From assembly GCA_963663405.2 (NCBI GenBank), contig CAXXSM010000053.1, forward strand, positions 194,568-258,567: a stretch of DNA of 64,000 bases, read 5' to 3'. The notes beneath the pieces are model-generated. The model was not told the DNA's origin. It saw only the letters and a list, made by a program, of their open reading frames with translations, and made no database searches. A program made the translations under genes and the position numbers. Source of the DNA: a bacterium. GTDB taxonomy: Bacteria > Hinthialibacterota > Hinthialibacteria > Hinthialibacterales > Hinthialibacteraceae. Each line of letters begins with the position of its first letter. The first letter of the stretch is position 1. This document shows positions 1 to 64,000 of the stretch, piece by piece.

Positions 1-690
1 GATTTTGGGGCCTTTGGTATCCATCACGCGGGAATAGGAGACACCGGATTTGAGCAATTCCAAAATTTGAGGCAGGTCGATATTCAACGCGTCCGCTAAC
101 AACAGCCCTTCGCTCAACACGAATCGATTTAGTCCCAAAACTAAATTTACAACCAACTTGGCCTGACTGCCTTTCCCAACGTCCCCCATATGAAAAACGC
201 GTTTCGCGAATGTGTCCAAAATATCCCGGCATCGATCGAGAGCCTCCTCCATCCCCCCGGCGGAGACAATCGCTTCCCCTTTCGCTACGTGCGTAGAAGA
301 ACCAATAATACACGCGTCGATATACGTTCCTCCCGCCTCTTCAATCCGTTGCGCGATCTCCTCGCAGTGTGAGGGATCACCCGTCGTTGTATCAATAATA
401 GATACATGCGGCGCGGATGAGAGAATCCCCTCTTCGTGTAAGATCACATCCTTGACTACGTTTGAATTCGGCAGAGAAAGAACGATACGTGGCGCCTCTT
501 TCGCGGCCATCGTGGAGGTGGAAACAATCCGGACGCCTTGCGCTTCCGCCTCCCGCCGCCGGTCTTCATTCAGGTCAAATCCAATCACATGAAATCCCGC
601 CGCGAGAAATCGTTTTGCCAACGCGGCCCCAACAAGCCCTAAACCAATTAGCCCTATACATTGTTCGTCTGAACCTGAAATGGCAGTCAT
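1..690 (-). CDS. NAD(P)-dependent oxidoreductase, 3-hydroxyisobutyrate/6-phosphogluconate dehydrogenase family (runs off the window start)
   Basis: Manual translation (not in the ORF track): MTAISGSDEQCIGLIGLGLVGAALAKRFLAAGFHVIGFD (Rossmann GxGxxG), IDTTTGDP, GKGSQAKLVVNLVLG. AAGGA RBS lies upstream of the ATG at 690. Confidence 0.88.
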   Translation of the reverse strand, partial: MTAISGSDEQCIGLIGLGLVGAALAKRFLAAGFHVIGFDLNEDRRREAEAQGVRIVSTSTMAAKEAPRIVLSLPNSNVVKDVILHEEGILSSAPHVSIIDTTTGDPSHCEEIAQRIEEAGGTYIDACIIGSSTHVAKGEAIVSAGGMEEALDRCRDILDTFAKRVFHMGDVGKGSQAKLVVNLVLGLNRFVLSEGLLLADALNIDLPQILELLKSGVSYSRVMDTKGPKI

Positions 691-700
691 CTTGGTTCCT

Positions 701-2396
701 TTAATGTATGTTTCTCATTCTTCGGTTTGTCACAACCGCAGCAAAATACTGTGCTCCATAAATCAAAACAAAAACAATCGCGGCGGCCACAAGAAAACCC
801 ACCCACGATTGCCGATCCGGTTTCACTAGAAATAAGCCGAACGAATCAAATAATCGTTCCCGCGTTGGAATCGCTTCATCCAGCGGCAGTTCCAGTTTCT
901 CCTCGGCGCCGATAGGGGTGTGAATCCGCACAAAAAAGCGATCGGTGATGGTTTGATTGATCGGCTGGGTGAATACACTCGCTAGACACCCACTAACAAT
1001 CCCCACCGGTAGAAAACACGCGGTTTGATAGGCGATCGCAGGCGCGATGCCATAGACGCTGGATGGGAACAAATAATACTTTGCGACATACAACGTCAGC
1101 GCGGCGGTGAAGAAACTGACAAACACGCCGACGGTATTCATTCGTCTCCACAAGATCCCCATCCAGAACGAAATTCCAATCGACGCAGTAATCTGAAAGA
1201 AGGTAAACGCTCCTTCCAGCACTGTCGGAAACACCGTGGAGAAGAACAAAGCCAAGAGCACAATGACCAAACTCATTGTTCGTCCCACCGCGAGATAGTG
1301 TTTTTCATCACGTTCTTTCGCGAGATAAGCGCGGTACACATTCTCCGTGATGAGTCCGGATGTCGCGACCATCAGCGCGTCGCATGTGGACATCGCGGCG
1401 GCCATGATGCTGGCGAGCATCAATCCCCGCAGACCCGCTGGTAGAAGATCGGCGATGGCGTAGCCAAACACCCGCTCCGATTCTTCCACACCCAAACCGG
1501 GATACATGACCAAAGCGCACACACCAATCAACGCCCAACCCAACGTGCAGATGCGCTTCAAAAAATTGCCGTACGTCATCCCCACACGCCCTTCCCATTC
1601 GGTTTTTCCTGCTGAAGTTGTAGCCATCACTTGCGATTGCGCGACGATGCCGACCATCGCGTTCAATGATAAAAGACCAATCACAGGAATCGTGATCTGA
1701 TGAGAAGAGATCAGGTCCAATATAGCTGGTGAAGCGCTTGTACGAATGCCCTCGAATCCTCCAACAGTCCACAACGCGAAGGGAACCATGAGAAACGACA
1801 AAAATATGATAAAAACGCTCTTGAATCAAATCCGTCACCACCGCCGCGACCAAACCCCCGGCGGCGCCGTAGATGATGAAAGACAGCGTCATGATCAACA
1901 CCGCCGCCGTTTGCGAAATCGCCCCGCCGGTCATCGCCGAGATCACGAGTCCCGTTCCCTGCAAAAGAATCCCCATATTGATCGTCATCGAAAATGCGCT
2001 GACCACAACAAACAAAAGCGACGCGGACGGCCCATACCGGTCATGATAGATATCCGCCGTCGTTAACCGGCGGCTGCGGCGGAACACGGGCGCGAGCAGC
2101 CAGTAAAAAGGCGTGGTGAACATCCACTGCCACTGCACCCAGATCCCGGAAATCCCGTTTCGATAACACGCCCCGCTCACCGTGACGGCTTGGTCCGTGT
2201 GTGTTCCCGCGCCGAACGAATGGAAAATCATGAGAATTTTGCCAAACCGCCGCCCGGCCATAAAAAAATCTTCTCGCGTCCGAATGGTTGTTTTCGTCGC
2301 GAATCCGATAATGGTAATAATGACAAGGTATAGCGATACCGCAATCCAATCCCCCGTCTGCAAACCTAATATATGCGCGGTGTCATTCATTGTCAT
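701..2396 (-). CDS. Sodium:solute symporter (SSS family), split by one frameshift near 1820
   Basis: Motifs EDFFMAGRR, YGAAGGLVAAVVTDLIQ and LASIMAAAMSTCD with many TM segments. Removing one base (caa gagc to caa ggc) restores TDLIQGVFIIFLSFLMVPF and joins ORFs 1308-2396 and 701-1801. Confidence 0.9.
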
Positions 2397-2418
2397 TCAA
2401 TCTCATAACTAAAAGCAT

Positions 2419-3387
2419 TCATTCCTGAGCGATATGGTTTAGAAAATCTTGGTAAGCCGATGACAAATCAAGAGATTCCTTCTCTGGAACGCTGTAAATA
2501 TAGACACCGAAACAGAGCGAAAACGTTTCCCCTTGTTTGATTTCGATCCGGCTCGGTTTCTCTTTTGTAAACGCGTTCCGGCCAAATGGATTAGCGGTCA
2601 ATAAACCGTAATCCCGCGCATGAAACCAGGATTGCCTGAAATTCTCCGGCGAGGTCATCAACGCAACGCCGGTCCGTCTTTCATTGATGATTCCGCTGTA
2701 ATCGCACCAATCGGCTTGTTTACCCCAAACTTCAGATTCATTCTTCAATCCCGCGCTGTTCATAATTGTTCCACCGTTCTTGACAGTGAGTGGCGTCGCG
2801 GTTCGAACACCCAATCCCATCTCTTCCTGATCGCCGAAGTAAAAATCACCGGCGCTGGATGAAAAATCGGAATGGAAAATCAGAAGAACATACGCTGCCC
2901 GCGCTACGATGGAATACTCACATCTCTCCTGACAAATCCTCCGCTCTCCATCCGCCGTTATATAAGCGTTTTCCACGCTAAACGAGCCCCGCCCAATTCC
3001 GCCTTGTGGCGCATTAATAAATCGAGCATGCCGTGTCCGCGCCTTGTTGCGCCAAAAATCAGCGCCGCTTAGATCCCCGAACGACAGCCAAATTCCTGGA
3101 TGATACGCCGCGTGATCGGTTGGATCAGAGCCGGAAACAGGCGGATGATTGCGGGTAACCTGGAATCCCCCCGGCGCGTGAACATCGCAAAAATAGGGGC
3201 GGGGGATCTCCGCATCCTTGTAAACATATACTGCAAAAGGATCGCCACCCATCTTGATCTCCAACCGCCCATCTTTTTCCTGAAACGAAACAAAAGGCAG
3301 ATCCGGCGCGGATACGCAGGATTGCGTAAAGATCCAGCAAACGGCGAACAGCCAACCTATTTTGTTTCTATATTTATATATACGCAT
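2419..3387 (-). CDS. Exported DUF6807 ('PmoA-family') protein; not a methane monooxygenase
   Basis: Signal-like N-terminus ending near TQSC. Family motifs RPYF, DHAAYHPGIW, GKQADWCDYSG and WFHARDYGLLTANPF. Confidence 0.75.
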   Translation of the reverse strand: MRIYKYRNKIGWLFAVCWIFTQSCVSAPDLPFVSFQEKDGRLEIKMGGDPFAVYVYKDAEIPRPYFCDVHAPGGFQVTRNHPPVSGSDPTDHAAYHPGIWLSFGDLSGADFWRNKARTRHARFINAPQGGIGRGSFSVENAYITADGERRICQERCEYSIVARAAYVLLIFHSDFSSSAGDFYFGDQEEMGLGVRTATPLTVKNGGTIMNSAGLKNESEVWGKQADWCDYSGIINERRTGVALMTSPENFRQSWFHARDYGLLTANPFGRNAFTKEKPSRIEIKQGETFSLCFGVYIYSVPEKESLDLSSAYQDFLNHIAQE

Positions 3388-3394
3388 GATTGTC

Positions 3395-4684
3395 TTATCC
3401 TATTGAGGGCAATTCGTATTCTTTCCGGTATGTCCGGGTGAGCAGCACATTCGCCTCAGCGTCATCGATAAACTGCTGTTTTGTTGAGTCGAAGCGCAAT
3501 TTTCGGCCCACACGGGTCAAAATGTTCCCAAAATGACATAACGATGCGGAACGGAATCCCTCCAAAATCGGCGCATTAAGCCCGTCTGGATTATTCGCTT
3601 TCACGCATGCAATAAAATTGCGAACATTCGCCTCAATATCGCTCCCCCCGCCGATTTTCTCCGGTTGCTGATCAATATAAGTGACAAAACATCCCTTGCG
3701 GCCGATCTCCAGTTTTCCTTTGTCTCCATAGTAGATCACGCCGTTGTCGTGCCCTTCCAGTTTATAATCGGTCCACAACCGCATTTCGTATTGGAGGTAA
3801 CAATCTTCAAATTCATAGAGTATCGTCTGCGTATCCGGTGTTTCATGATCGTCGTCATAGAATAACTGGCCTCCGGAACCGCTGATCGTGTGAGGAAAAG
3901 CGACTCCCAATCCCCACCGGGCTGCGTCGATCTGATGAATTCCGTCGTTTCCGATATCCCCCGTGCCATAATCCCAATACCAGTGCCAGTTGTAGTGCCA
4001 GCGGTTTTTGCTGAAGGGCCGTACCGGCGCGGGGCCCAGCCAACGATCGTAATCCACGCCGGGTGGCGGGGACTGGTCCGGCTCCCGGCCGATGGGGCCT
4101 CGCAATTGATGGTTGATCGCCTTCGCCAGCCGGATTTTCCCCAGCCCGCCTTCGCGCAGGAACTGAATCGCGTCTTGTACGCCTTCACCGCTGCGGTGCT
4201 GTGTTCCATGTTGGACGCATTGTTTGTATTTTGCCGCGGCTTTGGCTAATAGAATCCCTTCGTGGATGTTATGGCAGCAAGGTTTCTCGACATATACGTG
4301 TTTCCCGGCCAATACAGCTTCCAGCGCAATTTTCGCATGCCAATGATCCGGCGTGGCGACGCTTACCGTGTCGATCTTCCGGTCGTCTAAAATCCGGCGG
4401 TAATCATTGTATTGCGCCACGTTAGAAGAATTGGGAAGCGAGGCGGCCGCTTTTTCCCGGCGTGTTGGATCCACGTCACAGACCGCGAGCACAACCACAT
4501 CGTCTGAAAGACTGGAAAATAACCGGCAGTGCGTTCTCCCTTGACCGCCGGCGCCGATGACCGCGTGTCCCACACGTTCGTTTGGAGATCCTTGAACCTG
4601 GTTCACAATGGCCAGAGACGCCGTGGACACAGCCACACCCGCGCTGGTGGATTGTATAAAATGCCGGCGTGATAGATTTACCAT
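3395..4684 (-). CDS. Tat-exported Gfo/Idh/MocA family oxidoreductase
   Basis: Tat motif SRRHFI; IGAGGQG; ATPDHWH; HVYVEKP; DYDRWLGPAP; GIHQID. Confidence 0.93.
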   Translation of the reverse strand: MVNLSRRHFIQSTSAGVAVSTASLAIVNQVQGSPNERVGHAVIGAGGQGRTHCRLFSSLSDDVVVLAVCDVDPTRREKAAASLPNSSNVAQYNDYRRILDDRKIDTVSVATPDHWHAKIALEAVLAGKHVYVEKPCCHNIHEGILLAKAAAKYKQCVQHGTQHRSGEGVQDAIQFLREGGLGKIRLAKAINHQLRGPIGREPDQSPPPGVDYDRWLGPAPVRPFSKNRWHYNWHWYWDYGTGDIGNDGIHQIDAARWGLGVAFPHTISGSGGQLFYDDDHETPDTQTILYEFEDCYLQYEMRLWTDYKLEGHDNGVIYYGDKGKLEIGRKGCFVTYIDQQPEKIGGGSDIEANVRNFIACVKANNPDGLNAPILEGFRSASLCHFGNILTRVGRKLRFDSTKQQFIDDAEANVLLTRTYRKEYELPSIG

Positions 4685-5018
4685 GATGTAATCATCCTCC
4701 CCTTACTATACAAAGAAATAGCGGCGACTCTGCGCGCTTTAGTAAGCGTATAGTGGAGAGAATCGCATGTATAGGGTATACATTAAAGGAGGCGCCCACA
4801 GTCAATTCATCTCACTTAGCCGGTCAACAGGAAAAGCAATCATTGGCAGAATGCGTCAAATGGCCTTTCCAAATGATCGTGTTTTAATTGATTGGATAGA
4901 CGGTGAAAAACGAAAAAAGTTTATTGTTTTGTGCGCCTAACTGTAGGATTTTTTGATTTAGCGCTGAAGACAAAGCTGAAGATAGGATTGTATAAACCAC
5001 TGGATTTTCCACTCTGAT

Positions 5019-5369
5019 TCAATCCCACTCATCTTCGAACCAGTTCACGCCGGGAAACAACATCTGTTTTTCAATCATCCGTTCAAGATGGACGCGCGTA
5101 AATTGATGAAACTTCCGCTTTGCGTCATCTCCATAACGGGCTTTGATTTGTTTTCTCTCGGATGGTTTCAACTGAGGCCAGTGGATGTGGAATTCTACAC
5201 GGATCACACGAGCACGTACGCCGTTTTTCATGGTGACGACCTGGCCGGTGTATTCTTTGAAATCGGAATGAAAACCCGGTTCGATCCAGGTCGCCGTCTC
5301 CTGCCGCTTGAAGTCAATATCCCATTCCATAACAATATGCACGGTAGCAGAAAGAAACTCGTTTCGCAA
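5019..5369 (-). CDS. Small hypothetical protein (start may be the ATG at 5330)
   Basis: 116-aa ORF with globular-protein composition, filling an otherwise empty gap divergent from 5499. No family recognised. Confidence 0.5.
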   Translation of the reverse strand: MRNEFLSATVHIVMEWDIDFKRQETATWIEPGFHSDFKEYTGQVVTMKNGVRARVIRVEFHIHWPQLKPSERKQIKARYGDDAKRKFHQFTRVHLERMIEKQMLFPGVNWFEDEWD

Positions 5370-5498
5370 GCAAGAACGTGTTTCCCCGAATCACCGGCGC
5401 TCTTGTTTTTGACACTTCATCGTGATTGCGCTATATACAATCAGGGAGCGCACTACAATTAGACAAAATGAAGAGATTCAGAAAGGTAGCGTACAGAG

Positions 5499-7556
5499 AT
5501 GATTAGTCAGTTTTTAAGATCGTATTCTTCATGGATTCTATTACTCATCCTGATTACTCCATCAGGCTTCTCCCCTTTGGCGCAGGGAACCAGCGCGGAC
5601 CATGATGTTTGGAAAGCGCTGCAAACCATCGAGCGGGGCATTCCCACAGCCGAAGGGCATCCCGGAAACATCTTTCTGGCGGGACAGGAAGTGATCGTCA
5701 AAGCGTCTCCTTCAATTCCCGTGAACGCGACGTGGTGGCAGATCCTGGATGACAAGCGAAACCGTGTCCGGTCGGGGGAATTGAAATCCGAACATACGAC
5801 AGATACATTTCAAGCGGGCGCGCTGGGCGTTGGTTGGTATCGGATCGAGTTTCTCGACGCCGGTTCGAATTGTCTGAGTTGGACCACGGCGGCGGTCTTG
5901 GCAAAATTGGCCGCCCCCGTTCCCCAAGATTCACCTATCTGCATTGACGGCGCGATTTCCTGGTTCGCAAAAGAAAATCCAACGAAGCAGGAACAAGCCG
6001 CCCGGTTGGCCGCGTTGACCGGCGCGAATTGGATTCGCGACCGCATCCGCTGGGGAGAAGTACAAACCGGACCGTCTCTTTTATTGGAACGAACGACGTA
6101 TGACACGGCGGCCAATTTACAATCCCAGTTCGGATTAAAAATCCTTCAAGTCTTCCATGACACGCCCGATTGGGCCGTTGAAGGCGCTTCCTCCCGCGCC
6201 CGGTTTCCAAACGATTTACGTGTCCTGTATAAATTTTGCAAAGCGATGAGCGTTCGGTATAAAAACCGCGTGCAAGCGTGGGAACCGTGGAATGAAGCCA
6301 ACGCGCCCGATTTCGGCGCGCAGACCGTGGATGAGATGTGCTCCATGCAGAAAGCCGCGTACCTTGGTTTCAAAGAAGGCGATCCAACGGTAACTGTCGG
6401 CTGGAACGCCTACGCGGGCGTGCCCTCACCTCTCCATACAAAAGGTGTTCTTAAAAATGAAGCCTGGCCGTACTTCGATACATACAATATTCATACCTAT
6501 GATTGGCCCGATTCCTATCAAACGCTTCGAAAACCTGTGTTTGACGCCGCTTGCGGGCGCCCCATCTGGGTGACGGAAAGTGACCGGGGCATCCAGTATC
6601 AAACCGGCGAACCGTGGTGCGATCTTTCGCAGGAAAGCGAACGCCTGAAAGCGGAATTCATCGCGCAATCCTACGCGTGCAGCCTGTACGCGGGCTGTCA
6701 GCGCCATTTTCATTTTATTCTGGGGCACTACTTTGGACGGCACAGTCAAATCCAGTTTGGCCTTCTCCGCTTGGATTTTACGCCCCGGCCCGCGTATGTG
6801 GCGCTGGCCGCCGTAGGACGTTTTTTAGCGGGCGCCCGGTGCGTGGGCCGCTGGCCTGTGCCCGATAATCCCGACGCGCATGTCTATGCGTTTCGCGCCA
6901 AACCGGATGGCGTCGACCAGGATGTCCTCGTGGCGTGGGCCGAAAAAAGCGTGGATTGGCCCCAACGGGGTATAACCGAGGTTGAATGGAGCTTACCCCC
7001 GAATACACAAGTCCAAGGCGTCTTTGACTACTTGGGACGTTCACTCGGAGCGAGTGTGCCGGAGAAGTTGAAATCGGCCCCGGTCTTCATTCTCCTCCCT
7101 CCAAACGCCGCCGAAAAACTGCCGCTCGAACGTTTGGATCCCCGTCCCTTTAAAGAAGGCAAGACTTCACCGGTCGTCCTGCAGCTATTAATGGAGCCAT
7201 CGACAACCGTCCGGGTGACGGAACAGCCTTGGGCCGTTGAATTCGAACATCAGGTCAATCCGGGTAAAGAGATCGATCTGCCCCTTTTCGCGTATAATTT
7301 CAGCAATAACACCGTGCATGGCGTTATCAGCGTTGAACACGCGCCGGAAGGATGGAAACTGACACCGAACCGGTGGGAAGTCGAAATCGAACCAATGGGC
7401 CGGATACAACTATCCACAAAGTTCCTCATGCCCGCCCGCAACAGCGATAAGTCATCCGATAATTGGATCAATCTGCGGGGCGTCTTCGGTAACGCGGAAG
7501 AATCCGTCCTGGCGTTCCGTCTGATTTCCTTCCCCGGCGAGGGATATAATAACTGA
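5499..7556 (+). CDS. Secreted clan GH-A glycoside hydrolase-like protein (GH39/GH5-like TIM barrel plus Ig-like domains)
   Basis: Signal peptide; WEPWNE (putative acid/base Glu); YNIHTY; PIWVTE (putative nucleophile Glu); FGLLR..PRPAYVA. Confidence 0.75.
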   Translation: MISQFLRSYSSWILLLILITPSGFSPLAQGTSADHDVWKALQTIERGIPTAEGHPGNIFLAGQEVIVKASPSIPVNATWWQILDDKRNRVRSGELKSEHTTDTFQAGALGVGWYRIEFLDAGSNCLSWTTAAVLAKLAAPVPQDSPICIDGAISWFAKENPTKQEQAARLAALTGANWIRDRIRWGEVQTGPSLLLERTTYDTAANLQSQFGLKILQVFHDTPDWAVEGASSRARFPNDLRVLYKFCKAMSVRYKNRVQAWEPWNEANAPDFGAQTVDEMCSMQKAAYLGFKEGDPTVTVGWNAYAGVPSPLHTKGVLKNEAWPYFDTYNIHTYDWPDSYQTLRKPVFDAACGRPIWVTESDRGIQYQTGEPWCDLSQESERLKAEFIAQSYACSLYAGCQRHFHFILGHYFGRHSQIQFGLLRLDFTPRPAYVALAAVGRFLAGARCVGRWPVPDNPDAHVYAFRAKPDGVDQDVLVAWAEKSVDWPQRGITEVEWSLPPNTQVQGVFDYLGRSLGASVPEKLKSAPVFILLPPNAAEKLPLERLDPRPFKEGKTSPVVLQLLMEPSTTVRVTEQPWAVEFEHQVNPGKEIDLPLFAYNFSNNTVHGVISVEHAPEGWKLTPNRWEVEIEPMGRIQLSTKFLMPARNSDKSSDNWINLRGVFGNAEESVLAFRLISFPGEGYNN

Positions 7557-7592
7557 ACGCAAGCGGGTGAATACGAATTAACATAGATAGAT

Positions 7593-9419
7593 TTGTTTCC
7601 GATTATGAATCTACCCGAACGTCTGGTATCCATTCTTTTATCGCGTAGGACACACGTTTACATCGCGCTGTTTTTATTACTTGTATTAGTGATCCCATTT
7701 GTCTGGACGTTGCGGGGGATTCCCACGTTTATGTGGAGCTGGGTGTACAATCAAGAAACGCTTGAAGGGATTCATTCCTTCGAAGATCTATGCGTGTTTT
7801 TTAGGGATCTTCGAGTCTCCATCCCACCTGTTTTAGTTCTGTTTGAAATCCTGACATTGAAACTCACAGGCGGCCTTTACCTGATCACTGATTTATTTTA
7901 CCGGTTCTTGTTCGTCCTTTCCTTTTTTATGAGTATCGCTGTGTTCAAGCGGACGATTGGCAATGTGTGGCTGTCGTTGGCGCAGGCGCTCGTATTTGCG
8001 TGGGGCGCGTCGTGGATTCATCCTTTGAATCCGCAGATTTATGATTTCTGGTTCCCTTGCTGTCTTTTGCTCTATTTATATTTTTTACGAAAATCTGCCG
8101 ATGAAGAAAATACACCGTATGGAATAGGATTCTTCTGCTTTCTTTCCGGATTGTTTCTAACGTTCACAGAATTGTCCCGCCCTTTTGTCTTTTTTATGAT
8201 GCCTGTCATACTGCTGTTTTCCCTCCTGCGTATTCGAGAATATAAATGGAGGCATATTGCCTATTTTATTCTTCCCATTATCTTTTTTTCCGGTGGGTGG
8301 CATCTTAAATTATATAGTTGCAACGATCGGCAGATCTTAATCACCAACCACAGCGGCTACAATCTAGAACGCGCTTGGAGACACGTTCCGCTCCCGGATA
8401 TTGAAAAACTGCATGCGGAAGGATACAACCACCCGGAACATTCGCGGATTAACAATCAACTCCGCAACGCGATTGTCCGGTATATCCTTACGCATCCCAT
8501 CAGCAGTGTTAATCATAGTATTAGAAGGCTGTGCGCGCTGTTGGAGCCACAAGTCCACGCGGAACAGGTCCAGCAGTTGAAAGAACCTGTCCGCCTGGTA
8601 CCTCCCACTCATCCCTTGTTAAATGTATACATTTTGCTTGTACGTCTATCTGCTCTCTATCTTCTCTTCTGCCTAATACAACTCACAATTAACTGCGTTA
8701 CTCATTTTGATATTGATGAAATTGTGAGAGAAGAAAACATACATATTATCTGTACAGCCGCCGCTCTTTTTTTTCTGGCGGTGGGGGAATCGGGGGAAGA
8801 ATACCGGTTTCTCATATCCGCTCTTCCCTTGTTGGCTGCAACGCAGTGGGCGCCGGGAGAAGTGAAGGATCGGTATGAATCATATAAATCACTGATCTTG
8901 CCGGTCATGGTGTTTGGTTTGATCTGCGCCAATCTAATTTCAACGGCTGTGTTTTATCTCAATGACGGCCAGGCGATGTCGGCAAAAAATGTTGCGCCCA
9001 TCGCGAGAGTCGAAGTGAGTTCAAACCACCCCTACTCATGGCCAGGCGGCGCGATCGATGGGATTGTGAGCGGGCATCCGTTCAATTCCCGGTTTGAGTG
9101 GATCGCCGACCAGGAAAACGAAGGCGCCTGGATCCGCCTGCGGTGGGATACGCCGCAGTGGGTGGATCGTGTCTGGTTGTACGACCGGCCGAATTATGAG
9201 GATCAAATCCTCGAAGGCGAACTCGTTCTTAATTCGAATCCCCCCATTCCATTCGGCGCGCTGGATGATGACGCGGTCACAAAAACGGAAATCAAGTTCT
9301 CTCCGGAATGGGTCTCTACGCTCACGGTTCGCGTGAAAAAAGTGAAGCCCAAAGGACCCAATACCGGATTGGCGGAAATCATTGTTTTTCGCTCGAATGA
9401 AAAGGAAGGAAGTCAATAA
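7593..9419 (+). CDS. Polytopic membrane protein (GT-C/ArnT-like) with C-terminal discoidin (F5/8 type C)-like domain
   Basis: About 11 hydrophobic segments, ELSRPF and GEEYRF motifs. The C-terminus (NVAPIARVEVSS...AIDG...GAWIRLRW...GLAEIIVF) is typical of galactose-binding-like folds. Confidence 0.65.
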   Translation: MFPIMNLPERLVSILLSRRTHVYIALFLLLVLVIPFVWTLRGIPTFMWSWVYNQETLEGIHSFEDLCVFFRDLRVSIPPVLVLFEILTLKLTGGLYLITDLFYRFLFVLSFFMSIAVFKRTIGNVWLSLAQALVFAWGASWIHPLNPQIYDFWFPCCLLLYLYFLRKSADEENTPYGIGFFCFLSGLFLTFTELSRPFVFFMMPVILLFSLLRIREYKWRHIAYFILPIIFFSGGWHLKLYSCNDRQILITNHSGYNLERAWRHVPLPDIEKLHAEGYNHPEHSRINNQLRNAIVRYILTHPISSVNHSIRRLCALLEPQVHAEQVQQLKEPVRLVPPTHPLLNVYILLVRLSALYLLFCLIQLTINCVTHFDIDEIVREENIHIICTAAALFFLAVGESGEEYRFLISALPLLAATQWAPGEVKDRYESYKSLILPVMVFGLICANLISTAVFYLNDGQAMSAKNVAPIARVEVSSNHPYSWPGGAIDGIVSGHPFNSRFEWIADQENEGAWIRLRWDTPQWVDRVWLYDRPNYEDQILEGELVLNSNPPIPFGALDDDAVTKTEIKFSPEWVSTLTVRVKKVKPKGPNTGLAEIIVFRSNEKEGSQ

Positions 9420-9474
9420 AAGGCAGTATGTTATGAACGATTCCTAGAATTAAAATACTGAATTATTGCCTTTT

Positions 9475-9520
9475 GTCCCACAGGGACATTATAAAATAGC
9501 CTAGGATTTCAATCCTGGGC
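9475..9520. repeat. REP-like double palindrome
   Basis: gtccc-aca-gggac hairpin followed by gcctaggatttcaatcctgggc hairpin just after a stop codon. Confidence 0.5.
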
Positions 9521-9625
9521 GTTTCTGGACGAATTAAATGATTTATCAATAAAAGAGGTTCATCCGGTAATTGAGTACAAAAATCATTTTGGGGAATTGC
9601 GATCTTTGTTCAGGATGGCTTAATC

Positions 9626-9767
9626 GTCTGAACCATGATTTAAAAGCCAGCTAAAAGCCGCCACCGCGCGGCGTTGTCGTTACTGGCGCTGTCTTACAAG
9701 GATTATAGGATTACCATGATTTAAAAATCAGGAAAATCAAGCGAATCAAGTAAATCAAGGTTCAGAC
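9626..9767. repeat. MITE-like element with 17-bp terminal inverted repeats (family C)
   Basis: gtctgaaccatgattta ... taaatcaaggttcagac (1 mismatch in 17), with internal GGAT/AATC repeats. Confidence 0.65.
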
Positions 9768-9880
9768 AATAAGAATCCTGCATAGCAGCGCTGGATTTCA
9801 CAATTTCTCTCAATAAGTGAATGGATTGCTGAGAAACGTACTCACTTGCCGGAAGAACCATAAAAGAAAGGTATTCTGAA

Positions 9881-10951
9881 ATGAAGGCAGCAGTAATCAC
9901 ATCCTTATGGATCGCCGCAGCTTGCTTAACAACGTTGAGTGGAGACATCGAGGTTGAACGAATTGCAGGCCCCGAATATGCAGGCGCCTACAAACACCCC
10001 GCGTCAATTACGGAACTACAGAACGGCGATCTATACGCCGCGTATTATGGCGGTTCGGGAGAATACGGAACGGATACAGCGGTCTATGGTCTTCGGAAAA
10101 AACAGGGTGAAGACAAATGGTCATCCCCCTCAATCATCGCGGACACACCGGACCGGTCCGAGGGCAATCCTGTCGTCTGGCAGGCGCCGGATGGACTCGT
10201 CTGGCTTTTCTATGTCAACCGGTATGGCGACACATGGTCTTCATCGCGGGTCAAAGCCAAAATTTCTAACGATGGCGCGCTGTCATGGTCCGATTCTTTC
10301 ATGCTGACATTTGAAAAGGGAACAATGGTGCGTGGACAACCGATCCTGCTGAATGATGGAGATTATCTTCTGCCCTTGTATTATGAAACGGGCGATGACA
10401 CGGAAATGTCGGCCCCCAGCACCTGTTCGTTTTTTATGCGCTACAATCCAAAAACGAAATCGTGGAAGCAAACAAACCGAATTCGCTCTTCGATGGGAAA
10501 TCTCCAAGCGCAGGCCGCGCAAATCACGGATGATTATGTAATCTGTTATCTCCGGCGGGGCGGTAATTTCGAACCGACAGATGACGGTTATCTCTTGCGC
10601 GCTGAATCGCATGATGGTGGCTGCACGTGGAGTGAAGCGGTAAAAACACAGTTTCCCAATCCCAATGCAGCGGTGGATTTCATCAAATTGAAAAATGGAC
10701 ATCTACTGTTGGTCTATAATGACAATATGAATGAACGCACTCCACTCACCGTGGCGATTTCCACGGATCACGGTAAGACTTTTCCTTACAAACGGAATAT
10801 CCAGGATGGGGATAACACCTTCGCCTACCCCTACGCGATTCAAACGCGTGATGAAAAAATCCACATCGTTTACACCACCGATGAACGCACGGTTGTCATG
10901 CAGGCTGTCTTTGATGAAACCGCGATTCTTAAAAGTCCTTCACAAGAATAA
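9881..10951 (+). CDS. Secreted sialidase-family (BNR/Asp-box) beta-propeller protein
   Basis: Signal peptide; Asp boxes SNDGALSW, SHDGGCTW, STDHGKTF; FPNPNA; ERTPLTVAIS; FAYP. Confidence 0.88.
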   Translation: MKAAVITSLWIAAACLTTLSGDIEVERIAGPEYAGAYKHPASITELQNGDLYAAYYGGSGEYGTDTAVYGLRKKQGEDKWSSPSIIADTPDRSEGNPVVWQAPDGLVWLFYVNRYGDTWSSSRVKAKISNDGALSWSDSFMLTFEKGTMVRGQPILLNDGDYLLPLYYETGDDTEMSAPSTCSFFMRYNPKTKSWKQTNRIRSSMGNLQAQAAQITDDYVICYLRRGGNFEPTDDGYLLRAESHDGGCTWSEAVKTQFPNPNAAVDFIKLKNGHLLLVYNDNMNERTPLTVAISTDHGKTFPYKRNIQDGDNTFAYPYAIQTRDEKIHIVYTTDERTVVMQAVFDETAILKSPSQE

Positions 10952-11171
10952 ATTGCATGAATTATCCGCTGAAGTGCTTGGATTCTAGGCTCAGAGACAG
11001 TACATTAATTAAAACAGACGTTCCGCAGTAACGAAACGGCCAACGTTTACCGCACGATATGGAGTGGTTGAATTTCCATCGATCGATAACGACCGCGCAA
11101 CATACGTATACCGTTTCGCCATCTTGATTGGAATGTCGAGAATGGATCGCAGGAAGAAAAGAAAGGAATCC

Positions 11172-12380
11172 ATGATGAAAAAAAAATCGGCCCCTAAACA
11201 ATCCGCCGTCCGCTCCCTAGGTCTTTCCACTCGCGCGGTCCACGCGGCGGAGCCGAGAAGAAAATACGCGGATTCAATGACGACTCCGATCGTGCAAACC
11301 TCTACGTTTACATTCGAAAGCAGTCAACAGATTGAGAATTATACAAAAAAAGGTAAAGAGCATTTTGAATACGGCCGGTATGGCAATCCAACGGTTCAAG
11401 TCACCGAACGGCGCCTCGCCAATCTCGAAGGCGCCGAAGACTGCCTTTTGTTTACATCCGGGATGAGCGCCATTACGACCACGATCCTTTCCTTAGTGAA
11501 ATCGGGCGATCATATTGTCATTACAGATGATAGTTATAAAAAGACACTCGATTTTTGTAATTCGTATTTAAAGCAGTTTGGAATTGACTGCACAATCGTC
11601 CCATTCGGAAACTATGAAGTTTTAGAGAAGTCTATCCAAGACAACACGCGATTCATCTTTTCCGAATCGCCGACCAATCCATATTTGAACATATTTGATT
11701 TAGTCAAAATTAAGGAAATCGCGGAAAAATTTAATGTGCTTACACTCATTGACAGCACGTTCAGCACACCTTTGAACCAACGCCCTATCGAATTCGGGAT
11801 GGACATTGTACTTCATAGCGCGACGAAATATCTGGCGGGTCACAATGATATTCTCGCCGGCGCTGTTCTGGGGAAGAGAGAACTTGTCGACCCAATCCGA
11901 AATCTCCACAAAGCGATGGGTGGGGTGATCGACCCGCATTGCTGTTACCTGCTCCTGCGAGGCCTCAAGACGTTTCCGTTGCGGGTCGCCAAGCAAAATG
12001 AAACCGCCCTGAAGATCGCTCACTATCTTGAAGAACACAAACGCGTGAAGCGTGTCTACTATCCGTTCCTCGAAAGTCACCCCCATTACAATGTGGCGAT
12101 CGAACAGATGACGGGAGGTGGGGGCGTTGTCTCGTTTGATATTAAAGGCACGCTGAAAACATCCAAACAATTCATGGACGCATTGGAATTGTGTTACATC
12201 GGACCCAGCTTAGGGGGCGTCGAAACATTAATCACGCATCCCGCTATGGTCAGTTATTACGACTACACAAGACAAGAACGCTACAAACTCGGTATCAGCG
12301 ACACACTCTTCCGCCTTGCCGTCGGCATCGAAGACGCGGACGATTTAATCAATGATCTAGAAAAAGGATTCAGCGCGTAA
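11172..12380 (+). CDS. PLP-dependent Cys/Met metabolism enzyme (cystathionine gamma-synthase/lyase family)
   Basis: YGRYGNPT, SGMSA, ESPTNP, DSTF, SATKYLAGHND (PLP Lys), SLGGVETL, RLAVGIED. AAAGGA RBS before the ATG at 11172. Confidence 0.93.
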   Translation: MMKKKSAPKQSAVRSLGLSTRAVHAAEPRRKYADSMTTPIVQTSTFTFESSQQIENYTKKGKEHFEYGRYGNPTVQVTERRLANLEGAEDCLLFTSGMSAITTTILSLVKSGDHIVITDDSYKKTLDFCNSYLKQFGIDCTIVPFGNYEVLEKSIQDNTRFIFSESPTNPYLNIFDLVKIKEIAEKFNVLTLIDSTFSTPLNQRPIEFGMDIVLHSATKYLAGHNDILAGAVLGKRELVDPIRNLHKAMGGVIDPHCCYLLLRGLKTFPLRVAKQNETALKIAHYLEEHKRVKRVYYPFLESHPHYNVAIEQMTGGGGVVSFDIKGTLKTSKQFMDALELCYIGPSLGGVETLITHPAMVSYYDYTRQERYKLGISDTLFRLAVGIEDADDLINDLEKGFSA

Positions 12381-12405
12381 CTTACATTTAAACAATATAA
12401 AAGAA

Positions 12406-12435
12406 GTCGGGTGGGTCGCGCTTTATCGACCCACC
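12406..12435. repeat. REP-like palindrome (family A variant) between convergent genes
   Basis: gtcg-ggtgggtcg-cgctttat-cgacccacc with a perfect 9-bp stem. Confidence 0.6.
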
Positions 12436-12463
12436 GGGAATGCCGCGTTGAAATAGTATCCAA

Positions 12464-14548
12464 TCACCCAACTGCCGGAACAGCCCCCCACGGTTCAATC
12501 TGTTTCAGTTTCTTCTTTTCTAATTCACGATACACATCCGGCATATCGAATTTTTCCAATACATTCGGGATCAACGCGGAAAGTGGCCATTTATAGAATT
12601 CAGTCACCGCGATCTCTGTGTAAGACGTCAGAGCATTCTTCAATGTAACCTGCGTGACGAGATCCGAAAGCAGGGAAGTGAACGCCGCCGGGAGGGCGCC
12701 CCAACCTCTGCCGATGATATGAACTTCCGCATGGCCAACGCCTTTCAACCAATCCAATACACGCAGCGCGTCCCGCGTCTTCTGCCCTACATACGGATCG
12801 TCCAGCATGAGCGAATGCGCCGCGTAAAAATAGTCACAGCCATACGGCTGCAGATAATCCGAACCGCAGGTGTTCGGGATGGATTCCCCAATACCACGCA
12901 CATCACACGCGTAAAACGCGGATTCCGGTTCCGCGCCGATGATTTCCCGAATCAGTGGCTCTTCCCGCAGTTCCCTGTCGCTCGAATGATGGGCGATGTA
13001 TAGAATCGCCCGTTTCGCGCCTTTAGGGGGGCGGGAATAGTGTGATTCCTCAGTGAGAAGTGTGACTAGCGCGTGAATCCCGCGCTCTGTATTGACGGCG
13101 TATGTGGCCGAATTCGGTTTGGGATACCGGCGGGAGCGGGAAGGGCGCAGGATGCGGTATTCGGGAATTCCCCGGTTAGGCGTGAGTTTGAGCGTCTCTG
13201 TCACGGCGTCCCGCAACGCGGCTCCGCGCAGGGTGGAGCGAGTGTTTGCGAGTGTTTCCGCTTTCTCTTTTGTGAATGAGAAAATTGTCCGTGAGTCCAA
13301 TTCACACACTTGGCCTTTTGGCGTACACCAGAGCGTTTCGTCTTCTTCGATTGTAATTTCAGGCTCGGATTGCACATCGGAAACACCTGTCGCGCGATTG
13401 AACCATCGATACATCGCCTCGCGGTTTTCTTGTGTATATCCGTGGTAAGAGGGGCCGATGAATAATTGAATATTCTCTTCCGCGCCGAGAAGCCGGTATA
13501 AGCGGCGCAGGCGTTCATACGTTTCTTCGACGCCACGGGCGTCGAAATAGTCTTTTTCTTTCGCCAAAATAATGACGGGTTTCGGCGCCATCGCCGCCAG
13601 AAAATCATCATGATCCAGGCCCAGCGCCAATACTTTGGGAGGGCACTGTTCGGTGTCCGCGGGCAGTTCGTTTTCCATATTACGCCGGAACGTAATGACA
13701 AAACAACTCGGTGCGGCCATTGTCCAGCGGCGCTCGACGCCACAGAGCCACGTCGTCATCGTGCCTCCACCGGAATTGCCGGTTACGCCGATATGCTTTG
13801 GATCCACTTCCTCGCGGGTGAGCAGATAATCGAGCGCGCGCACTCCATCCCAAGCCCGCCAGGCGCCGAAAAATTCACCCACTAGATATTGCTGATTCCC
13901 ACCGTGTAGATGTTCCAATACACCGGGACTAAGTTTTGATTGCAGATCATCGTTTGGATATTGCAGGCGTTCTCCCTGACTGATCGGATCGTAGAGGAGT
14001 ACAGCGTAACCCATCCGCGCCAAGCCCTGCGCGAATGATTGGTACGATTCATACGCTTTTCCGTTGGCGGAATGTCCGCAGGTACCCACTACGCCGGGGA
14101 CGGGAAATGTCCGGCCCTTGGGTAGGTATAAATTCGCCGTGACATAAAATTTAGGGCGGCTCTCAAAAATGATTTTCTCAATCGTATAGGTATCCCGTTC
14201 GACAACGCCGGTAACGCGGGGATTGAGAGGCGTTTTCTCTGGGAATGGGCCGAAACTTTGCCGGATTTTTTCTTGAATCGACTGTACGTACGCTTCAGCG
14301 TCAGCCCGTGTTTGCAACGCCGCTTTGGTTTGCAGGCTTCTGCGTTCAGCGCGCCGAACACGCTGCGTAAAATATTCCTGGACCATCCGTGGAAAGCGGT
14401 TCAATGGTTCAAGCGCGCGGCCGGCCGCTTCTCCCGCCATGACGGTGTTCGATCCCAACCATTCCGTTACGGTCAATCCAAAAATGGAAAGCCCACTCAG
14501 TTCGAGAAACAGCCGCCGGTTGACCGGTTCTGATTGTTTTCGTTTCAT
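12464..14548 (-). CDS. Tat-exported tandem alpha/beta-hydrolase (acetyl xylan esterase-like)
   Basis: NRRLFLEL Tat motif; CGHS; DPISQGER; GNSGGG nucleophile elbow; second degenerate hydrolase domain (DVRGIGES). Confidence 0.85.
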   Translation of the reverse strand: MKRKQSEPVNRRLFLELSGLSIFGLTVTEWLGSNTVMAGEAAGRALEPLNRFPRMVQEYFTQRVRRAERRSLQTKAALQTRADAEAYVQSIQEKIRQSFGPFPEKTPLNPRVTGVVERDTYTIEKIIFESRPKFYVTANLYLPKGRTFPVPGVVGTCGHSANGKAYESYQSFAQGLARMGYAVLLYDPISQGERLQYPNDDLQSKLSPGVLEHLHGGNQQYLVGEFFGAWRAWDGVRALDYLLTREEVDPKHIGVTGNSGGGTMTTWLCGVERRWTMAAPSCFVITFRRNMENELPADTEQCPPKVLALGLDHDDFLAAMAPKPVIILAKEKDYFDARGVEETYERLRRLYRLLGAEENIQLFIGPSYHGYTQENREAMYRWFNRATGVSDVQSEPEITIEEDETLWCTPKGQVCELDSRTIFSFTKEKAETLANTRSTLRGAALRDAVTETLKLTPNRGIPEYRILRPSRSRRYPKPNSATYAVNTERGIHALVTLLTEESHYSRPPKGAKRAILYIAHHSSDRELREEPLIREIIGAEPESAFYACDVRGIGESIPNTCGSDYLQPYGCDYFYAAHSLMLDDPYVGQKTRDALRVLDWLKGVGHAEVHIIGRGWGALPAAFTSLLSDLVTQVTLKNALTSYTEIAVTEFYKWPLSALIPNVLEKFDMPDVYRELEKKKLKQIEPWGAVPAVG

Positions 14549-14643
14549 CTTGTATATACCCCACGATCGTCAAGATAATACCATCGTACGGCAAGACGAG
14601 GCAGAAAACAATGCGGAAGGAATAGAATGCAGGCGCTTTGTTT

Positions 14644-17600
14644 CTACTTCAATTCTTGGAAATTCCGTACGCTGGAACCTTTCAGCGTATTGCTGGGTGA
14701 TATCACATCGAGATAGAAATCATACGCCTCTTCTTCTCCATCTGAATAGATCACCAAAACACGGATAGGGCCGCCCTTGGTGTCTTGGGGTACCGCCCAG
14801 CGCAAGAGTCCGGTTTCACTGCAGGTCAATCCATCCGGTCCTTCCAATAATGCAAAGGCGGGGGCGCCGTTTGGATCATAGACTTCGATCTGATGCTGAT
14901 AGGTTGTATCTTCCACCGCGCTCAATGAGGGAGAGGAGAGTATATGATTTGTGGAATTCTCGGATGCCGGTAATTCGTAGGCGTAACGGGCTTTGATCGT
15001 AAAGGATTCATCGATGGTTTCTGTAAGCGTCCCCTGGACGTAGATAGACCGTTCGAGTTTGACCGTGTGTACGCCTTCTTGCTCAGAGGTTGGCGTCCAT
15101 TGCATGAATCCATTTGATTCCTGAACCGTCATTCCCTCCGGTCCATTAAGGAGTGTCCATTTCATCTCGATTCCATTTTGAAAATGCCGTTCACAATCGC
15201 TGAATTTGGGCATGTATACATACTCGACGCCAATCCGCGCATACGGATAGGGAGCGCTGATTAGAACGGGCGGTGTACTGCCATCCGCGGCGTGGGGAAC
15301 CACCCGGAGAACGGTTTCCGGATGGGAGAATTTCGTTTCTTCGCTGATCGCGAGTACTGTAACAAGATAGGGAACGCCGTTCGTCATGTCCGTGATGGTG
15401 AGTTGATGATTCTCTCTGCCGTATACACTATACTCGCCTTCAAAATGACCCAGGTCATCTTGTTCTGTCCATCGGACGGCGTAGCCTGCGACAGTGGGAT
15501 CGGTGGACGGTTCCCATTCGACAGTGAAATGCCGATCCCCACATGCGACTGCGATTCCAGTGACCGCCGCCGGGGCATCTGGATCGCTGATGAAAATCCG
15601 CTCTTCTGAATAATCCCAAACCATCCCAAATTGGCCGTCGGATATGCCGGCTGCAACGTAATAGTAGCCAGCGGGAACGGATAGAGCTGTAGTGTCGAAG
15701 GTGTGTGAATTGATCTCACCTTCTTCTGGATAGGCTCCGATTATATACCCGGCGCCTTCCGTCCGGTCTGGATCGAGATAGACGAAAACCGAAGCGTTGT
15801 CGTCTGGATCGTGACAATCCCATGTGACAGTACACTCGTTAGCTTGTCCGGTGAATTCCACGGACAGCAATTCAATTTCGGCGGGATTCCCCATGACAAG
15901 GGCTTCAACCGTGAAATTGCCAAGCTGTTCTTCATTGCTGACGGTGATGATGTAATCTCCAGCGGCTGGACTGTCTATCGTAAAGTAGCCTTCACGGGCG
16001 GCCGGTTTGAGAGTGGAATACCCGATAACTTCCGAAAATCCATCCGGCAGGAATCCATCAGTAAAATTCAAGATGGTTCTGTCTGGAAGCGTCAACGTCA
16101 TGGCGAGAGCGGCGCCATCTTCATTTTCATAATTCAACCGGAAAATCACCGCCGGCGCCCCTTCGGGAACGTGCAGCGTGGTTACGGTTTCACCGGCTGG
16201 AGAAACTTGAAATGGTTTCATGCCGTTCCCTGTCGTCGACGCGTCGACCCGGTTCCAGTTATCCATAAAAGAGAGGATGGCGATTGGTTTCTTCTCTTCT
16301 ACGCTCATCGGTTTTGAAGATTTCTGTTGGCGCCAATGGGCGTAAGGCGTTAAAGATCCTGTAGGTTCTTCTAAAATGTATGGCTGATTGTAGGGGATTT
16401 CCCATGAATTGAGGGGTTGGGCCAATTGTTTCCATCCCCCCTCAAATTCCACTCCGCTTGTTCCAAAACGAATCAATGCGCTCGCGTACCAGAGTAAAAA
16501 ATCCGCCCGCGCGTAAATGAAATCTTGGGTGACTCGTCCATCGATCCCGGCTAATTCATTTCCGCCGACAATTGGAATCGCATCGGGAATTTGGATGTGC
16601 GCGGATATGCCGCCGTGGAACAATGTGTCCCACACGCGGGCCTCTTCGGGAGTATCGCATAAACCTATGTTGGTGTCTTGCCAATTATTCAGCGCGTTTT
16701 GAACGCATTCATCATCAAAGTGATCCAGATCGTCGTACGCGGACGCCGGCGTCATAGGGCATAGACTCGTGACAAACTGGGTTCGCCAACTGCCGCCTGA
16801 GAGCGTTCCTTCAATTTTAATCACACCAGGAATTAGATAATTACAGACGCTGTAAAGGAACATATTCGGAAACTGGTATGTGATCTGACTGTCGCTGAGT
16901 TCAAAAAATCCAAAGAATTTTGAGGAGGAAAAAATGGAAATGTAGATGGGCCAAGGTTTAACTTTTCCTCCGGCGGTCACTTCCACAATCGCAATACCAT
17001 CCACCGCAGGCAAGACGGTTAATGTCAGGGAGCCTTCCAAATAAAAGGACGCCAATCGTTCTAATTCCTCCAGGTCGATCATGATATCGCCTATACTGAT
17101 ATCGATCGATTGGAGAAATACAATATCCATTCCATCAATATTTTGATCCAGGCCGGAAGCGGCGATCCGGAATTTTTTCAAACCAGAATACGCCATCCCA
17201 CGATCCTGCAGTTTGCCGACTTCGAGTTCTGTATCAATCCCGGGTGAAGAATCGTCGTCCAAGCCGGGAACGCCGGATAACTGCGCGAGATGAATCCCGC
17301 CTCCGACATGAAGATAAAAAGCCGGATCGGTCGCCAATTGAAATGTGACACCCGTTAGACTGCCTACCCCTTCAAGGATCAAATCGGGGAGTTGAAGATC
17401 GATTTCAGAAAATCCAACATTTTCTCCATCAAAATAAACCGTTAATTGCTCTTCGATCGGCTGATAAACGCTTGCTCCAGGTTTGGTGGGATCGCTATCT
17501 GAGGCCATGGCGAAGATTTGAGGCAGACGAAGCGTTGAGGTTAAATACAATTTTCCATCATGGATATCAATGGCGCCACCAAGAAACGAGAAATCCAGTC

Positions 17601-17892
17601 CATATGAACGGAATGGTTCACTCCCTTCCGCGTGAGTCAACCGGCCGTCGCTGATTGTGGCGTTGGTAAAAACCAACCTATCCAAAAGAGCAAAATGTCC
17701 ATCTATTCCATATCCATCCACTTCAAGTTTGCTGTAAGTGTTATCGGGCAGATCGATGTTCCCAGTTAACAAATCCGAAAATGATATTGATTGGGCGCCG
17801 GCGTGTCCACATAAAAAGGAAACAGTGGATAACGTGATCATGGTAAGGAATTGTATTAATTTATTCCTAAATAAATAGCGTGAGGTAAACAT
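14644..17892 (-). CDS. Large secreted protein with FN3 and Ig/cadherin-like domains
   Basis: Signal ending AGA-Q; beta-rich N-terminal half; FN3 (APAAVTG...VEWEPS...GYAVRW...YLVTVLA); two GPEGMTV/GPDGLTC..W Ig repeats; tail SSVRNFQELK. Confidence 0.8.
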   Translation of the reverse strand: MFTSRYLFRNKLIQFLTMITLSTVSFLCGHAGAQSISFSDLLTGNIDLPDNTYSKLEVDGYGIDGHFALLDRLVFTNATISDGRLTHAEGSEPFRSYGLDFSFLGGAIDIHDGKLYLTSTLRLPQIFAMASDSDPTKPGASVYQPIEEQLTVYFDGENVGFSEIDLQLPDLILEGVGSLTGVTFQLATDPAFYLHVGGGIHLAQLSGVPGLDDDSSPGIDTELEVGKLQDRGMAYSGLKKFRIAASGLDQNIDGMDIVFLQSIDISIGDIMIDLEELERLASFYLEGSLTLTVLPAVDGIAIVEVTAGGKVKPWPIYISIFSSSKFFGFFELSDSQITYQFPNMFLYSVCNYLIPGVIKIEGTLSGGSWRTQFVTSLCPMTPASAYDDLDHFDDECVQNALNNWQDTNIGLCDTPEEARVWDTLFHGGISAHIQIPDAIPIVGGNELAGIDGRVTQDFIYARADFLLWYASALIRFGTSGVEFEGGWKQLAQPLNSWEIPYNQPYILEEPTGSLTPYAHWRQQKSSKPMSVEEKKPIAILSFMDNWNRVDASTTGNGMKPFQVSPAGETVTTLHVPEGAPAVIFRLNYENEDGAALAMTLTLPDRTILNFTDGFLPDGFSEVIGYSTLKPAAREGYFTIDSPAAGDYIITVSNEEQLGNFTVEALVMGNPAEIELLSVEFTGQANECTVTWDCHDPDDNASVFVYLDPDRTEGAGYIIGAYPEEGEINSHTFDTTALSVPAGYYYVAAGISDGQFGMVWDYSEERIFISDPDAPAAVTGIAVACGDRHFTVEWEPSTDPTVAGYAVRWTEQDDLGHFEGEYSVYGRENHQLTITDMTNGVPYLVTVLAISEETKFSHPETVLRVVPHAADGSTPPVLISAPYPYARIGVEYVYMPKFSDCERHFQNGIEMKWTLLNGPEGMTVQESNGFMQWTPTSEQEGVHTVKLERSIYVQGTLTETIDESFTIKARYAYELPASENSTNHILSSPSLSAVEDTTYQHQIEVYDPNGAPAFALLEGPDGLTCSETGLLRWAVPQDTKGGPIRVLVIYSDGEEEAYDFYLDVISPSNTLKGSSVRNFQELK

Positions 17893-18415
17893 TTTGATCC
17901 TCCATTTTTCATAGATTCACAATCGGATTTGAATTTCACAGTATATAAGTAAAGTGTTTCAATCTCTGTTTATAGATGGGAACGGCGCAATGGTTTGATA
18001 TTGCGTCTATTCTCTTCCATATAACACGCGATATCCAGCTACCCTTGCTGAAGGACAAAGGAGATACAGTGGAATGACAGTTGATTGATTGTGTTCATGT
18101 TATACTAACAATAAGATTTTGTAAATACTAAAAAAAAATAAAAACGGTAAAATTGAAGGTTATAACAATTCTATTTTGTCGTCAGTATTGAATGGGTTGC
18201 TATTTGAGTATATCGGTTGGTTTATTCTTATGGGGCCGTTTTTATATCTTTGTTAAATTAATGAATGTCCATCGTAAAGAAATATGATACTATACGCGTA
18301 TCCACTCTTTGAATGAAATGATATGTTTACATTTTATGAAGTTATTGATTATAATATGTAATATCTTGGGATTAACTTTTTGTGTTGAATGGATGGTTGA
18401 CTGGAGTGTTTTTAG

Positions 18416-19387
18416 ATGGAAGAAAATAGATTATTTGGCTTGTTTTGGCTGCGGAATGAAGGGCCGTTTGCTCTAGTGGATATCGGTGATCTTCAACGTT
18501 GGACTTCTGACTGTGGCCCCTATTGGATCGATCTGGATCGAGACGCCGAAATTACAGAGCGCTGGTTATACGGCGAATCCGGTCTCGATTCCATTGTGTG
18601 TGACGCGCTGCTGGCGGATGACACGCGCCCCCGGCGGGAAATGTTTGACGAAGGCGTGATGGTGATCCTGCGCGGCGTGAATCTGACCGGTGAAGAAGAA
18701 ATTGGGGAGATGATTTCACTGCGTATGTGGTTTGATTCAAACCGGGTCATTACAGTACGCCGGCATGAATTAAAATCCCTTATCAAACTGCGCAAATCGA
18801 TCTTACGTGGCCGGGGCCCTAAAACTCCCCAGGATTTCTTGGTTATTCTTGTTGAGACGTTATGTGATTTGACTGAACCGGTGATCGATGATTTGACAGA
18901 TGCTGTCGATGGATTGGAAGACCGGATCCTTGATGAGGAATTGGAGGGTTTAAAAGAGGATATCGCCTCATCTTGGCGCAAGGCGATCGCGTTGAAGCGT
19001 TATTTGGTCCCTCAGCGGGAAACGATATCAAAACTCGCCGCCGATACATTATCCTGGATGGATTCGCGGGATTGCGCCCAACTACGGGAATCGTTCGACC
19101 GGATAAAGCGTTTTACAGAAGACCTGGATCTGGCCTGCGATCACGCGAAAATCGCGCAGGATCAACTCATCAACCTGCATAGCGAGCGAACAAATAAAGC
19201 GATGTATATTCTGACTGTCGTCGCGGCGATCTTTTTACCACTCTCATTTATAACGGGACTGCTGGGGATCAACGTCGGTGGTATTCCAGGGGCGCATCAT
19301 CCTTTGGGATTCCTTAGCGTCGTTGTGATCCTAATTGGCATTACAGGGTTGGAATTGCTTTTGTTTCGCTGGATCAAGTTTTTCTGA
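18416..19387 (+). CDS. zntB: Zinc/magnesium transporter, ZntB/CorA family
   Basis: DTRPR, ILRGVN, ISLRMW, RYLVPQRE, FLPLSFITGLLGINVGGIPG (GIN signature), two C-terminal TMs. Confidence 0.9.
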   Translation: MEENRLFGLFWLRNEGPFALVDIGDLQRWTSDCGPYWIDLDRDAEITERWLYGESGLDSIVCDALLADDTRPRREMFDEGVMVILRGVNLTGEEEIGEMISLRMWFDSNRVITVRRHELKSLIKLRKSILRGRGPKTPQDFLVILVETLCDLTEPVIDDLTDAVDGLEDRILDEELEGLKEDIASSWRKAIALKRYLVPQRETISKLAADTLSWMDSRDCAQLRESFDRIKRFTEDLDLACDHAKIAQDQLINLHSERTNKAMYILTVVAAIFLPLSFITGLLGINVGGIPGAHHPLGFLSVVVILIGITGLELLLFRWIKFF

Positions 19388-19498
19388 ACGGTTGCGTGTG
19401 ATCAGATTCTCCAAAAAATAGTTGACAGAATCACGTCTTGTAAGAACAATTAGTTAATATATAAAACTTAAATTTAGTGACGGGAAATCCTTAGTCAA

Positions 19499-22400
19499 AT
19501 GAAAACGCGCAAAAACACCATGTCGATCTTCATCCTGGTTTCGTTGCTAGGATTTATTTCCTTCATTTATCCCGCGAGCGCGCAAAATCCGACGGCGAAA
19601 ATTACCCCGGTTCCCAGCGCCCAAAGTGAAACGGCCATTACGATTCCAGATTTGGAGAACCAGAAAAAGAAGATTGAAGCGACAAAAACGCTTGATGATG
19701 AGAATAAGACCAACGTATTGGGATTGTACGATCAGGCGATCCAACAGATCAAATCCGCGAACGATTGGGCCGCGAAAGCCGCGAGTTATGACAAAGCGAT
19801 TCAGGACGCGCCCACGTTTCTCGAATCCTTGCAAAAAGAATTGGCGAAGCCTGTTGTTGACGCTACGCCTGCCATTGATCCTAAATGGACGTTACCCGAT
19901 GTTGAGCCTTTGCTGGCGAAAGCGGAAGCGGATTATAGCGCCGCGCAAAACAATTTGGCGGATTTACACACGGAAGAAAAGAAGCGTGTCACGAGGCGGA
20001 CCGATATTCCCACTCAAATCGCCCAAGCAAAAGAGCGGCTGAAAGGAGTCGATGCCCAGCTCTCCACTCCCATGCCGGCGGATGGGATCGCCGAACTCAA
20101 CCAGGTGGAGAGAACGCTTCTCCAGACGAAGAAAAGAGCGTTGGAGCAAGAGAGCAACGCCTATGAGAAAGAACTTCTCAGTTATAACGCCCGTGGCAAC
20201 TTGATCTTGGCGCGGATCGATTTCGCGTCACGGCAATTGAATCAACAAGAAAAGAATGTGAAATTCTGGCGGACTCTCGCCGCTGGAATGCGTCAGAAGC
20301 AGGCGGAGGAAGAGGCGCGCAAAGCGAGAGCGCAGACGGTGGAAGCGGCGCGGGAACATCCTCTGTTGAAATCGCTCGCTGAATTCAATTCCAAACTGGC
20401 CGAAAAGAGAACCGGTCCAAACGGGCTGGCGAACCGGCTAAAGAAAGCCGAAGAAGACCTGAACCAAGTTAAAAAGCTCCTAGACACGTCGCAGAGTAAT
20501 TATGAGGATATTCGAGCCCGCCTACAGGCGACGGGACTCACGCACGGTATCGGGGTGTTGTTGCGCAAGCAGCGAACGGAGATTATCGATCTCCGCCTGC
20601 ATCAACGAAATATCCGGCGCCGGCAAACGGAGTTGTCGGAAGCGCAGTTGGAATGGTTCGATTATAAAAGTCAGCGGAGTGATTTATCAGATATTGAAAC
20701 AACCGTTCAAACTTCCCTCGCCACGCTTCCTGAGGCGACGGAAGCCGTACGTAATGAGTTGACGCCCCGGATTGAAGAAATCCTCAATACACGAAAAAAC
20801 ATCCTGCAAGCGTTAAGCAATGACTATGACGATTATATTAATAAATTAATCAACCTCGATATCGCGGAGCGTAATCTGATTGAACAGACTTCGAAATTCA
20901 AAGAGTATATTGATGAACATATTCTTTGGATTCGAAGCGCGAAAATTCTTGGACTCTCGGATACCGCTAATTTATTGAAGGCCTTGAGTTGGATCATTGA
21001 TTATCATGGTTGGCGGATTGTGCTCGTAAGTCTTTGGGAAGATTGTGTTAACAATGTTTCCATATATGTCGTCTGTATGGTGTTATACCTCCTCTTACTC
21101 TATGGCCGGTTCAAGTGGGCTCCCCGTATTATTGCTCTGTCTGACAAAGGAAGACGGAAGAATCTATCGGATACCTTTGCCGATACGGTGGAATGTTTAG
21201 TCAATACGCTCTTCATCTCGTTTTTCCTTCCACTGCTTATTGGATTTATCGCTTGGCGCCTTTCGTTATATGATGGGAATTCGGAATATCCACTCGCGGT
21301 GACATCCGGTTTATACACAGGCGCCGTCATCTTCTATTCATTGGAATTTCTACGGTATGTCTGCCAATCCAAAGGCTTGGGGGAAGCGCATTTTCATTGG
21401 TCCGTGGAGAAATTGCAACCTCTCCGGCGGGGGCTTCTCTGGTTTATGCCTGCGTTTTTAATCATTGCGTTTTCCTTTGCCATGATTGAATGGCAAAGTT
21501 CGCAGGAATACAAAGACACATTAGGCCGATTATTATTCATCGCTGGGATGTGCGCGATTGGTGTTTTTATTAGACAATCAATGGTTGGTTTCGCCAAGAT
21601 TCCCGCGCATCAGACCGGCGTATGGACGTTGCATTCCTTAGATCAACGGCACTATATGTGGTATACGATTGCGCCGTATTTCCCCTTCGGATTAGCGATC
21701 TTGGCGTTCACTGGTTATTACTACACGGCGATTCAACTCAATTGGCGGTGTATCAGCACACTCTGGCTGGCGCTTGGCCTCTTGATTATGAATAGTTTGA
21801 TCCAACGCTGGATCTTTTTGACACGCCGAAACATCGCTTTCCAGGAATTGCAGCGGAAACGCGCTCTACAACTAGAAAGCGAAAGTGAAACCAGCGTCGA
21901 AACGGCGCCGCAGGAGATGGTTATTGAAGAAGCCGAATTGGATATCAAGGCGATTAATGAACAGACGAGAACCTTGATTCGCAGTTTTTTGGCATTGGGA
22001 TTTTTATTGGGACTTGGATTGATCTGGTTTGATATGCTCCCTGCGCTGGATTTTCTCGATCGTGTAGAACTGTGGGAGTATGGCGAGCAGACAGTAACCA
22101 CCGCCGTGGAAGAGGGAACGGGGGCGGAGGTGGGTCCAGTTATGGAAAAAAGCGTCGTCACATTAAAAAATATTCTAATCGCGTTTCTCATATTGGCGAT
22201 GATGATTATTTCCACCAAGAATTTGCCGGGTTTGCTTGAAATGTTAGTGTTACAGAAAATGCAGATGGATGTAGGGGCTCGTTATGCGTACACGACTGTC
22301 GCTCGTTATATTATCACATTCGTCGGTGTGATTTTGCTGTGTGGATCGTTGGGGATCCGCTGGTCGTCCATTCAGTGGTTGATTGCGGCGATGACTGTGG

Positions 22401-22978
22401 GGCTTGGATTCGGGCTGCAGGAGATTTTCGCGAATTTTGTCTCCGGTTTGATAATTCTCTTTGAGCGTCCCATTCGGATTGGGGATACGATCACCGTGGG
22501 TGATACCACGGGGATCGTTTCAAAAATACGCATTCGTGGCACAACGGTGACTAATTGGGACCGGAAAGAACTGATCATTCCTAATAAGGAATTTATTACC
22601 GGACAGGTGATCAACTGGTCGTTAAGCGATAAGGTTCTGCGGGTGGTGATTCCGGTGGGGATCGCGTATGGATCTGATGTCGAAAAGGCGCATGAACTTT
22701 TATTAAAAGTTGCGGAGGAGAATGAAAATATTTTGGACGATCCGGCTCCCAAAGTTTCGTTTGAATCCTTTGGTGAGAGTTCGTTGGATTTTGTCCTTCG
22801 CGCTTTCATCCCAAGGATCGGTGTGATGTTAACAACAAAAGATGAATTGCATTGCGCCATTGACCGGGAATTTCGAAAGGCTGGAATTGAGATCGCCTTC
22901 CCACAGCGCGATATTCATATTCGAAGTGTAGAGCAGCCGCTTTTTACGAATCAGAAGAACGACACTGAGGATCTTTAA
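19499..22978 (+). CDS. mscK: Large mechanosensitive channel, MscK/KefA-like (MscS family)
   Basis: Signal peptide, long coiled-coil periplasmic region, many TMs, GLGFGLQEIFANFVSGLIILFERPIRIGD, IEIAFPQRDIHI. Confidence 0.9.
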   Translation: MKTRKNTMSIFILVSLLGFISFIYPASAQNPTAKITPVPSAQSETAITIPDLENQKKKIEATKTLDDENKTNVLGLYDQAIQQIKSANDWAAKAASYDKAIQDAPTFLESLQKELAKPVVDATPAIDPKWTLPDVEPLLAKAEADYSAAQNNLADLHTEEKKRVTRRTDIPTQIAQAKERLKGVDAQLSTPMPADGIAELNQVERTLLQTKKRALEQESNAYEKELLSYNARGNLILARIDFASRQLNQQEKNVKFWRTLAAGMRQKQAEEEARKARAQTVEAAREHPLLKSLAEFNSKLAEKRTGPNGLANRLKKAEEDLNQVKKLLDTSQSNYEDIRARLQATGLTHGIGVLLRKQRTEIIDLRLHQRNIRRRQTELSEAQLEWFDYKSQRSDLSDIETTVQTSLATLPEATEAVRNELTPRIEEILNTRKNILQALSNDYDDYINKLINLDIAERNLIEQTSKFKEYIDEHILWIRSAKILGLSDTANLLKALSWIIDYHGWRIVLVSLWEDCVNNVSIYVVCMVLYLLLLYGRFKWAPRIIALSDKGRRKNLSDTFADTVECLVNTLFISFFLPLLIGFIAWRLSLYDGNSEYPLAVTSGLYTGAVIFYSLEFLRYVCQSKGLGEAHFHWSVEKLQPLRRGLLWFMPAFLIIAFSFAMIEWQSSQEYKDTLGRLLFIAGMCAIGVFIRQSMVGFAKIPAHQTGVWTLHSLDQRHYMWYTIAPYFPFGLAILAFTGYYYTAIQLNWRCISTLWLALGLLIMNSLIQRWIFLTRRNIAFQELQRKRALQLESESETSVETAPQEMVIEEAELDIKAINEQTRTLIRSFLALGFLLGLGLIWFDMLPALDFLDRVELWEYGEQTVTTAVEEGTGAEVGPVMEKSVVTLKNILIAFLILAMMIISTKNLPGLLEMLVLQKMQMDVGARYAYTTVARYIITFVGVILLCGSLGIRWSSIQWLIAAMTVGLGFGLQEIFANFVSGLIILFERPIRIGDTITVGDTTGIVSKIRIRGTTVTNWDRKELIIPNKEFITGQVINWSLSDKVLRVVIPVGIAYGSDVEKAHELLLKVAEENENILDDPAPKVSFESFGESSLDFVLRAFIPRIGVMLTTKDELHCAIDREFRKAGIEIAFPQRDIHIRSVEQPLFTNQKNDTEDL

Positions 22979-23205
22979 GCCACACCAATATACCTTCTCA
23001 CTTTACAATCCGGATTCAAACCGCTGAAGACGTGACGATACAATGGGCGCAATATGTGTATCGCCGGTCTTATTCATATAGGGTTCCTCTATCCATAACC
23101 ATATTACATGGTTTATAATGCAAATTCAGGTTTTTTTGCAGTTTCATTAGTACACAATCGAAACTATACGATTTAGTTTGTGTCATCAAGATTGAGGCTA
23201 ATTCC

Positions 23206-24633
23206 ATGTCTAAAAAAAAAGAGGTACAGAAAAAAGAAACAGACAGTCAAGAAAGCGCCGGTGAATCGAAAACTCCTAATCCAGCCGTCACCGCTCTCGT
23301 GTCTGTCGTGAGGTTTTTTCAGGAACGCCGGTGGGAGAAATACTCACGCGCCGTATGGGACGCTGTTTCGAAGGGGCGGTTCGCCTCATTATTTATGTTC
23401 TTTTTGTTAGGATTGGTGATTTTTGTCTTTCTGTTTTGCACTGTTCATAGCCGGCCGATCAGCCAGTGTGAGTTTCCAGCCCGGTATCATGATGTGATTA
23501 AAGTCTGGATCGAGCATGGTTTCTTCAAACATATGGGAATGCGGTTCGGTCAGCCGGTGGACCAGAATCCTGAAGAGATCATTCTCTGGTTGTCCTATCC
23601 AATGAATTTTATTCAAGGCGCGCATCTGCTGCAACGGATCAGTTATTTTATTTGGGGGGAATTCAGTCCTTTATTGATGGTTTTACATAACCAGGGGATT
23701 GTATGGATTAGTTCGGCATTGTTAGGATTTCTCGCGTTTCGGCTTTGTCTGCGGTTGCAGCTCGATCCATTTCACGCCCTGTTGCTGGGCGTGTCCTGCC
23801 AGGCCGTGCACCAGACCTTTCCGTATAACCTATGGTATTATTGGGAAATCTGGCAGACGACCACGATGTTGATTTTCGCCATTCTTTATTTGATCGTTTT
23901 GGAGCGAACGACTCTAGAGGCTGCGTTGAAACCTTGGATTCACCGTCTTCGCGCGTTCGCGATTTTCTGTATTTTCTCGATTGAACATATCGGTGGTTTT
24001 TTGTACATTGCGTGTTCCTATTTGGTGATGGGCGTGTTGAACCGTACGTTGATTAAAAAACAGAAATTTCTTGTGACCGTTCTCTTACCCGCTTGCGCCG
24101 CTTTGGGAATTTTCGCCGCTCAGCGGTGTATTGTGCAATACTGGTATCCGCATTTAAAAACGCATGCGAGCACATTCATGAAACGTACTGGATTTGATGG
24201 CTCGACGACGTATTATTTGGATCATTCCGATATTTTGCATCATAACCGGGATCCCTATATTGGCCGGTGGAAGTATTTCTTTATTGGTGGAGTGGCGTCG
24301 ATTCTCTTTCTCGTTGCGTTTTCGATCAAAGATCCCGCAATCCGGCCCGCGTTGTTCATCGTCATGACTTCGCTGGGATTGTATGTCCTATGGGCGTTTT
24401 TGTTTGGGCAGGGGGTGATTCTGCATCCCTGGTGCGCCGATACGTATTTGGTGGTAACGATGGCGCTTTCTCTGTTCGCGGTTTTCCCGGCCGCTCTCGA
24501 ACGGTTAACGAAGTATACAGGGATTTTTGTGTTGATCTTCACGGTTCTCGCGTTCTGTTATTGCATGGTGCAATTGCGCCAGTACGCGCTCAAATGTCCG
24601 ATTACTCAATTGGAGAGAGGGCCGAAATTTTAA
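23206..24633 (+). CDS. Hypothetical polytopic membrane protein (possibly GT-C-like)
   Basis: 475 aa with about 11 hydrophobic segments; no decisive motif. Confidence 0.7.
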   Translation: MSKKKEVQKKETDSQESAGESKTPNPAVTALVSVVRFFQERRWEKYSRAVWDAVSKGRFASLFMFFLLGLVIFVFLFCTVHSRPISQCEFPARYHDVIKVWIEHGFFKHMGMRFGQPVDQNPEEIILWLSYPMNFIQGAHLLQRISYFIWGEFSPLLMVLHNQGIVWISSALLGFLAFRLCLRLQLDPFHALLLGVSCQAVHQTFPYNLWYYWEIWQTTTMLIFAILYLIVLERTTLEAALKPWIHRLRAFAIFCIFSIEHIGGFLYIACSYLVMGVLNRTLIKKQKFLVTVLLPACAALGIFAAQRCIVQYWYPHLKTHASTFMKRTGFDGSTTYYLDHSDILHHNRDPYIGRWKYFFIGGVASILFLVAFSIKDPAIRPALFIVMTSLGLYVLWAFLFGQGVILHPWCADTYLVVTMALSLFAVFPAALERLTKYTGIFVLIFTVLAFCYCMVQLRQYALKCPITQLERGPKF

Positions 24634-24744
24634 GATTCTCATTGAGATGGAGAAAAAGAAGATGACCATGCATTTTATTAAATCCCTTGGATTAATTATT
24701 TTATAAAATTCAAATTGGATTATGCATAGTTTGGAGGAAACAGT

Positions 24745-26769
24745 ATGAAATCGTTACGGAATCTAATTCTATTATTTATGATCGCGGCGCTAGTCAGCGC
24801 GGCGGAGGATATGCCAACGGGAGCTAAATTTACGAATTCGCTGGGGATGGAATTTGTCCGGATTGAGCCGGGCTCGTTCCGGCTGGGGATTGGAGAGACA
24901 CCGCTGCCGGATGAGTTAACTGTGAAGAAGCATTTGAAAAACGGCGATTATGATGAGCGGCCCGTGCGGGAAGTGACAATTTCGAAACCATTTTTTATGG
25001 GCGTCTATGAGGTGACGAATGAACAATACGAACAGTTTGATCCTCAGCACAAAACGCTGCGGGGAAAACTGGGATTTTCCAAAGAAGATAAAGAAGCGGT
25101 GGTGTATGTGAGTTGGTTTGAGGCGGTTCAATTCTGCGAATGGCTTTCGAAGAAGGAAGGACTGCCGTATCGTCTGCCAACCGAAGCGGAATGGGAATAC
25201 GCCGCTCGCGCCGGTTCGGACTCGAATTATTCCTGTGGCCCGGTTCTAACGGAAGAGGTTTATCGCGGATGGGCGCGTGTGAGCTGGTATCCTGATCCAG
25301 CGCGCAGTGATCAATCGGAAATTGTCTCTCTGCTGGGGGGCCAGACGAATCCTAATGCTTGGGGATTGTATGACATGCATGGCTGCGTGGAGGAGTGGAT
25401 TCATGATTGGTACGGCTCCTATAGTGAGACGGATCGCGTTGATCCGGTTGGGCGCGTCAGCGGTCTCTTTCGCGTTGTGCGGGGCGGGGCGCATTCGACG
25501 GAATTGTATTATCTGCGTTCGTCAAACCGGATGGGGAATCTGCCGCAGGATAAACATTGGCTGATCGGCTTCCGTGTCGTGTTGGGGCCTATGCCGGAGA
25601 CGGATCCTTTGCCGCCACCGCCTCTCGAACGCCACCAGCGCGGAGTCAGTCAAGTTGTTCCAGCCGATTTGAAAACGGGGCCTGATCCGAAGATTCCTTA
25701 TTTCAAAGGACCAAGGAAGTATGTGAATATTCCACCCGAATCCAATGGACCGATGTTTTCGCGGCACAATCACGATCCGGCGTTGGTGGATTGCCCGAAT
25801 GGGGATTTACTGGCGATCTGGTATACCTGCGTGGAAGAGCGGGGCAGGGAACTGGGCTTGTTGGCGAGCCGTCTGCGGTATGGACAGGAGGAATGGGAGC
25901 CGGCGTCGCCGTTTTGGGATGTCCCCGATCGGAACGATCATGCGCCTGCGATGTATTTTGATGGGGAGAAGACGATTTATCAATTTGGCGGTCTTTCCGC
26001 CGCGGCGACGTGGGGAAACTTGGCGACGGTGATGCGTGTCTCCACCGACAGTGGGGCGTCGTGGTCGGCTCCACAAATAATTATCCCCGAACATGGGACT
26101 CAACATATGCCCGTTGAATCGGTTTTCCGGATGAAGGATGGGACGATCGTTCTGCCCTGTGACGCGGTGACCGGCGGGAAAGGTGGAACGGTGATTCACC
26201 TGAGTAAGGATGAGGGAAAAACGTGGAAGCAGGCGGGCGGAATCATCGCGGGGATTCATGCGGGAGTCGTAGAGATCGGCGCCGGGCATTTATTAGCGTT
26301 GGGGCGCGGCGATACGATTGATGGAAAAATGCCGATGAGTATTTCAACGGACCGGGGAGAAACCTGGACGCGGAAAGCGAGTCCGTTTCCGCCGATCAGC
26401 GGGGGACAGCGGTTGGCTTTGCTGCGTTTGCGGGAAGGGCCGCTGTTTCTTGCATCGTTCGCCAATGAGCCGGTGACGATCACGGACGCGTCTGACGCGC
26501 AGCGGTCAGTGAAAGGCCTGTTCGCGGCGTTGTCGTATGATGATGGCGCGGCGTGGACGATTCGGCGGCCGATCAGTGATGATGGGGAAGGGCGTCAAGT
26601 GGAATCAACCGATGGAGGTATGTTCACGATGAACGCGAGCCAGGGGGAACCGAAGGGGTATCTCTCCGTCACGCAGACGCCCAACGGTATGATTCACTTG
26701 ATTAGCAGCCGGCAGCATTACGCTTTTAATTTTGCTTGGCTCGAAGCGGCTGCCCCAGCGTTGGATTGA
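24745..26769 (+). CDS. Secreted fusion of an FGE-sulfatase (SUMF1)-like domain and a BNR/sialidase propeller
   Basis: NSLGMEFVRI, RLPTEAEWEYAARAG, PNAWGLYDMHG, GFRVV; then Asp boxes STDSGASW, SKDEGKTW, STDRGETW, SYDDGAAW. Confidence 0.85.
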   Translation: MKSLRNLILLFMIAALVSAAEDMPTGAKFTNSLGMEFVRIEPGSFRLGIGETPLPDELTVKKHLKNGDYDERPVREVTISKPFFMGVYEVTNEQYEQFDPQHKTLRGKLGFSKEDKEAVVYVSWFEAVQFCEWLSKKEGLPYRLPTEAEWEYAARAGSDSNYSCGPVLTEEVYRGWARVSWYPDPARSDQSEIVSLLGGQTNPNAWGLYDMHGCVEEWIHDWYGSYSETDRVDPVGRVSGLFRVVRGGAHSTELYYLRSSNRMGNLPQDKHWLIGFRVVLGPMPETDPLPPPPLERHQRGVSQVVPADLKTGPDPKIPYFKGPRKYVNIPPESNGPMFSRHNHDPALVDCPNGDLLAIWYTCVEERGRELGLLASRLRYGQEEWEPASPFWDVPDRNDHAPAMYFDGEKTIYQFGGLSAAATWGNLATVMRVSTDSGASWSAPQIIIPEHGTQHMPVESVFRMKDGTIVLPCDAVTGGKGGTVIHLSKDEGKTWKQAGGIIAGIHAGVVEIGAGHLLALGRGDTIDGKMPMSISTDRGETWTRKASPFPPISGGQRLALLRLREGPLFLASFANEPVTITDASDAQRSVKGLFAALSYDDGAAWTIRRPISDDGEGRQVESTDGGMFTMNASQGEPKGYLSVTQTPNGMIHLISSRQHYAFNFAWLEAAAPALD

Positions 26770-26796
26770 ATGTAAAGTATGTTTCTGGAACGTAGA

Positions 26797-26830
26797 CCAG
26801 GGCAGATGAAAAACCTTGCCCTGGCTACCC
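26797..26830. repeat. REP-like palindrome (family B)
   Basis: ccagggcagatgaaaaaccttgccctggctaccc; matches copies at 29133, 52156, 52327 and 56361. Confidence 0.8.
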
Positions 26831-26913
26831 GACGGCTGTTTCATCGTTGAATTGAATGTAAACTATTCATATTTAATGGAATCAATAGATCTGAATTGGG
26901 AAAGGAGAGACTG

Positions 26914-27489
26914 ATGAAAGTTGTCGCGTTTAATGGCAGCGCCCGCAAGAAAGGCAACACCGAGATTATGATTCAATCTGTATTCGGTGAATTGAAGAAA
27001 AAAGATATTGATACGGAATCGATCTCATTGGCGGGGAAAAAGATCCGTGGATGTGTCGCGTGTTATAAGTGTTTTAAAAACAAAGACAAGCGTTGCGCGG
27101 TGAAGGGGGATATCATCAATGAGTGCATTGAAAAAATGCTGAAAGCGGATGGTATCATACTTGCGTCGCCGACGTATTTCGCGGATGTCTCGGCGGAGAT
27201 GAAAGCGCTGATCGATCGGGCGGGATTGGTGTCGCGGGCGAATGATGATATGTTCAAACGCAAAGTGGGCGCTTCGATTGTTACCGCGCGCCGGGGGGGG
27301 GAGATTCACGCGTTTGATACGATGAATCATTTCTTTCTGATCGGGCAGATGGTCGTGCCCGGTTCGATTTATTGGAATATGGGATTTGGAAAAGACAAAG
27401 GGGAAGTGGAGAAGGATGAAGAGGGGATCTTGACGATGAAAACCCTTGGGAAAAACATGGCTTGGTTGTTGAAAAAGATTAATGAGTGA
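26914..27489 (+). CDS. Iron-sulfur flavoprotein / NADPH-dependent FMN reductase family
   Basis: NGSARKKGNT; CVACYKC...C cysteine motif; ASPTYF; KALIDR; RRGG. AAAGGAG RBS. Confidence 0.9.
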   Translation: MKVVAFNGSARKKGNTEIMIQSVFGELKKKDIDTESISLAGKKIRGCVACYKCFKNKDKRCAVKGDIINECIEKMLKADGIILASPTYFADVSAEMKALIDRAGLVSRANDDMFKRKVGASIVTARRGGEIHAFDTMNHFFLIGQMVVPGSIYWNMGFGKDKGEVEKDEEGILTMKTLGKNMAWLLKKINE

Positions 27490-27504
27490 TGGGAAATGAG
27501 AGAG

Positions 27505-27527
27505 GAACGGCGCGTTTCGCGCCGTTC
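27505..27527. terminator. Hairpin between convergent genes, candidate terminator
   Basis: gaacggcgcg-ttt-cgcgccgttc, a perfect 10-bp stem followed by tgtttat. Confidence 0.55.
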
Positions 27528-27549
27528 TGTTTATGTGATTCCGCAACGA

Positions 27550-28620
27550 TTAGAAGTAGCCTTGTTCGATGAGGTATTCCGCCGCGAGGAGTTCGCCTTT
27601 GGCGGCGCCGCGTTTGGTGTTGTGGGACAGGGCGCAGTATTTTAAACCGTTCTTACCGAACACTTCATCCGGCCGGATTCGTCCAACGACTGTTGACATT
27701 CCCCCGCCGAGTTCACGGTCGAGTCGAGGCTGGGGCCGGTTGTCTTCCTCTTTGACCACGATGGTTTCTTCCGGCGCGGAAGGCAGATGGCCGAAGGCTT
27801 TTTTGCATTCCGCGTTGTACTCAGCAATCACTTTTTTATAGTCGTCCGGCGTACAGGGTTTTTCCGTTTCCACAAAAATGGAGAGGAAATGGCCGTCGAG
27901 TGTGGGGACGCGGGTGCAGGTGCAGCTGACGGGGATATTCGCGTTGACCACGTTTCCATTTACAAACTTGCCCAATGTTTTTACGGTTTCGAGAACGACT
28001 TTGCCTTCTTCTTTTGCGATGAAGGGATAAACGTTGTCAACAATGTCCATCGCCGAGTGGCCGGGATAACCCGCGCCGGAGAGGGCCTGAAGTGAGGTCA
28101 TGAAGACGCTCTTGATTCCGAAATTTTCCATGATGGGTTTAAGGGAGATGATGAGTCCCATCGTTGTGCAGTTGGGGCCGGGCACGACGAAGCCTTTCCA
28201 GCCGCGCTCTTTCTGCTGGGTTTTGATGAGGGGGCTGTGTTCCGCGTTGACTTCCGGAACGAGGACTGGGACGTCGTCTTGATAGCGAAACGCGGAAGCG
28301 GTGCTGATTACGGGTTTCAATGCGGCGCAGCGGCCTTCGATTTCGCCCGCCGTGTCGGAGGGCAGCGCGGAGAAGACGACATCGTATTTGTCGAGTTCAT
28401 TCACGGCTTCAAGGGTGTTTTTAACACCCATTTGGGCGATGTCCTGGCTGAGGGGTTCGGGGCTGTGCCAGACCGCCGCTGTTCCATACGATTTCCCGGC
28501 GGACCGCTCTGAGGCGTATAGTCCAGTAATCTCAAACCAGGGATGCCCGACAAGGGCTTCGATAAATTGTTGACCCGCAACGCCGGTCGCTCCTAGAATC
28601 GCCGCTTTTTTCTTTTGCAT
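27550..28620 (-). CDS. asd: Aspartate-semialdehyde dehydrogenase (archaeal/eukaryote-like subtype)
   Basis: LGATGVAGQ, FSALPS, VPEVN, PNCTT (catalytic Cys), QALSGAGYPG, CTRVPTLDGH, RPQPRLDR, HNTKRGAA. Confidence 0.95.
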   Translation of the reverse strand: MQKKKAAILGATGVAGQQFIEALVGHPWFEITGLYASERSAGKSYGTAAVWHSPEPLSQDIAQMGVKNTLEAVNELDKYDVVFSALPSDTAGEIEGRCAALKPVISTASAFRYQDDVPVLVPEVNAEHSPLIKTQQKERGWKGFVVPGPNCTTMGLIISLKPIMENFGIKSVFMTSLQALSGAGYPGHSAMDIVDNVYPFIAKEEGKVVLETVKTLGKFVNGNVVNANIPVSCTCTRVPTLDGHFLSIFVETEKPCTPDDYKKVIAEYNAECKKAFGHLPSAPEETIVVKEEDNRPQPRLDRELGGGMSTVVGRIRPDEVFGKNGLKYCALSHNTKRGAAKGELLAAEYLIEQGYF

Positions 28621-28987
28621 GATTCGTTTCGCTCCATTCCCAAATCGGTGTCCGATTTATGGATCTTGTCTGTAAAATAGCTAAATATGATAACCGCCTT
28701 CATCCATTCCATGAAGAGAAACGATTGTAAGATTCATTTTTTTTTCTATTATTTTTTTTATGTTGGGCGCCCAACGTTCTTCTTAGGGGCTTTTTATATC
28801 CTTGTTCGCGTTGGCTGTTACTTTCTTTGACCCATGAATAGCGATGGACCGTGGCTTTATTCCCAGGAACACTGCCGATTCGCCTGGATCCCTTGTTTCC
28901 GCCTCGCCAGCGAAACGTGGGATCGACGGCTCTTTTCACAGCGCTTCTTTGATGCTGCCGGCCGCGGCTAGCACGCGGCGTCCCCTA

Positions 28988-29706
28988 CTAATATAAATTA
29001 GGCCGCAAAATTGGGGAGTTATGGATTGGATGTGGGGGGGGAGGAGAGGGGTGGTGTTATGGGTTTTGTGGATGTTGTGATGGGCTGCGCTTCGTATTTT
29101 GCCTACCGGGCTTGATAGTTCTGCTCATCAATGCCAGGGCAGAAAAAAGCCTTGCCCTGGGTACCCAGTTATGGGTTGGTTTTTGTGTATACGGAGGGGG
29201 GGAAGGAGAGCGGTGGTGTTGTGGGTTTGGTGGATGTAGTGATGGGCTACGCTTCGCTTTTAGCCCATCCTACCGGATTACCGAGTTGGAGGTTTTGTTT
29301 TTATCTCTTCGATCGACCAGTTTATCTTTGTGTTTATTCTACCGCGCCTGGAGATCGGCGATAATTTCCATCATGTTGTGATGGTGTTTTTCGGTATACG
29401 AATCCCGGATTCGCCATACCTCTTGTATGATTTCATCTTTATACATTTAACTTATGATTGACGTTTCAATGTAGACGCTCTTCTTCATTTTTCCAAGCTA
29501 GCATTCCACAGACGAATTCGCAACCTTAAGAAGAAAGGGCTACGCTTTGTTTTTAGCTTATTCTATCGGGCTAATATAAATTAGGCCGCAAAATTTTGGG
29601 AGTTATGGGTTGGGGTTGTGGATACGGTGGGGAAGAGTGGTGGTGTTGTGAGTTTTGTGGATGTTGTGATGGGCTACGCTTCGCTTTTAGCCCATCCTAC
29701 CGGATT
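28988..29706. repeat. Composite repeat region: three G/T-rich units of about 110-130 bp ending in family A REPs, plus one family B REP
   Basis: ctaatataaattaggccgcaaaatt is identical at 28988 and 29571; gatgggctacgcttcgcttttagcccatcctac occurs at 29241 and 29668; family B copy at 29133-29166. Confidence 0.8.
29270..29488 (-). pseudogene. Remnant PIN-domain toxin start plus downstream small partner gene with an in-frame stop
   Basis: 29488-29447 encodes MKKSVYIETSIIS* (PIN-family N-terminus). 29446 onward encodes MYKDEIIQEVWRIRDSYTEKHHHNMMEIIADLQAR*(TAG)NKHKDKLVDRR. Confidence 0.65.
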
Positions 29707-29737
29707 TTTCGCCTGGAACTAGAGTTGGAGGTTCATT

Positions 29738-31381
29738 TTAATAAACTGACCAGTTTTCGACCGGTGTTCCGGGGTCGTTTGGGTCGAGGATGACGCCGCT
29801 TCCCCAGCGGACCCAGTCGACTGTCATGGTTCCCCAACTTGGATTGGGCCAGCCGATGTCTACGCGGCCGTCGATGTCGACTTCGGGCCAGCCCGCCCAG
29901 CCAGTGCCGTGGAATGTGACGGCGGGGGCGCTGAAATCGCGGTTGATGTAGACATCGTATTCACTTTGAGGGGCGTTGGCCGCGCTATTGCCGGGATCGA
30001 GGAGGAGTTCGTACCGGTACGCTTCGTTGAAGCGGCAGACGACTGTGAAGGTGTTGAATCCGGTGAGATCGCTCTCGTAAATTGGATCGTCTCCATTCAG
30101 GTTCCAGCCGCCGAACCGGTCCTGCGCGAAACTGGGCTGCCAGGATTCGTCTCCAGGGTGGAATTCATCATTGATCATGCACGCGATCGTGCAATGGGGG
30201 CCATTGGCGTCGTCCCCATCTTCTTCATCGATGCGGAAACTCGCTTCCACTGTGTAGGGGACCACCCAGGTCGTGTCATGGACCATATAGAAATTGGCGT
30301 CACCTTTGTCATCGATGACAGTAACCGTTCCATCCGCATTCTGGGTTAAGACACCATCCGCGTTGGAGCCGTATGGTTCCCAGCCTTCGGCTTGGTAATC
30401 TGTTAATTCGCTGGTGACATCCCATTGGCCGATATTGGTTTGAGCGAGTTGCGCGTCGAATCCTTCCGCTACGCCGGTGCGGTACAAGCCTGTTGTGTCA
30501 TTTCGTCCACCGCGCCACATCATGAAATTACCTCCGCCAAGGTAGACGACCGAGGCGTAGTAATTGCGGTTTTCGTTCCATGAGCCCGCGCCGCCAAGAC
30601 CCGCGACGTTATCCATGGTGTACCACGGTTCCCAGTTGAATCCATCCGATGAGACGAGGTATTGATTTTCCGTATTGGTTTCAAACGCCCACATGCGGTA
30701 ATCGTTCTGGCCGATGGCAAGAATACAAGATGGCTGCATCGCGGGTGGGAGGGGGACGATATCAAAATCGATGAATTCGTATCCATCCAAGGATGTGGCC
30801 AACATGATGCCATCCCCCGCACGGTAAAACATGCGAAACGGTTCTTCTTGACCGGGCATGTATAGCACAGCGTGTCCGTCGGGGTATGTGCCGAGGGAGG
30901 AGTCAAGAGCGGAGATGGCGAGTTGGTCATTTTCAAAATTGATCCCATCTGCGCTTTCCGCTACGCGGACTTGCCATACCTCTTCTGGATTGCCGTAATA
31001 ATAGATCCGGAAAGGTTTTTCCCACGAAGGTTCGTAGAGAACGACAGCCCGTCCAGCCTTCGATTCGCCTTCCTCGTTCAAACCGCTTACGGCCACTTGG
31101 TTTGTCCATGTGATTCCATCCGCGGATTGGGCGTACGCGATGCCATTAATGCTGGCGTAATCGAACCACATGCGGAAGCGGGATTCGGCGGGCCAATCCT
31201 CATTGTAGAGCACATAAGGCATATAGGAGCGGTCCCCCACTTCGTTCAATTCGAGTGGATTGACGTCAGGCCGATCCGTCCATTCAATCATCCATTTTTC
31301 TTGGGCGTCGACTGAACCCATTGAAACCAGGACTACTGCGAAAAGAACTGTGAAACGCCGAACATACTGCTTCATGATCAT
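29738..31381 (-). CDS. Secreted beta-propeller glycosidase-like protein with C-terminal beta-sandwich and VxNWxxY tail
   Basis: Signal VDA-Q; repeated SADGITW/SADGINF/SLDGYEF/SSDGFNW blades; ends GTPVENWSVY. Confidence 0.75.
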   Translation of the reverse strand: MIMKQYVRRFTVLFAVVLVSMGSVDAQEKWMIEWTDRPDVNPLELNEVGDRSYMPYVLYNEDWPAESRFRMWFDYASINGIAYAQSADGITWTNQVAVSGLNEEGESKAGRAVVLYEPSWEKPFRIYYYGNPEEVWQVRVAESADGINFENDQLAISALDSSLGTYPDGHAVLYMPGQEEPFRMFYRAGDGIMLATSLDGYEFIDFDIVPLPPAMQPSCILAIGQNDYRMWAFETNTENQYLVSSDGFNWEPWYTMDNVAGLGGAGSWNENRNYYASVVYLGGGNFMMWRGGRNDTTGLYRTGVAEGFDAQLAQTNIGQWDVTSELTDYQAEGWEPYGSNADGVLTQNADGTVTVIDDKGDANFYMVHDTTWVVPYTVEASFRIDEEDGDDANGPHCTIACMINDEFHPGDESWQPSFAQDRFGGWNLNGDDPIYESDLTGFNTFTVVCRFNEAYRYELLLDPGNSAANAPQSEYDVYINRDFSAPAVTFHGTGWAGWPEVDIDGRVDIGWPNPSWGTMTVDWVRWGSGVILDPNDPGTPVENWSVY

Positions 31382-31786
31382 TCTCCTTCTTTTTCTGGGA
31401 TTCCATGTGATTATTAGAATGATGTTAAGATACTGTTAGAATAAATTAAAAATCTTTTGATATGGAATCATAATAATTCGATTTTTTAAAGGGGGAGAGA
31501 ATGAGAAAAGGAGCAGGGGATTGAGAATTTTAAATAGATTTTATTAACTAATTAAGAGATCGTCTTTAAAATCGTGTTTGAGTTGGAGCGTCTAATACTA
31601 TTATATGGTAATGGATATATGGTAATGGATCTAAAAAAATATGCGTTTTGTTTGTGCGTTTTTTACTTTGTGAAGGTGTGTAGTAGCAGTAGAATATGTA
31701 GATCGATCGAACCGGAACTGATTCTGTAGTATATTACTCATCAGGATTATGGAGTTCCTAAGAACTTTAACTATAGCGAGGGGATT

Positions 31787-33253
31787 TTGAAAGTACTGAT
31801 TGCGTCATCGGAAATTTCGCCTTTGGCAAAAACTGGGTGTCTGGCGGACGCTTTAGGGAGTCTCGCCAAGCGGTTGGCAAAACAAGGTATCGATGTGTCG
31901 CTGGTCATGCCGAAATACCGGACCGTCTCGCACGCGGGGGAGGATTTGGGTGAACTCCAGATTCCAATACAGGGACAGATCGTTTGTGGGCGGATTGAAC
32001 GGATTGTTTTGCCGGATACGGAGATCCCGGTTTATCTTATTGTTCAAGATGATTACTACGATCGTGAATATCTCTATACCGAAAAAGATCCGGAGACGCA
32101 GGAATTCAGAGATTTTCCGGACAATTTGGAGCGTTATACATTCTTTTGCCGGGCGGTCCTCGATCTGGTGAAACGGAATGTGGTTGACGCGCAGATTATC
32201 CACGCCAACGATTGGCAAACCGCGCTAATTCCAGCGTATTTAAAGACCGTCTTCTCCCGCGATCCTGCTTTGCGGGAAATTAAAACTCTTTTCACATTTT
32301 ATGATCTGAGTTACCAGGGATGTTTTCCCGGTTCGTCGCTGTCTGTTACGGGGATTGGGATACATCACTTCCACTTGGATGAGTTGGAATTCTATGGTCA
32401 GCTCAATCTTGTGAAGGGCGGTGTTGTATTCGCCGATTATCTGAATACGGTCAGCCCCACATACGCAGGAGAGATCCAAACGGAGGCGTATGGTTTTGGA
32501 TTGGAAGGCGTTTTGTACCGGCGGCGAAATCGGTTGTTTGGGATCTCGAATGGTTTCGAATATCAGGAGTGGGCGCCGGAAACGGACACATTTATTCCAG
32601 CGGCTTATTCCAGCGAGGATTTTCAAGAGAAAAAATCGATCAACAAAGAAGAATTACGAAGGGTGTTTCAACTGCGTTCCCAACCGGGCCGCGCGCCGTT
32701 GTTTGGTTTTATCGGTCCGTTGGATTGCAATAAAGGGGCGGATTTATTGTTGGAGATTGTGCCGCGCCTGATGGATCAAGGGGCGCAACTGGTTTTGCTG
32801 GGATCGGGCGCAAAAGAATTGGAAGAGAAATTTAAAGATTATCAATCCCGCTTTCCTAAGCAGATCGGATTGAAGACACTATTCAATAACGCTCTCGCGC
32901 ATTTAATCGAAGCCGGTTCAGACCTGTTTCTTATGCCTTCCCGGTATGAGCCTTGTGGTTTGCATCATATTGTTTCCCTGCGATATGGAACGATTCCCGT
33001 TGTTCACCATACGGGGTGTTTGGCGGATACGATCAAAGACATTGATGAGAATCCAGAAGGGAACGGTTTTTCGTTCCCCCGCGATCATGTGGAGGAATTG
33101 TGGGACGCCTGTCAGCGCGCGATTGCGGTGTATGAGCAGGAAGAGCGCTGGACCGGCTTAATACGCCGCGTGATGCGTGAGGATTATTCTTGGGAGAGTG
33201 TGGATTCGGTTCAGAAATATATACAATTGTATGAGACGATTCTTGAGGATTAG
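31787..33253 (+). CDS. glgA: Glycogen synthase (GT5) homolog with degenerate conserved motifs
   Basis: SEISPLAKTG, HANDWQT, TVSPTYA, MPSRYEPCG, DYSW. Deviations: KTGCL, TFYDLSYQG, IGPLDCNKG, HHTGCLADT. Confidence 0.88.
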   Translation: MKVLIASSEISPLAKTGCLADALGSLAKRLAKQGIDVSLVMPKYRTVSHAGEDLGELQIPIQGQIVCGRIERIVLPDTEIPVYLIVQDDYYDREYLYTEKDPETQEFRDFPDNLERYTFFCRAVLDLVKRNVVDAQIIHANDWQTALIPAYLKTVFSRDPALREIKTLFTFYDLSYQGCFPGSSLSVTGIGIHHFHLDELEFYGQLNLVKGGVVFADYLNTVSPTYAGEIQTEAYGFGLEGVLYRRRNRLFGISNGFEYQEWAPETDTFIPAAYSSEDFQEKKSINKEELRRVFQLRSQPGRAPLFGFIGPLDCNKGADLLLEIVPRLMDQGAQLVLLGSGAKELEEKFKDYQSRFPKQIGLKTLFNNALAHLIEAGSDLFLMPSRYEPCGLHHIVSLRYGTIPVVHHTGCLADTIKDIDENPEGNGFSFPRDHVEELWDACQRAIAVYEQEERWTGLIRRVMREDYSWESVDSVQKYIQLYETILED

Positions 33254-33300
33254 GTGGGTAGGGGTTATGGCGCCTTTTATGGTGGGCTATGTTGCGTTAT

Positions 33301-33333
33301 GGTGGGCTACGCTGCGCTTTTAGCCCACCCTAC
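33301..33333. repeat. GTAG-type REP (family A)
   Basis: ggtgggctacgctgcgcttttagcccaccctac. Confidence 0.8.
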
Positions 33334-33386
33334 ATGTAATTTAGCCCACTTGTCTACTTGTCTTGTCTTAGATTCTAGGAAAACTT

Positions 33387-35494
33387 ATGCCGAAACACTC
33401 GGAGATTTATCTGCATATTTTCTGGCATCAGCATCAGCCTTGGTATCCCGCGCCGGGGGAGAATCGTTGTGTGATGCCGTGGGTTCGTTTGCATGGGATT
33501 AAAGATTATTACGACATGGCGGCGCTCTGCCAGCAGCATCCCGGCTGGAAGCAGACGATCAATTTAGTTCCATCGTTGATTGAGCAGCTGGAAGGTTATG
33601 GGAGCGGCGCTCTGACTGACGGCGCATTGGAGTTGAGCCGCAAGCCGGCTGAGGAACTGACCTCCGAGGAACAATCGATCGTTCTCAAGCGTTTTTTCGA
33701 CGCTCATGCGCCGCGGATGATTCATCCGTATCCACGCTATGATGAATTGCTGCGGAAACGCGACGCTTCCCGGCAGGATCAACATAGACGATTTTCCGAA
33801 CAGGATTTGCTCGATCTTCAAGTTTGGTTCAATCTGGTTTGGTTCGATCCGATCTGGTTGGAAAATTCGGATCGCCCTTTGAAAGAACTTCTTCGCAAGC
33901 AGCGTGGTTTTACGGAAGAGGAAAAACAGCAGGTTCTCGATCTTCAGATTGAGGTGATACAAGAGATCATTCCCTTGCACCGGCGGTTGCATGAGGAGAA
34001 GGCGCTTGAGATCACCTGTTCGCCGTATTACCATCCCATACTGCCGCTTTTGATGGATACGAACATCGCTCAGGTTTCCAATCCGCGTGATCCTGTGCCC
34101 GATCCGCCATTCTCGTTTCCGGATGACGCGGCGTGGCAGATTCGCGAGGGGCGCCGGTCTTTTGAATCGGTTCTCGGTTTCCAGCCATCGGGGATGTGGC
34201 CGTCGGAAGGTTCGGTGTCTGATGCTGTCTGCGCGTTGATGGCGCGGGAGGGAGTTGGATACTTCGCGACGGATGAGGATATTCTCTTCAACTCCGTTCC
34301 GGTTCATGGGAAAAGGCCGCTGGAAACGAAGTGAGTTGTTCCGTCTTCAGCGGCTTGTGACGGAATCGGGCGAGATTGATTGTGTGTTTCGGGATCATGG
34401 ACTATCCGACCGGATCGGTTTTGTTTACCGGGATATGGATCCTAAAGAGGCGGCCAAGGATTTTATTACTAACTTGAAGCGGATTGGGACGAACTGGCGG
34501 GGGGGACGCGCCTCCATTGGTGAATGTGATTCTCGATGGCGAAAACTGCTGGGAGTTTTATCCGCGGGATGGCCATGATTTTTTGCATGAGATGATCGAG
34601 GGAATCTTACAAGATTCGCAGATTCATCCAATTACGGTTCCGGAGTATCGGGAACTGTATCCGCCCAAGCCTACATTAAAGTCGATTTTTCCTGGATCGT
34701 GGATCAATCACAATTTTCGGATCTGGATCGGCCATCAGGAAGACAATGCGGCGTGGCGTTTTGTTCATACGGCGCGCGAGTGTCTCACGCAGGCGCAGGA
34801 TGGGTTGGATGAAGAGACGCGCCGGGAGGCGTGGCGGGAGTTGTATATTTGTGAGGGGAGCGATTGGTTCTGGTGGTTCGGCGATATCAACTCGTCGGCG
34901 CATGATGATTTGTTCGACGCGCAGTTCCGCAATCATCTTACGCGCCTTTACGAACTGATTGGGCAGCCCGTTCCGGAAACGCTGAAACGTCCGATCAAGC
35001 AGCCGAAGAAAGTGGGGAAGGGCGGTGGATTGTTCTTCCAAAAGCCGAAGATCGATGGGGAAGGCAAGGGATATTACGATTGGGTCGGCGCGCGGGTTCT
35101 TACGGCTCCCATCGGCGGGGGGGCCATGCATCAAGCCGGTGGCGCGGAGGCGCATGTGCAGTTTGGACGTATTGAAGAGGAACTTTCCTTTTCCATCCAA
35201 TTTTCCGAAGCGATTCTGGATGAAGAAACCCGCGTTTCATTATGCGTCACCAAACCCACGTTGAAGACGGTTCCCGTCTATCCGGCTGATGGGGATATGG
35301 AATCTTATCTAATGGATTCGCGATTGATGGGGACGGTTAATTTGAATAATCTCGGCGTTGATCCAGCGCGGGAAGTCTGGTTCTTCTTCCAATTCGAACC
35401 GGTGGACGCGCCGGTTTTTTCGATTCCTCATGGGAATGAATTGTATCTACCAAGTTACTCTCCTACGAATACGAGTGTGTATTGGTTTTTGTGA
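33387..35494 (+). CDS. Glycoside hydrolase family 57 (amylopullulanase-like), two frameshifts near 34320 and 34500
   Basis: WHQHQP, MPWVRLH..KDYYDM, PYYHPILPLL, GMWPSEG (nucleophile), FRDHGLSDRIGF, ILDGENCWE (acid/base), EGSDWFWW, spread over three consecutive ORFs. Confidence 0.9.
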
Positions 35495-35686
35495 TTCGCA
35501 ATTTGTCTATTGTTTAGTTCGTTCTCACCTCATACATCAAACTTATATACAAATATCCAGCTTATTGATCGATTTCTCTCCAATTCAGGAAAAAAGTACT
35601 TGACATTTTTTTGATATCGCGATATCTGTGGATCAAGGTTTTTGTTATTTAACCCACAAATAAACGGATAGAGACTTGATCGGGGG

Positions 35687-38601
35687 GTGATTATGAGACT
35701 TTTTGGAACGATGTTTATCATTTCTTTAGCTTTTTCGTCTTTCTCCTTTGCAGAGAAACCTGATTTAATTATCGGCTATAAAAATGTGTATGACGCGGAG
35801 CACTCGCACGATGCGGAGAAGATTGCTGTAGCGACAAATTTGGGGATTTTTATATTTAACACAGAGTCTATGAAGCTTTTGTCGTACCGGCTTTTTGATG
35901 AAGGGCTGAAATACCTGGATTGGTCTCCGAATGACAACTACATTTTTGCTTCAAATCCGGATACTCAAGAGAATTATATTCTTGATGCCATTTCATTAGA
36001 AATAACCGCTATTGTAAATGATACTATAGAATTTCATATTGAAAGCGCATGGGTTTCAACTTGTCTTATAAATTATGATAATACTGTTTCATTCAATCAT
36101 GATGAAGACAATTTTTATTATTTAGATTCACATAGTTTGAACAAAATCGATCTAAATTATGGAACGAAAGAGATAATTTTTTCTTCGAATCAAGGAGTCC
36201 CATACGCATTTGGTTTTTTAGAGAATAATAATGAGATTTGGATATCTACACGCGATAGATACATCTATTTATACGACATCATTACGAAGAAACTAAGTAC
36301 TATATTATCTCCGCAAGATGTTTACTTAACGAATAGACATGATATATTTGATGTGTCAAAGATAGTAAATATGCGTTAGCATATTCTATTAATTATGACG
36401 ATTTTAGTGGCATATATTTTGTATATTTACATATTATTAATTTGGAAAATTACGCAGAACAAGCAATATGGGGGAGCGATACTACTAACCCTGAATACAG
36501 ATCAAGAGCAATTGTATTGGATGAGGAGAATATATTAATATACCAGATTCTTGGTAGTATGATTATGTATAACGTAACAAATGGATCAGAAATATTTCTC
36601 ACCTCCATTTATTCACAATTTGGGACACCGGTTTCAACACAAAGAAATTCAATATTGTATAACGGCATTAGTACATCTCCTACATTGGATGAATATATAT
36701 GGACAGAAAAAATAAATAGAGAGATCTTACCTTTCTATGATAACAACTTACTGACTTTTAAAAACACAACAAATAATCATCTCGTACTGGAACATCCATT
36801 TAAACATATTGATGTTGCGTCACAGGATAGAATTGATAGTGTGACGGAAGAGTTGGAGTATGAATTTAGAGAACCCAGCGCGTTCTCAGACGATGATTCC
36901 TTATTCGCTTCCGCGACGAATGACGGGAAAGTACTGATATGGGATATGGATGAAAACGGCTTCCTAAAAAGGGATAAAATCGATGGAACGGAGAATTCCA
37001 ATCATATCACGTTTTCACCAAACAACCGTTATTTAGCCTTGGCGCGCAATCAAATTGCGCTTTATGACAGGCAAAAGGATTGGAAAGAAAAGAATATTCT
37101 TGATGGACATACGGGCGCAATCTACTCACTCGACTTTGCTATGGATTCAAGTCATATGGCGAGTGGCGGTGAAGATGGGAAATTGGTTGTATGGGATTTA
37201 AGTACGTTAGAAGGACAAACGATTCTCCAGATTGATCAACCCATAAAATTTGTTACTTATTTTGAAGACAATTCTATTCTGTACGTCACAAGTAGTGGAA
37301 AGATCTATCGTTATCGGATTGGCGAGCTACAATTATTAAATGATGAACTCAACCTAGAAGATATCAGTGCAGTAACGATCACGGATGATAAGAGATATTT
37401 AATTGTAGACGGAAGTGTTTTCGACACGTCCACAGGCGATCTACTCGGTGAGTTTGGAAAAGAAGAAAGTTACATCAAATATGATGTCTCATACAACAAC
37501 GAATGGATCGCTGGATATCAAGGAGACACGGTTGTCCGAGTTTGGGATTTCCAAAAAATTATCGAACAAGAACCTATAACGCCAACGAATATTCCTACTA
37601 GTATACCGACTGACATTCCAACTAGCATCCCAACTAGCATTCCAACTAACTTTTTAACTAACACCCCAACAAATATCCCAACTAGTATCCCTACTAACAT
37701 TCCAACAAGCAGCCCAACAAATACACCAATTATTCAACCCACACAAACTCCGACGAATCCTCCACCGACACTTACACCAACGCCAAGTCCGACATCAGCG
37801 ATTGCATTAAACACAGTTATCGTAACCGATGATATGACTAGTTCTGAAGATCTTAGTGGTGGTATTGATGAAGATGGAGAATCCGATCGATGTTTAGTAA
37901 TTCGCTGGAATTTATCCTATGAAGATATCCAAGATACTCATGTATATGTGTCAATCGACGGTGGACCAATACACTTATTTAGGACGAACGGGTAATCCAT
38001 CAGATCATTATCTGGAATGGAAAGAGGGAACCACCGCTACGTTGAAACAGCAATATCTAGAGGGACCGGAATACGACCATCGTTACTCATTCGCAGTTTA
38101 CGTAATCACACAAAGTGGCGTTCCCCATCACTATGGACCGGTGCAAACAATGGGAGAAGTCCAATATGTCGCCGAAGGACAATCCATACCTACGCCAGCG
38201 CCCATAACACCCAACACAGTCATCGTCACAGACGACATCCTGACATTTGAGGATCTAAGCAGCCAAATAGATTATGACGATACAAGTAATCGTTCGTTGG
38301 TTGTCCGGTGGAATTATCCAGAATCCGATATCAGAGAATTACCCACGTTTACGTGTCTAAGAATTCTGGAGCATGGCAGTATTTAGGCCAGTCCGTTGAA
38401 TAATACTAACAACTATCTTAACTGGACCCAAAAATCAGCAACACATTAATTCGTTATTTGAGGATGGCCCCCAGTTTGAGGAATGATTATTTGTTCAGTG
38501 TATTTGCCATACGTGAGGATCATGGTCCTGGGAATATGAGTGTTTATGGACCGATTAACAATGCAGGGAATGTTCGATGTGTAAATGAAATTTTAGAGTA
38601 G
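35687..38601 (+). CDS. Secreted WD40-repeat protein with Pro/Thr linker and two copies of an unrecognised C-terminal domain; several frameshifts; AT-rich
   Basis: Signal SFA-E; GHTGAIYSLDF...ASGGEDGKLVVWD; PT repeats; two NTVIVTDD..EDLS domains. ORFs 35687-36379, 36442-37995 and 37919-38386 are colinear. Confidence 0.7.
37582..37728 (+). repeat. In-frame 12-bp tandem repeat encoding a PT(N/S/D)I linker
   Basis: PTNIPTSIPTDIPTSIPTSIPTNFLTNTPTNIPTSIPTNIPTSSPTNTP. Confidence 0.9.
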
Positions 38602-38992
38602 GGTGGTGCTAAAAGCGAAGCGTAGCCCACCGATGATTGATTTATCAGTATGAGATTATTCAAGCAATTTAATATGTGATGGGAGAATTTGGTGTTTGTA
38701 TTGTATGTATAACTTGTAAGTTTATTCGATAGTAAGTTATGGTGGGCTACACTTCGTTTTTAGCCCACCCTACTTTTCTATTTTGTCAGAATCAGGATGG
38801 ACTGGATTTTTAGGATAAACAGGATAAGGTATTAAATAGTCATCCTGAATATCCTGCCCATCTTGTATATCCAGATTCAGACAAATATTTACCGATACGC
38901 TTACAATCCATCCCTTTATAGGTATTGTATTAGTTGCAAAATATATCCTATTCGGTTATGGTGGGCTACACTTCGTTTTTAGCCCACCCTAC
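38598..38992. repeat. Cluster of three family A REPs (38598-38631 inverted, 38741-38773, 38960-38992) with a family C element (38782-38885)
   Basis: gtagggtggtgctaaaagcgaagcgtagcccacc; ggtgggctacacttcgtttttagcccaccctac twice; tttgtcagaatcaggat...atccagattcagacaaa. Confidence 0.85.
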
Positions 38993-41788
38993 CTACTTTT
39001 TTAGCCCATCTTATTTCTCCAAAGACTTTGAACTCGGTGATTCCTGTGGTTGTTTTTTCTTTTTTGCCGGTGATTGTGATTCGGATGTAGCGGATGGAGT
39101 TGGCTTTGTAGTAGTGGCGTTGGATTTGGGATTTGTCCTCTGTTTCTGTTTTGTCTATTAATAGAGTCCATTCCTGGTTGTTTTGGGAGCCTTCGATTTT
39201 GTATTGGTATTCTCCATCTCCGGTTTCCCAATGGATTTCTGAGCCGGTTAGGTTGTGTGTGATACCTAAATCGATTTGGAGCCATTGGCCCTTTTCTTCA
39301 CTTGTCCGCGCGCCAGGCCGTGTTGGTTTTTCCATCCGTGGTGAAAAACGGGAGGGTGTTGTTCGGCGCTGGATGAGGCGGAGGCGGATTTGATTTTGGC
39401 TAGGTTTGTATAGCCGCTTCCGAGATTGCGGAGGGAGGAAACTTTCGAAGATTCCGAAAATTTCGTTATATTCGAGATCGCCTCCAAGATGGTGGCCTCC
39501 GGAAGTGTCCAAAGCGAGTTCGACTTGGGACGCTTTGCCCCGCTTTGACCAATTCGCTGTACACTTTGATTGTGTCTTGGAAGAGCACGTTGGTGTCTTC
39601 CACGCCGTGGATGAGCAACAGCCGCCCTTTTAAGTTTTTGGCGAGGGGGAGCAGGGAGAATTTCCGTTGATCGGGTTTATTGACTTCGGATTCGTCGATG
39701 GTGATGCTTGTGTAACTGCCATAATAGTTTTCCCATTCCGTCGGCCCGGCGCCGGCCATGCCGACGGTGAATACGTCCGGTTTGGTGTAGAGGGCCATCT
39801 GCGTGACGAAGCCACCAAAACTCCAGCCGTAGAGGGCGACGCGCGTGGGATCGCCGTTGAATTCTTTGACGAGATAGTCGAACGCCCTCAGCGAGGTCTT
39901 CAACTTGGGGTTTGCCGGGATGCTGCCAATTCGCGTTTTCAAAGAGGGCTCCATAGTTGGAACTGCCGCGTGGATCGATGACCGCCGCGATATAGCCGTG
40001 GCGTTTGGCCATGTACATCGGGAAGCGGTAATTGTATAGTACACCGAATCCGCCGTACGTCACCATGCCGTTCGATCCCAAAGGCCCTCCGTAGGTGTAA
40101 ATCATGACCGGGGATTTATCCCCTTCGACCGGTCCGGGGGCAGGAAGACCATGCCGTGGATGGTGGTGCCCATGTTGGTTTTTATAGGAAAACAGTTGGG
40201 GTTCCAGTTGTTTGAGTTTGGGGGTGTCTTTGGGATGCGAATCGGTGATGATGGTTTCTGTGGGAGAATGAATATCACCGGCGGCTAATTCAAGCAGCTG
40301 ATTCCAATTGGTGAACAACGCCGCGTATTGCGTTCCATCCTTGGATACTACTGGGTTGGAATAGAGGCCGTCTCTTTTGTCATGCGGGTCATCTCTCCAC
40401 TTACTACATCCACCGCGTATAGATCCCGCCGGACGAGGTGTTCTTTGTTGGCCAACACATACAATGTTGTTCCTTCTTCATTGAATGAAATGGGATCGGC
40501 GTTGAAATTGCCTTTGAGGATGGGGATTTTTCCTTCGGTGATTGGATCGATGAGCCAGGGCTGGCGGAAACCGGTGTCTTCAAAAACCGCGAGAACGTAC
40601 CGCCCATCGGGCGTAAATTCCGGATCGACTCGTTCCGGGGAGCGCTGGGCGGCGCTGTTGCGGGCGTGGTGCACGATTTTGGCGGGGTCTGTTGAATCGA
40701 CATCCGCGGCGTAGATGATGATCTCTTCGGTTTGTGGATTGTACGTGCGGAAGACAAGTTTCTTGTTATCTTTCGACCATTTGGGATCGGTGATCCGCAG
40801 TTTTTCATCGCCGCCTGGATGATGGAATAATTCAATGGCGGTTTCTTCCGTTCCGTTGTGGATGGGATCGCTGACTTTTTGCATATAGACCCACCGTTCG
40901 TTTTCGGCGGGTTTTGGATCTTCCGCCAAGGGGCGATCGTGTTGTTTAAATTTCGCGAACCGGTCACGGTATGTGACGTATCCTACTTTCCGGGTGTTGA
41001 CGTTGCCGTCTTTTGATTTCGAGGTGACGATGGCCAGCCATTGTTGATCGGACGAGAGGATTTTTCTTTCGATTTGTTGATCGGAGGGCGTGTTGGGGGA
41101 GATCTCTTCGATATACGAATTTCCAAACCGAAAGCGTATCAATGTGAAGCCACACCAGAAAATATAGCCGTCTCCCTCTTTTGTGAATGAGAAATTTACT
41201 TCATGTTCTTTGGTTTTGGTTAATCGTTCAATTGTATCGTTTTCGATGTCAAAACGGTATAGGTCGTTTTTGTAATTGACGATCATTTCCAGCGCGGTCT
41301 CTGACCAGACGAATGAGGTTACTCCAGCATACTCTGGTATTTCTTCATCGGGGAGAAACCGGCGCGTTCTCTTTATCATTATCTTCTTTTTGTTTTTTCT
41401 TTTGATCTTCGGATATCTTGTATGCGTCTTCTTCGAAGGAGGCGAAGGTTTCGACCGTGGTCAAGGCGCGGGTGGTTTTTGTTTTTGTATCATACAGCCA
41501 GATATCGTATCCGGTGGCTTCAAAGATGTTCCAACGGTAGGCGAGGAGGCTGCTATCATACGACCAAGCTAAATCGCTGGGGGTTTTCCCGAACAACTTG
41601 TCATTTTCAAACAGGTTTTCGAGGGTGAGTTCAATATTTTCGATCTTTTTTATTTCTTGGGCGCCGTTTTCTGTTTCAGAACGGACGTGAATGTCCGCCG
41701 CTATGGATAGATTTGTAAAAGCAATACTGATCAACGCCGCCGCCAGCTGGGCAATCCACATATTCTTTCTTTGGCGATTACTTGTCAT
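38979..41788 (-). CDS. S9 (DPP-IV-like) peptidase with C-terminal discoidin domain; at least 4 frameshifts
   Basis: Signal peptide; propeller region; YTYGGP, IDPRGSSNYG, GWSFGG (Ser), HGVEDTNV (Asp), GGHHL (His); then WLQIDLG...YQYKIEGS...RYIRITITG. Confidence 0.85.
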
Positions 41789-41940
41789 TTTATTTCTCCA
41801 TGCTTGTTTTCAGGAATTTATTTAGCGTATTAAGGTTTCATGAATGAGGCAAGGTTTCTTCGTTTTCCTTCATCGAATTTGGCGTATGCTAATAAGCCGA
41901 AGAGATCGAACCCTAAAGCCATTTATGTGAATCGGATAAA

Positions 41941-43867
41941 ATGTATCGAATTTTAAATCCTTGTCGTAGATGCATTTGGATATTCAATTATAAACAAAAG
42001 TATTCTTGCCGTTGGGATTGGGGTTTTATTGTTCATACCATTTTCGAGCGAATCAAAGATTGTTTATGTCAAGAAACGGACGCCACAAACGAACGCGACA
42101 GGCGCCTCGTGGAAAGAATCTCTCGATTCCATTGTGCGGGCGATTGACGTGGCTGGACCGGGGGATGAAATTTGGGTGGCTGAAGGACGGTACCGGCAAA
42201 ATGAGATTGTATTGAAATCCGGTCAAACGTTTCGTGGTGGTTTTACTGGAAACGAGACTCAAACTGCGCAGCGAAGTTGGGGCGAGAATCGATCCATTCT
42301 TGAAAACGCCGGAAGTCAGACGCCGATTTTGCTTGGTGTGGACGATACTGTGATCGATGGATTTACATTCACCGGAGCGAAAGTTTGCGCGGCGCAATGT
42401 ACGGGAACATCGCCGAAGTTTTTGAACTGCGCATTCATCAAGAATGAAGGAACAATGGGAGGGGGAGTGATGGTAAATGAAAAATCAAACGCCTCCTTTT
42501 CCAATTGTCTATTCGCAGAGAACCAAGCGCAGACTGGATCCGGTCTATTCATCGCCAACGCCTCGCCTGTGATTAAAAATTGCACATTTTCAATGAACCT
42601 AACAACGGATACTGAGAAGCTATTCGGTGGAGGCGCCCTGAGCTGCGCGATTGGCTCCGCGCCTATGATTGAGGACTGCTTGTTTGAAAGAAATCAGGGG
42701 CATTGCGCGGGGGGCGTTTTATCAGGTGTTGAATCAGGATTTCCAATCTTTCATTATTGTCTTTTTCGCTGGAATCACTCGAAAACGAATGGGGGCGCCG
42801 CCGCGTTGGTTGGAGGAACCGCTATTTTTCAAGACTGTGTTTTTACATTTAATTCGGCGGAAGAACGAGGTGGGGCTCTGAGTTCGAGTGAGGCCAATTC
42901 CAGAATACAATCCTGTACGTTTGTGAAGAATGGATGTTTTAAAGAGCATACAGTAGGAGGTGGATTATTTGTATTAGGTGGGCGCTTTGAATTATCCGAT
43001 TCCCTTCTGCAAAACAATTTCTCCTTCCTTGCTGGAGGGGCCGCGTTCCGTAAACTTGAGCAAGGCGTTATTCAGCGTTGCATTATTAGAAACAATTGTT
43101 CGCAGAAAGCCTCTGGGGGATTACATATTGAAGAATCTGAGAATGTAGTTGTGGATCGTTGTGACATATACGCCAATTTCGCTCATGATATTGGGGGGGG
43201 TATTTTAATTGGTGATCACTCAAGAGCATTGTTGACAAGATGTCAAATACATAACAACGTTCTTTTTAAGAACAACGGCGCCGGCGCCGGCGCGGGTGTC
43301 ATCAAACAATCAGAGGCGCACTTTAGAAATTGTACGATTCGGAGAAATCGATGTCACGAATGGTACAGCGCAGGGGGAGGAGTCGCTCTTGTGGACCAGT
43401 CTACTTCGACGGTGGGCTTTTGTGATTTTAGTCATAATTTTGCGCGGATGGGATCGGGGATTGGAGCGAGGCGATCTTCAAGTCTATATATTCAGAACTG
43501 CACTTTGTTTGGTCTTTCGTCCCGGTTTACCATTGGAATTGATTATATTGAGGATCATTCAGAGTTAAAAATCAGCAATTGTCTTATTTGCAATTACGAT
43601 ATGATTTCACCCATTTTGAAATCCGGAGAATGGAATGTATTTGTGTTTAAAGACAGTGAAACGGGGACGCTGGCCGATTTCCATCTGGCTGATTTGGGAT
43701 TACGTGATCCACAAGCGGGAGATTTTACCTTACAAGAAGGCTCTCCTCTCATTGACGCAGGCGCCGGGACGGCGCCGATTGGAGAGAATGTTCCGTTTGA
43801 TGGTGACGGAGATGGTATCAGTCAGTGGGATATTGGCGCCCATGAATACCGGCCTAAAACGCCATGA
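41941..43867 (+). CDS. Secreted right-handed beta-helix repeat protein with choice-of-anchor-Q-like C-terminus (start uncertain)
   Basis: GASWK..DEIWVAEGRY; many GGG..N C.F..N repeats; DFTLQEGSPLIDAG...DIGAHE. A hydrophobic signal-like stretch lies in frame upstream of 42029. Confidence 0.8.
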
Positions 43868-43949
43868 TATCATTGACCGGGGCAGACTGCGTTTTGCCCC
43901 GTGCGCCCATGGTTGTGATAAGTGATCAAAGGGCCGGCGCTGGGGCGGA

Positions 43950-46900
43950 TCAATTATTGATGATGAGTTCAACGCCGCATAGAACCGGCTGACTTTGGAG
44001 AGTCGTAGGCGCCAGATCAATGACAAGGTTTTCCGCGATGGACACATCTTGGAATTCTTTGATCAATACCCGCTTGGGGGAGCCCGTTTCTTTTACGATA
44101 TCAAGATTACGCAGAACTCGTAAGTTTTGCAGCGAGACATCAAAGACGCGGGCGCCGGGTTGGGCGTTTGTATCCGGTTCCATGAAGATCAATCGAACTG
44201 TATAGAGTGAGTCCGGCCGGGGATTTTTTGTAAGAGGGATTGTGAGTTGTCTTATCCCTTCAGCGCCTGAGGCGGCGACCCATTTTAACTCCTCACCACT
44301 GACCCAGATCGAATGATGGCGGAAATAGTGAATCTCTTCCGGCTCCGTTTGTATCTCAATTTCGGGGGAAGGGCTTCCTGCGAGAGGGTATTCAAGCCAG
44401 AGCGTTCCATTGCCGGTTTTTCTGTCCCCAGGCGCTCCCAGGTTGATTCCGATTTGTTGTATGGGCGCGCCGGTCCACTCGAATGAATTGAACGTCCACA
44501 CTTCCACATCGGGATCATGGATCATTGCCAGCGACGTTTGATTTTGGTAACTGCACGAGCAGGTGCGAGTATAGTCCGGGGCGTTGAGAACGCCATTCGC
44601 GATGATGAGGTTGGATGTGCAACTCGATTTAAAGCCGCCAAAGTTGCCCGTGCCTCCATCCTGCGCTAAATCAAAAAAACCCGCGGCTGCAGAGCGAAAG
44701 GTAAGGAGATGTTCACTTGCGATCGCGTAATTACAGCCATAATTCCGGGTGAAGGTCCAAGGCGCGCGCTCTCCTGTGAGGGGATTGTCGCGTTGGATTG
44801 GTTCTCCTGTGCGCAGGTCATAGGCGTTTGGATTCGTGATAATCGATTCACCGTGAATGACAAGAGGAGAAGAGTAAGACGCTTCGTTTTCCCAGAGTCG
44901 AGCGCCGTTATTTCCAGTATAAGCCACCATGCCTTTCGAGGGCTCATCGACGGTCATATCTCTCGATGCGCGTCCTGACTCCACCAGAATGTCTAACGGT
45001 TCGGAATATCCCAACCAAGTTCCAAAGACGTTTTCCGTTTTGCTCCATAGGATATCGCCATTGTGGATGTTGAAAGCTATTATCCGGGGGGAACCTGTGA
45101 AGGTTATGCCTCTTCGTTTCATTTTGTTTTGGACGTGATCGGGTATTTTATCGATGCAGAATAGCTTCCCATTTCCCATGGCGATCGCGTTATGCCGCAG
45201 ACCTAAACTGGATTGGAATGTCCATCGTATGGCGCCGGTATGCCGGTCCATTATGATGAGACTTTTGCTTGCGGATGTATCGAAATCGTAGAACATTCTC
45301 CTTTTTTCTGAAATATCCGCATCGATTTCAAAAAGAGGTTTGTAATAAACAAATTCGGCGCCTGCGACCAGGTAGTCTTGATAGACGCCGATATAGCCCC
45401 AGTCCGGTGGGGTGTCTTTGCCAGGAAGGGTGGGGAGTGCGATCGTGTTGATCGTCTCACCCGTGGCTGGATCGAGAACGAGGCATTGACTTCCTTGGAT
45501 GATATACACTCCATCACTCGTTACGACGTAGTTCGTTCCCCGCGCGTTCGCGCCAGGAATGTGGATCTGGTTGTAAGCGGGACTGAGCGGCGTGTCTTGA
45601 TAGGTATGATCGAAATAGACGCCATAGTTGCCTAAATTGGGAAGAGTCCGCTTCCATAGCACCCGGCCCGTGTAAACATCCCGCGCGCTGAGACAGTCCA
45701 TGCCTTGAATGATGAGACGCCCATCCATTACCTGTTCGGGGGGGCCATGACCATGCCTTGGCAACACATCCATGTTTGAATTGCCGCCGAACCAGAGGAT
45801 ACCCAGTGGAAGTTTGACTCGTCGATCGTTGGATTTGATGGTATTGGCGGCGTTACCGTATTGATGGGTCCAATCGGCGGAACCGGTGAGAGCGCCTTCT
45901 CGAACGAGCTGGAATTGATCCGCGGTTTCGTAGATCTTCGCGTTGGGTAAATTCAGCTGATTGATGGTTCGGATGAGAGAGACGCGGTCATTCTCACCGG
46001 CTTTGAAGCAAGCGGCGCCACCATAAGGACGCAGACTGCGAAAGATATGGTTCCAAAAGGTTTCATCGTTTCCTCTATTCGCCGCTTGGTAATCTTCGAT
46101 GACTGTTAGACTGGCGAGGTAAGGAGGGGCTTCCAATGTGACTGGATCGCCGGTCAGAACCGTCAACCGTTTCCCGTATAAACCTGACTCGGTAAATCGT
46201 CTTCGAAGGCGGTCCACTTTCGCGGGATCGGGATCGGCGGCGATGACGCGCAGTTTGGATTGACGAACGAGCGCCTCGGCTAGATCGCCATTTGTAAGTC
46301 CATAGACCAGGCAGTATCCTTCATGAATACCGGTTGTTTTGAGGATGGTTTCCGCTTCACTCACAATGGAATCGGGGAGGGGATCGCTTTTGGTTTCATT
46401 TGGGTAGAATTTCGTTTCAATCTCTTCACCGCCGAAGCAATAGAGGCGCCCTTCCAGCGTCACGGCATAGAGCCGGTCATTCGCTGCAACGATCCGGGCG
46501 GCAGTACCTTCGATTGGGGCTTGCCACGCCAATCTTGGGGAGCCGCCAGTGGTGGGCAGGTCAATCGCGGATATGCAATTTTGGCCCCCTGCGTAGAGCC
46601 GGTTTCCGGCTTTAATTAGATCGCCAGTTGCGTCGATCTTCATTTCCCACAATGTGTCGAGCACCCACTTTTTTTTCGTAACGAGTTTGACTTCGTTGGT
46701 TCGTCTATCCCGTTCTGTTGTTTCGTATTCGATCTGTCTCAGATTTGCGAAGTCATGGGCGATGATGGTTTCTCCCATGCTGTATAGGGCTGTTTCCGTC
46801 AAAACGGGGATCTTGCCGAATTGCGGAAGCACCAGATCGCCTTCGTTTATGTCGTAGAGGCTGGTGACAAAATCGCGGTGATAGTTGACATATTTATCCC

Positions 46901-47747
46901 CGATCGCGGCGACAAAAGCGCCACCGGTTTTGTTGTGTTCCGCGAAACGGTAGTAGAGATAGGCGCCGGTTTTTAGATCGAAACAGGCTGGAACCGAGCG
47001 CCCGCCGGGAACGAGTAAGCGATCTCCAGCGATGGTGAGGTATCCTTGGGGGGCGACATTGGCGAAGGAGGGGGAGTTGTGAGGTTGTTTGATGTATATA
47101 AAGCCGAAACCATCATTAGTCCAGATTTCTTCACCGGTCTCCGCGTCCAACGCGTATAAAAACACGCCCATGAACGGCCAGATGCCGGCGCCGAAATAGA
47201 TGATTCCATCTTTCAACACCGGCGCGCCCCGCATGGGCCATGTGGAGATCAAGCGCTCGTTTCCCAACACTTTGCGATGCGATGGGACAGCGCGGAATTT
47301 CCAATTGAGCGTTCCCTTTCCGGCGTCCAGGCAATAGAGGCAGCCGTCGTCACAGGCGAAATAGAGGTTTCCATTGGAGGCGATGGGAGAGAAGCGGATC
47401 GGTCCATCCGCATGGAATGTCCATTTTTCCGCGCCTGTGTTCGCGTTTAAGGCGACGATCCGGTCGTATGCGTTCGAAGCGATAAAGAGCGTTTCTCCAT
47501 ACACAACCGGCTCGTAGACTTTGTCATACTGCATTAAATCCAAGTTGAGAGGATCATCCCAGACGGGATCGAGCGCGGGGTATTCTCGTATCCATTGTGC
47601 GTAGAGTTGTTCGGGAAGCTCCTGTGGAGAAGCGGCGCTGTGGTTCGCATCATAGCGCCACATCGGCCAGTCGGCGCTATTTGCATCTATATAACTGCTT
47701 AGTAACAATGAAGTCAACGCAAACCATCGAAATATATATACTTTCAT
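43950..47747 (-). CDS. Secreted tandem PQQ-like beta-propeller protein with methyltransferase-like middle domain and C-terminal malectin-like domain
   Basis: DWPMWRYD, ALDAETGEEIW, GYCLVYG...LRPYGG, DWTHQYG, RNYGC/SSC/TCSCSY, YTVRLIFME...GARVFDVSLQ. Confidence 0.85.
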   Translation of the reverse strand: MKVYIFRWFALTSLLLSSYIDANSADWPMWRYDANHSAASPQELPEQLYAQWIREYPALDPVWDDPLNLDLMQYDKVYEPVVYGETLFIASNAYDRIVALNANTGAEKWTFHADGPIRFSPIASNGNLYFACDDGCLYCLDAGKGTLNWKFRAVPSHRKVLGNERLISTWPMRGAPVLKDGIIYFGAGIWPFMGVFLYALDAETGEEIWTNDGFGFIYIKQPHNSPSFANVAPQGYLTIAGDRLLVPGGRSVPACFDLKTGAYLYYRFAEHNKTGGAFVAAIGDKYVNYHRDFVTSLYDINEGDLVLPQFGKIPVLTETALYSMGETIIAHDFANLRQIEYETTERDRRTNEVKLVTKKKWVLDTLWEMKIDATGDLIKAGNRLYAGGQNCISAIDLPTTGGSPRLAWQAPIEGTAARIVAANDRLYAVTLEGRLYCFGGEEIETKFYPNETKSDPLPDSIVSEAETILKTTGIHEGYCLVYGLTNGDLAEALVRQSKLRVIAADPDPAKVDRLRRRFTESGLYGKRLTVLTGDPVTLEAPPYLASLTVIEDYQAANRGNDETFWNHIFRSLRPYGGAACFKAGENDRVSLIRTINQLNLPNAKIYETADQFQLVREGALTGSADWTHQYGNAANTIKSNDRRVKLPLGILWFGGNSNMDVLPRHGHGPPEQVMDGRLIIQGMDCLSARDVYTGRVLWKRTLPNLGNYGVYFDHTYQDTPLSPAYNQIHIPGANARGTNYVVTSDGVYIIQGSQCLVLDPATGETINTIALPTLPGKDTPPDWGYIGVYQDYLVAGAEFVYYKPLFEIDADISEKRRMFYDFDTSASKSLIIMDRHTGAIRWTFQSSLGLRHNAIAMGNGKLFCIDKIPDHVQNKMKRRGITFTGSPRIIAFNIHNGDILWSKTENVFGTWLGYSEPLDILVESGRASRDMTVDEPSKGMVAYTGNNGARLWENEASYSSPLVIHGESIITNPNAYDLRTGEPIQRDNPLTGERAPWTFTRNYGCNYAIASEHLLTFRSAAAGFFDLAQDGGTGNFGGFKSSCTSNLIIANGVLNAPDYTRTCSCSYQNQTSLAMIHDPDVEVWTFNSFEWTGAPIQQIGINLGAPGDRKTGNGTLWLEYPLAGSPSPEIEIQTEPEEIHYFRHHSIWVSGEELKWVAASGAEGIRQLTIPLTKNPRPDSLYTVRLIFMEPDTNAQPGARVFDVSLQNLRVLRNLDIVKETGSPKRVLIKEFQDVSIAENLVIDLAPTTLQSQPVLCGVELIINN

Positions 47748-48089
47748 ATATCAATCCTATTGGCATATCAACGTGTCTTGTACGTTTGTGAATGTAAATG
47801 TAGTCGATTGTTCTCGTGTATTAACTTATACAATGTAATTATTTGATTGGCTCGAATGTTTTTGTTAGGATTGTATTAGCTGATTGGTTTCTATGATAAA
47901 ACCAATGATTGTTAATACGCGCATTATTCATTGAGCAATCATAACAAAAATATTAATTCATTCGAACGAATCATGACGCTTTCATGTAATAAGAAAGTTT
48001 ATCGTTATGAGGATAGATCGCAACGGTTTTGGAGCGAGTTTATGAGTTGGAGATATGGTGGAAAATGCGTTGTTACGCCTATGTCTCAA

Positions 48090-49518
48090 TTACTGTGGCT
48101 GTCCTGGTTTGGGGAATTTCTTTGATGTGTCATCCAGTAGTAATACCCAATCGTTTCCTCGTTTTGGCTCGTGGGGTGGATTGAAGGTTTGCGTTCCTTC
48201 GTTTTTATATGTTTCGATTTTTTCCGCTTTTCCCTCGCGGGGATCGAACCACCAGGCTTTTACTTCTTTGCCGGAAATCGTTCCCATTTGGATTGTGAAG
48301 GTATGTCCATACGGCGTATAGATCATGGCGTAATCATCCCCACGGGTGGCTATGATATACGCGCCTGGTTCTTCCGGCTGAGGAGAAGCGAGCAGCGTTT
48401 GATCGGGAACGCGAGTGAAGAAGGGGCGTGATTCCATTAAATCCCTGATATGCGTCATATCCCATGAAGCGGGCAGATCGAGCACATCGTACCAATTGTT
48501 ACGCGCCGATGAAATCGGTTTGCGGCCAGGGGTCATCATTTGCCAGATATCATGACAGCCATAGGTGATTCCAAAGCCTCCCGCGAAGACACCCCAATAG
48601 GCGGCCTGACGCACGTCGAAATCCATGAACCAGCCGTTTTCCGGTTTCCAATTTACGGGATGGTTTTCATAGCGGGGTTCGCCGTCGATGCAAGGTTTTG
48701 GTTGGCTTCCGGTTGTAATCTTTCGCAATGGCGTTGTAGTTTGGATTGTCCAAGGAAGCGTGACCGGATTGCAGCATGTTGAAATCCAGCCACGAATCGT
48801 TATGGAACCATTCGGAAGAGGAGTGACCGCCCTGGGGGTGGCAAGTGATCAAATGTTTTCCGGCGTCTCCGTCTCGCAGTCCTTTGGCCATCGATCGCCA
48901 GATTGGCTCATAGTCTTTGGCGTTGCGGTCTCCGATGAGAATCCAGATGATGTTGGGTTTATTTTTATAGCGGTTTCCGAGGAATTTACCAAATTGATGC
49001 GCGGCGTCTAGGTTTTCGTTGGTAAAAACAACCGGACCAACGCCCCAGGCTTTTGTCACTTTATCGCCCCATGTAGGCAGCATCCCGATGAAAAGCCCTT
49101 TTTTCTCCGCTTGATTGACGATGAAGTCGACGTGTTTAAAATAGGCTTCATTTGGTTTGGTGGGATTATTATTGATGAGAGGTTTATCGCCGTACGCGTT
49201 GGGCGTGTTTATTCCATCCAGTTCGGCTAAGACCACAGATTGGATGACCGTGAATCCTTTTTTGCGGCGATTCTCAAGATAGGTTTCGGCTTCTTCTCTG
49301 TTCAACCGGTGGAAGAGTTCCCACGCTGTGTCGCCGAGGTAGAAGAAGGGGGTTCCGTCTTTGTGCATGAGAAAGCGTTTGTTGGTTGAGACCTGTATAT
49401 CTCCATGTGAAAAATCAATTGAAGGGCCGGAGTGGATTGTTTTGGCATGAATTCCATATGGGAGAGCATATATAAATATTATAAGCAAGGTGATTGTCAC
49501 AATGGCCGTTTGTTTCAT
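48090..49518 (-). CDS. GH140 (apiosidase-like, DUF4038) glycoside hydrolase with C-terminal domain; one frameshift near 48700
   Basis: PFFYLGDTAWELFHRL, KGFTVIQ, MLPTWG, LDFNMLQSGH, DGEPRYE, TYGCHDIWQ, AWWFDPREG, DWVLLL. Confidence 0.9.
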
Positions 49519-49586
49519 TGTTTTTTCTCCATGACATTGCTAGCGCAGGATATGGAAGGAAAAGTCTGTTTATGTGTGTATTGCGT

Positions 49587-50162
49587 TCATGAATTCGTAT
49601 AGCGAACTTGTGACTGACTTGGATTCTTGAATTGTTCTTTCACGGATTGATATTTTTCCAAGGCCTCTTCAAATTGGATTTTTGTTAATTCCAAATATTT
49701 ATTCACTTCATCCACATAACCGTCTGTGGAGGCTGACCAGACGCGGTTTAGATAGCGTTCTCCCGCGGCGAAATATCCCATGATATCGGCGTATTGTTGG
49801 AGTCCGTAGCGATGGGCGAGGCTTTTTCTCGCTTCAACGAAACGGCTGAGATCTTCGGTGAAGAGACGGTCGATTTCTTGATGCGCGTCATAGGTGTCGA
49901 GAGATGATTTTTCCGCGTTTAATGTGCGTATATTGGTGACGATGTTGTTTAAACTGGCTTCCAGCATCTCCAAGTTTTGGTCCAACACATGCGCGGCGGT
50001 TGTGGAATCCGCTATATTTTTCCGCAGCAGGATGATGCCGAATACCATGAAGAGCAGAGAAAAACTGTACATACTCCATTGGACGATTTGTTCGTCAAGC
50101 ACGGCGGCGATTGCGCTTACCAAGAAGCCAACGGTTATGATGATGTATCCGAGTGCTTTCAT
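49587..50162 (-). CDS. Hypothetical protein with two N-terminal TMs and a helical C-terminus
   Basis: MKALGYIIITVGFL...; FAAGERYLNRVWSASTDGYVDE; lies downstream of the OPT gene on the same strand. Confidence 0.75.
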   Translation of the reverse strand: MKALGYIIITVGFLVSAIAAVLDEQIVQWSMYSFSLLFMVFGIILLRKNIADSTTAAHVLDQNLEMLEASLNNIVTNIRTLNAEKSSLDTYDAHQEIDRLFTEDLSRFVEARKSLAHRYGLQQYADIMGYFAAGERYLNRVWSASTDGYVDEVNKYLELTKIQFEEALEKYQSVKEQFKNPSQSQVRYTNS

Positions 50163-50180
50163 TTTTTTTCTTCTTTTTCT

Positions 50181-50224
50181 TTTGTCTGAATCTGGATGCC
50201 CAGGATTTGCAGGATATTCAGGAT
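50181..50224. repeat. Half copy of family C element
   Basis: tttgtctgaatctggat...gcaggatattcaggat matches the reverse complement of 38842-38885 in two blocks of 17 and 16 nt. Confidence 0.75.
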
Positions 50225-50292
50225 TCTTATTTATGGCTTTGTTCCGTATTTTCCGACCGTTCTGGTAAAGATATTGTAATAATTCTGTCATC

Positions 50293-52017
50293 TCACCCAG
50301 CGGCGCAGACGTAGTACAATGCGAATCCGACTCCTACGAGCGCTTCACCTACGATTAAACCGGCGGCGGCGGGGATGCCGGCGTCTTCGCAGAATCGCAG
50401 GCCGTATAGTTTTTCTAACACGATTCTGAGGAGGGTTCCGATGCTGTATGTCAGAACAATATTGAAGGGCAGGTAGAATCCCAGCCCTACTAAAATTCCC
50501 AATCCACCGATGCCTGTGCTGCTTAAGGCCGCGCCGATGCCGGCGCCCGCGATGTATTTTTGGAGGGGTACATCGCCGCCTAGGATGCCCTGAATGACAC
50601 TGGCCAGCGCTTGTCCCTGCGGCCGCGGGGAGGCGTTCGCTTCCTAATCCATACGCGCCATGCAGGATAAAGATCAAGATCATGATCACAATCGGTCCCA
50701 ACCAGGCGCCGAGAAACTGGCCGATCTGCTGCATGCGGGGCGAAGCGCCGACCAGGTAACCGGTTTTTAGATCGAGCATTAGATCGGTCGCCTGCGACAT
50801 CGCCACACAACGCCGCCGCGCCCACCATGATTGAAGAGAGAATCGCCGCATTATCATCGATGCCGCTGCAGATTACGATAAAGATCGTGATGGCGATGAG
50901 CGTCATACCGCTGAGCGGGGACCAGTTTGTTCTTCCGATACATTCGGATAAAATCACAACCGGCTACCCAAATCCAGAGTGTGCCTAAGACGGCGATTAA
51001 TCCGCCTCGCAGCCAACCGACTTCGCGTGTTGAGGTAACAGCGATCGCGAAGAGCAAGTAAAAACGCAAGGATGATGGCAATATATAGAAACCGGATTGA
51101 GAGTTCGTCTTTCGAATGGGCCACTTGGAGTTTGGAGGCGGTCTGCATACTGCGCACGGCGCTGACGACGAGTGGAAAGGCCCAGAGAATCCCTGCGATG
51201 GCGCCGCCGATTAGCATCCCCGATGCCTACCGGCCTGAATAAATGGAGCCGGAGAAAATTGGGCATGGATAGATCCAAAGCCGTAAGCGTCTCACTGGTT
51301 GGCAGGTTGCCGAGGTAGGCCAGGAAAGGCGCCAAGAGCCAGTAGCAGACGTAGCCGCCGATGATGAAGAAGAATCCCCCCTTGCCTGCAATGAATCCAA
51401 CGCCGATCGTCAATAAAGAGATGTACCATACGCCGTTCATGTAGTCCGGCATCCCGATTAACGCGCCGATGTCCCAGTTTTCGATTTCATCATATTGACA
51501 ATAGAAATGAAGTAGCGCGCTGACCGCTACGCCGGATAGAAGGATTAACGCTTTTTGAATCCCCGCTCCCGGCGATTTTAAAATAGACGCGACGGCGACT
51601 CCGCCGGGATAGGTCAGACGTTCGAAATCGATCATCTGTTTACGCAGTGGGATGATGAACGCGATTCCTAAAACACCGCCCGCGATGCAGGCGAAGACCA
51701 TAACCAGCGCGTTAAATTCCGTTGAGACCCAGGATAAAGAGAGCGGGGATGGAGAACATCATTCCCGACGAGGCTCCATTCACAGCGCTGGCGATGGTTT
51801 GGTTGATGTTGTTCTCGATGATGCTGCGGCGGCGCATGAGTCCGCGTAAAATGCCGAAGCCGAGAATGGCCGCCAGTTCAGAGCCTTCGATCGAGAAGCC
51901 GAGGATCAAACTCGCATATCCAATGCTGATCGCGATGAGCGTCCCTAAAAAATAGCCCACCACAAGGGCGGGAAATGTTAATTCCGGGTACGGGGCCCCG
52001 GCGGAGGATTTTTCCAT
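50293..52017 (-). CDS. OPT/YSL family oligopeptide transporter; at least 4 frameshifts
   Basis: YPELT, ENNINQTIASA, IPLRKQMID..LTYPGGVAVA, PLSG, DLMLDLKTGYLVGASPRMQ, AAGLIVGEALVGV. Confidence 0.88.
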
Positions 52018-52096
52018 CTGCTGTCACTTGTATTGTCCTATGGGTTGTCAGCTGTTTTTAGATCATTATTTATTGAAGGTTTTATTTTAGTCTATT

Positions 52097-52362
52097 GTCA
52101 GGGGAGAACGAAGTCTTGCTCTGGGCACCCGTACTATTTAAGAATGTGGGATGAAGCCAGGGCAGAAAAAAGCCTTGCCCTGGGTACCCGGTGAATGTGG
52201 GATAACCGCCAGGATAGGAGCAAAGTCTTGCCCTTGGGCGCCCGGTCGAAGAAGGTGAAGGCTCCGGCGCGAGCGCCGGTACTTGCCCTAGGTACCCCGC
52301 TCTATTCAAGTGTGGTTTGGAATAAGGCAAAGGCAGATGAAAAAACCTTGCCTTTGCTACCC
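52097..52362. repeat. Array of five degenerate family B palindromes
   Basis: Units at about 52097, 52156, 52208, 52261 and 52327 share cttgccctgggtaccc-like ends, separated by 16-28 nt. Confidence 0.8.
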
Positions 52363-52439
52363 TCTCGTTTCTTTCTGAAAATACGAATCGTTATTTAGTG
52401 ACGTATTCACTTACCGGATCAGCTATAATACAGTCTATC

Positions 52440-53580
52440 TTAGAGAGGATCGGTCCAGACGCCGGGGATTTTGGTTTTGCATTTTTTGCAGACGCCGTTC
52501 TCCATTCCTTCGATTGTTGTGCGGTAGCCGAGTCGGCGGATCAGTAATTCGCCGCAGGAATGGCAGTTGGTGTTTTCGGCGGGATGACCAGGGACATTGC
52601 CGATGTAGACGTAATTCGCGCCCGCGTCCTGGGCGATTTTACGCAGCCGTTCTAGCGTGCGCACCGGTGTGGAGGGAAGATTTTTGATTTTGTACATGGG
52701 ATGGAAGCGGGTAAGATGAATCGGCGTATCGGGGCCAAGGTGTTCGATGATCCATTTGGTCATGTCACGGTTTTCTTCGTCGCTGTCGTTCAGGGTGGGG
52801 ATAATCAAGACGACCAGTTCCAGCCAGCATTTGAGTTCGTGAATGATTTCCAGTGATTTTAAGACCGGTTTCAATTCTCCATTGCAGATTTCTTTGTAAA
52901 ATTTCTCCGTGTATCCCTTAAAGTCGATTTTTATCCCCGTGAGGTTGGGAACGAGTTCACGGAGGGGTTTCTCCTGAATGTAACCGTTGGAGATCATGAC
53001 GCTGCCGATCTTTTTTTTGCGGGCTTCGATGGCGGTATCGCGCATGTATTCATAGAAAATGACTGGTTCGGAATAGGTGTAGGCGATTGACTGGCTTTTG
53101 GTTTGATAGGCCAGTTGAACTGTCTCGGCTGGGGGCAGATCGATCATTCGGACCTGTTCGGGGCGGAACTGGGAAATGTCCCAATTCTGGCAGAATTTAC
53201 ATTCAATATTGCAGCCCGCGGTGGCGATTGGAAAACGCCTGTGAGCCTGGAAGATAATGAAAGAGCGGTTTTTTTTCAATGGGGGTCGACATGAAGGGAA
53301 CAGGGGACGCCCGTAGACAAAGGAACGGTAGACGCCATCCACGTTTTCCCGGACGCCGCAGTAGCCTCTTTCGCCGTCCGCCACGCGGCATTCTTTCGGA
53401 CAGAGCTGGCAGCGGATTTTTTTCTCGTCCAGTTTTTCATAATACATCGCTTCATGATCGGAGACATCGTTTGTTGTGGGCAGTGTGACCGCGCCCGAAC
53501 ATTCGGCTCCCCCCATCGCCAGGGCGCAGCCACAGGCGATCGATGAATGTAAAAAATTGACGGCGATCGATCGAATTCAT
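52440..53580 (-). CDS. amrS: AmmeMemoRadiSam system radical SAM enzyme with Tat signal; frameshifts
   Basis: CQLCPKEC..GYCGVREN, PIEKKPLFHYLPG (shifted frame), GCNIECKFCQNWDISQ (CxxxCxxC), AYTYSEP, YVYIGNVPGH, C-terminal CHSC..CKKC. Removing one T from a T6 run gives MNSIDRRQFLHSSIACGCALAMGG. Confidence 0.92.
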
Positions 53581-53601
53581 TCTCTCAATCCTTGTGTGAC
53601 C

Positions 53602-54619
53602 TTAAGTCGTGATTTCTTTCAGTTCAATATGAGCTGGATCGCGCCCAGCCGATTTTTTTCTCTTCCGCCAGTTGAATGTAGAGCGGTTCCCGCCCGGCGT
53701 CTTTAAAGGAAGGGAGTTTCATTTCCTTCCGTTTTTCTTCTAAAATGCGCGCTCCCACCGCGTCCAAGGCTACTATATCAGTTGAGATCAAGAGTCCGCC
53801 ATATTCCCAGGCGCGGTTGGCTTTGAAGGCGGGGCCGCCGTCGTATTGCCCGCGGAATCCATCGCAGATCGACAGGCGGTGCTTGTTTTTCACATAGTCA
53901 TGAAGACACAAATCCGGCAAGTAGGGATCCTTGTTAACGTCGAAGTGATACCGGTTTGGATTGTGAATCAAACCGAAGAGATTTCTTCATCGCGACGGAT
54001 GTGCCGGAAAGGTCGTGGTCTTTTAGAATTCCTACGTTGATCAGCGCTGTGCAGGCTTTGGAGATGATGCGGGAAAAACAGGAGCCGATGCTTTCGTGGA
54101 TTTCCGGGCGTGGTTGATAGCCGACGCCTTGGCTGTCCGGTGGCGATTACAACCGCCCGGCCTTTGGCGGACGCGGCGTCGAAGCCCGCCTGTTTCAATT
54201 CCCGTTCGCTGCGGTCCCAGACGAATATTTTTCTGTGGAGAAACACCGGCTTGCGCTAATCGTTCTGCGATCGCGTAGACTAGTTCGGGATGTGGGGAGA
54301 GCATCCGCCCTCCCAGCCGCGTTTACTTTAATTCCCACAATATCGTATTTGGTGAAAAGAGGGAACGCCATACGTCCAATGGATCTTTTTTATCACCCAA
54401 CGCGCGCATCGATTCATCCAGCATTGACGCTACAGCGTTTGTGTCAAGAGAATTCGGAGATTGAAGAACGCCCATCTTGCGGGCGAGTGTCACACGGCTT
54501 TTTCCCGTTTGGCCGGCCGGCTGTGGAGCGGCGGCCGTATGGTTGGGAAGCCAGAGCGATGGCCCGGTTATGAGACCTGTTCCCATACTATATAAGAAAG
54601 CGCGGCGTTTGATTTTCAT
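53602..54619 (-). CDS. Tat-exported DUF362 family protein; frameshifts
   Basis: MKIKRRAFLYSMG (Tat); IVGIKVN; PELVYAI..L; IFVWDR; LINVGILKDH..SVAMK; IHNP; ICDG..GQYDGGP; DIVALDAVG. Confidence 0.85.
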
Positions 54620-54622
54620 CGA

Positions 54623-56153
54623 TTAGGATTCCTTGACTGAAAGGTCTTTGAAGAGTTCCGCGAATACCTGCGCGGTGAAGGTTTTGAATGCGCAGCCGGA
54701 TCTCCAATCGTCAGTTTTGAGACCAGCCTTTTCGCATAAATGGTTGAGCGTCTCTTCCACGTTCCAGCCCTGCTCTAATGCTACTTGTGGCAGATAGACC
54801 GCAGAGCGGTTATTCCTTTTCGATGATGACGCCATCCCGCCCCAAGACGATTTCTTTCCATGAATCAATTTTCTTTTTTTTGGGGGGGGACATGACGGAG
54901 ATTTCGATATCGATTTTTTCCATCTCTTCTTCGGTCAACGGTTGGAACCGGTGGTCGCCGAACGCTGAGGAGAGGACGGTTTTTGCGATCGTTTTATAAA
55001 GTGGTTCGGTTCCCACCATTTGGCCGATGCAGCCCCGCAGACGCCCTTCTTTATGCAGTGTAACGAAGACGACCGTTTTTTTCTTTTAGCCGGGGTGTGA
55101 TTTTCTCTTCCGGGGGCGTGTATTCTGTGGCTTTTTTTTGATTGAAAGGTTTGTTCAAGGGTTTTACGGGCGATTTCGATCGCGACAGCGCCGTTTCTTC
55201 TTCGTTGAGATAATCGGATCGTTCGCGGAAGACAAGGGAACAGTAACTGACGGTCTCTTTGTAATCGTTCTGTTTATCGCCGGACGTTTCATAGTGCGTA
55301 AATTCAACTTGCGTTTGCAGTGGGAGAGCGAGCATGGCGATCTTAATCGGATTGCGTCCGCAGATCGTCGCCCTGCGTTCCATCTGTAAACGCCCAAAAT
55401 CCGCGCACGTCAAGGTTTAATATGTGATTGACCGCCGCGAAATCCAACCGCTGGACGTTCTTTTTAATGTCGGTTTTGAATGGTTGATAGGCGAAACGGG
55501 GGCCTTGATGAGTGAAGTCTGAACTAACAACAAGTAGTGTATCCGCATCAAGCAAAGGGCGTATGCGGTTGGCGATTTCTTTGCAGTCATCGATGGTGAG
55601 TTCGCTGATGACGATGGGAATTAATTGGAAATCGTTCAGCGTCCGTTGGAGGAAAAGGCAGCTGGATTTCCAGGCTGTGTTCCTGGGTATGCGCATCCTT
55701 GTGGTTACCGATAGCGGGGGAAGTAAGAAGAGAGTCGCAGGCTGTCCGGTCGAGGGGGACCTGTCCCCAGCGGCGTTTCGTATGCTTCCACATCCGCGAT
55801 CGAACCGCCCCGGAAATATGGCCGGTCCGGTGCGAGGGGCCCAAAAGAATCACCCGCTTGTAGGACGCGCCTTGGATCGCTTTATAGGAATAGGCGGCGG
55901 TTTGGCCTGACCAGTCGTAGCCCGCATGAGGCGCGATCAACGCCCGGACCCGTGAGGCGTTCTCCGACGCGCTGGGAATGTTTTTTAAATATCCATCGAT
56001 CTGTTTTGTTAACGCTGTTTTTGATTCCGTGTACCAACTTCCCGCCAGTACGGAAGAACGGACTTTGGTCTTCTCCGGCGTGTCGGCGGAGACCGAACAG
56101 GCGTGAGTCAACAGACAAACCAATAGAAAGAGAACGCCGTGATTTTTTTTCAA
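54623..56153 (-). CDS. amrB: AmrB (Memo-like)-AmrA (AMMECR1) fusion with N-terminal signal peptide; frameshifts
   Basis: AGSWY, PHAGY, GPSH, EHSLEIQLPF, SSDFTH, TICG (Memo); then FVTLHKEGRLRGCIG, DHRF, IEISVMS, YLPQVA, LCEKAG (AMMECR1). Confidence 0.9.
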
Positions 56154-56280
56154 CGATAGATCCCCCCATTTTCTTGTTATAGGTTATTTCTATCTTACTC
56201 GAATCTCGTTGAGAAAAGAACACCAACTTTCGATTGGGGAGGATTTCTTTGATTGAGTTTGGGGAATTGATGTCAAGGCG

Positions 56281-56425
56281 GAAGAAAGTAAAGGACTCCG
56301 GCGCGAGAGATGGTACTTGCCCTGGGCGCCTGTTTTATGTATTAAGATTGGGGGATCAATGCCAGGGCAGAAAAAAGCCTTGCCCTGGGCGCCCGGCGAG
56401 ATCTGGTACTTGTCCTGGCTACCCA
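56281..56425. repeat. Cluster of three family B palindromes
   Basis: actccggcgcgagagatggtacttgccctgggcgcc resembles the 52261 unit; atcaatgccagggcagaaaaaagccttgccctggg is identical to the copy at about 29127; tggtacttgtcctggctaccc. Confidence 0.8.
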
Positions 56426-56461
56426 TATAACTGCGTGAGCCGTGGCGTCTGGTTTGGATTT

Positions 56462-59400
56462 TTATTCCACTTTTAGTTCTTGGGGGAAGGAGACGTTTTC
56501 GTTTTCGGGGTTGTAGTATTCGTATATTTTTGATTCGGGGGCTTTCGCGACCATGGGGAGTGTGGCTTTCATGGGGATCTCCAGTTCGATGGATTCGCCG
56601 CCGTCCATGGATTCGATGTAGATCAGGAGCTGGCGTGTCATGAGCGTGTATTTGGCGATGGTTCCTTCGTCTACGTATTCATCCAATGTTGGTTTTTCGA
56701 CGCGGAATCCGGGGGGGACGCCGATGTCGATCATGACCATCTCGGCGCGCGCGGGCCGGGCGTTTTTGGCTTTGACGAGGCAGGTGACCGTATCGTTGCG
56801 GCGCAGCTCGGCGCGGTCGTATTGCACGTCGATCGCGAAGGGAGGGTCTTGTTCTTTACCCTCGCGCCAAGGTGTGTAGTATTTCCCCACGACTTGGTAG
56901 AGAAGGCTTCCCTCGCCCTCCAGTTCGATCTGGACTTCGTTGTCTCCTTCCTGGATGAATTTGGAGACGTCGATCTGCCGGAAGAGATCGGAGTATTTCG
57001 GGGTGATCTCGATGGCGTTCGGCGGTTTCGCCATTGACTGTAATCATCGCGATGGCGTTGACTTGTTCGGTCCGTTGAGCGAGTGAGAGAATGAGCGCTT
57101 TGAGCGCCAAGACTGTGCCGTGGGTGGTTCCCCATGTTGCCGTTGGGATCTTTCTGTTCGACGATCCAATTGAAGGGCTTTGCCCAATTCGGCGTGATGA
57201 CGGCCTTCGCGGGATCAGAGCGATGGCGGCCCCAGGCGGTGGTTTCGACGCTGGCGTGATTGCCGCGCGCGAAACTCATACTGGCTTTCGGATTCCCAAT
57301 GCATGGTCTTGCCGGGTAAGGACGCCCATTTCGATCAACCGGCGCACGGAGCGATTTGTAATGGGATCGTTGGGAGCGATCGATAGCAGTGTGTTGCAGA
57401 GAATCGATAACGTGTACGCGTCATCGGCTTCTTCCGGCGTGTTCCAGCAAGTATCGTTTTGGTTTTTGGAGAGTCTCAAAAACATTTGATCTCCTGGTAG
57501 GGAAGTTTCCTCCAATTTGCTGCGTAACGTTCGAAATCATGGGATTGATCGAAGCGCGGGAGAGCGCTAGGGCGATGTATGCGGTTACGAGCAGTTTGTT
57601 GTCCTGGATGGTCCGCCACATTTCCGCGTGGGCGTAGTTCTCATCCGGTTCCCAGGTTCCCGTCCGGATTCATCTGGCCGATGAGCCAATCTATTGTTCG
57701 GTCAATGACGTTTTCATCGATGGGATAGACCTCGTTCATGTCAAGGAATTCCATCAATCCATAGGCCGGAGAGAATGCGGGTCGCGGGTGGATTGGCCGA
57801 AGACTTGAAAACCGCCGCCATCGATCTCGAACGTGAGGAGGCGCTGGTAGCCCAGATTGATGTATTCACGGGCTTTCATTTCTACGGCGGGTGTGACGCG
57901 GCCCGTTCGCTGCATGTAATTAAGCGCGAGGATGTTGGGATAGGTGGTGGAACTGGTCTGTTCAAAACAGCCGAATGGCATCTTTAAAATCGCATCCAGG
58001 CCTTCAACCAATTGGCTGAAGACGCCGGGATAGATTTTGACGAAAAGTTTATCAGCTCCCGGCACGCGGTTTTCTGGATACGTCACTGTTTCTTTGACGA
58101 AATCGTTAAGGTTTCCGCTGTGGTTGATGAATTGCGCTTTGCCGTTGGGGCGCACTTCGATGTCACGTCCCGATCGCGTCGTTGTCCTGCGAGCCCCAGG
58201 CGTAGACTGTTAATGGATATTTACCCCAACCGCCGGGCGCGGACCCGGTAAGGAGACGGAGGTGACTTCGTTGGCCGCGATGGAGACATCGCGGTCGTAG
58301 GAACCTTCCAACAGATCGAACCAGGACGCTTGCTGAAGTGAGATTTCGACTTCCTGCGGTGTGGAGAGGTAGTTATAACACTGCGACGGGGATGGTGACC
58401 TCGTCGTCCTGAATGAGCGCAATGGGGAGATCGATATCGACGAAGAAGGGTTTGAAGACCTTCATGGCTGATGTCGTGTCGCCAATCGCACCGGAGAGTG
58501 TATTCGCCATCGCCGACATGCGCCATGTGGTGATCGAATCGGCGGCGGGAAGCGTGAGCGAACGCATTCCCCTGGTTGTCGGTAATGAGTTCGGGTGTAT
58601 AGAAGAGCGTTTCGGGGAAATAGGCGCCGGACGCGGACGGAGCGTTCCTTCGCTTTCCGTGAGGAAGCGAGGATTTCCGGCGCGTCTTTTTTTTCGCTGA
58701 GGGAGCTGTTTCATAATTTCCCGCTTGCCTTTTTCATCCGCGCTATCGAAACGTTCTTTGATCGCTAGGAATTCATCGCCGATGACTTTATCGCCGAAGA
58801 ATTGATCCGCCGCGTTTTTGATGTCTTCTTTGACTCAACGGCGCGAAGCCCCTTCTTGATTGTAATCGTGGTCTATTCTTCCAGCGATGATTCCTTCTTT
58901 AAGCGTTTCAGCGTCTCCAAATTTTGCAATGAGAGCTGGTCCCGTTTGCAGGGACAATTCAGTTTCTGCAAGATCGTAAACTCCATCGCTGATTTCCGAG
59001 CTTTTCAAAAGATTGAACTGATCTGATTTAATATCAGAGGCGGCTTCCATTTGAAACGCAAAGTTGTTTACTACATTGGCTTTTTCTGGAGCGGCTTTCA
59101 TATCTCCAAAGGCCATGCCCATGCCGCCTCCCATACCCTTACCCATCATGCCCATGCCGCCTCCCATGCCGCCCATGCCAACTCCGAGGGCCATATCGCC
59201 ATCAACGGGGGGGGCGCCTGCTTGGCGCCATAGGTTGAGCCGGCGTAGCCCAGGGCGCGTAAACGTTCAACTTCGGCTTCCCTCTTCCAACGAGCATCCG
59301 GCCCCGCGCTCTTCGTTGGGGCATTTGGACCGGCGCAGCGAACGCGCCGGCCATTCGGCCACCTGCGCGTTCATCCATGGCGGCGCCTTTTTTGACCGCC

Positions 59401-62114
59401 ATTCCTCCAAAGAGATCGCCTCTGCGCGACGGCGCCCCCGGCCGAGGACGGGTTTTGCGGCATGTGAAATGCTTTCGTCTCTGATCATACCCCATTCATT
59501 TAATTTAAGACCTACGGAATCCGTTACGCCAAGAATAAGCGGCGATCGCCTTGCGTTTGGGAAACCGTAGCGATAGTTGGGGATGCGGATATCGTCATCC
59601 GTGTTAGGTTCGCCGTCGCGGCCCAGGCTCGCCAGCCAGGACGTTATCGTCTGAATAGATTACGTAAGGATTCTTCCACGGATCGATAACGGGATAGGCG
59701 TTCGGGGATCTTCACCCAGCGCGAGGAGAATCTCATCGACGGGTTTGGGAATGGGGCTCATGGTCAATGTCTGCCGCTCCATGAATTGCCGCAAGATATC
59801 GATATCGCGTTGCGCCTGTTCCCGTTTCTGTTTATCGGTGTCAATGTTTCAACCCGAAGGCGGATGGGGAATCCAGCTTGGCCAGCAGGGCTTTGGAGAG
59901 CTGCGCGTTTTCCTGATACTGTTTGGAGGAGAGCCGAACGACTTTATCCAACTGATAGCCGTGGATCTCCACCTTGGGTTGAAGCAGCTCTTTCTCAATC
60001 GCGAAGAAGACTTTGGCCAGCCCCGGTTCCTTTTCAGTTAGACTGTAGACGCTTTCATCGACGACATGCATGCCCAACGCGGCGCGCACGGGCGTTCCAT
60101 CTTTGCCGCGCACGGCGATTTTCAACTTGGCGGGAACGCCCGGCTCGTATTGTTCCTGATCGCTTTGAATGAATATTTCCAGATCGTCACTGCGGGTTGC
60201 GACGACTTGGCGGGTGTCGCGGATCATGTTTCCATCGGGACGGATAATATACGCATTCAAGGCCAGGGAACCTGCGAGTGTGTTGTCAATCGGCACGTCA
60301 AGGCTCGCTTTAACCGTTTTCTAAACGCATTGTGCGTGTGAGGACGGTCTGAGCTGTTCTTGATGATATCAAGAAAGACCGGTTCTTTGTCCCGCAGAGG
60401 CGAGAGAACTTGCAGCCGCATCGTCTGTCCGACCGTGTATACGCCTCGATCGGGGCGAAGCAGGATCATATCTCTTCCACCCTGCCGGGGCAATGTGGTT
60501 TCTAGATGAATATTTTCATCATCCACCATTGCGTCGATAAAGAGATCAGGTTGATCCGGCGCGGTTTGGTTTGATTCTTTTGGCGTCAGGAAGATCGAAG
60601 CGATGCCGTTGTCATCACACTTCACTTTAATTTCTGAATCTATATATGGCGTTTTGACGCGCAGGGAAGGCCGCGCGACGCTGCCATCGGGCCGGGAAGC
60701 GACGAGGAACACTTCATTCTCCACCCCTTCGATGAGCGCTCCCGCTTTCGGGAATTACATCGATTTTCAGCGGATCGACGGCGACGTGGAAGGTATGGTA
60801 TTTCTGTTCTTCATGATCGGCGGAGTCACGCACACGCGCGTCCAACTGAATGATGCTGGCTCCTTTGAAGAGCGGCTGGCCGACGAGGCGTTCGGGGATG
60901 ATGAAATCGTATTCAAACCGGCCTTCCGCGTCTGTCTTGCCTTCCACCGTGGCGAATTCGTTGAAACCTACATCAAAGCAATTGGCGATCAATGTTACTT
61001 TTGAATCCGCCACCGGTTTACCGAAGAAATAGCGCGCCTGGAGATGACCGGTCACCTTGGCTCCGGGGGCGTAGAATTTTTCTTTTGTTTGGAGATCGAT
61101 GCGGAATTTAGGTAAAACGTATTCGAAAAACCTGAACCGTCTTCTCGGTTTCATCATCGCCGAGGAGGACCTTCACCATGTAATCGCCTTGATTCACCTC
61201 ATCCGCCAATTGGAATTCCGCCGACGCGATACCGAATTCGGAGGTTTTTTCGATTTTCTTAAATACTTTGTTGCCTTTCCCATCGTACACTTCCAGGAGG
61301 ATATCCCGGGTAACGAGTGGTTTACCATTCGATTTATGAGCGGGCGAGAGCGCGGATGCGCATTAATTGACCGGGTTGATAGACGGGCTTGTCCGTGGTC
61401 AGGAAGATTTTGGTTCCTGAAACAACATTGACGACCGTACTTACCATGCTGGAGCCGCGTTTGGATTGAACGAGAATTTCAATGGGATATTGACCTATGA
61501 TATTTTCGGGCGTCTCGAATTGGAGAGAGGCGGTTCCCGCGCTGTCTGAAATTTCTTCGGCAAGCACATGCGATTCGTTTTCATTGGAGGGATGGGTGAT
61601 GATTTGAATCCGCGCGTCTTCGATCGGGACGGCTCCCTGGCTTTCCGTAACAATGACACGCAGGGCGGCTTTACTGCCGGCGATCCATTCGTTCTGGCCG
61701 ATGATGTGCAGTTCCTGTTCAATTACGCTTTTGGAAAAGCGCTTCAACCAGGTATTGCCCATAAAATCAACGCGCAGAATGCGTTTTTCCAGATCGGGGG
61801 CATTCGTGGATGTGGGAATGGCGATCCGTTCGTTCTGTTCGCCGTTCAGCAAGATGACTTTCTTCTCCACCTTCGCCAAGGGGTGGTATTCATCGTCTAG
61901 AAGTGTGAGAATTAAGTTATCCACCGCCTGTGTTTTTTTGAGATTGACCAATGGGATGGTCACGATAAAGGAATCTTCGGTCTGACTGGTTTCGATTTCA
62001 TCCAGTTTGATTTGAATGATGATTCCATCATCAGCGGAATCCGTCTGCGCAAGTTAACAGGCTGATGGGGAGGAGTAAGAGTAATAATAAAACGATCCAA
62101 TAATGTGTTTTCAT
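56462..62114 (-). CDS. Alpha-2-macroglobulin family protein (about 1880 aa if restored); many frameshifts
   Basis: Signal MKTHYWIVLLLLLLLPISLLTC; TTDKPVYQPGQ (MG2); EYVLPKF; VVDESVY; ADSITTWRM; PFFVDIDLP; MPFGCFEQTSSTTYPN (thioester); MVMIDIGVPPGF; IYEYYNPE. Confidence 0.92.
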
Positions 62115-62174
62115 GATGAGCCTCGTATATGTGACATATTTTGCAGTTTCTTTGGTGAATAGCGGTTTTGAATG

Positions 62175-64000
62175 CTATTTCGTAATTGTGTCTCCTTGTG
62201 TAGGATCGATTTTTAAATCGGGTATAAGATGGCCGTCCGAATCGGTGATCCGGAAGGAGAATTTCCATTCTGGATTGTCATTCAGGTGATAGGTTTTGAT
62301 CAGGATAGAATTCCATCCTTTTTTGAAACGCGCCTGTGGAAGATACCGGTTCGCTCCCAATTGCCGTGACACACCCGCGCCCCCATACCTGCCCGAAGAC
62401 GGGGCGGTCGTTGATCCAGACGCGGAATCCATCGGACGCTTCAAACGCGTAGCCAAGGGTTTGGTCCTCTGAACACCAAACATATGTAATCGCCATCGCC
62501 GCGCTGTCTTTTTTGGATTTAAACGCGGAAGCGAGATTGGCAGAGCCTTGTCCATCCGGGAAGGGACGTATCCATGAGATTTTTCCGTTTTTCGATTTGG
62601 AGGTTACATCCAGCCGGTTTCTTGTATTCAGTCCGGGGATATCCGATGGAGCCGCTTCTCTTTCTACTGGCCCATAGATCCACCAATCTTGAATGTTGGT
62701 TTGATCAAGGAGTTTCTTTTCCACTTCTCTAGCGAGCCGTTCGGCTTTGTATTTGAGGGGATCCGCATCGGGGCATTGTTTAATGACGCGGTCACACCAT
62801 TTGTATGCGCTTTCCGGGCTGGAATCTTGTATTTTTTCAGCGATCGCAAGGGCGAGAGAAGAAAATTCGGACGCGTTAGGATACTTTGTTTTAAACTGAT
62901 CCAGAGTTTGTTCGGCTAAGCATAATCCATTGTTCTGTTCCAAATGGAGTTTGACAATTGAGACCCACGATTGTTCGCAGTAGGAGTCTAATTCGGGGAA
63001 AGAGTCAATCATTCTATGGTACGTATTAATTGAATCCTCGACCTGTCCCAGCGCCCGGTGGGAATCGGCGATGAGTATTAGAGAGAGCGCCACCCAATTG
63101 CGGAGGTGTGGGATATTTCTCTCTTCTACGCTGGATAGGAAGGAGATGGCGCTGATCAGCAGGGCCTCTTTTTCTTTTCCGACTTTCGTGAAGGCGTTGT
63201 TGTAGAGTTTTAATCCCGTCCGGAAAAGATCTTCCGCGTTATCATCCTCATTGGCGGATAAGGTCAGCGCCGTAGAGCTTCGCCCGGCCGCTGTGTGGAT
63301 CGAAGAGGATTCATCCGCGGCGGTCATTGTTGGGAGATCGTGATTCAAGCGCGGTTTTCGCTGATCCACGTTTAGGAGCGGTACCCAGTTTATCGAAATA
63401 GGATTCCTTTTCCGGTTCTGAAGTCAGACTGGATTTTGCCGATGTTTCAACTCCGGAGGCCAGTAGTTCTTCTTGTTCCAATCGATAGCGTGTTTTTACC
63501 TCCGGAACCGATGCGATTTTGTTTTCTTCTTTTTGGAAGCTTGGCGCTGGAGACTTTGCGGGAGTTTTTTCAAAGACTGCAGGACTTATTCCCATTTTAT
63601 GTTCAGAATATTTTTCGTTGATCCTGCGTCCGGATTTTTCCCGTCTATTCATTTCTTCCGATTGGGAAGGATCGATATCGCTTAGAGCGATTGTCCCGCT
63701 GGAATCGGACGAAGTGGAGAAATAGCCTTGATTGAAGGCCAATCCAACGCAGATCATCGCGAGAATCCCCGCTGCGGCGGCGTACCAAGTGTAGGAACGC
63801 TGGACAGAAGAGATCGGATCCGCTTCGATTCGCCGCGCGGCTTGCAGGATGGATCGTTCGAGCAGGAGAGGAACCGTCTCATCCGGAAGGGATTTCATGA
63901 AGGCGTGGCTCTCCTGCGCCTGTTCCCATTCCGCCGCGCAGACGGGACAGGTTTCGAGGTGCCGTTGGAGGGGCGCTTCGTCTTGGGGAGAGATTTCTCC
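62175..64000 (-). CDS. ZAS (zf-HC2) anti-sigma-like membrane protein with TPR region and C-terminal beta-sandwich; 5' end outside the window; frameshifts
   Basis: Manual translation from 64000: GEISPQDEAPLQRHLETCPVCAAEW (HxxxCxxC); TM WYAAAAGILAMICVGLAF; TPR-like helices; WWIYGP...SDGFRVWIND...KKGWNSILIK. Confidence 0.8.

Follow-up and report, generated by a model that had tools for sequence, protein, structure and literature searches.

A three-gene operon in a 64,000-nucleotide stretch of Hinthialibacterota DNA (hereafter the window) is probably, with a likelihood that we put at roughly two in three, an operon that is intact apart from insertions introduced in assembly and that encodes an extracytoplasmic form of the AmmeMemoRadiSam system. 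This appears to be a real, widespread and undescribed extracytoplasmic variant of a known system; from the sequences we infer export of its three proteins and periplasmic turnover of the radical SAM enzyme. Minus-strand open reading frames and family matches bear out the original prediction of three tightly packed same-strand genes (Table 1), and all three N-termini that it had quoted were found, at a TTG codon at position 56153 and at ATG codons at positions 54619 and 53580.

Table 1. Features of the operon and its flanks, in positions of the window.
Feature	Position	Strand	Remarks
Three-gene operon	52440..56153	-	Memo-AMMECR1 fusion, DUF362 and AmrS; co-oriented, tightly packed
Memo (AmrB)-AMMECR1 (AmrA) fusion gene	54623..56153	-	About 500 codons, TTG start; TIGR04336, TIGR04335, PF01875 and PF01871 on fragments
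Memo-AMMECR1 leader	56085..56153	-	Basic residues, hydrophobic core ending in Cys, then small-x-small site
DUF362 gene	53602..54619	-	About 333 codons; PF04015
DUF362 twin-arginine leader	54521..54619	-	RR at codons 5-6, uncharged stretch, Ala-rich end
AmrS radical SAM gene	52440..53580	-	About 380 codons; TIGR04337
AmrS twin-arginine leader	53487..53580	-	RR at codons 6-7; outside the TIGR04337 model; hydrophobic core unusually Cys-rich
Dispersed palindromic (REP-like) repeat copies	52097..52306		Spacer 3' of operon
Further copies of the same REP-like repeat	56296..56418		Spacer 5' of operon

The three genes are clustered on one strand, the arrangement by which AmmeMemoRadiSam systems are recognised, and relatives keep the gene order. 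The AmrS fragment scored 328.4 bits against TIGR04337 (cut-off 220), and Memo fragments scored 109.6, 46.0 and 29.3 bits against TIGR04336 (cut-off 26), with which a six-frame search concurred. AMMECR1 fragments matched PF01871 at 60.7 and 55.1 bits; TIGR04335 gave 107.9 bits in the six-frame search (cut-off 99) and only 63.1 and 46.8 bits on single fragments because of a frame break. The C-terminal DUF362 fragment matched PF04015 at 26 bits, and intact orthologs did so at E-values of 1.3e-19 or better. The Memo motifs PHAGY, SDFxH and ICG and the AMMECR1 motif LRGCIG, which we take to hold metal-binding residues, are present and conserved. All 18 AmrS orthologs keep the CxxxCxxC cysteines (C129, C133 and C136) and the N-terminal Cys motif unchanged, and all 18 match TIGR04337 (387.3 bits for the intact ortholog from locus L017).

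The operon therefore shares with canonical AmmeMemoRadiSam systems (TIGR04335 AmrA, TIGR04336 AmrB, TIGR04337 AmrS) the same three families, all above curated cut-offs and in adjacent genes, together with these motifs. It differs in that every protein bears a putative export signal, whereas the usual state is cytoplasmic, without signal peptides; in that AmrB and AmrA are fused, with a Tat-tagged DUF362 gene between the fusion and AmrS; and in that the AmrS core falls in a separate clade from the leaderless copy of the same genomes. Public records, among those seen, name these proteins 'AmmeMemoRadiSam system radical SAM enzyme' or 'pyruvate formate lyase activating enzyme'.

The original prediction had noted a single frameshift, in a homopolymer T of AmrS, and this count did not stand. 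Frameshift-aware alignment to the intact L017 orthologs revealed 18 breaks across the operon: 8 in Memo-AMMECR1 (identity 314/498), 6 in DUF362 (220/333) and 4 in AmrS (285/380). Every one consists of extra bases (10 bases in the 8 insertions of Memo-AMMECR1, 7 in the 6 of DUF362 and 4 single-base insertions in AmrS), and in-frame stops were absent. An extra base in the T-run near position 53556 splits the AmrS ATG from a 358-amino-acid open reading frame. Logan contigs of two runs, at a depth of only 2-3x at the operon, lack one base at positions 53228, 53303, 53642, 53982, 54139, 54228, 54317 and 54815, among the sites listed, and two bases at position 54346. Run X1 shows 0 substitutions and is possibly the source sample; run X2 comes from another study and shows 33 substitutions over 2.7 kb. 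Since the extra bases at these sites are missing from short-read contigs of both runs, the breaks are assembly insertions and the three genes most likely intact. So many breaks within 3.7 kb, beside neighbouring genes that are also broken, might alternatively mark a decaying pseudogene cluster in which the leaders are irrelevant relics. We regard this as extremely improbable, as it must contend with insertions only and no in-frame stop, with 63-75% protein identity to orthologs across every frame, with contigs, one set from another study, that skip the extra bases at the listed break sites, and with fragmentation that is local, positions 1-48 kb of the window being clean (open reading frames up to 1266 amino acids) and 48-64 kb broken up.

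The leaders themselves could be translated intergenic sequence if the true starts lay downstream, and some orthologs do have an internal Met near the family-model start, which is residue 51 of the intact AmrS ortholog for TIGR04337. This account is scarcely likelier than decay, given how the extension is conserved. R7, R8 and F10 are invariant in 18/18 AmrS orthologs, and the extension is conserved as protein over orthologs that are 54-81% identical and across phyla. Of the closest clusters at 90% identity, 119 reach back to the beginning of the core domain; 95 of these carry an extension of more than 25 residues with RR or KR followed by an uncharged run, by our own hydropathy and charge heuristic; a further 19 have an extension of that length without an RR/KR call, and 5 have 25 residues or fewer. 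Merely 21 nt separate the DUF362 stop (53602) from the AmrS ATG (53580), with a purine-rich stretch just 5' of the latter. Downstream starts and unconserved RR motifs had been named in advance as grounds for abandoning the prediction; neither was found, the RR pair of DUF362 (R6 and R7) being likewise invariant, in 14/14 orthologs, and at least 90% conserved among 93 homologs.

Generic Tat-signal models recognise these leaders in part. TIGR01409 matched 11/18 AmrS orthologs at E≤1 (best E 3.2e-4) and PF10518 matched 2/18; on the DUF362 orthologs PF10518 matched 0/14 at E≤1. The AmrS core is also distinctive in its cysteines, with at least one Cys in the 22 residues after RR in 45/55 AmrS leaders versus 3/24 DUF362 leaders, and might serve a different purpose, for instance as a metal-binding site, an uncleaved anchor or a lipobox. 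A Tat translocase is encoded in the genome, with TatC (129.5 and 93.3 bits, split over two frames) and TatA (54.2 bits) all on contig C91.

The Memo-AMMECR1 fusion was originally predicted to carry a Sec-type leader. A conserved hydrophobic leader is indeed there, with the same layout in orthologs and called in 13/14 relatives and 14/15 independent loci, but its class is less settled: in most same-family orthologs, with N-termini compared by eye, a Cys ends the hydrophobic core, residues -3 to -1 frequently deviate from the canonical ones, and a small-x-small site comes next. The leader resembles a Sec signal or a lipoprotein signal.

The operon has intact orthologs in 11/19 genomes of the same family (AmrS identity 64-72%), and AmrS orthologs at 56-60% identity occur in 6/6 same-order genomes searched. 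We examined 18 loci of relatives, which, as related genomes, are not independent samples. DUF362 is the gene directly upstream of AmrS in 17/17 with enough upstream sequence, and Memo is present in 14, fused to AMMECR1 in 13 and with a called leader in 13. These genomes also carry a further AmrS copy without a leader (32-40% identity), and no Memo, AMMECR1 or DUF362 gene lies within about 5 kb of it (18/18 loci). We built a tree from 117 AmrS sequences, with leaders called by our own heuristic. All 55 Tat-like rows, 3 rows anchored by a transmembrane (TM) helix and the window's AmrS fall in one 73-row group spanning many phyla (SH-aLRT 99). Nine leaderless rows lie within this group, and the leaderless paralogs of the same genomes fall outside it. 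The Tat label changes 9 times on the tree versus a shuffled mean of 39.2, and a single clade of leader-bearing AmrS, a clade named after inspection of the tree, was not rejected (p-AU 0.505).

A survey of 80 independent loci showed that the partner signals co-vary with the AmrS leader. Memo beside Tat-like AmrS is AMMECR1-fused in 15/15 cases and leader-bearing in 14/15, and Memo beside leaderless AmrS lacks a leader in 5/6. DUF362 is directly upstream only of AmrS with an N-terminal extension (12/34 Tat-like, 2/4 long-extension and 0/28 leaderless loci; leaderless members extend by 25 residues or fewer). The grouping of leader-bearing AmrS, together with signal-bearing Memo-AMMECR1 and RR-bearing DUF362, is the pattern that the original prediction had proposed to look for.

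The structural model of DUF362 (pLDDT 90.3) suggests a LarA-like fold. The top 18 Foldseek matches in the PDB were all of the LarA family, at E-values of 2.1e-6 to 8.4e-4, probability 1.00 and query TM-scores of 0.40-0.48 across ranks 1-18. Profiles did not recover this likeness: LarA was absent at E≤10 from a PDB profile search, and PF04015 was the only profile match, Lar_N (PF09861) not being matched. K198 and H200, possible counterparts of the Lys and His that tether the cofactor in LarA, are invariant. Compared with the LarA lactate racemase superfamily of nickel-pincer nucleotide enzymes (Pfam clan CL0471), with which it shares the predicted fold, the protein is about 100 residues shorter, has a Tat leader and matches PF04015 in place of Lar_N. 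One Pfam clan covers DUF362 and DUF2088, as stated in the text of PMC11770544. Co-folding of AmrS with DUF362 scored 0.35 (runs 0.21, 0.38 and 0.35; best control 0.00), with at least 91% of contacts shared between runs and partner pLDDT of at least 90. The mark for a pass is reached by 58/80 solved complexes and 2/110 mismatched pairs, and passes at or below 0.60 comprise just 7 of those 80 complexes plus both passing mismatches; a pass like this one, taken alone, is a weak sign that would be wrong more often than right.

The nearest solved and curated relatives of AmrS are the glycyl-radical enzyme activases (PflA, NrdG, YjjW family), which are cytoplasmic and act on a protein partner. PflA chains 8fo0 and 3c8f matched at E 7e-10, and TIGR04041, TIGR02493 and TIGR02495 at 51-59 bits, far below their cut-offs of 131-250. 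We considered AmrS as a glycyl-radical activase and rejected the assignment (TIGR02493, 55.3 bits, cut-off 231.75; TIGR02494, 44.5 bits, cut-off 174.35); no glycyl-radical client is present here. Tat-exported Fe-S proteins such as the NapG- and HybA-type ferredoxins likewise have an RR leader followed by a cofactor-bearing domain, and NapG aligns weakly with residues 3-72 of the intact AmrS ortholog (E 0.016), but here the protein behind the leader is a radical SAM enzyme, with a need for SAM in addition to electrons. Our literature search found no printed example of a Tat-exported radical SAM enzyme and no printed description of this export-tagged operon type.

In sister AmrS clusters, FMN_bind, Fer4_5 and DsbD_2, known from extracytosolic flavinylated electron-transfer modules (FMN_bind targets of ApbE; NosR/NapH-like and DsbD-like; Meheust et al. 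2021, PMC8238504), are fused to AmrS or adjoin it; the main text of that paper has zero instances of 'radical', 'Memo', 'AMMECR1' or 'DUF362'. A single N-terminal TM helix precedes FMN_bind and then AmrS in P0023 and P0024, CBM_11 and then AmrS in P0007, and a Reg_prop/PorZ propeller and then AmrS in P0004. P0013, P0019 and P0020 combine AmrS with DsbD_2 or DsbD_2-FMN_bind-Fer4_5 in one polypeptide. L059 and L062 encode a conduit protein of either type immediately upstream of AmrS, and L052 and L058 have DsbD_2 alone in the vicinity. Triple AmrS-Memo-AMMECR1 fusions, which favour a physical association of the trio, were found in P0021, P0034, P0036 and P0058. In the operon of the window there is no FMN_bind, Fer4_5 or DsbD_2 module, and no source of SAM or reductant is encoded within it.

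Taken across phyla, the data tentatively suggest, at somewhat less than even odds, a multi-phylum radical SAM clade that works outside the cytoplasm, in which AmrS would be Tat-exported folded or helix-anchored and would act on or with co-exported Memo-AMMECR1, fed by DsbD_2-FMN_bind-Fer4_5 conduits, by LarA-fold DUF362, or by a membrane protein of 12-14 helices whose spermidine-synthase-like domain would bind SAM or decarboxylated SAM. On the main reading of the operon, which we hold to be the likelier, the Memo-AMMECR1 fusion would exit unfolded via Sec, and AmrS, with its [4Fe-4S] cluster, and DUF362 would exit folded and cofactor-loaded via Tat. The compartment tags of AmrS and Memo-AMMECR1 change in step, which suggests that the three domains form one protein machine, with AmrS acting directly on, or jointly with, Memo-AMMECR1 much as glycyl-radical activases act on a protein partner. 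The target in this clade would be a periplasmic or envelope substrate and not cytoplasmic RNA. Electrons might arrive through the membrane conduits in some lineages and here possibly through or with DUF362; SAM might be carried out bound to folded AmrS, sufficing for a single turnover or a few, or being recycled as a cofactor; alternatively an exporter might supply it. Against this reading stands the oxygen lability of the radical SAM cluster.

An alternative places AmrS at the cytoplasmic face, with the RR and hydrophobic segments serving as uncleaved anchors or Tat-proofreading handles; AmrS could, for example, mature DUF362 or another Tat client before export, and stay inside or be exported only once spent. 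In favour of this, both SAM and low-potential reductants are cytoplasmic, the Cys-rich leader core is unusual, and the generic Tat models miss 7/18 AmrS and 14/14 DUF362 orthologs; crude hydropathy counts make the NosR-like fusions P0005, P0018 and P0020 compatible with AmrS on either side of the membrane, and these might keep it cytoplasmic. There is also a parallel in the HXS defence radical SAM enzyme, which in the account of PMC13128918 matures an effector that then acts in the periplasm. We nevertheless consider a cytoplasmic-face AmrS unlikely. A Sec- or lipoprotein-type leader would keep Memo-AMMECR1 unfolded until it is outside, so a cytoplasmic AmrS could meet the nascent chain only; the Memo leader tracks that of AmrS (14/15 versus 1/6); and the single-TM fusions put AmrS behind FMN_bind, CBM_11 or a propeller without any further TM helix.

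All three proteins could also be exported with DUF362 as an unrelated neighbour and no functional partner. The claim that DUF362 is a fourth partner fared well among close relatives, where the gene is always on the same strand, separated by small gaps and directly upstream, and less well beyond them, as it is confined to one sub-clade. It is missing from 22/34 Tat-like loci with at least 1.3 kb upstream of AmrS and stands beside no AmrS of a 22-row Bacteroidota/Omnitrophota sub-clade, the whole genome yields 12 PF04015 matches, and the co-fold support is weak. Yet across phyla its upstream position recurs beside extended AmrS and never beside the leaderless form, and a chance neighbour seems to us improbable.

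Radical SAM enzymes are treated as cytoplasmic on account of their requirement for SAM, a low-potential electron donor and oxygen-free conditions. A conserved and widespread Tat-tagged AmrS clade challenges this assumption, all the more because its partners appear to be exported with it and because it shows genetic linkage to membrane electron conduits, and it raises the question of the route by which SAM reaches the periplasm. If the extracytoplasmic reading is true, SAM or a SAM-loaded enzyme crosses the membrane, and the AmmeMemoRadiSam trio functions as a machine in its own right, with a substrate that may be something other than nucleic acid. Memo and AMMECR1 are conserved from archaea to humans, and the variant offers a handle on their function: if all three members change compartment together, they most probably act on each other or on a small diffusible substrate and not on cytoplasmic RNA. 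DUF362, for its part, would gain a structural identity, as a predicted LarA-like fold, and a functional context.

As a separate observation, the REP-like element present in both spacers flanking the operon gave 102 blastn-short matches over 43 contigs of the genome.

Once the reading frames are corrected, the operon comprises three genes, co-oriented as originally predicted and separated by 3 nt (fusion/DUF362) and 21 nt (DUF362/AmrS), whose positions are collected in the table with those of the other features. Fragments of the Memo (AmrB) part of the fusion match TIGR04336 with 109.6, 46.0 and 29.3 bits (cut-off 26), and fragments of the AMMECR1 (AmrA) part match PF01871 with 60.7 and 55.1 bits; a six-frame search gave 107.9 bits for TIGR04335, above its cut-off. 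DUF362 fragments match PF04015, and a fragment of AmrS, the radical SAM enzyme, scores 328.4 bits against TIGR04337 (cut-off 220). Upstream of the operon is an A2M-family gene; downstream come genes for an OPT transporter and an apiosidase-like protein, and comparison of the window with the relatives' loci found no common neighbors beyond the three operon genes.

Coordinates of the operon and of related features (window positions unless a locus or contig is named; L-numbers are AmrS loci from other genomes)
Feature	Location	Strand	Remark
Memo-AMMECR1 fusion gene	56153-54623	-	limits after frame correction
DUF362 gene	54619-53602	-	limits after frame correction
AmrS gene	53580-52440	-	limits after frame correction
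REP-like palindromic unit copies	52097-52306		spacer beside operon
REP-like palindromic unit copies	56296-56418		spacer on the other side
Palindromic unit, further copy	29133-29166
Acido-Lenti-1 sRNA (RF01687)	9474-9519	-
1266-aa ORF	43953-47750	-	intact
TatC gene	G000:C91:6426-7236	-	contig C91 of the window's genome
PF04015 match	C53:18455-19033		same contig as window
AmrS with Cys pattern in leader	L017:2995-4155
DsbD_2-FMN_bind-Fer4_5 gene	L059:1744-3432		directly upstream of TM-anchored AmrS
DsbD_2-FMN_bind-Fer4_5 gene	L062:4090-5754		directly upstream of TM-anchored AmrS
DsbD_2 alone	L052:4177-4812		in AmrS locus
DsbD_2 alone	L058:8475-9131		in AmrS locus
Spermine_synth protein	L066:3688-5829		upstream of AmrS
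Spermine_synth protein	L069:3846-5984		upstream of AmrS
Spermine_synth protein	L074:3699-5798		upstream of AmrS
Spermine_synth protein	L075:3801-5942		upstream of AmrS
Spermine_synth protein	L077:3813-5942		upstream of AmrS
Spermine_synth protein	L090:273-2414		upstream of AmrS
Spermine_synth protein	L101:3849-6026		upstream of AmrS
Spermine_synth protein	L105:3526-5946		upstream of AmrS
Spermine_synth protein	L051:4571-6817		downstream
Spermine_synth protein	L057		opposite strand
Spermine_synth protein	L063		partial

The operon genes are interrupted as assembled. A single frameshift, near 53556 in AmrS, had been noted originally; that break exists, but a self-written frameshift-aware alignment, guided by the intact orthologs of locus L017, brought the total to 18 (eight in the fusion, six in DUF362 and four in AmrS), each consisting of one or two extra bases, mostly within short homopolymers. 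The same alignment found no in-frame stops in the three genes, and identity to the L017 orthologs is 314/498 for the fusion, 220/333 for DUF362 and 285/380 for AmrS. Two public runs contain most of the operon stretch, and we compared their Logan contigs with the window: those of the first run (X1, possibly the sample the assembly came from) show no substitutions over 2 kb and those of the second (X2, from another study) 33 over 2.7 kb. Both runs lack one base at 53228, 53303, 53642, 53982, 54139, 54228, 54317 and 54815 and two bases at 54346. These omissions coincide with breaks flagged by the alignment and account for at least 9 of the 18 corrections, at a depth of only 2-3x. ORFs reach 1266 aa in the first 48 kb of the window, and the stretch from 48 to 64 kb is fragmented. 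That stretch (48000-64000) is full of single-base insertions, and all three neighboring genes named above are split; the TatC gene on another contig is likewise split over two frames, so assembly indels are not limited to the window. The frame breaks in the operon are assembly errors and, because the run contigs lack the extra bases at the positions above and the damage is local, the genes are most likely intact in the organism. Decay into pseudogenes, the other way to read such breaks, was ruled out by the lack of in-frame stops, the identity to orthologs and the run contigs, free of the extra bases at the positions above.

Among 41 genomes (the window's own and 40 relatives), AmrS orthologs were found in 11 of 19 from the same family (64-72% identical) and in all six searched from the same order (56-60%). 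We compared 10 kb around 18 AmrS orthologs: same-family loci and those of f3 genomes keep the order Memo-AMMECR1 fusion (~500 aa), DUF362 (~337 aa), AmrS (~385 aa), and the four f2 loci have DUF362 and AmrS only. R7, R8 and F10 of AmrS are invariant in 18/18 orthologs, and the TIGR04337 model starts at residue 51, past the leader; R6 and R7 of DUF362 are invariant in 14/14 orthologs, and in 93 homologs their conservation is 90% or higher. The twin-arginine motifs of the original prediction are therefore conserved in both proteins. The Sec-type leader claimed for the fusion held in part: a basic, then hydrophobic leader is kept in orthologs, but a Cys ends it in most of them, with a small-x-small site next, and it could either serve signal peptidase I or mark a lipoprotein. 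All leader calls combine conservation with a home-made heuristic; the curated Tat models, which are short and only partly sensitive, matched 11/18 AmrS (TIGR01409, best E 3.2e-4) and 2/18 AmrS and 0/14 DUF362 (PF10518). The window's genome has genes for TatC and TatA.

True starts downstream of the leaders would mean that untranslated sequence had been read as leader. We ruled out such misplacement on the invariance of R7, R8 and F10 and on the 119 closest 90%-identity clusters that reach back to the start of the core domain, where 95 carry an RR/KR leader, 19 another extension and five none. The core of the AmrS leader is Cys-rich across phyla, with at least one Cys within 22 residues after the RR in 45/55 and at least two in 35/55; only 3/24 DUF362 leaders have any Cys in the core. 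The Cys pattern in AmrS leaders is often C-x-G-C or small-small-C (loci L015-L105). The Cys-rich core may hint at another role for the segment, as a metal site, as a lipobox or as an anchor that is not cleaved.

A profile of the 18 AmrS orthologs, run against 1.84 billion representatives, gave 9614 matches at E<=1e-3, of which 2214 reached E<=1e-30. The core-domain start is included in 139 of the best 150: extensions are at most 25 aa in 82, 26-120 aa with RR/KR and then an uncharged run in 23, and of another 26-120 aa type in 21 (by eye, about ten still with RR and three like membrane anchors or lipoproteins), and 13 are long fusions. A one-genome-per-species scan across many phyla yielded 80 named AmrS loci, which HMM and heuristic together classed as 37 Tat-like, three TM-anchored, six with long extensions and no call, two unknown and 32 leaderless; Bacteroidota leaders have KR in place of RR. 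By these predictions, leader-bearing AmrS is widespread and no oddity of the window's genome.

IQ-TREE (LG+G4, quick search), applied to 117 AmrS core domains, gave a tree with a 73-row group (SH-aLRT 99) that takes in all 55 Tat-like rows, the three TM rows and the window, together with two sub-clades that contain nine leaderless rows. Outside it fall the paralogs from the same family, the archaeal AmrS and most AmrS of Thermodesulfobacteriota and 'delta proteobacterium'. The Tat label needs nine changes on this tree versus 39.2 when shuffled. Constraining the 64 rows that are leader-bearing or ambiguous to a single clade cost 0.38 log-likelihood units (p-AU 0.505), a value that only fails to exclude a single origin, since the tested group was chosen after viewing the tree. 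Tat-bearing AmrS thus group together, with co-occurring leader-bearing fusions and DUF362, in line with the clade raised in the original prediction. One homolog, P0065 (803 aa), is split by an intein that bears a LAGLIDADG endonuclease domain.

The leaders co-vary across the operon's components in the 80 loci, counted without a statistic as related genomes are not independent. Where AmrS is Tat-like, a Memo gene occurs in 15 loci, fused to AMMECR1 in all 15 and with a Memo leader in 14 (one unclear); where AmrS is leaderless, a Memo gene occurs in six loci, fused in three, with the Memo leader absent in five and one weak call (L089). On the same strand, and in loci with at least 1.3 kb upstream, DUF362 lies directly upstream of 12/34 Tat-like AmrS, 2/4 AmrS with a long extension and no call, and 0/28 leaderless AmrS. 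AmrS, Memo and AMMECR1 are joined in triple fusions in four representative homologs (P0021, P0034, P0036 and P0058). Most of the genomes with an ortholog of the window's AmrS also encode a second AmrS, 32-40% identical, which had no hydrophobic N-terminal extension in 18 loci and no Memo, AMMECR1 or DUF362 gene within ~5 kb in any of the 18; the window's genome, which is 82% complete, gave no further AmrS above the cut-off.

Modeling of DUF362 from a 93-sequence alignment (pLDDT 90.3, pTM 0.87) superseded a 14-sequence model (pLDDT 66.9) for which Foldseek returned nothing at E<=1e-3. LarA-family racemases, which are nickel-pincer nucleotide enzymes, fill Foldseek ranks 1-18 (E 2.1e-6 to 8.4e-4, probability 1.00) at query TM-scores of 0.40-0.48; PDB sequence searches with DUF362 gave nothing relevant. 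The predicted fold is LarA-like, in accord with the Pfam clan, CL0471, that DUF362 shares with the LarA-type family (excerpts of PMC11770544). Invariant residues in the 93 homologs include K198, H200, K210, H217 and H223. The genome encodes LarC (439.8 bits) and has a weak Lar_N match (36.1 bits), neither of which tells of cofactor use by DUF362. Co-folding mature AmrS with mature DUF362 scored 0.35 (runs 0.21, 0.38 and 0.35; best control 0.00), with contacts agreeing to at least 91% and partner pLDDT of at least 90. The mark for co-folds is reached by 58/80 solved complexes and 2/110 mismatched pairs, and at scores of 0.60 or less by only seven of the 80 solved complexes plus both passing mismatches; the co-fold lends weak support to an AmrS-DUF362 association. 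The DUF362 family is expanded in the genome, with twelve PF04015 matches, including one at another place on the window's contig.

Other lineages link AmrS to membrane and electron-transfer modules. In the nearest representative clusters, a single N-terminal hydrophobic helix is followed by one module and then AmrS, with no other helix before AmrS; the module is FMN_bind in P0023 and P0024, CBM_11 in P0007 and a Reg_prop/PorZ-type beta-propeller in P0004. Such FMN_bind domains lie outside the cytosol and are flavinylated by ApbE. These fusions suggest independent architectures that would place AmrS outside. Extracytosolic flavinylated (FMN_bind/ApbE) electron transfer is treated in excerpts of PMC8238504. 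AmrS is also fused to DsbD_2 (P0013, P0019), to FMN_bind and Fer4_5 with several helices (P0005, P0018) and to all three (P0020), although in multi-helix NosR-like fusions a hydropathy count does not fix the side of AmrS. Loci with DsbD_2/FMN_bind/Fer4_5 genes beside membrane-anchored AmrS come from Auribacterota, Chlamydiota and Omnitrophota. In Bacteroidota, Thermodesulfobacteriota and one Armatimonadota locus, DUF362's place beside leader-bearing AmrS is taken by a protein of ~700-800 aa with a Spermine_synth domain, a SAM or dcSAM-binding fold, between two blocks of 4-7 predicted helices.

We propose that the fusion would be exported unfolded through Sec, perhaps to be lipid-anchored, and that AmrS and DUF362 would leave folded, with their cofactors, through Tat. 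Because the fusion would fold only outside the cytoplasm and its leader changes with the AmrS leader, the Memo-AMMECR1 protein is most likely a target or a working partner of AmrS. The nearest relatives of AmrS include PflA (E 7e-10), with activase-family scores far under cut-offs; glycyl-radical-type activases such as PflA are protein-directed, a likeness that fits action on the fusion. The substrate in the leader-bearing clade would be periplasmic or in the envelope. The operon encodes no genes for reductant or SAM supply: electrons may come through membrane conduits in some lineages, with DUF362 a candidate donor in the window's operon, and SAM may be carried bound through Tat or supplied by a putative exporter, a lead to which is the membrane protein with a Spermine_synth domain found in other lineages. 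The partial Tat HMM matches, the Cys-rich AmrS leader, the nine leaderless rows within the clade, the ambiguous side of AmrS in the NosR-like fusions and the lack of reductant and SAM genes in the operon count against the proposal.

Memo-AMMECR1 systems were defined by Burroughs et al. 2019, as cited in excerpts of PMC7159879. That paper may mention signal-bearing forms; in the other literature searched, neither a radical SAM enzyme that is exported nor a signal-bearing AmmeMemoRadiSam system turned up. The public records examined label the proteins 'AmmeMemoRadiSam system radical SAM enzyme' or 'pyruvate formate lyase activating enzyme' and leave export unmentioned. The closest item is the HXS defense system (excerpts of PMC13128918), whose radical SAM enzyme matures an effector that itself acts in the periplasm. 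The leader-bearing system, as predicted here, is apparently a previously undescribed form of a known one.

An Rfam scan of the window placed no known RNA, riboswitches included, at the operon, its sole match being the Acido-Lenti-1 sRNA (42.3 bits, gathering score 37). A promoter/terminator scan stayed near background (5 versus 3.8 and 10 versus 7.9 in shuffles), and none of the public runs listed was an RNA run containing the operon stretch. The repeats flanking the operon were considered as a mobile-element boundary and rejected, as the palindromic unit (~40-60 nt) is dispersed genome-wide, with 102 blastn-short matches on 43 contigs. The 1266-aa ORF encodes PQQ/BamB-type beta-propeller repeats, a methyltransferase-like stretch that scores under the Pfam cut-off and, at the C-terminus, a malectin domain.
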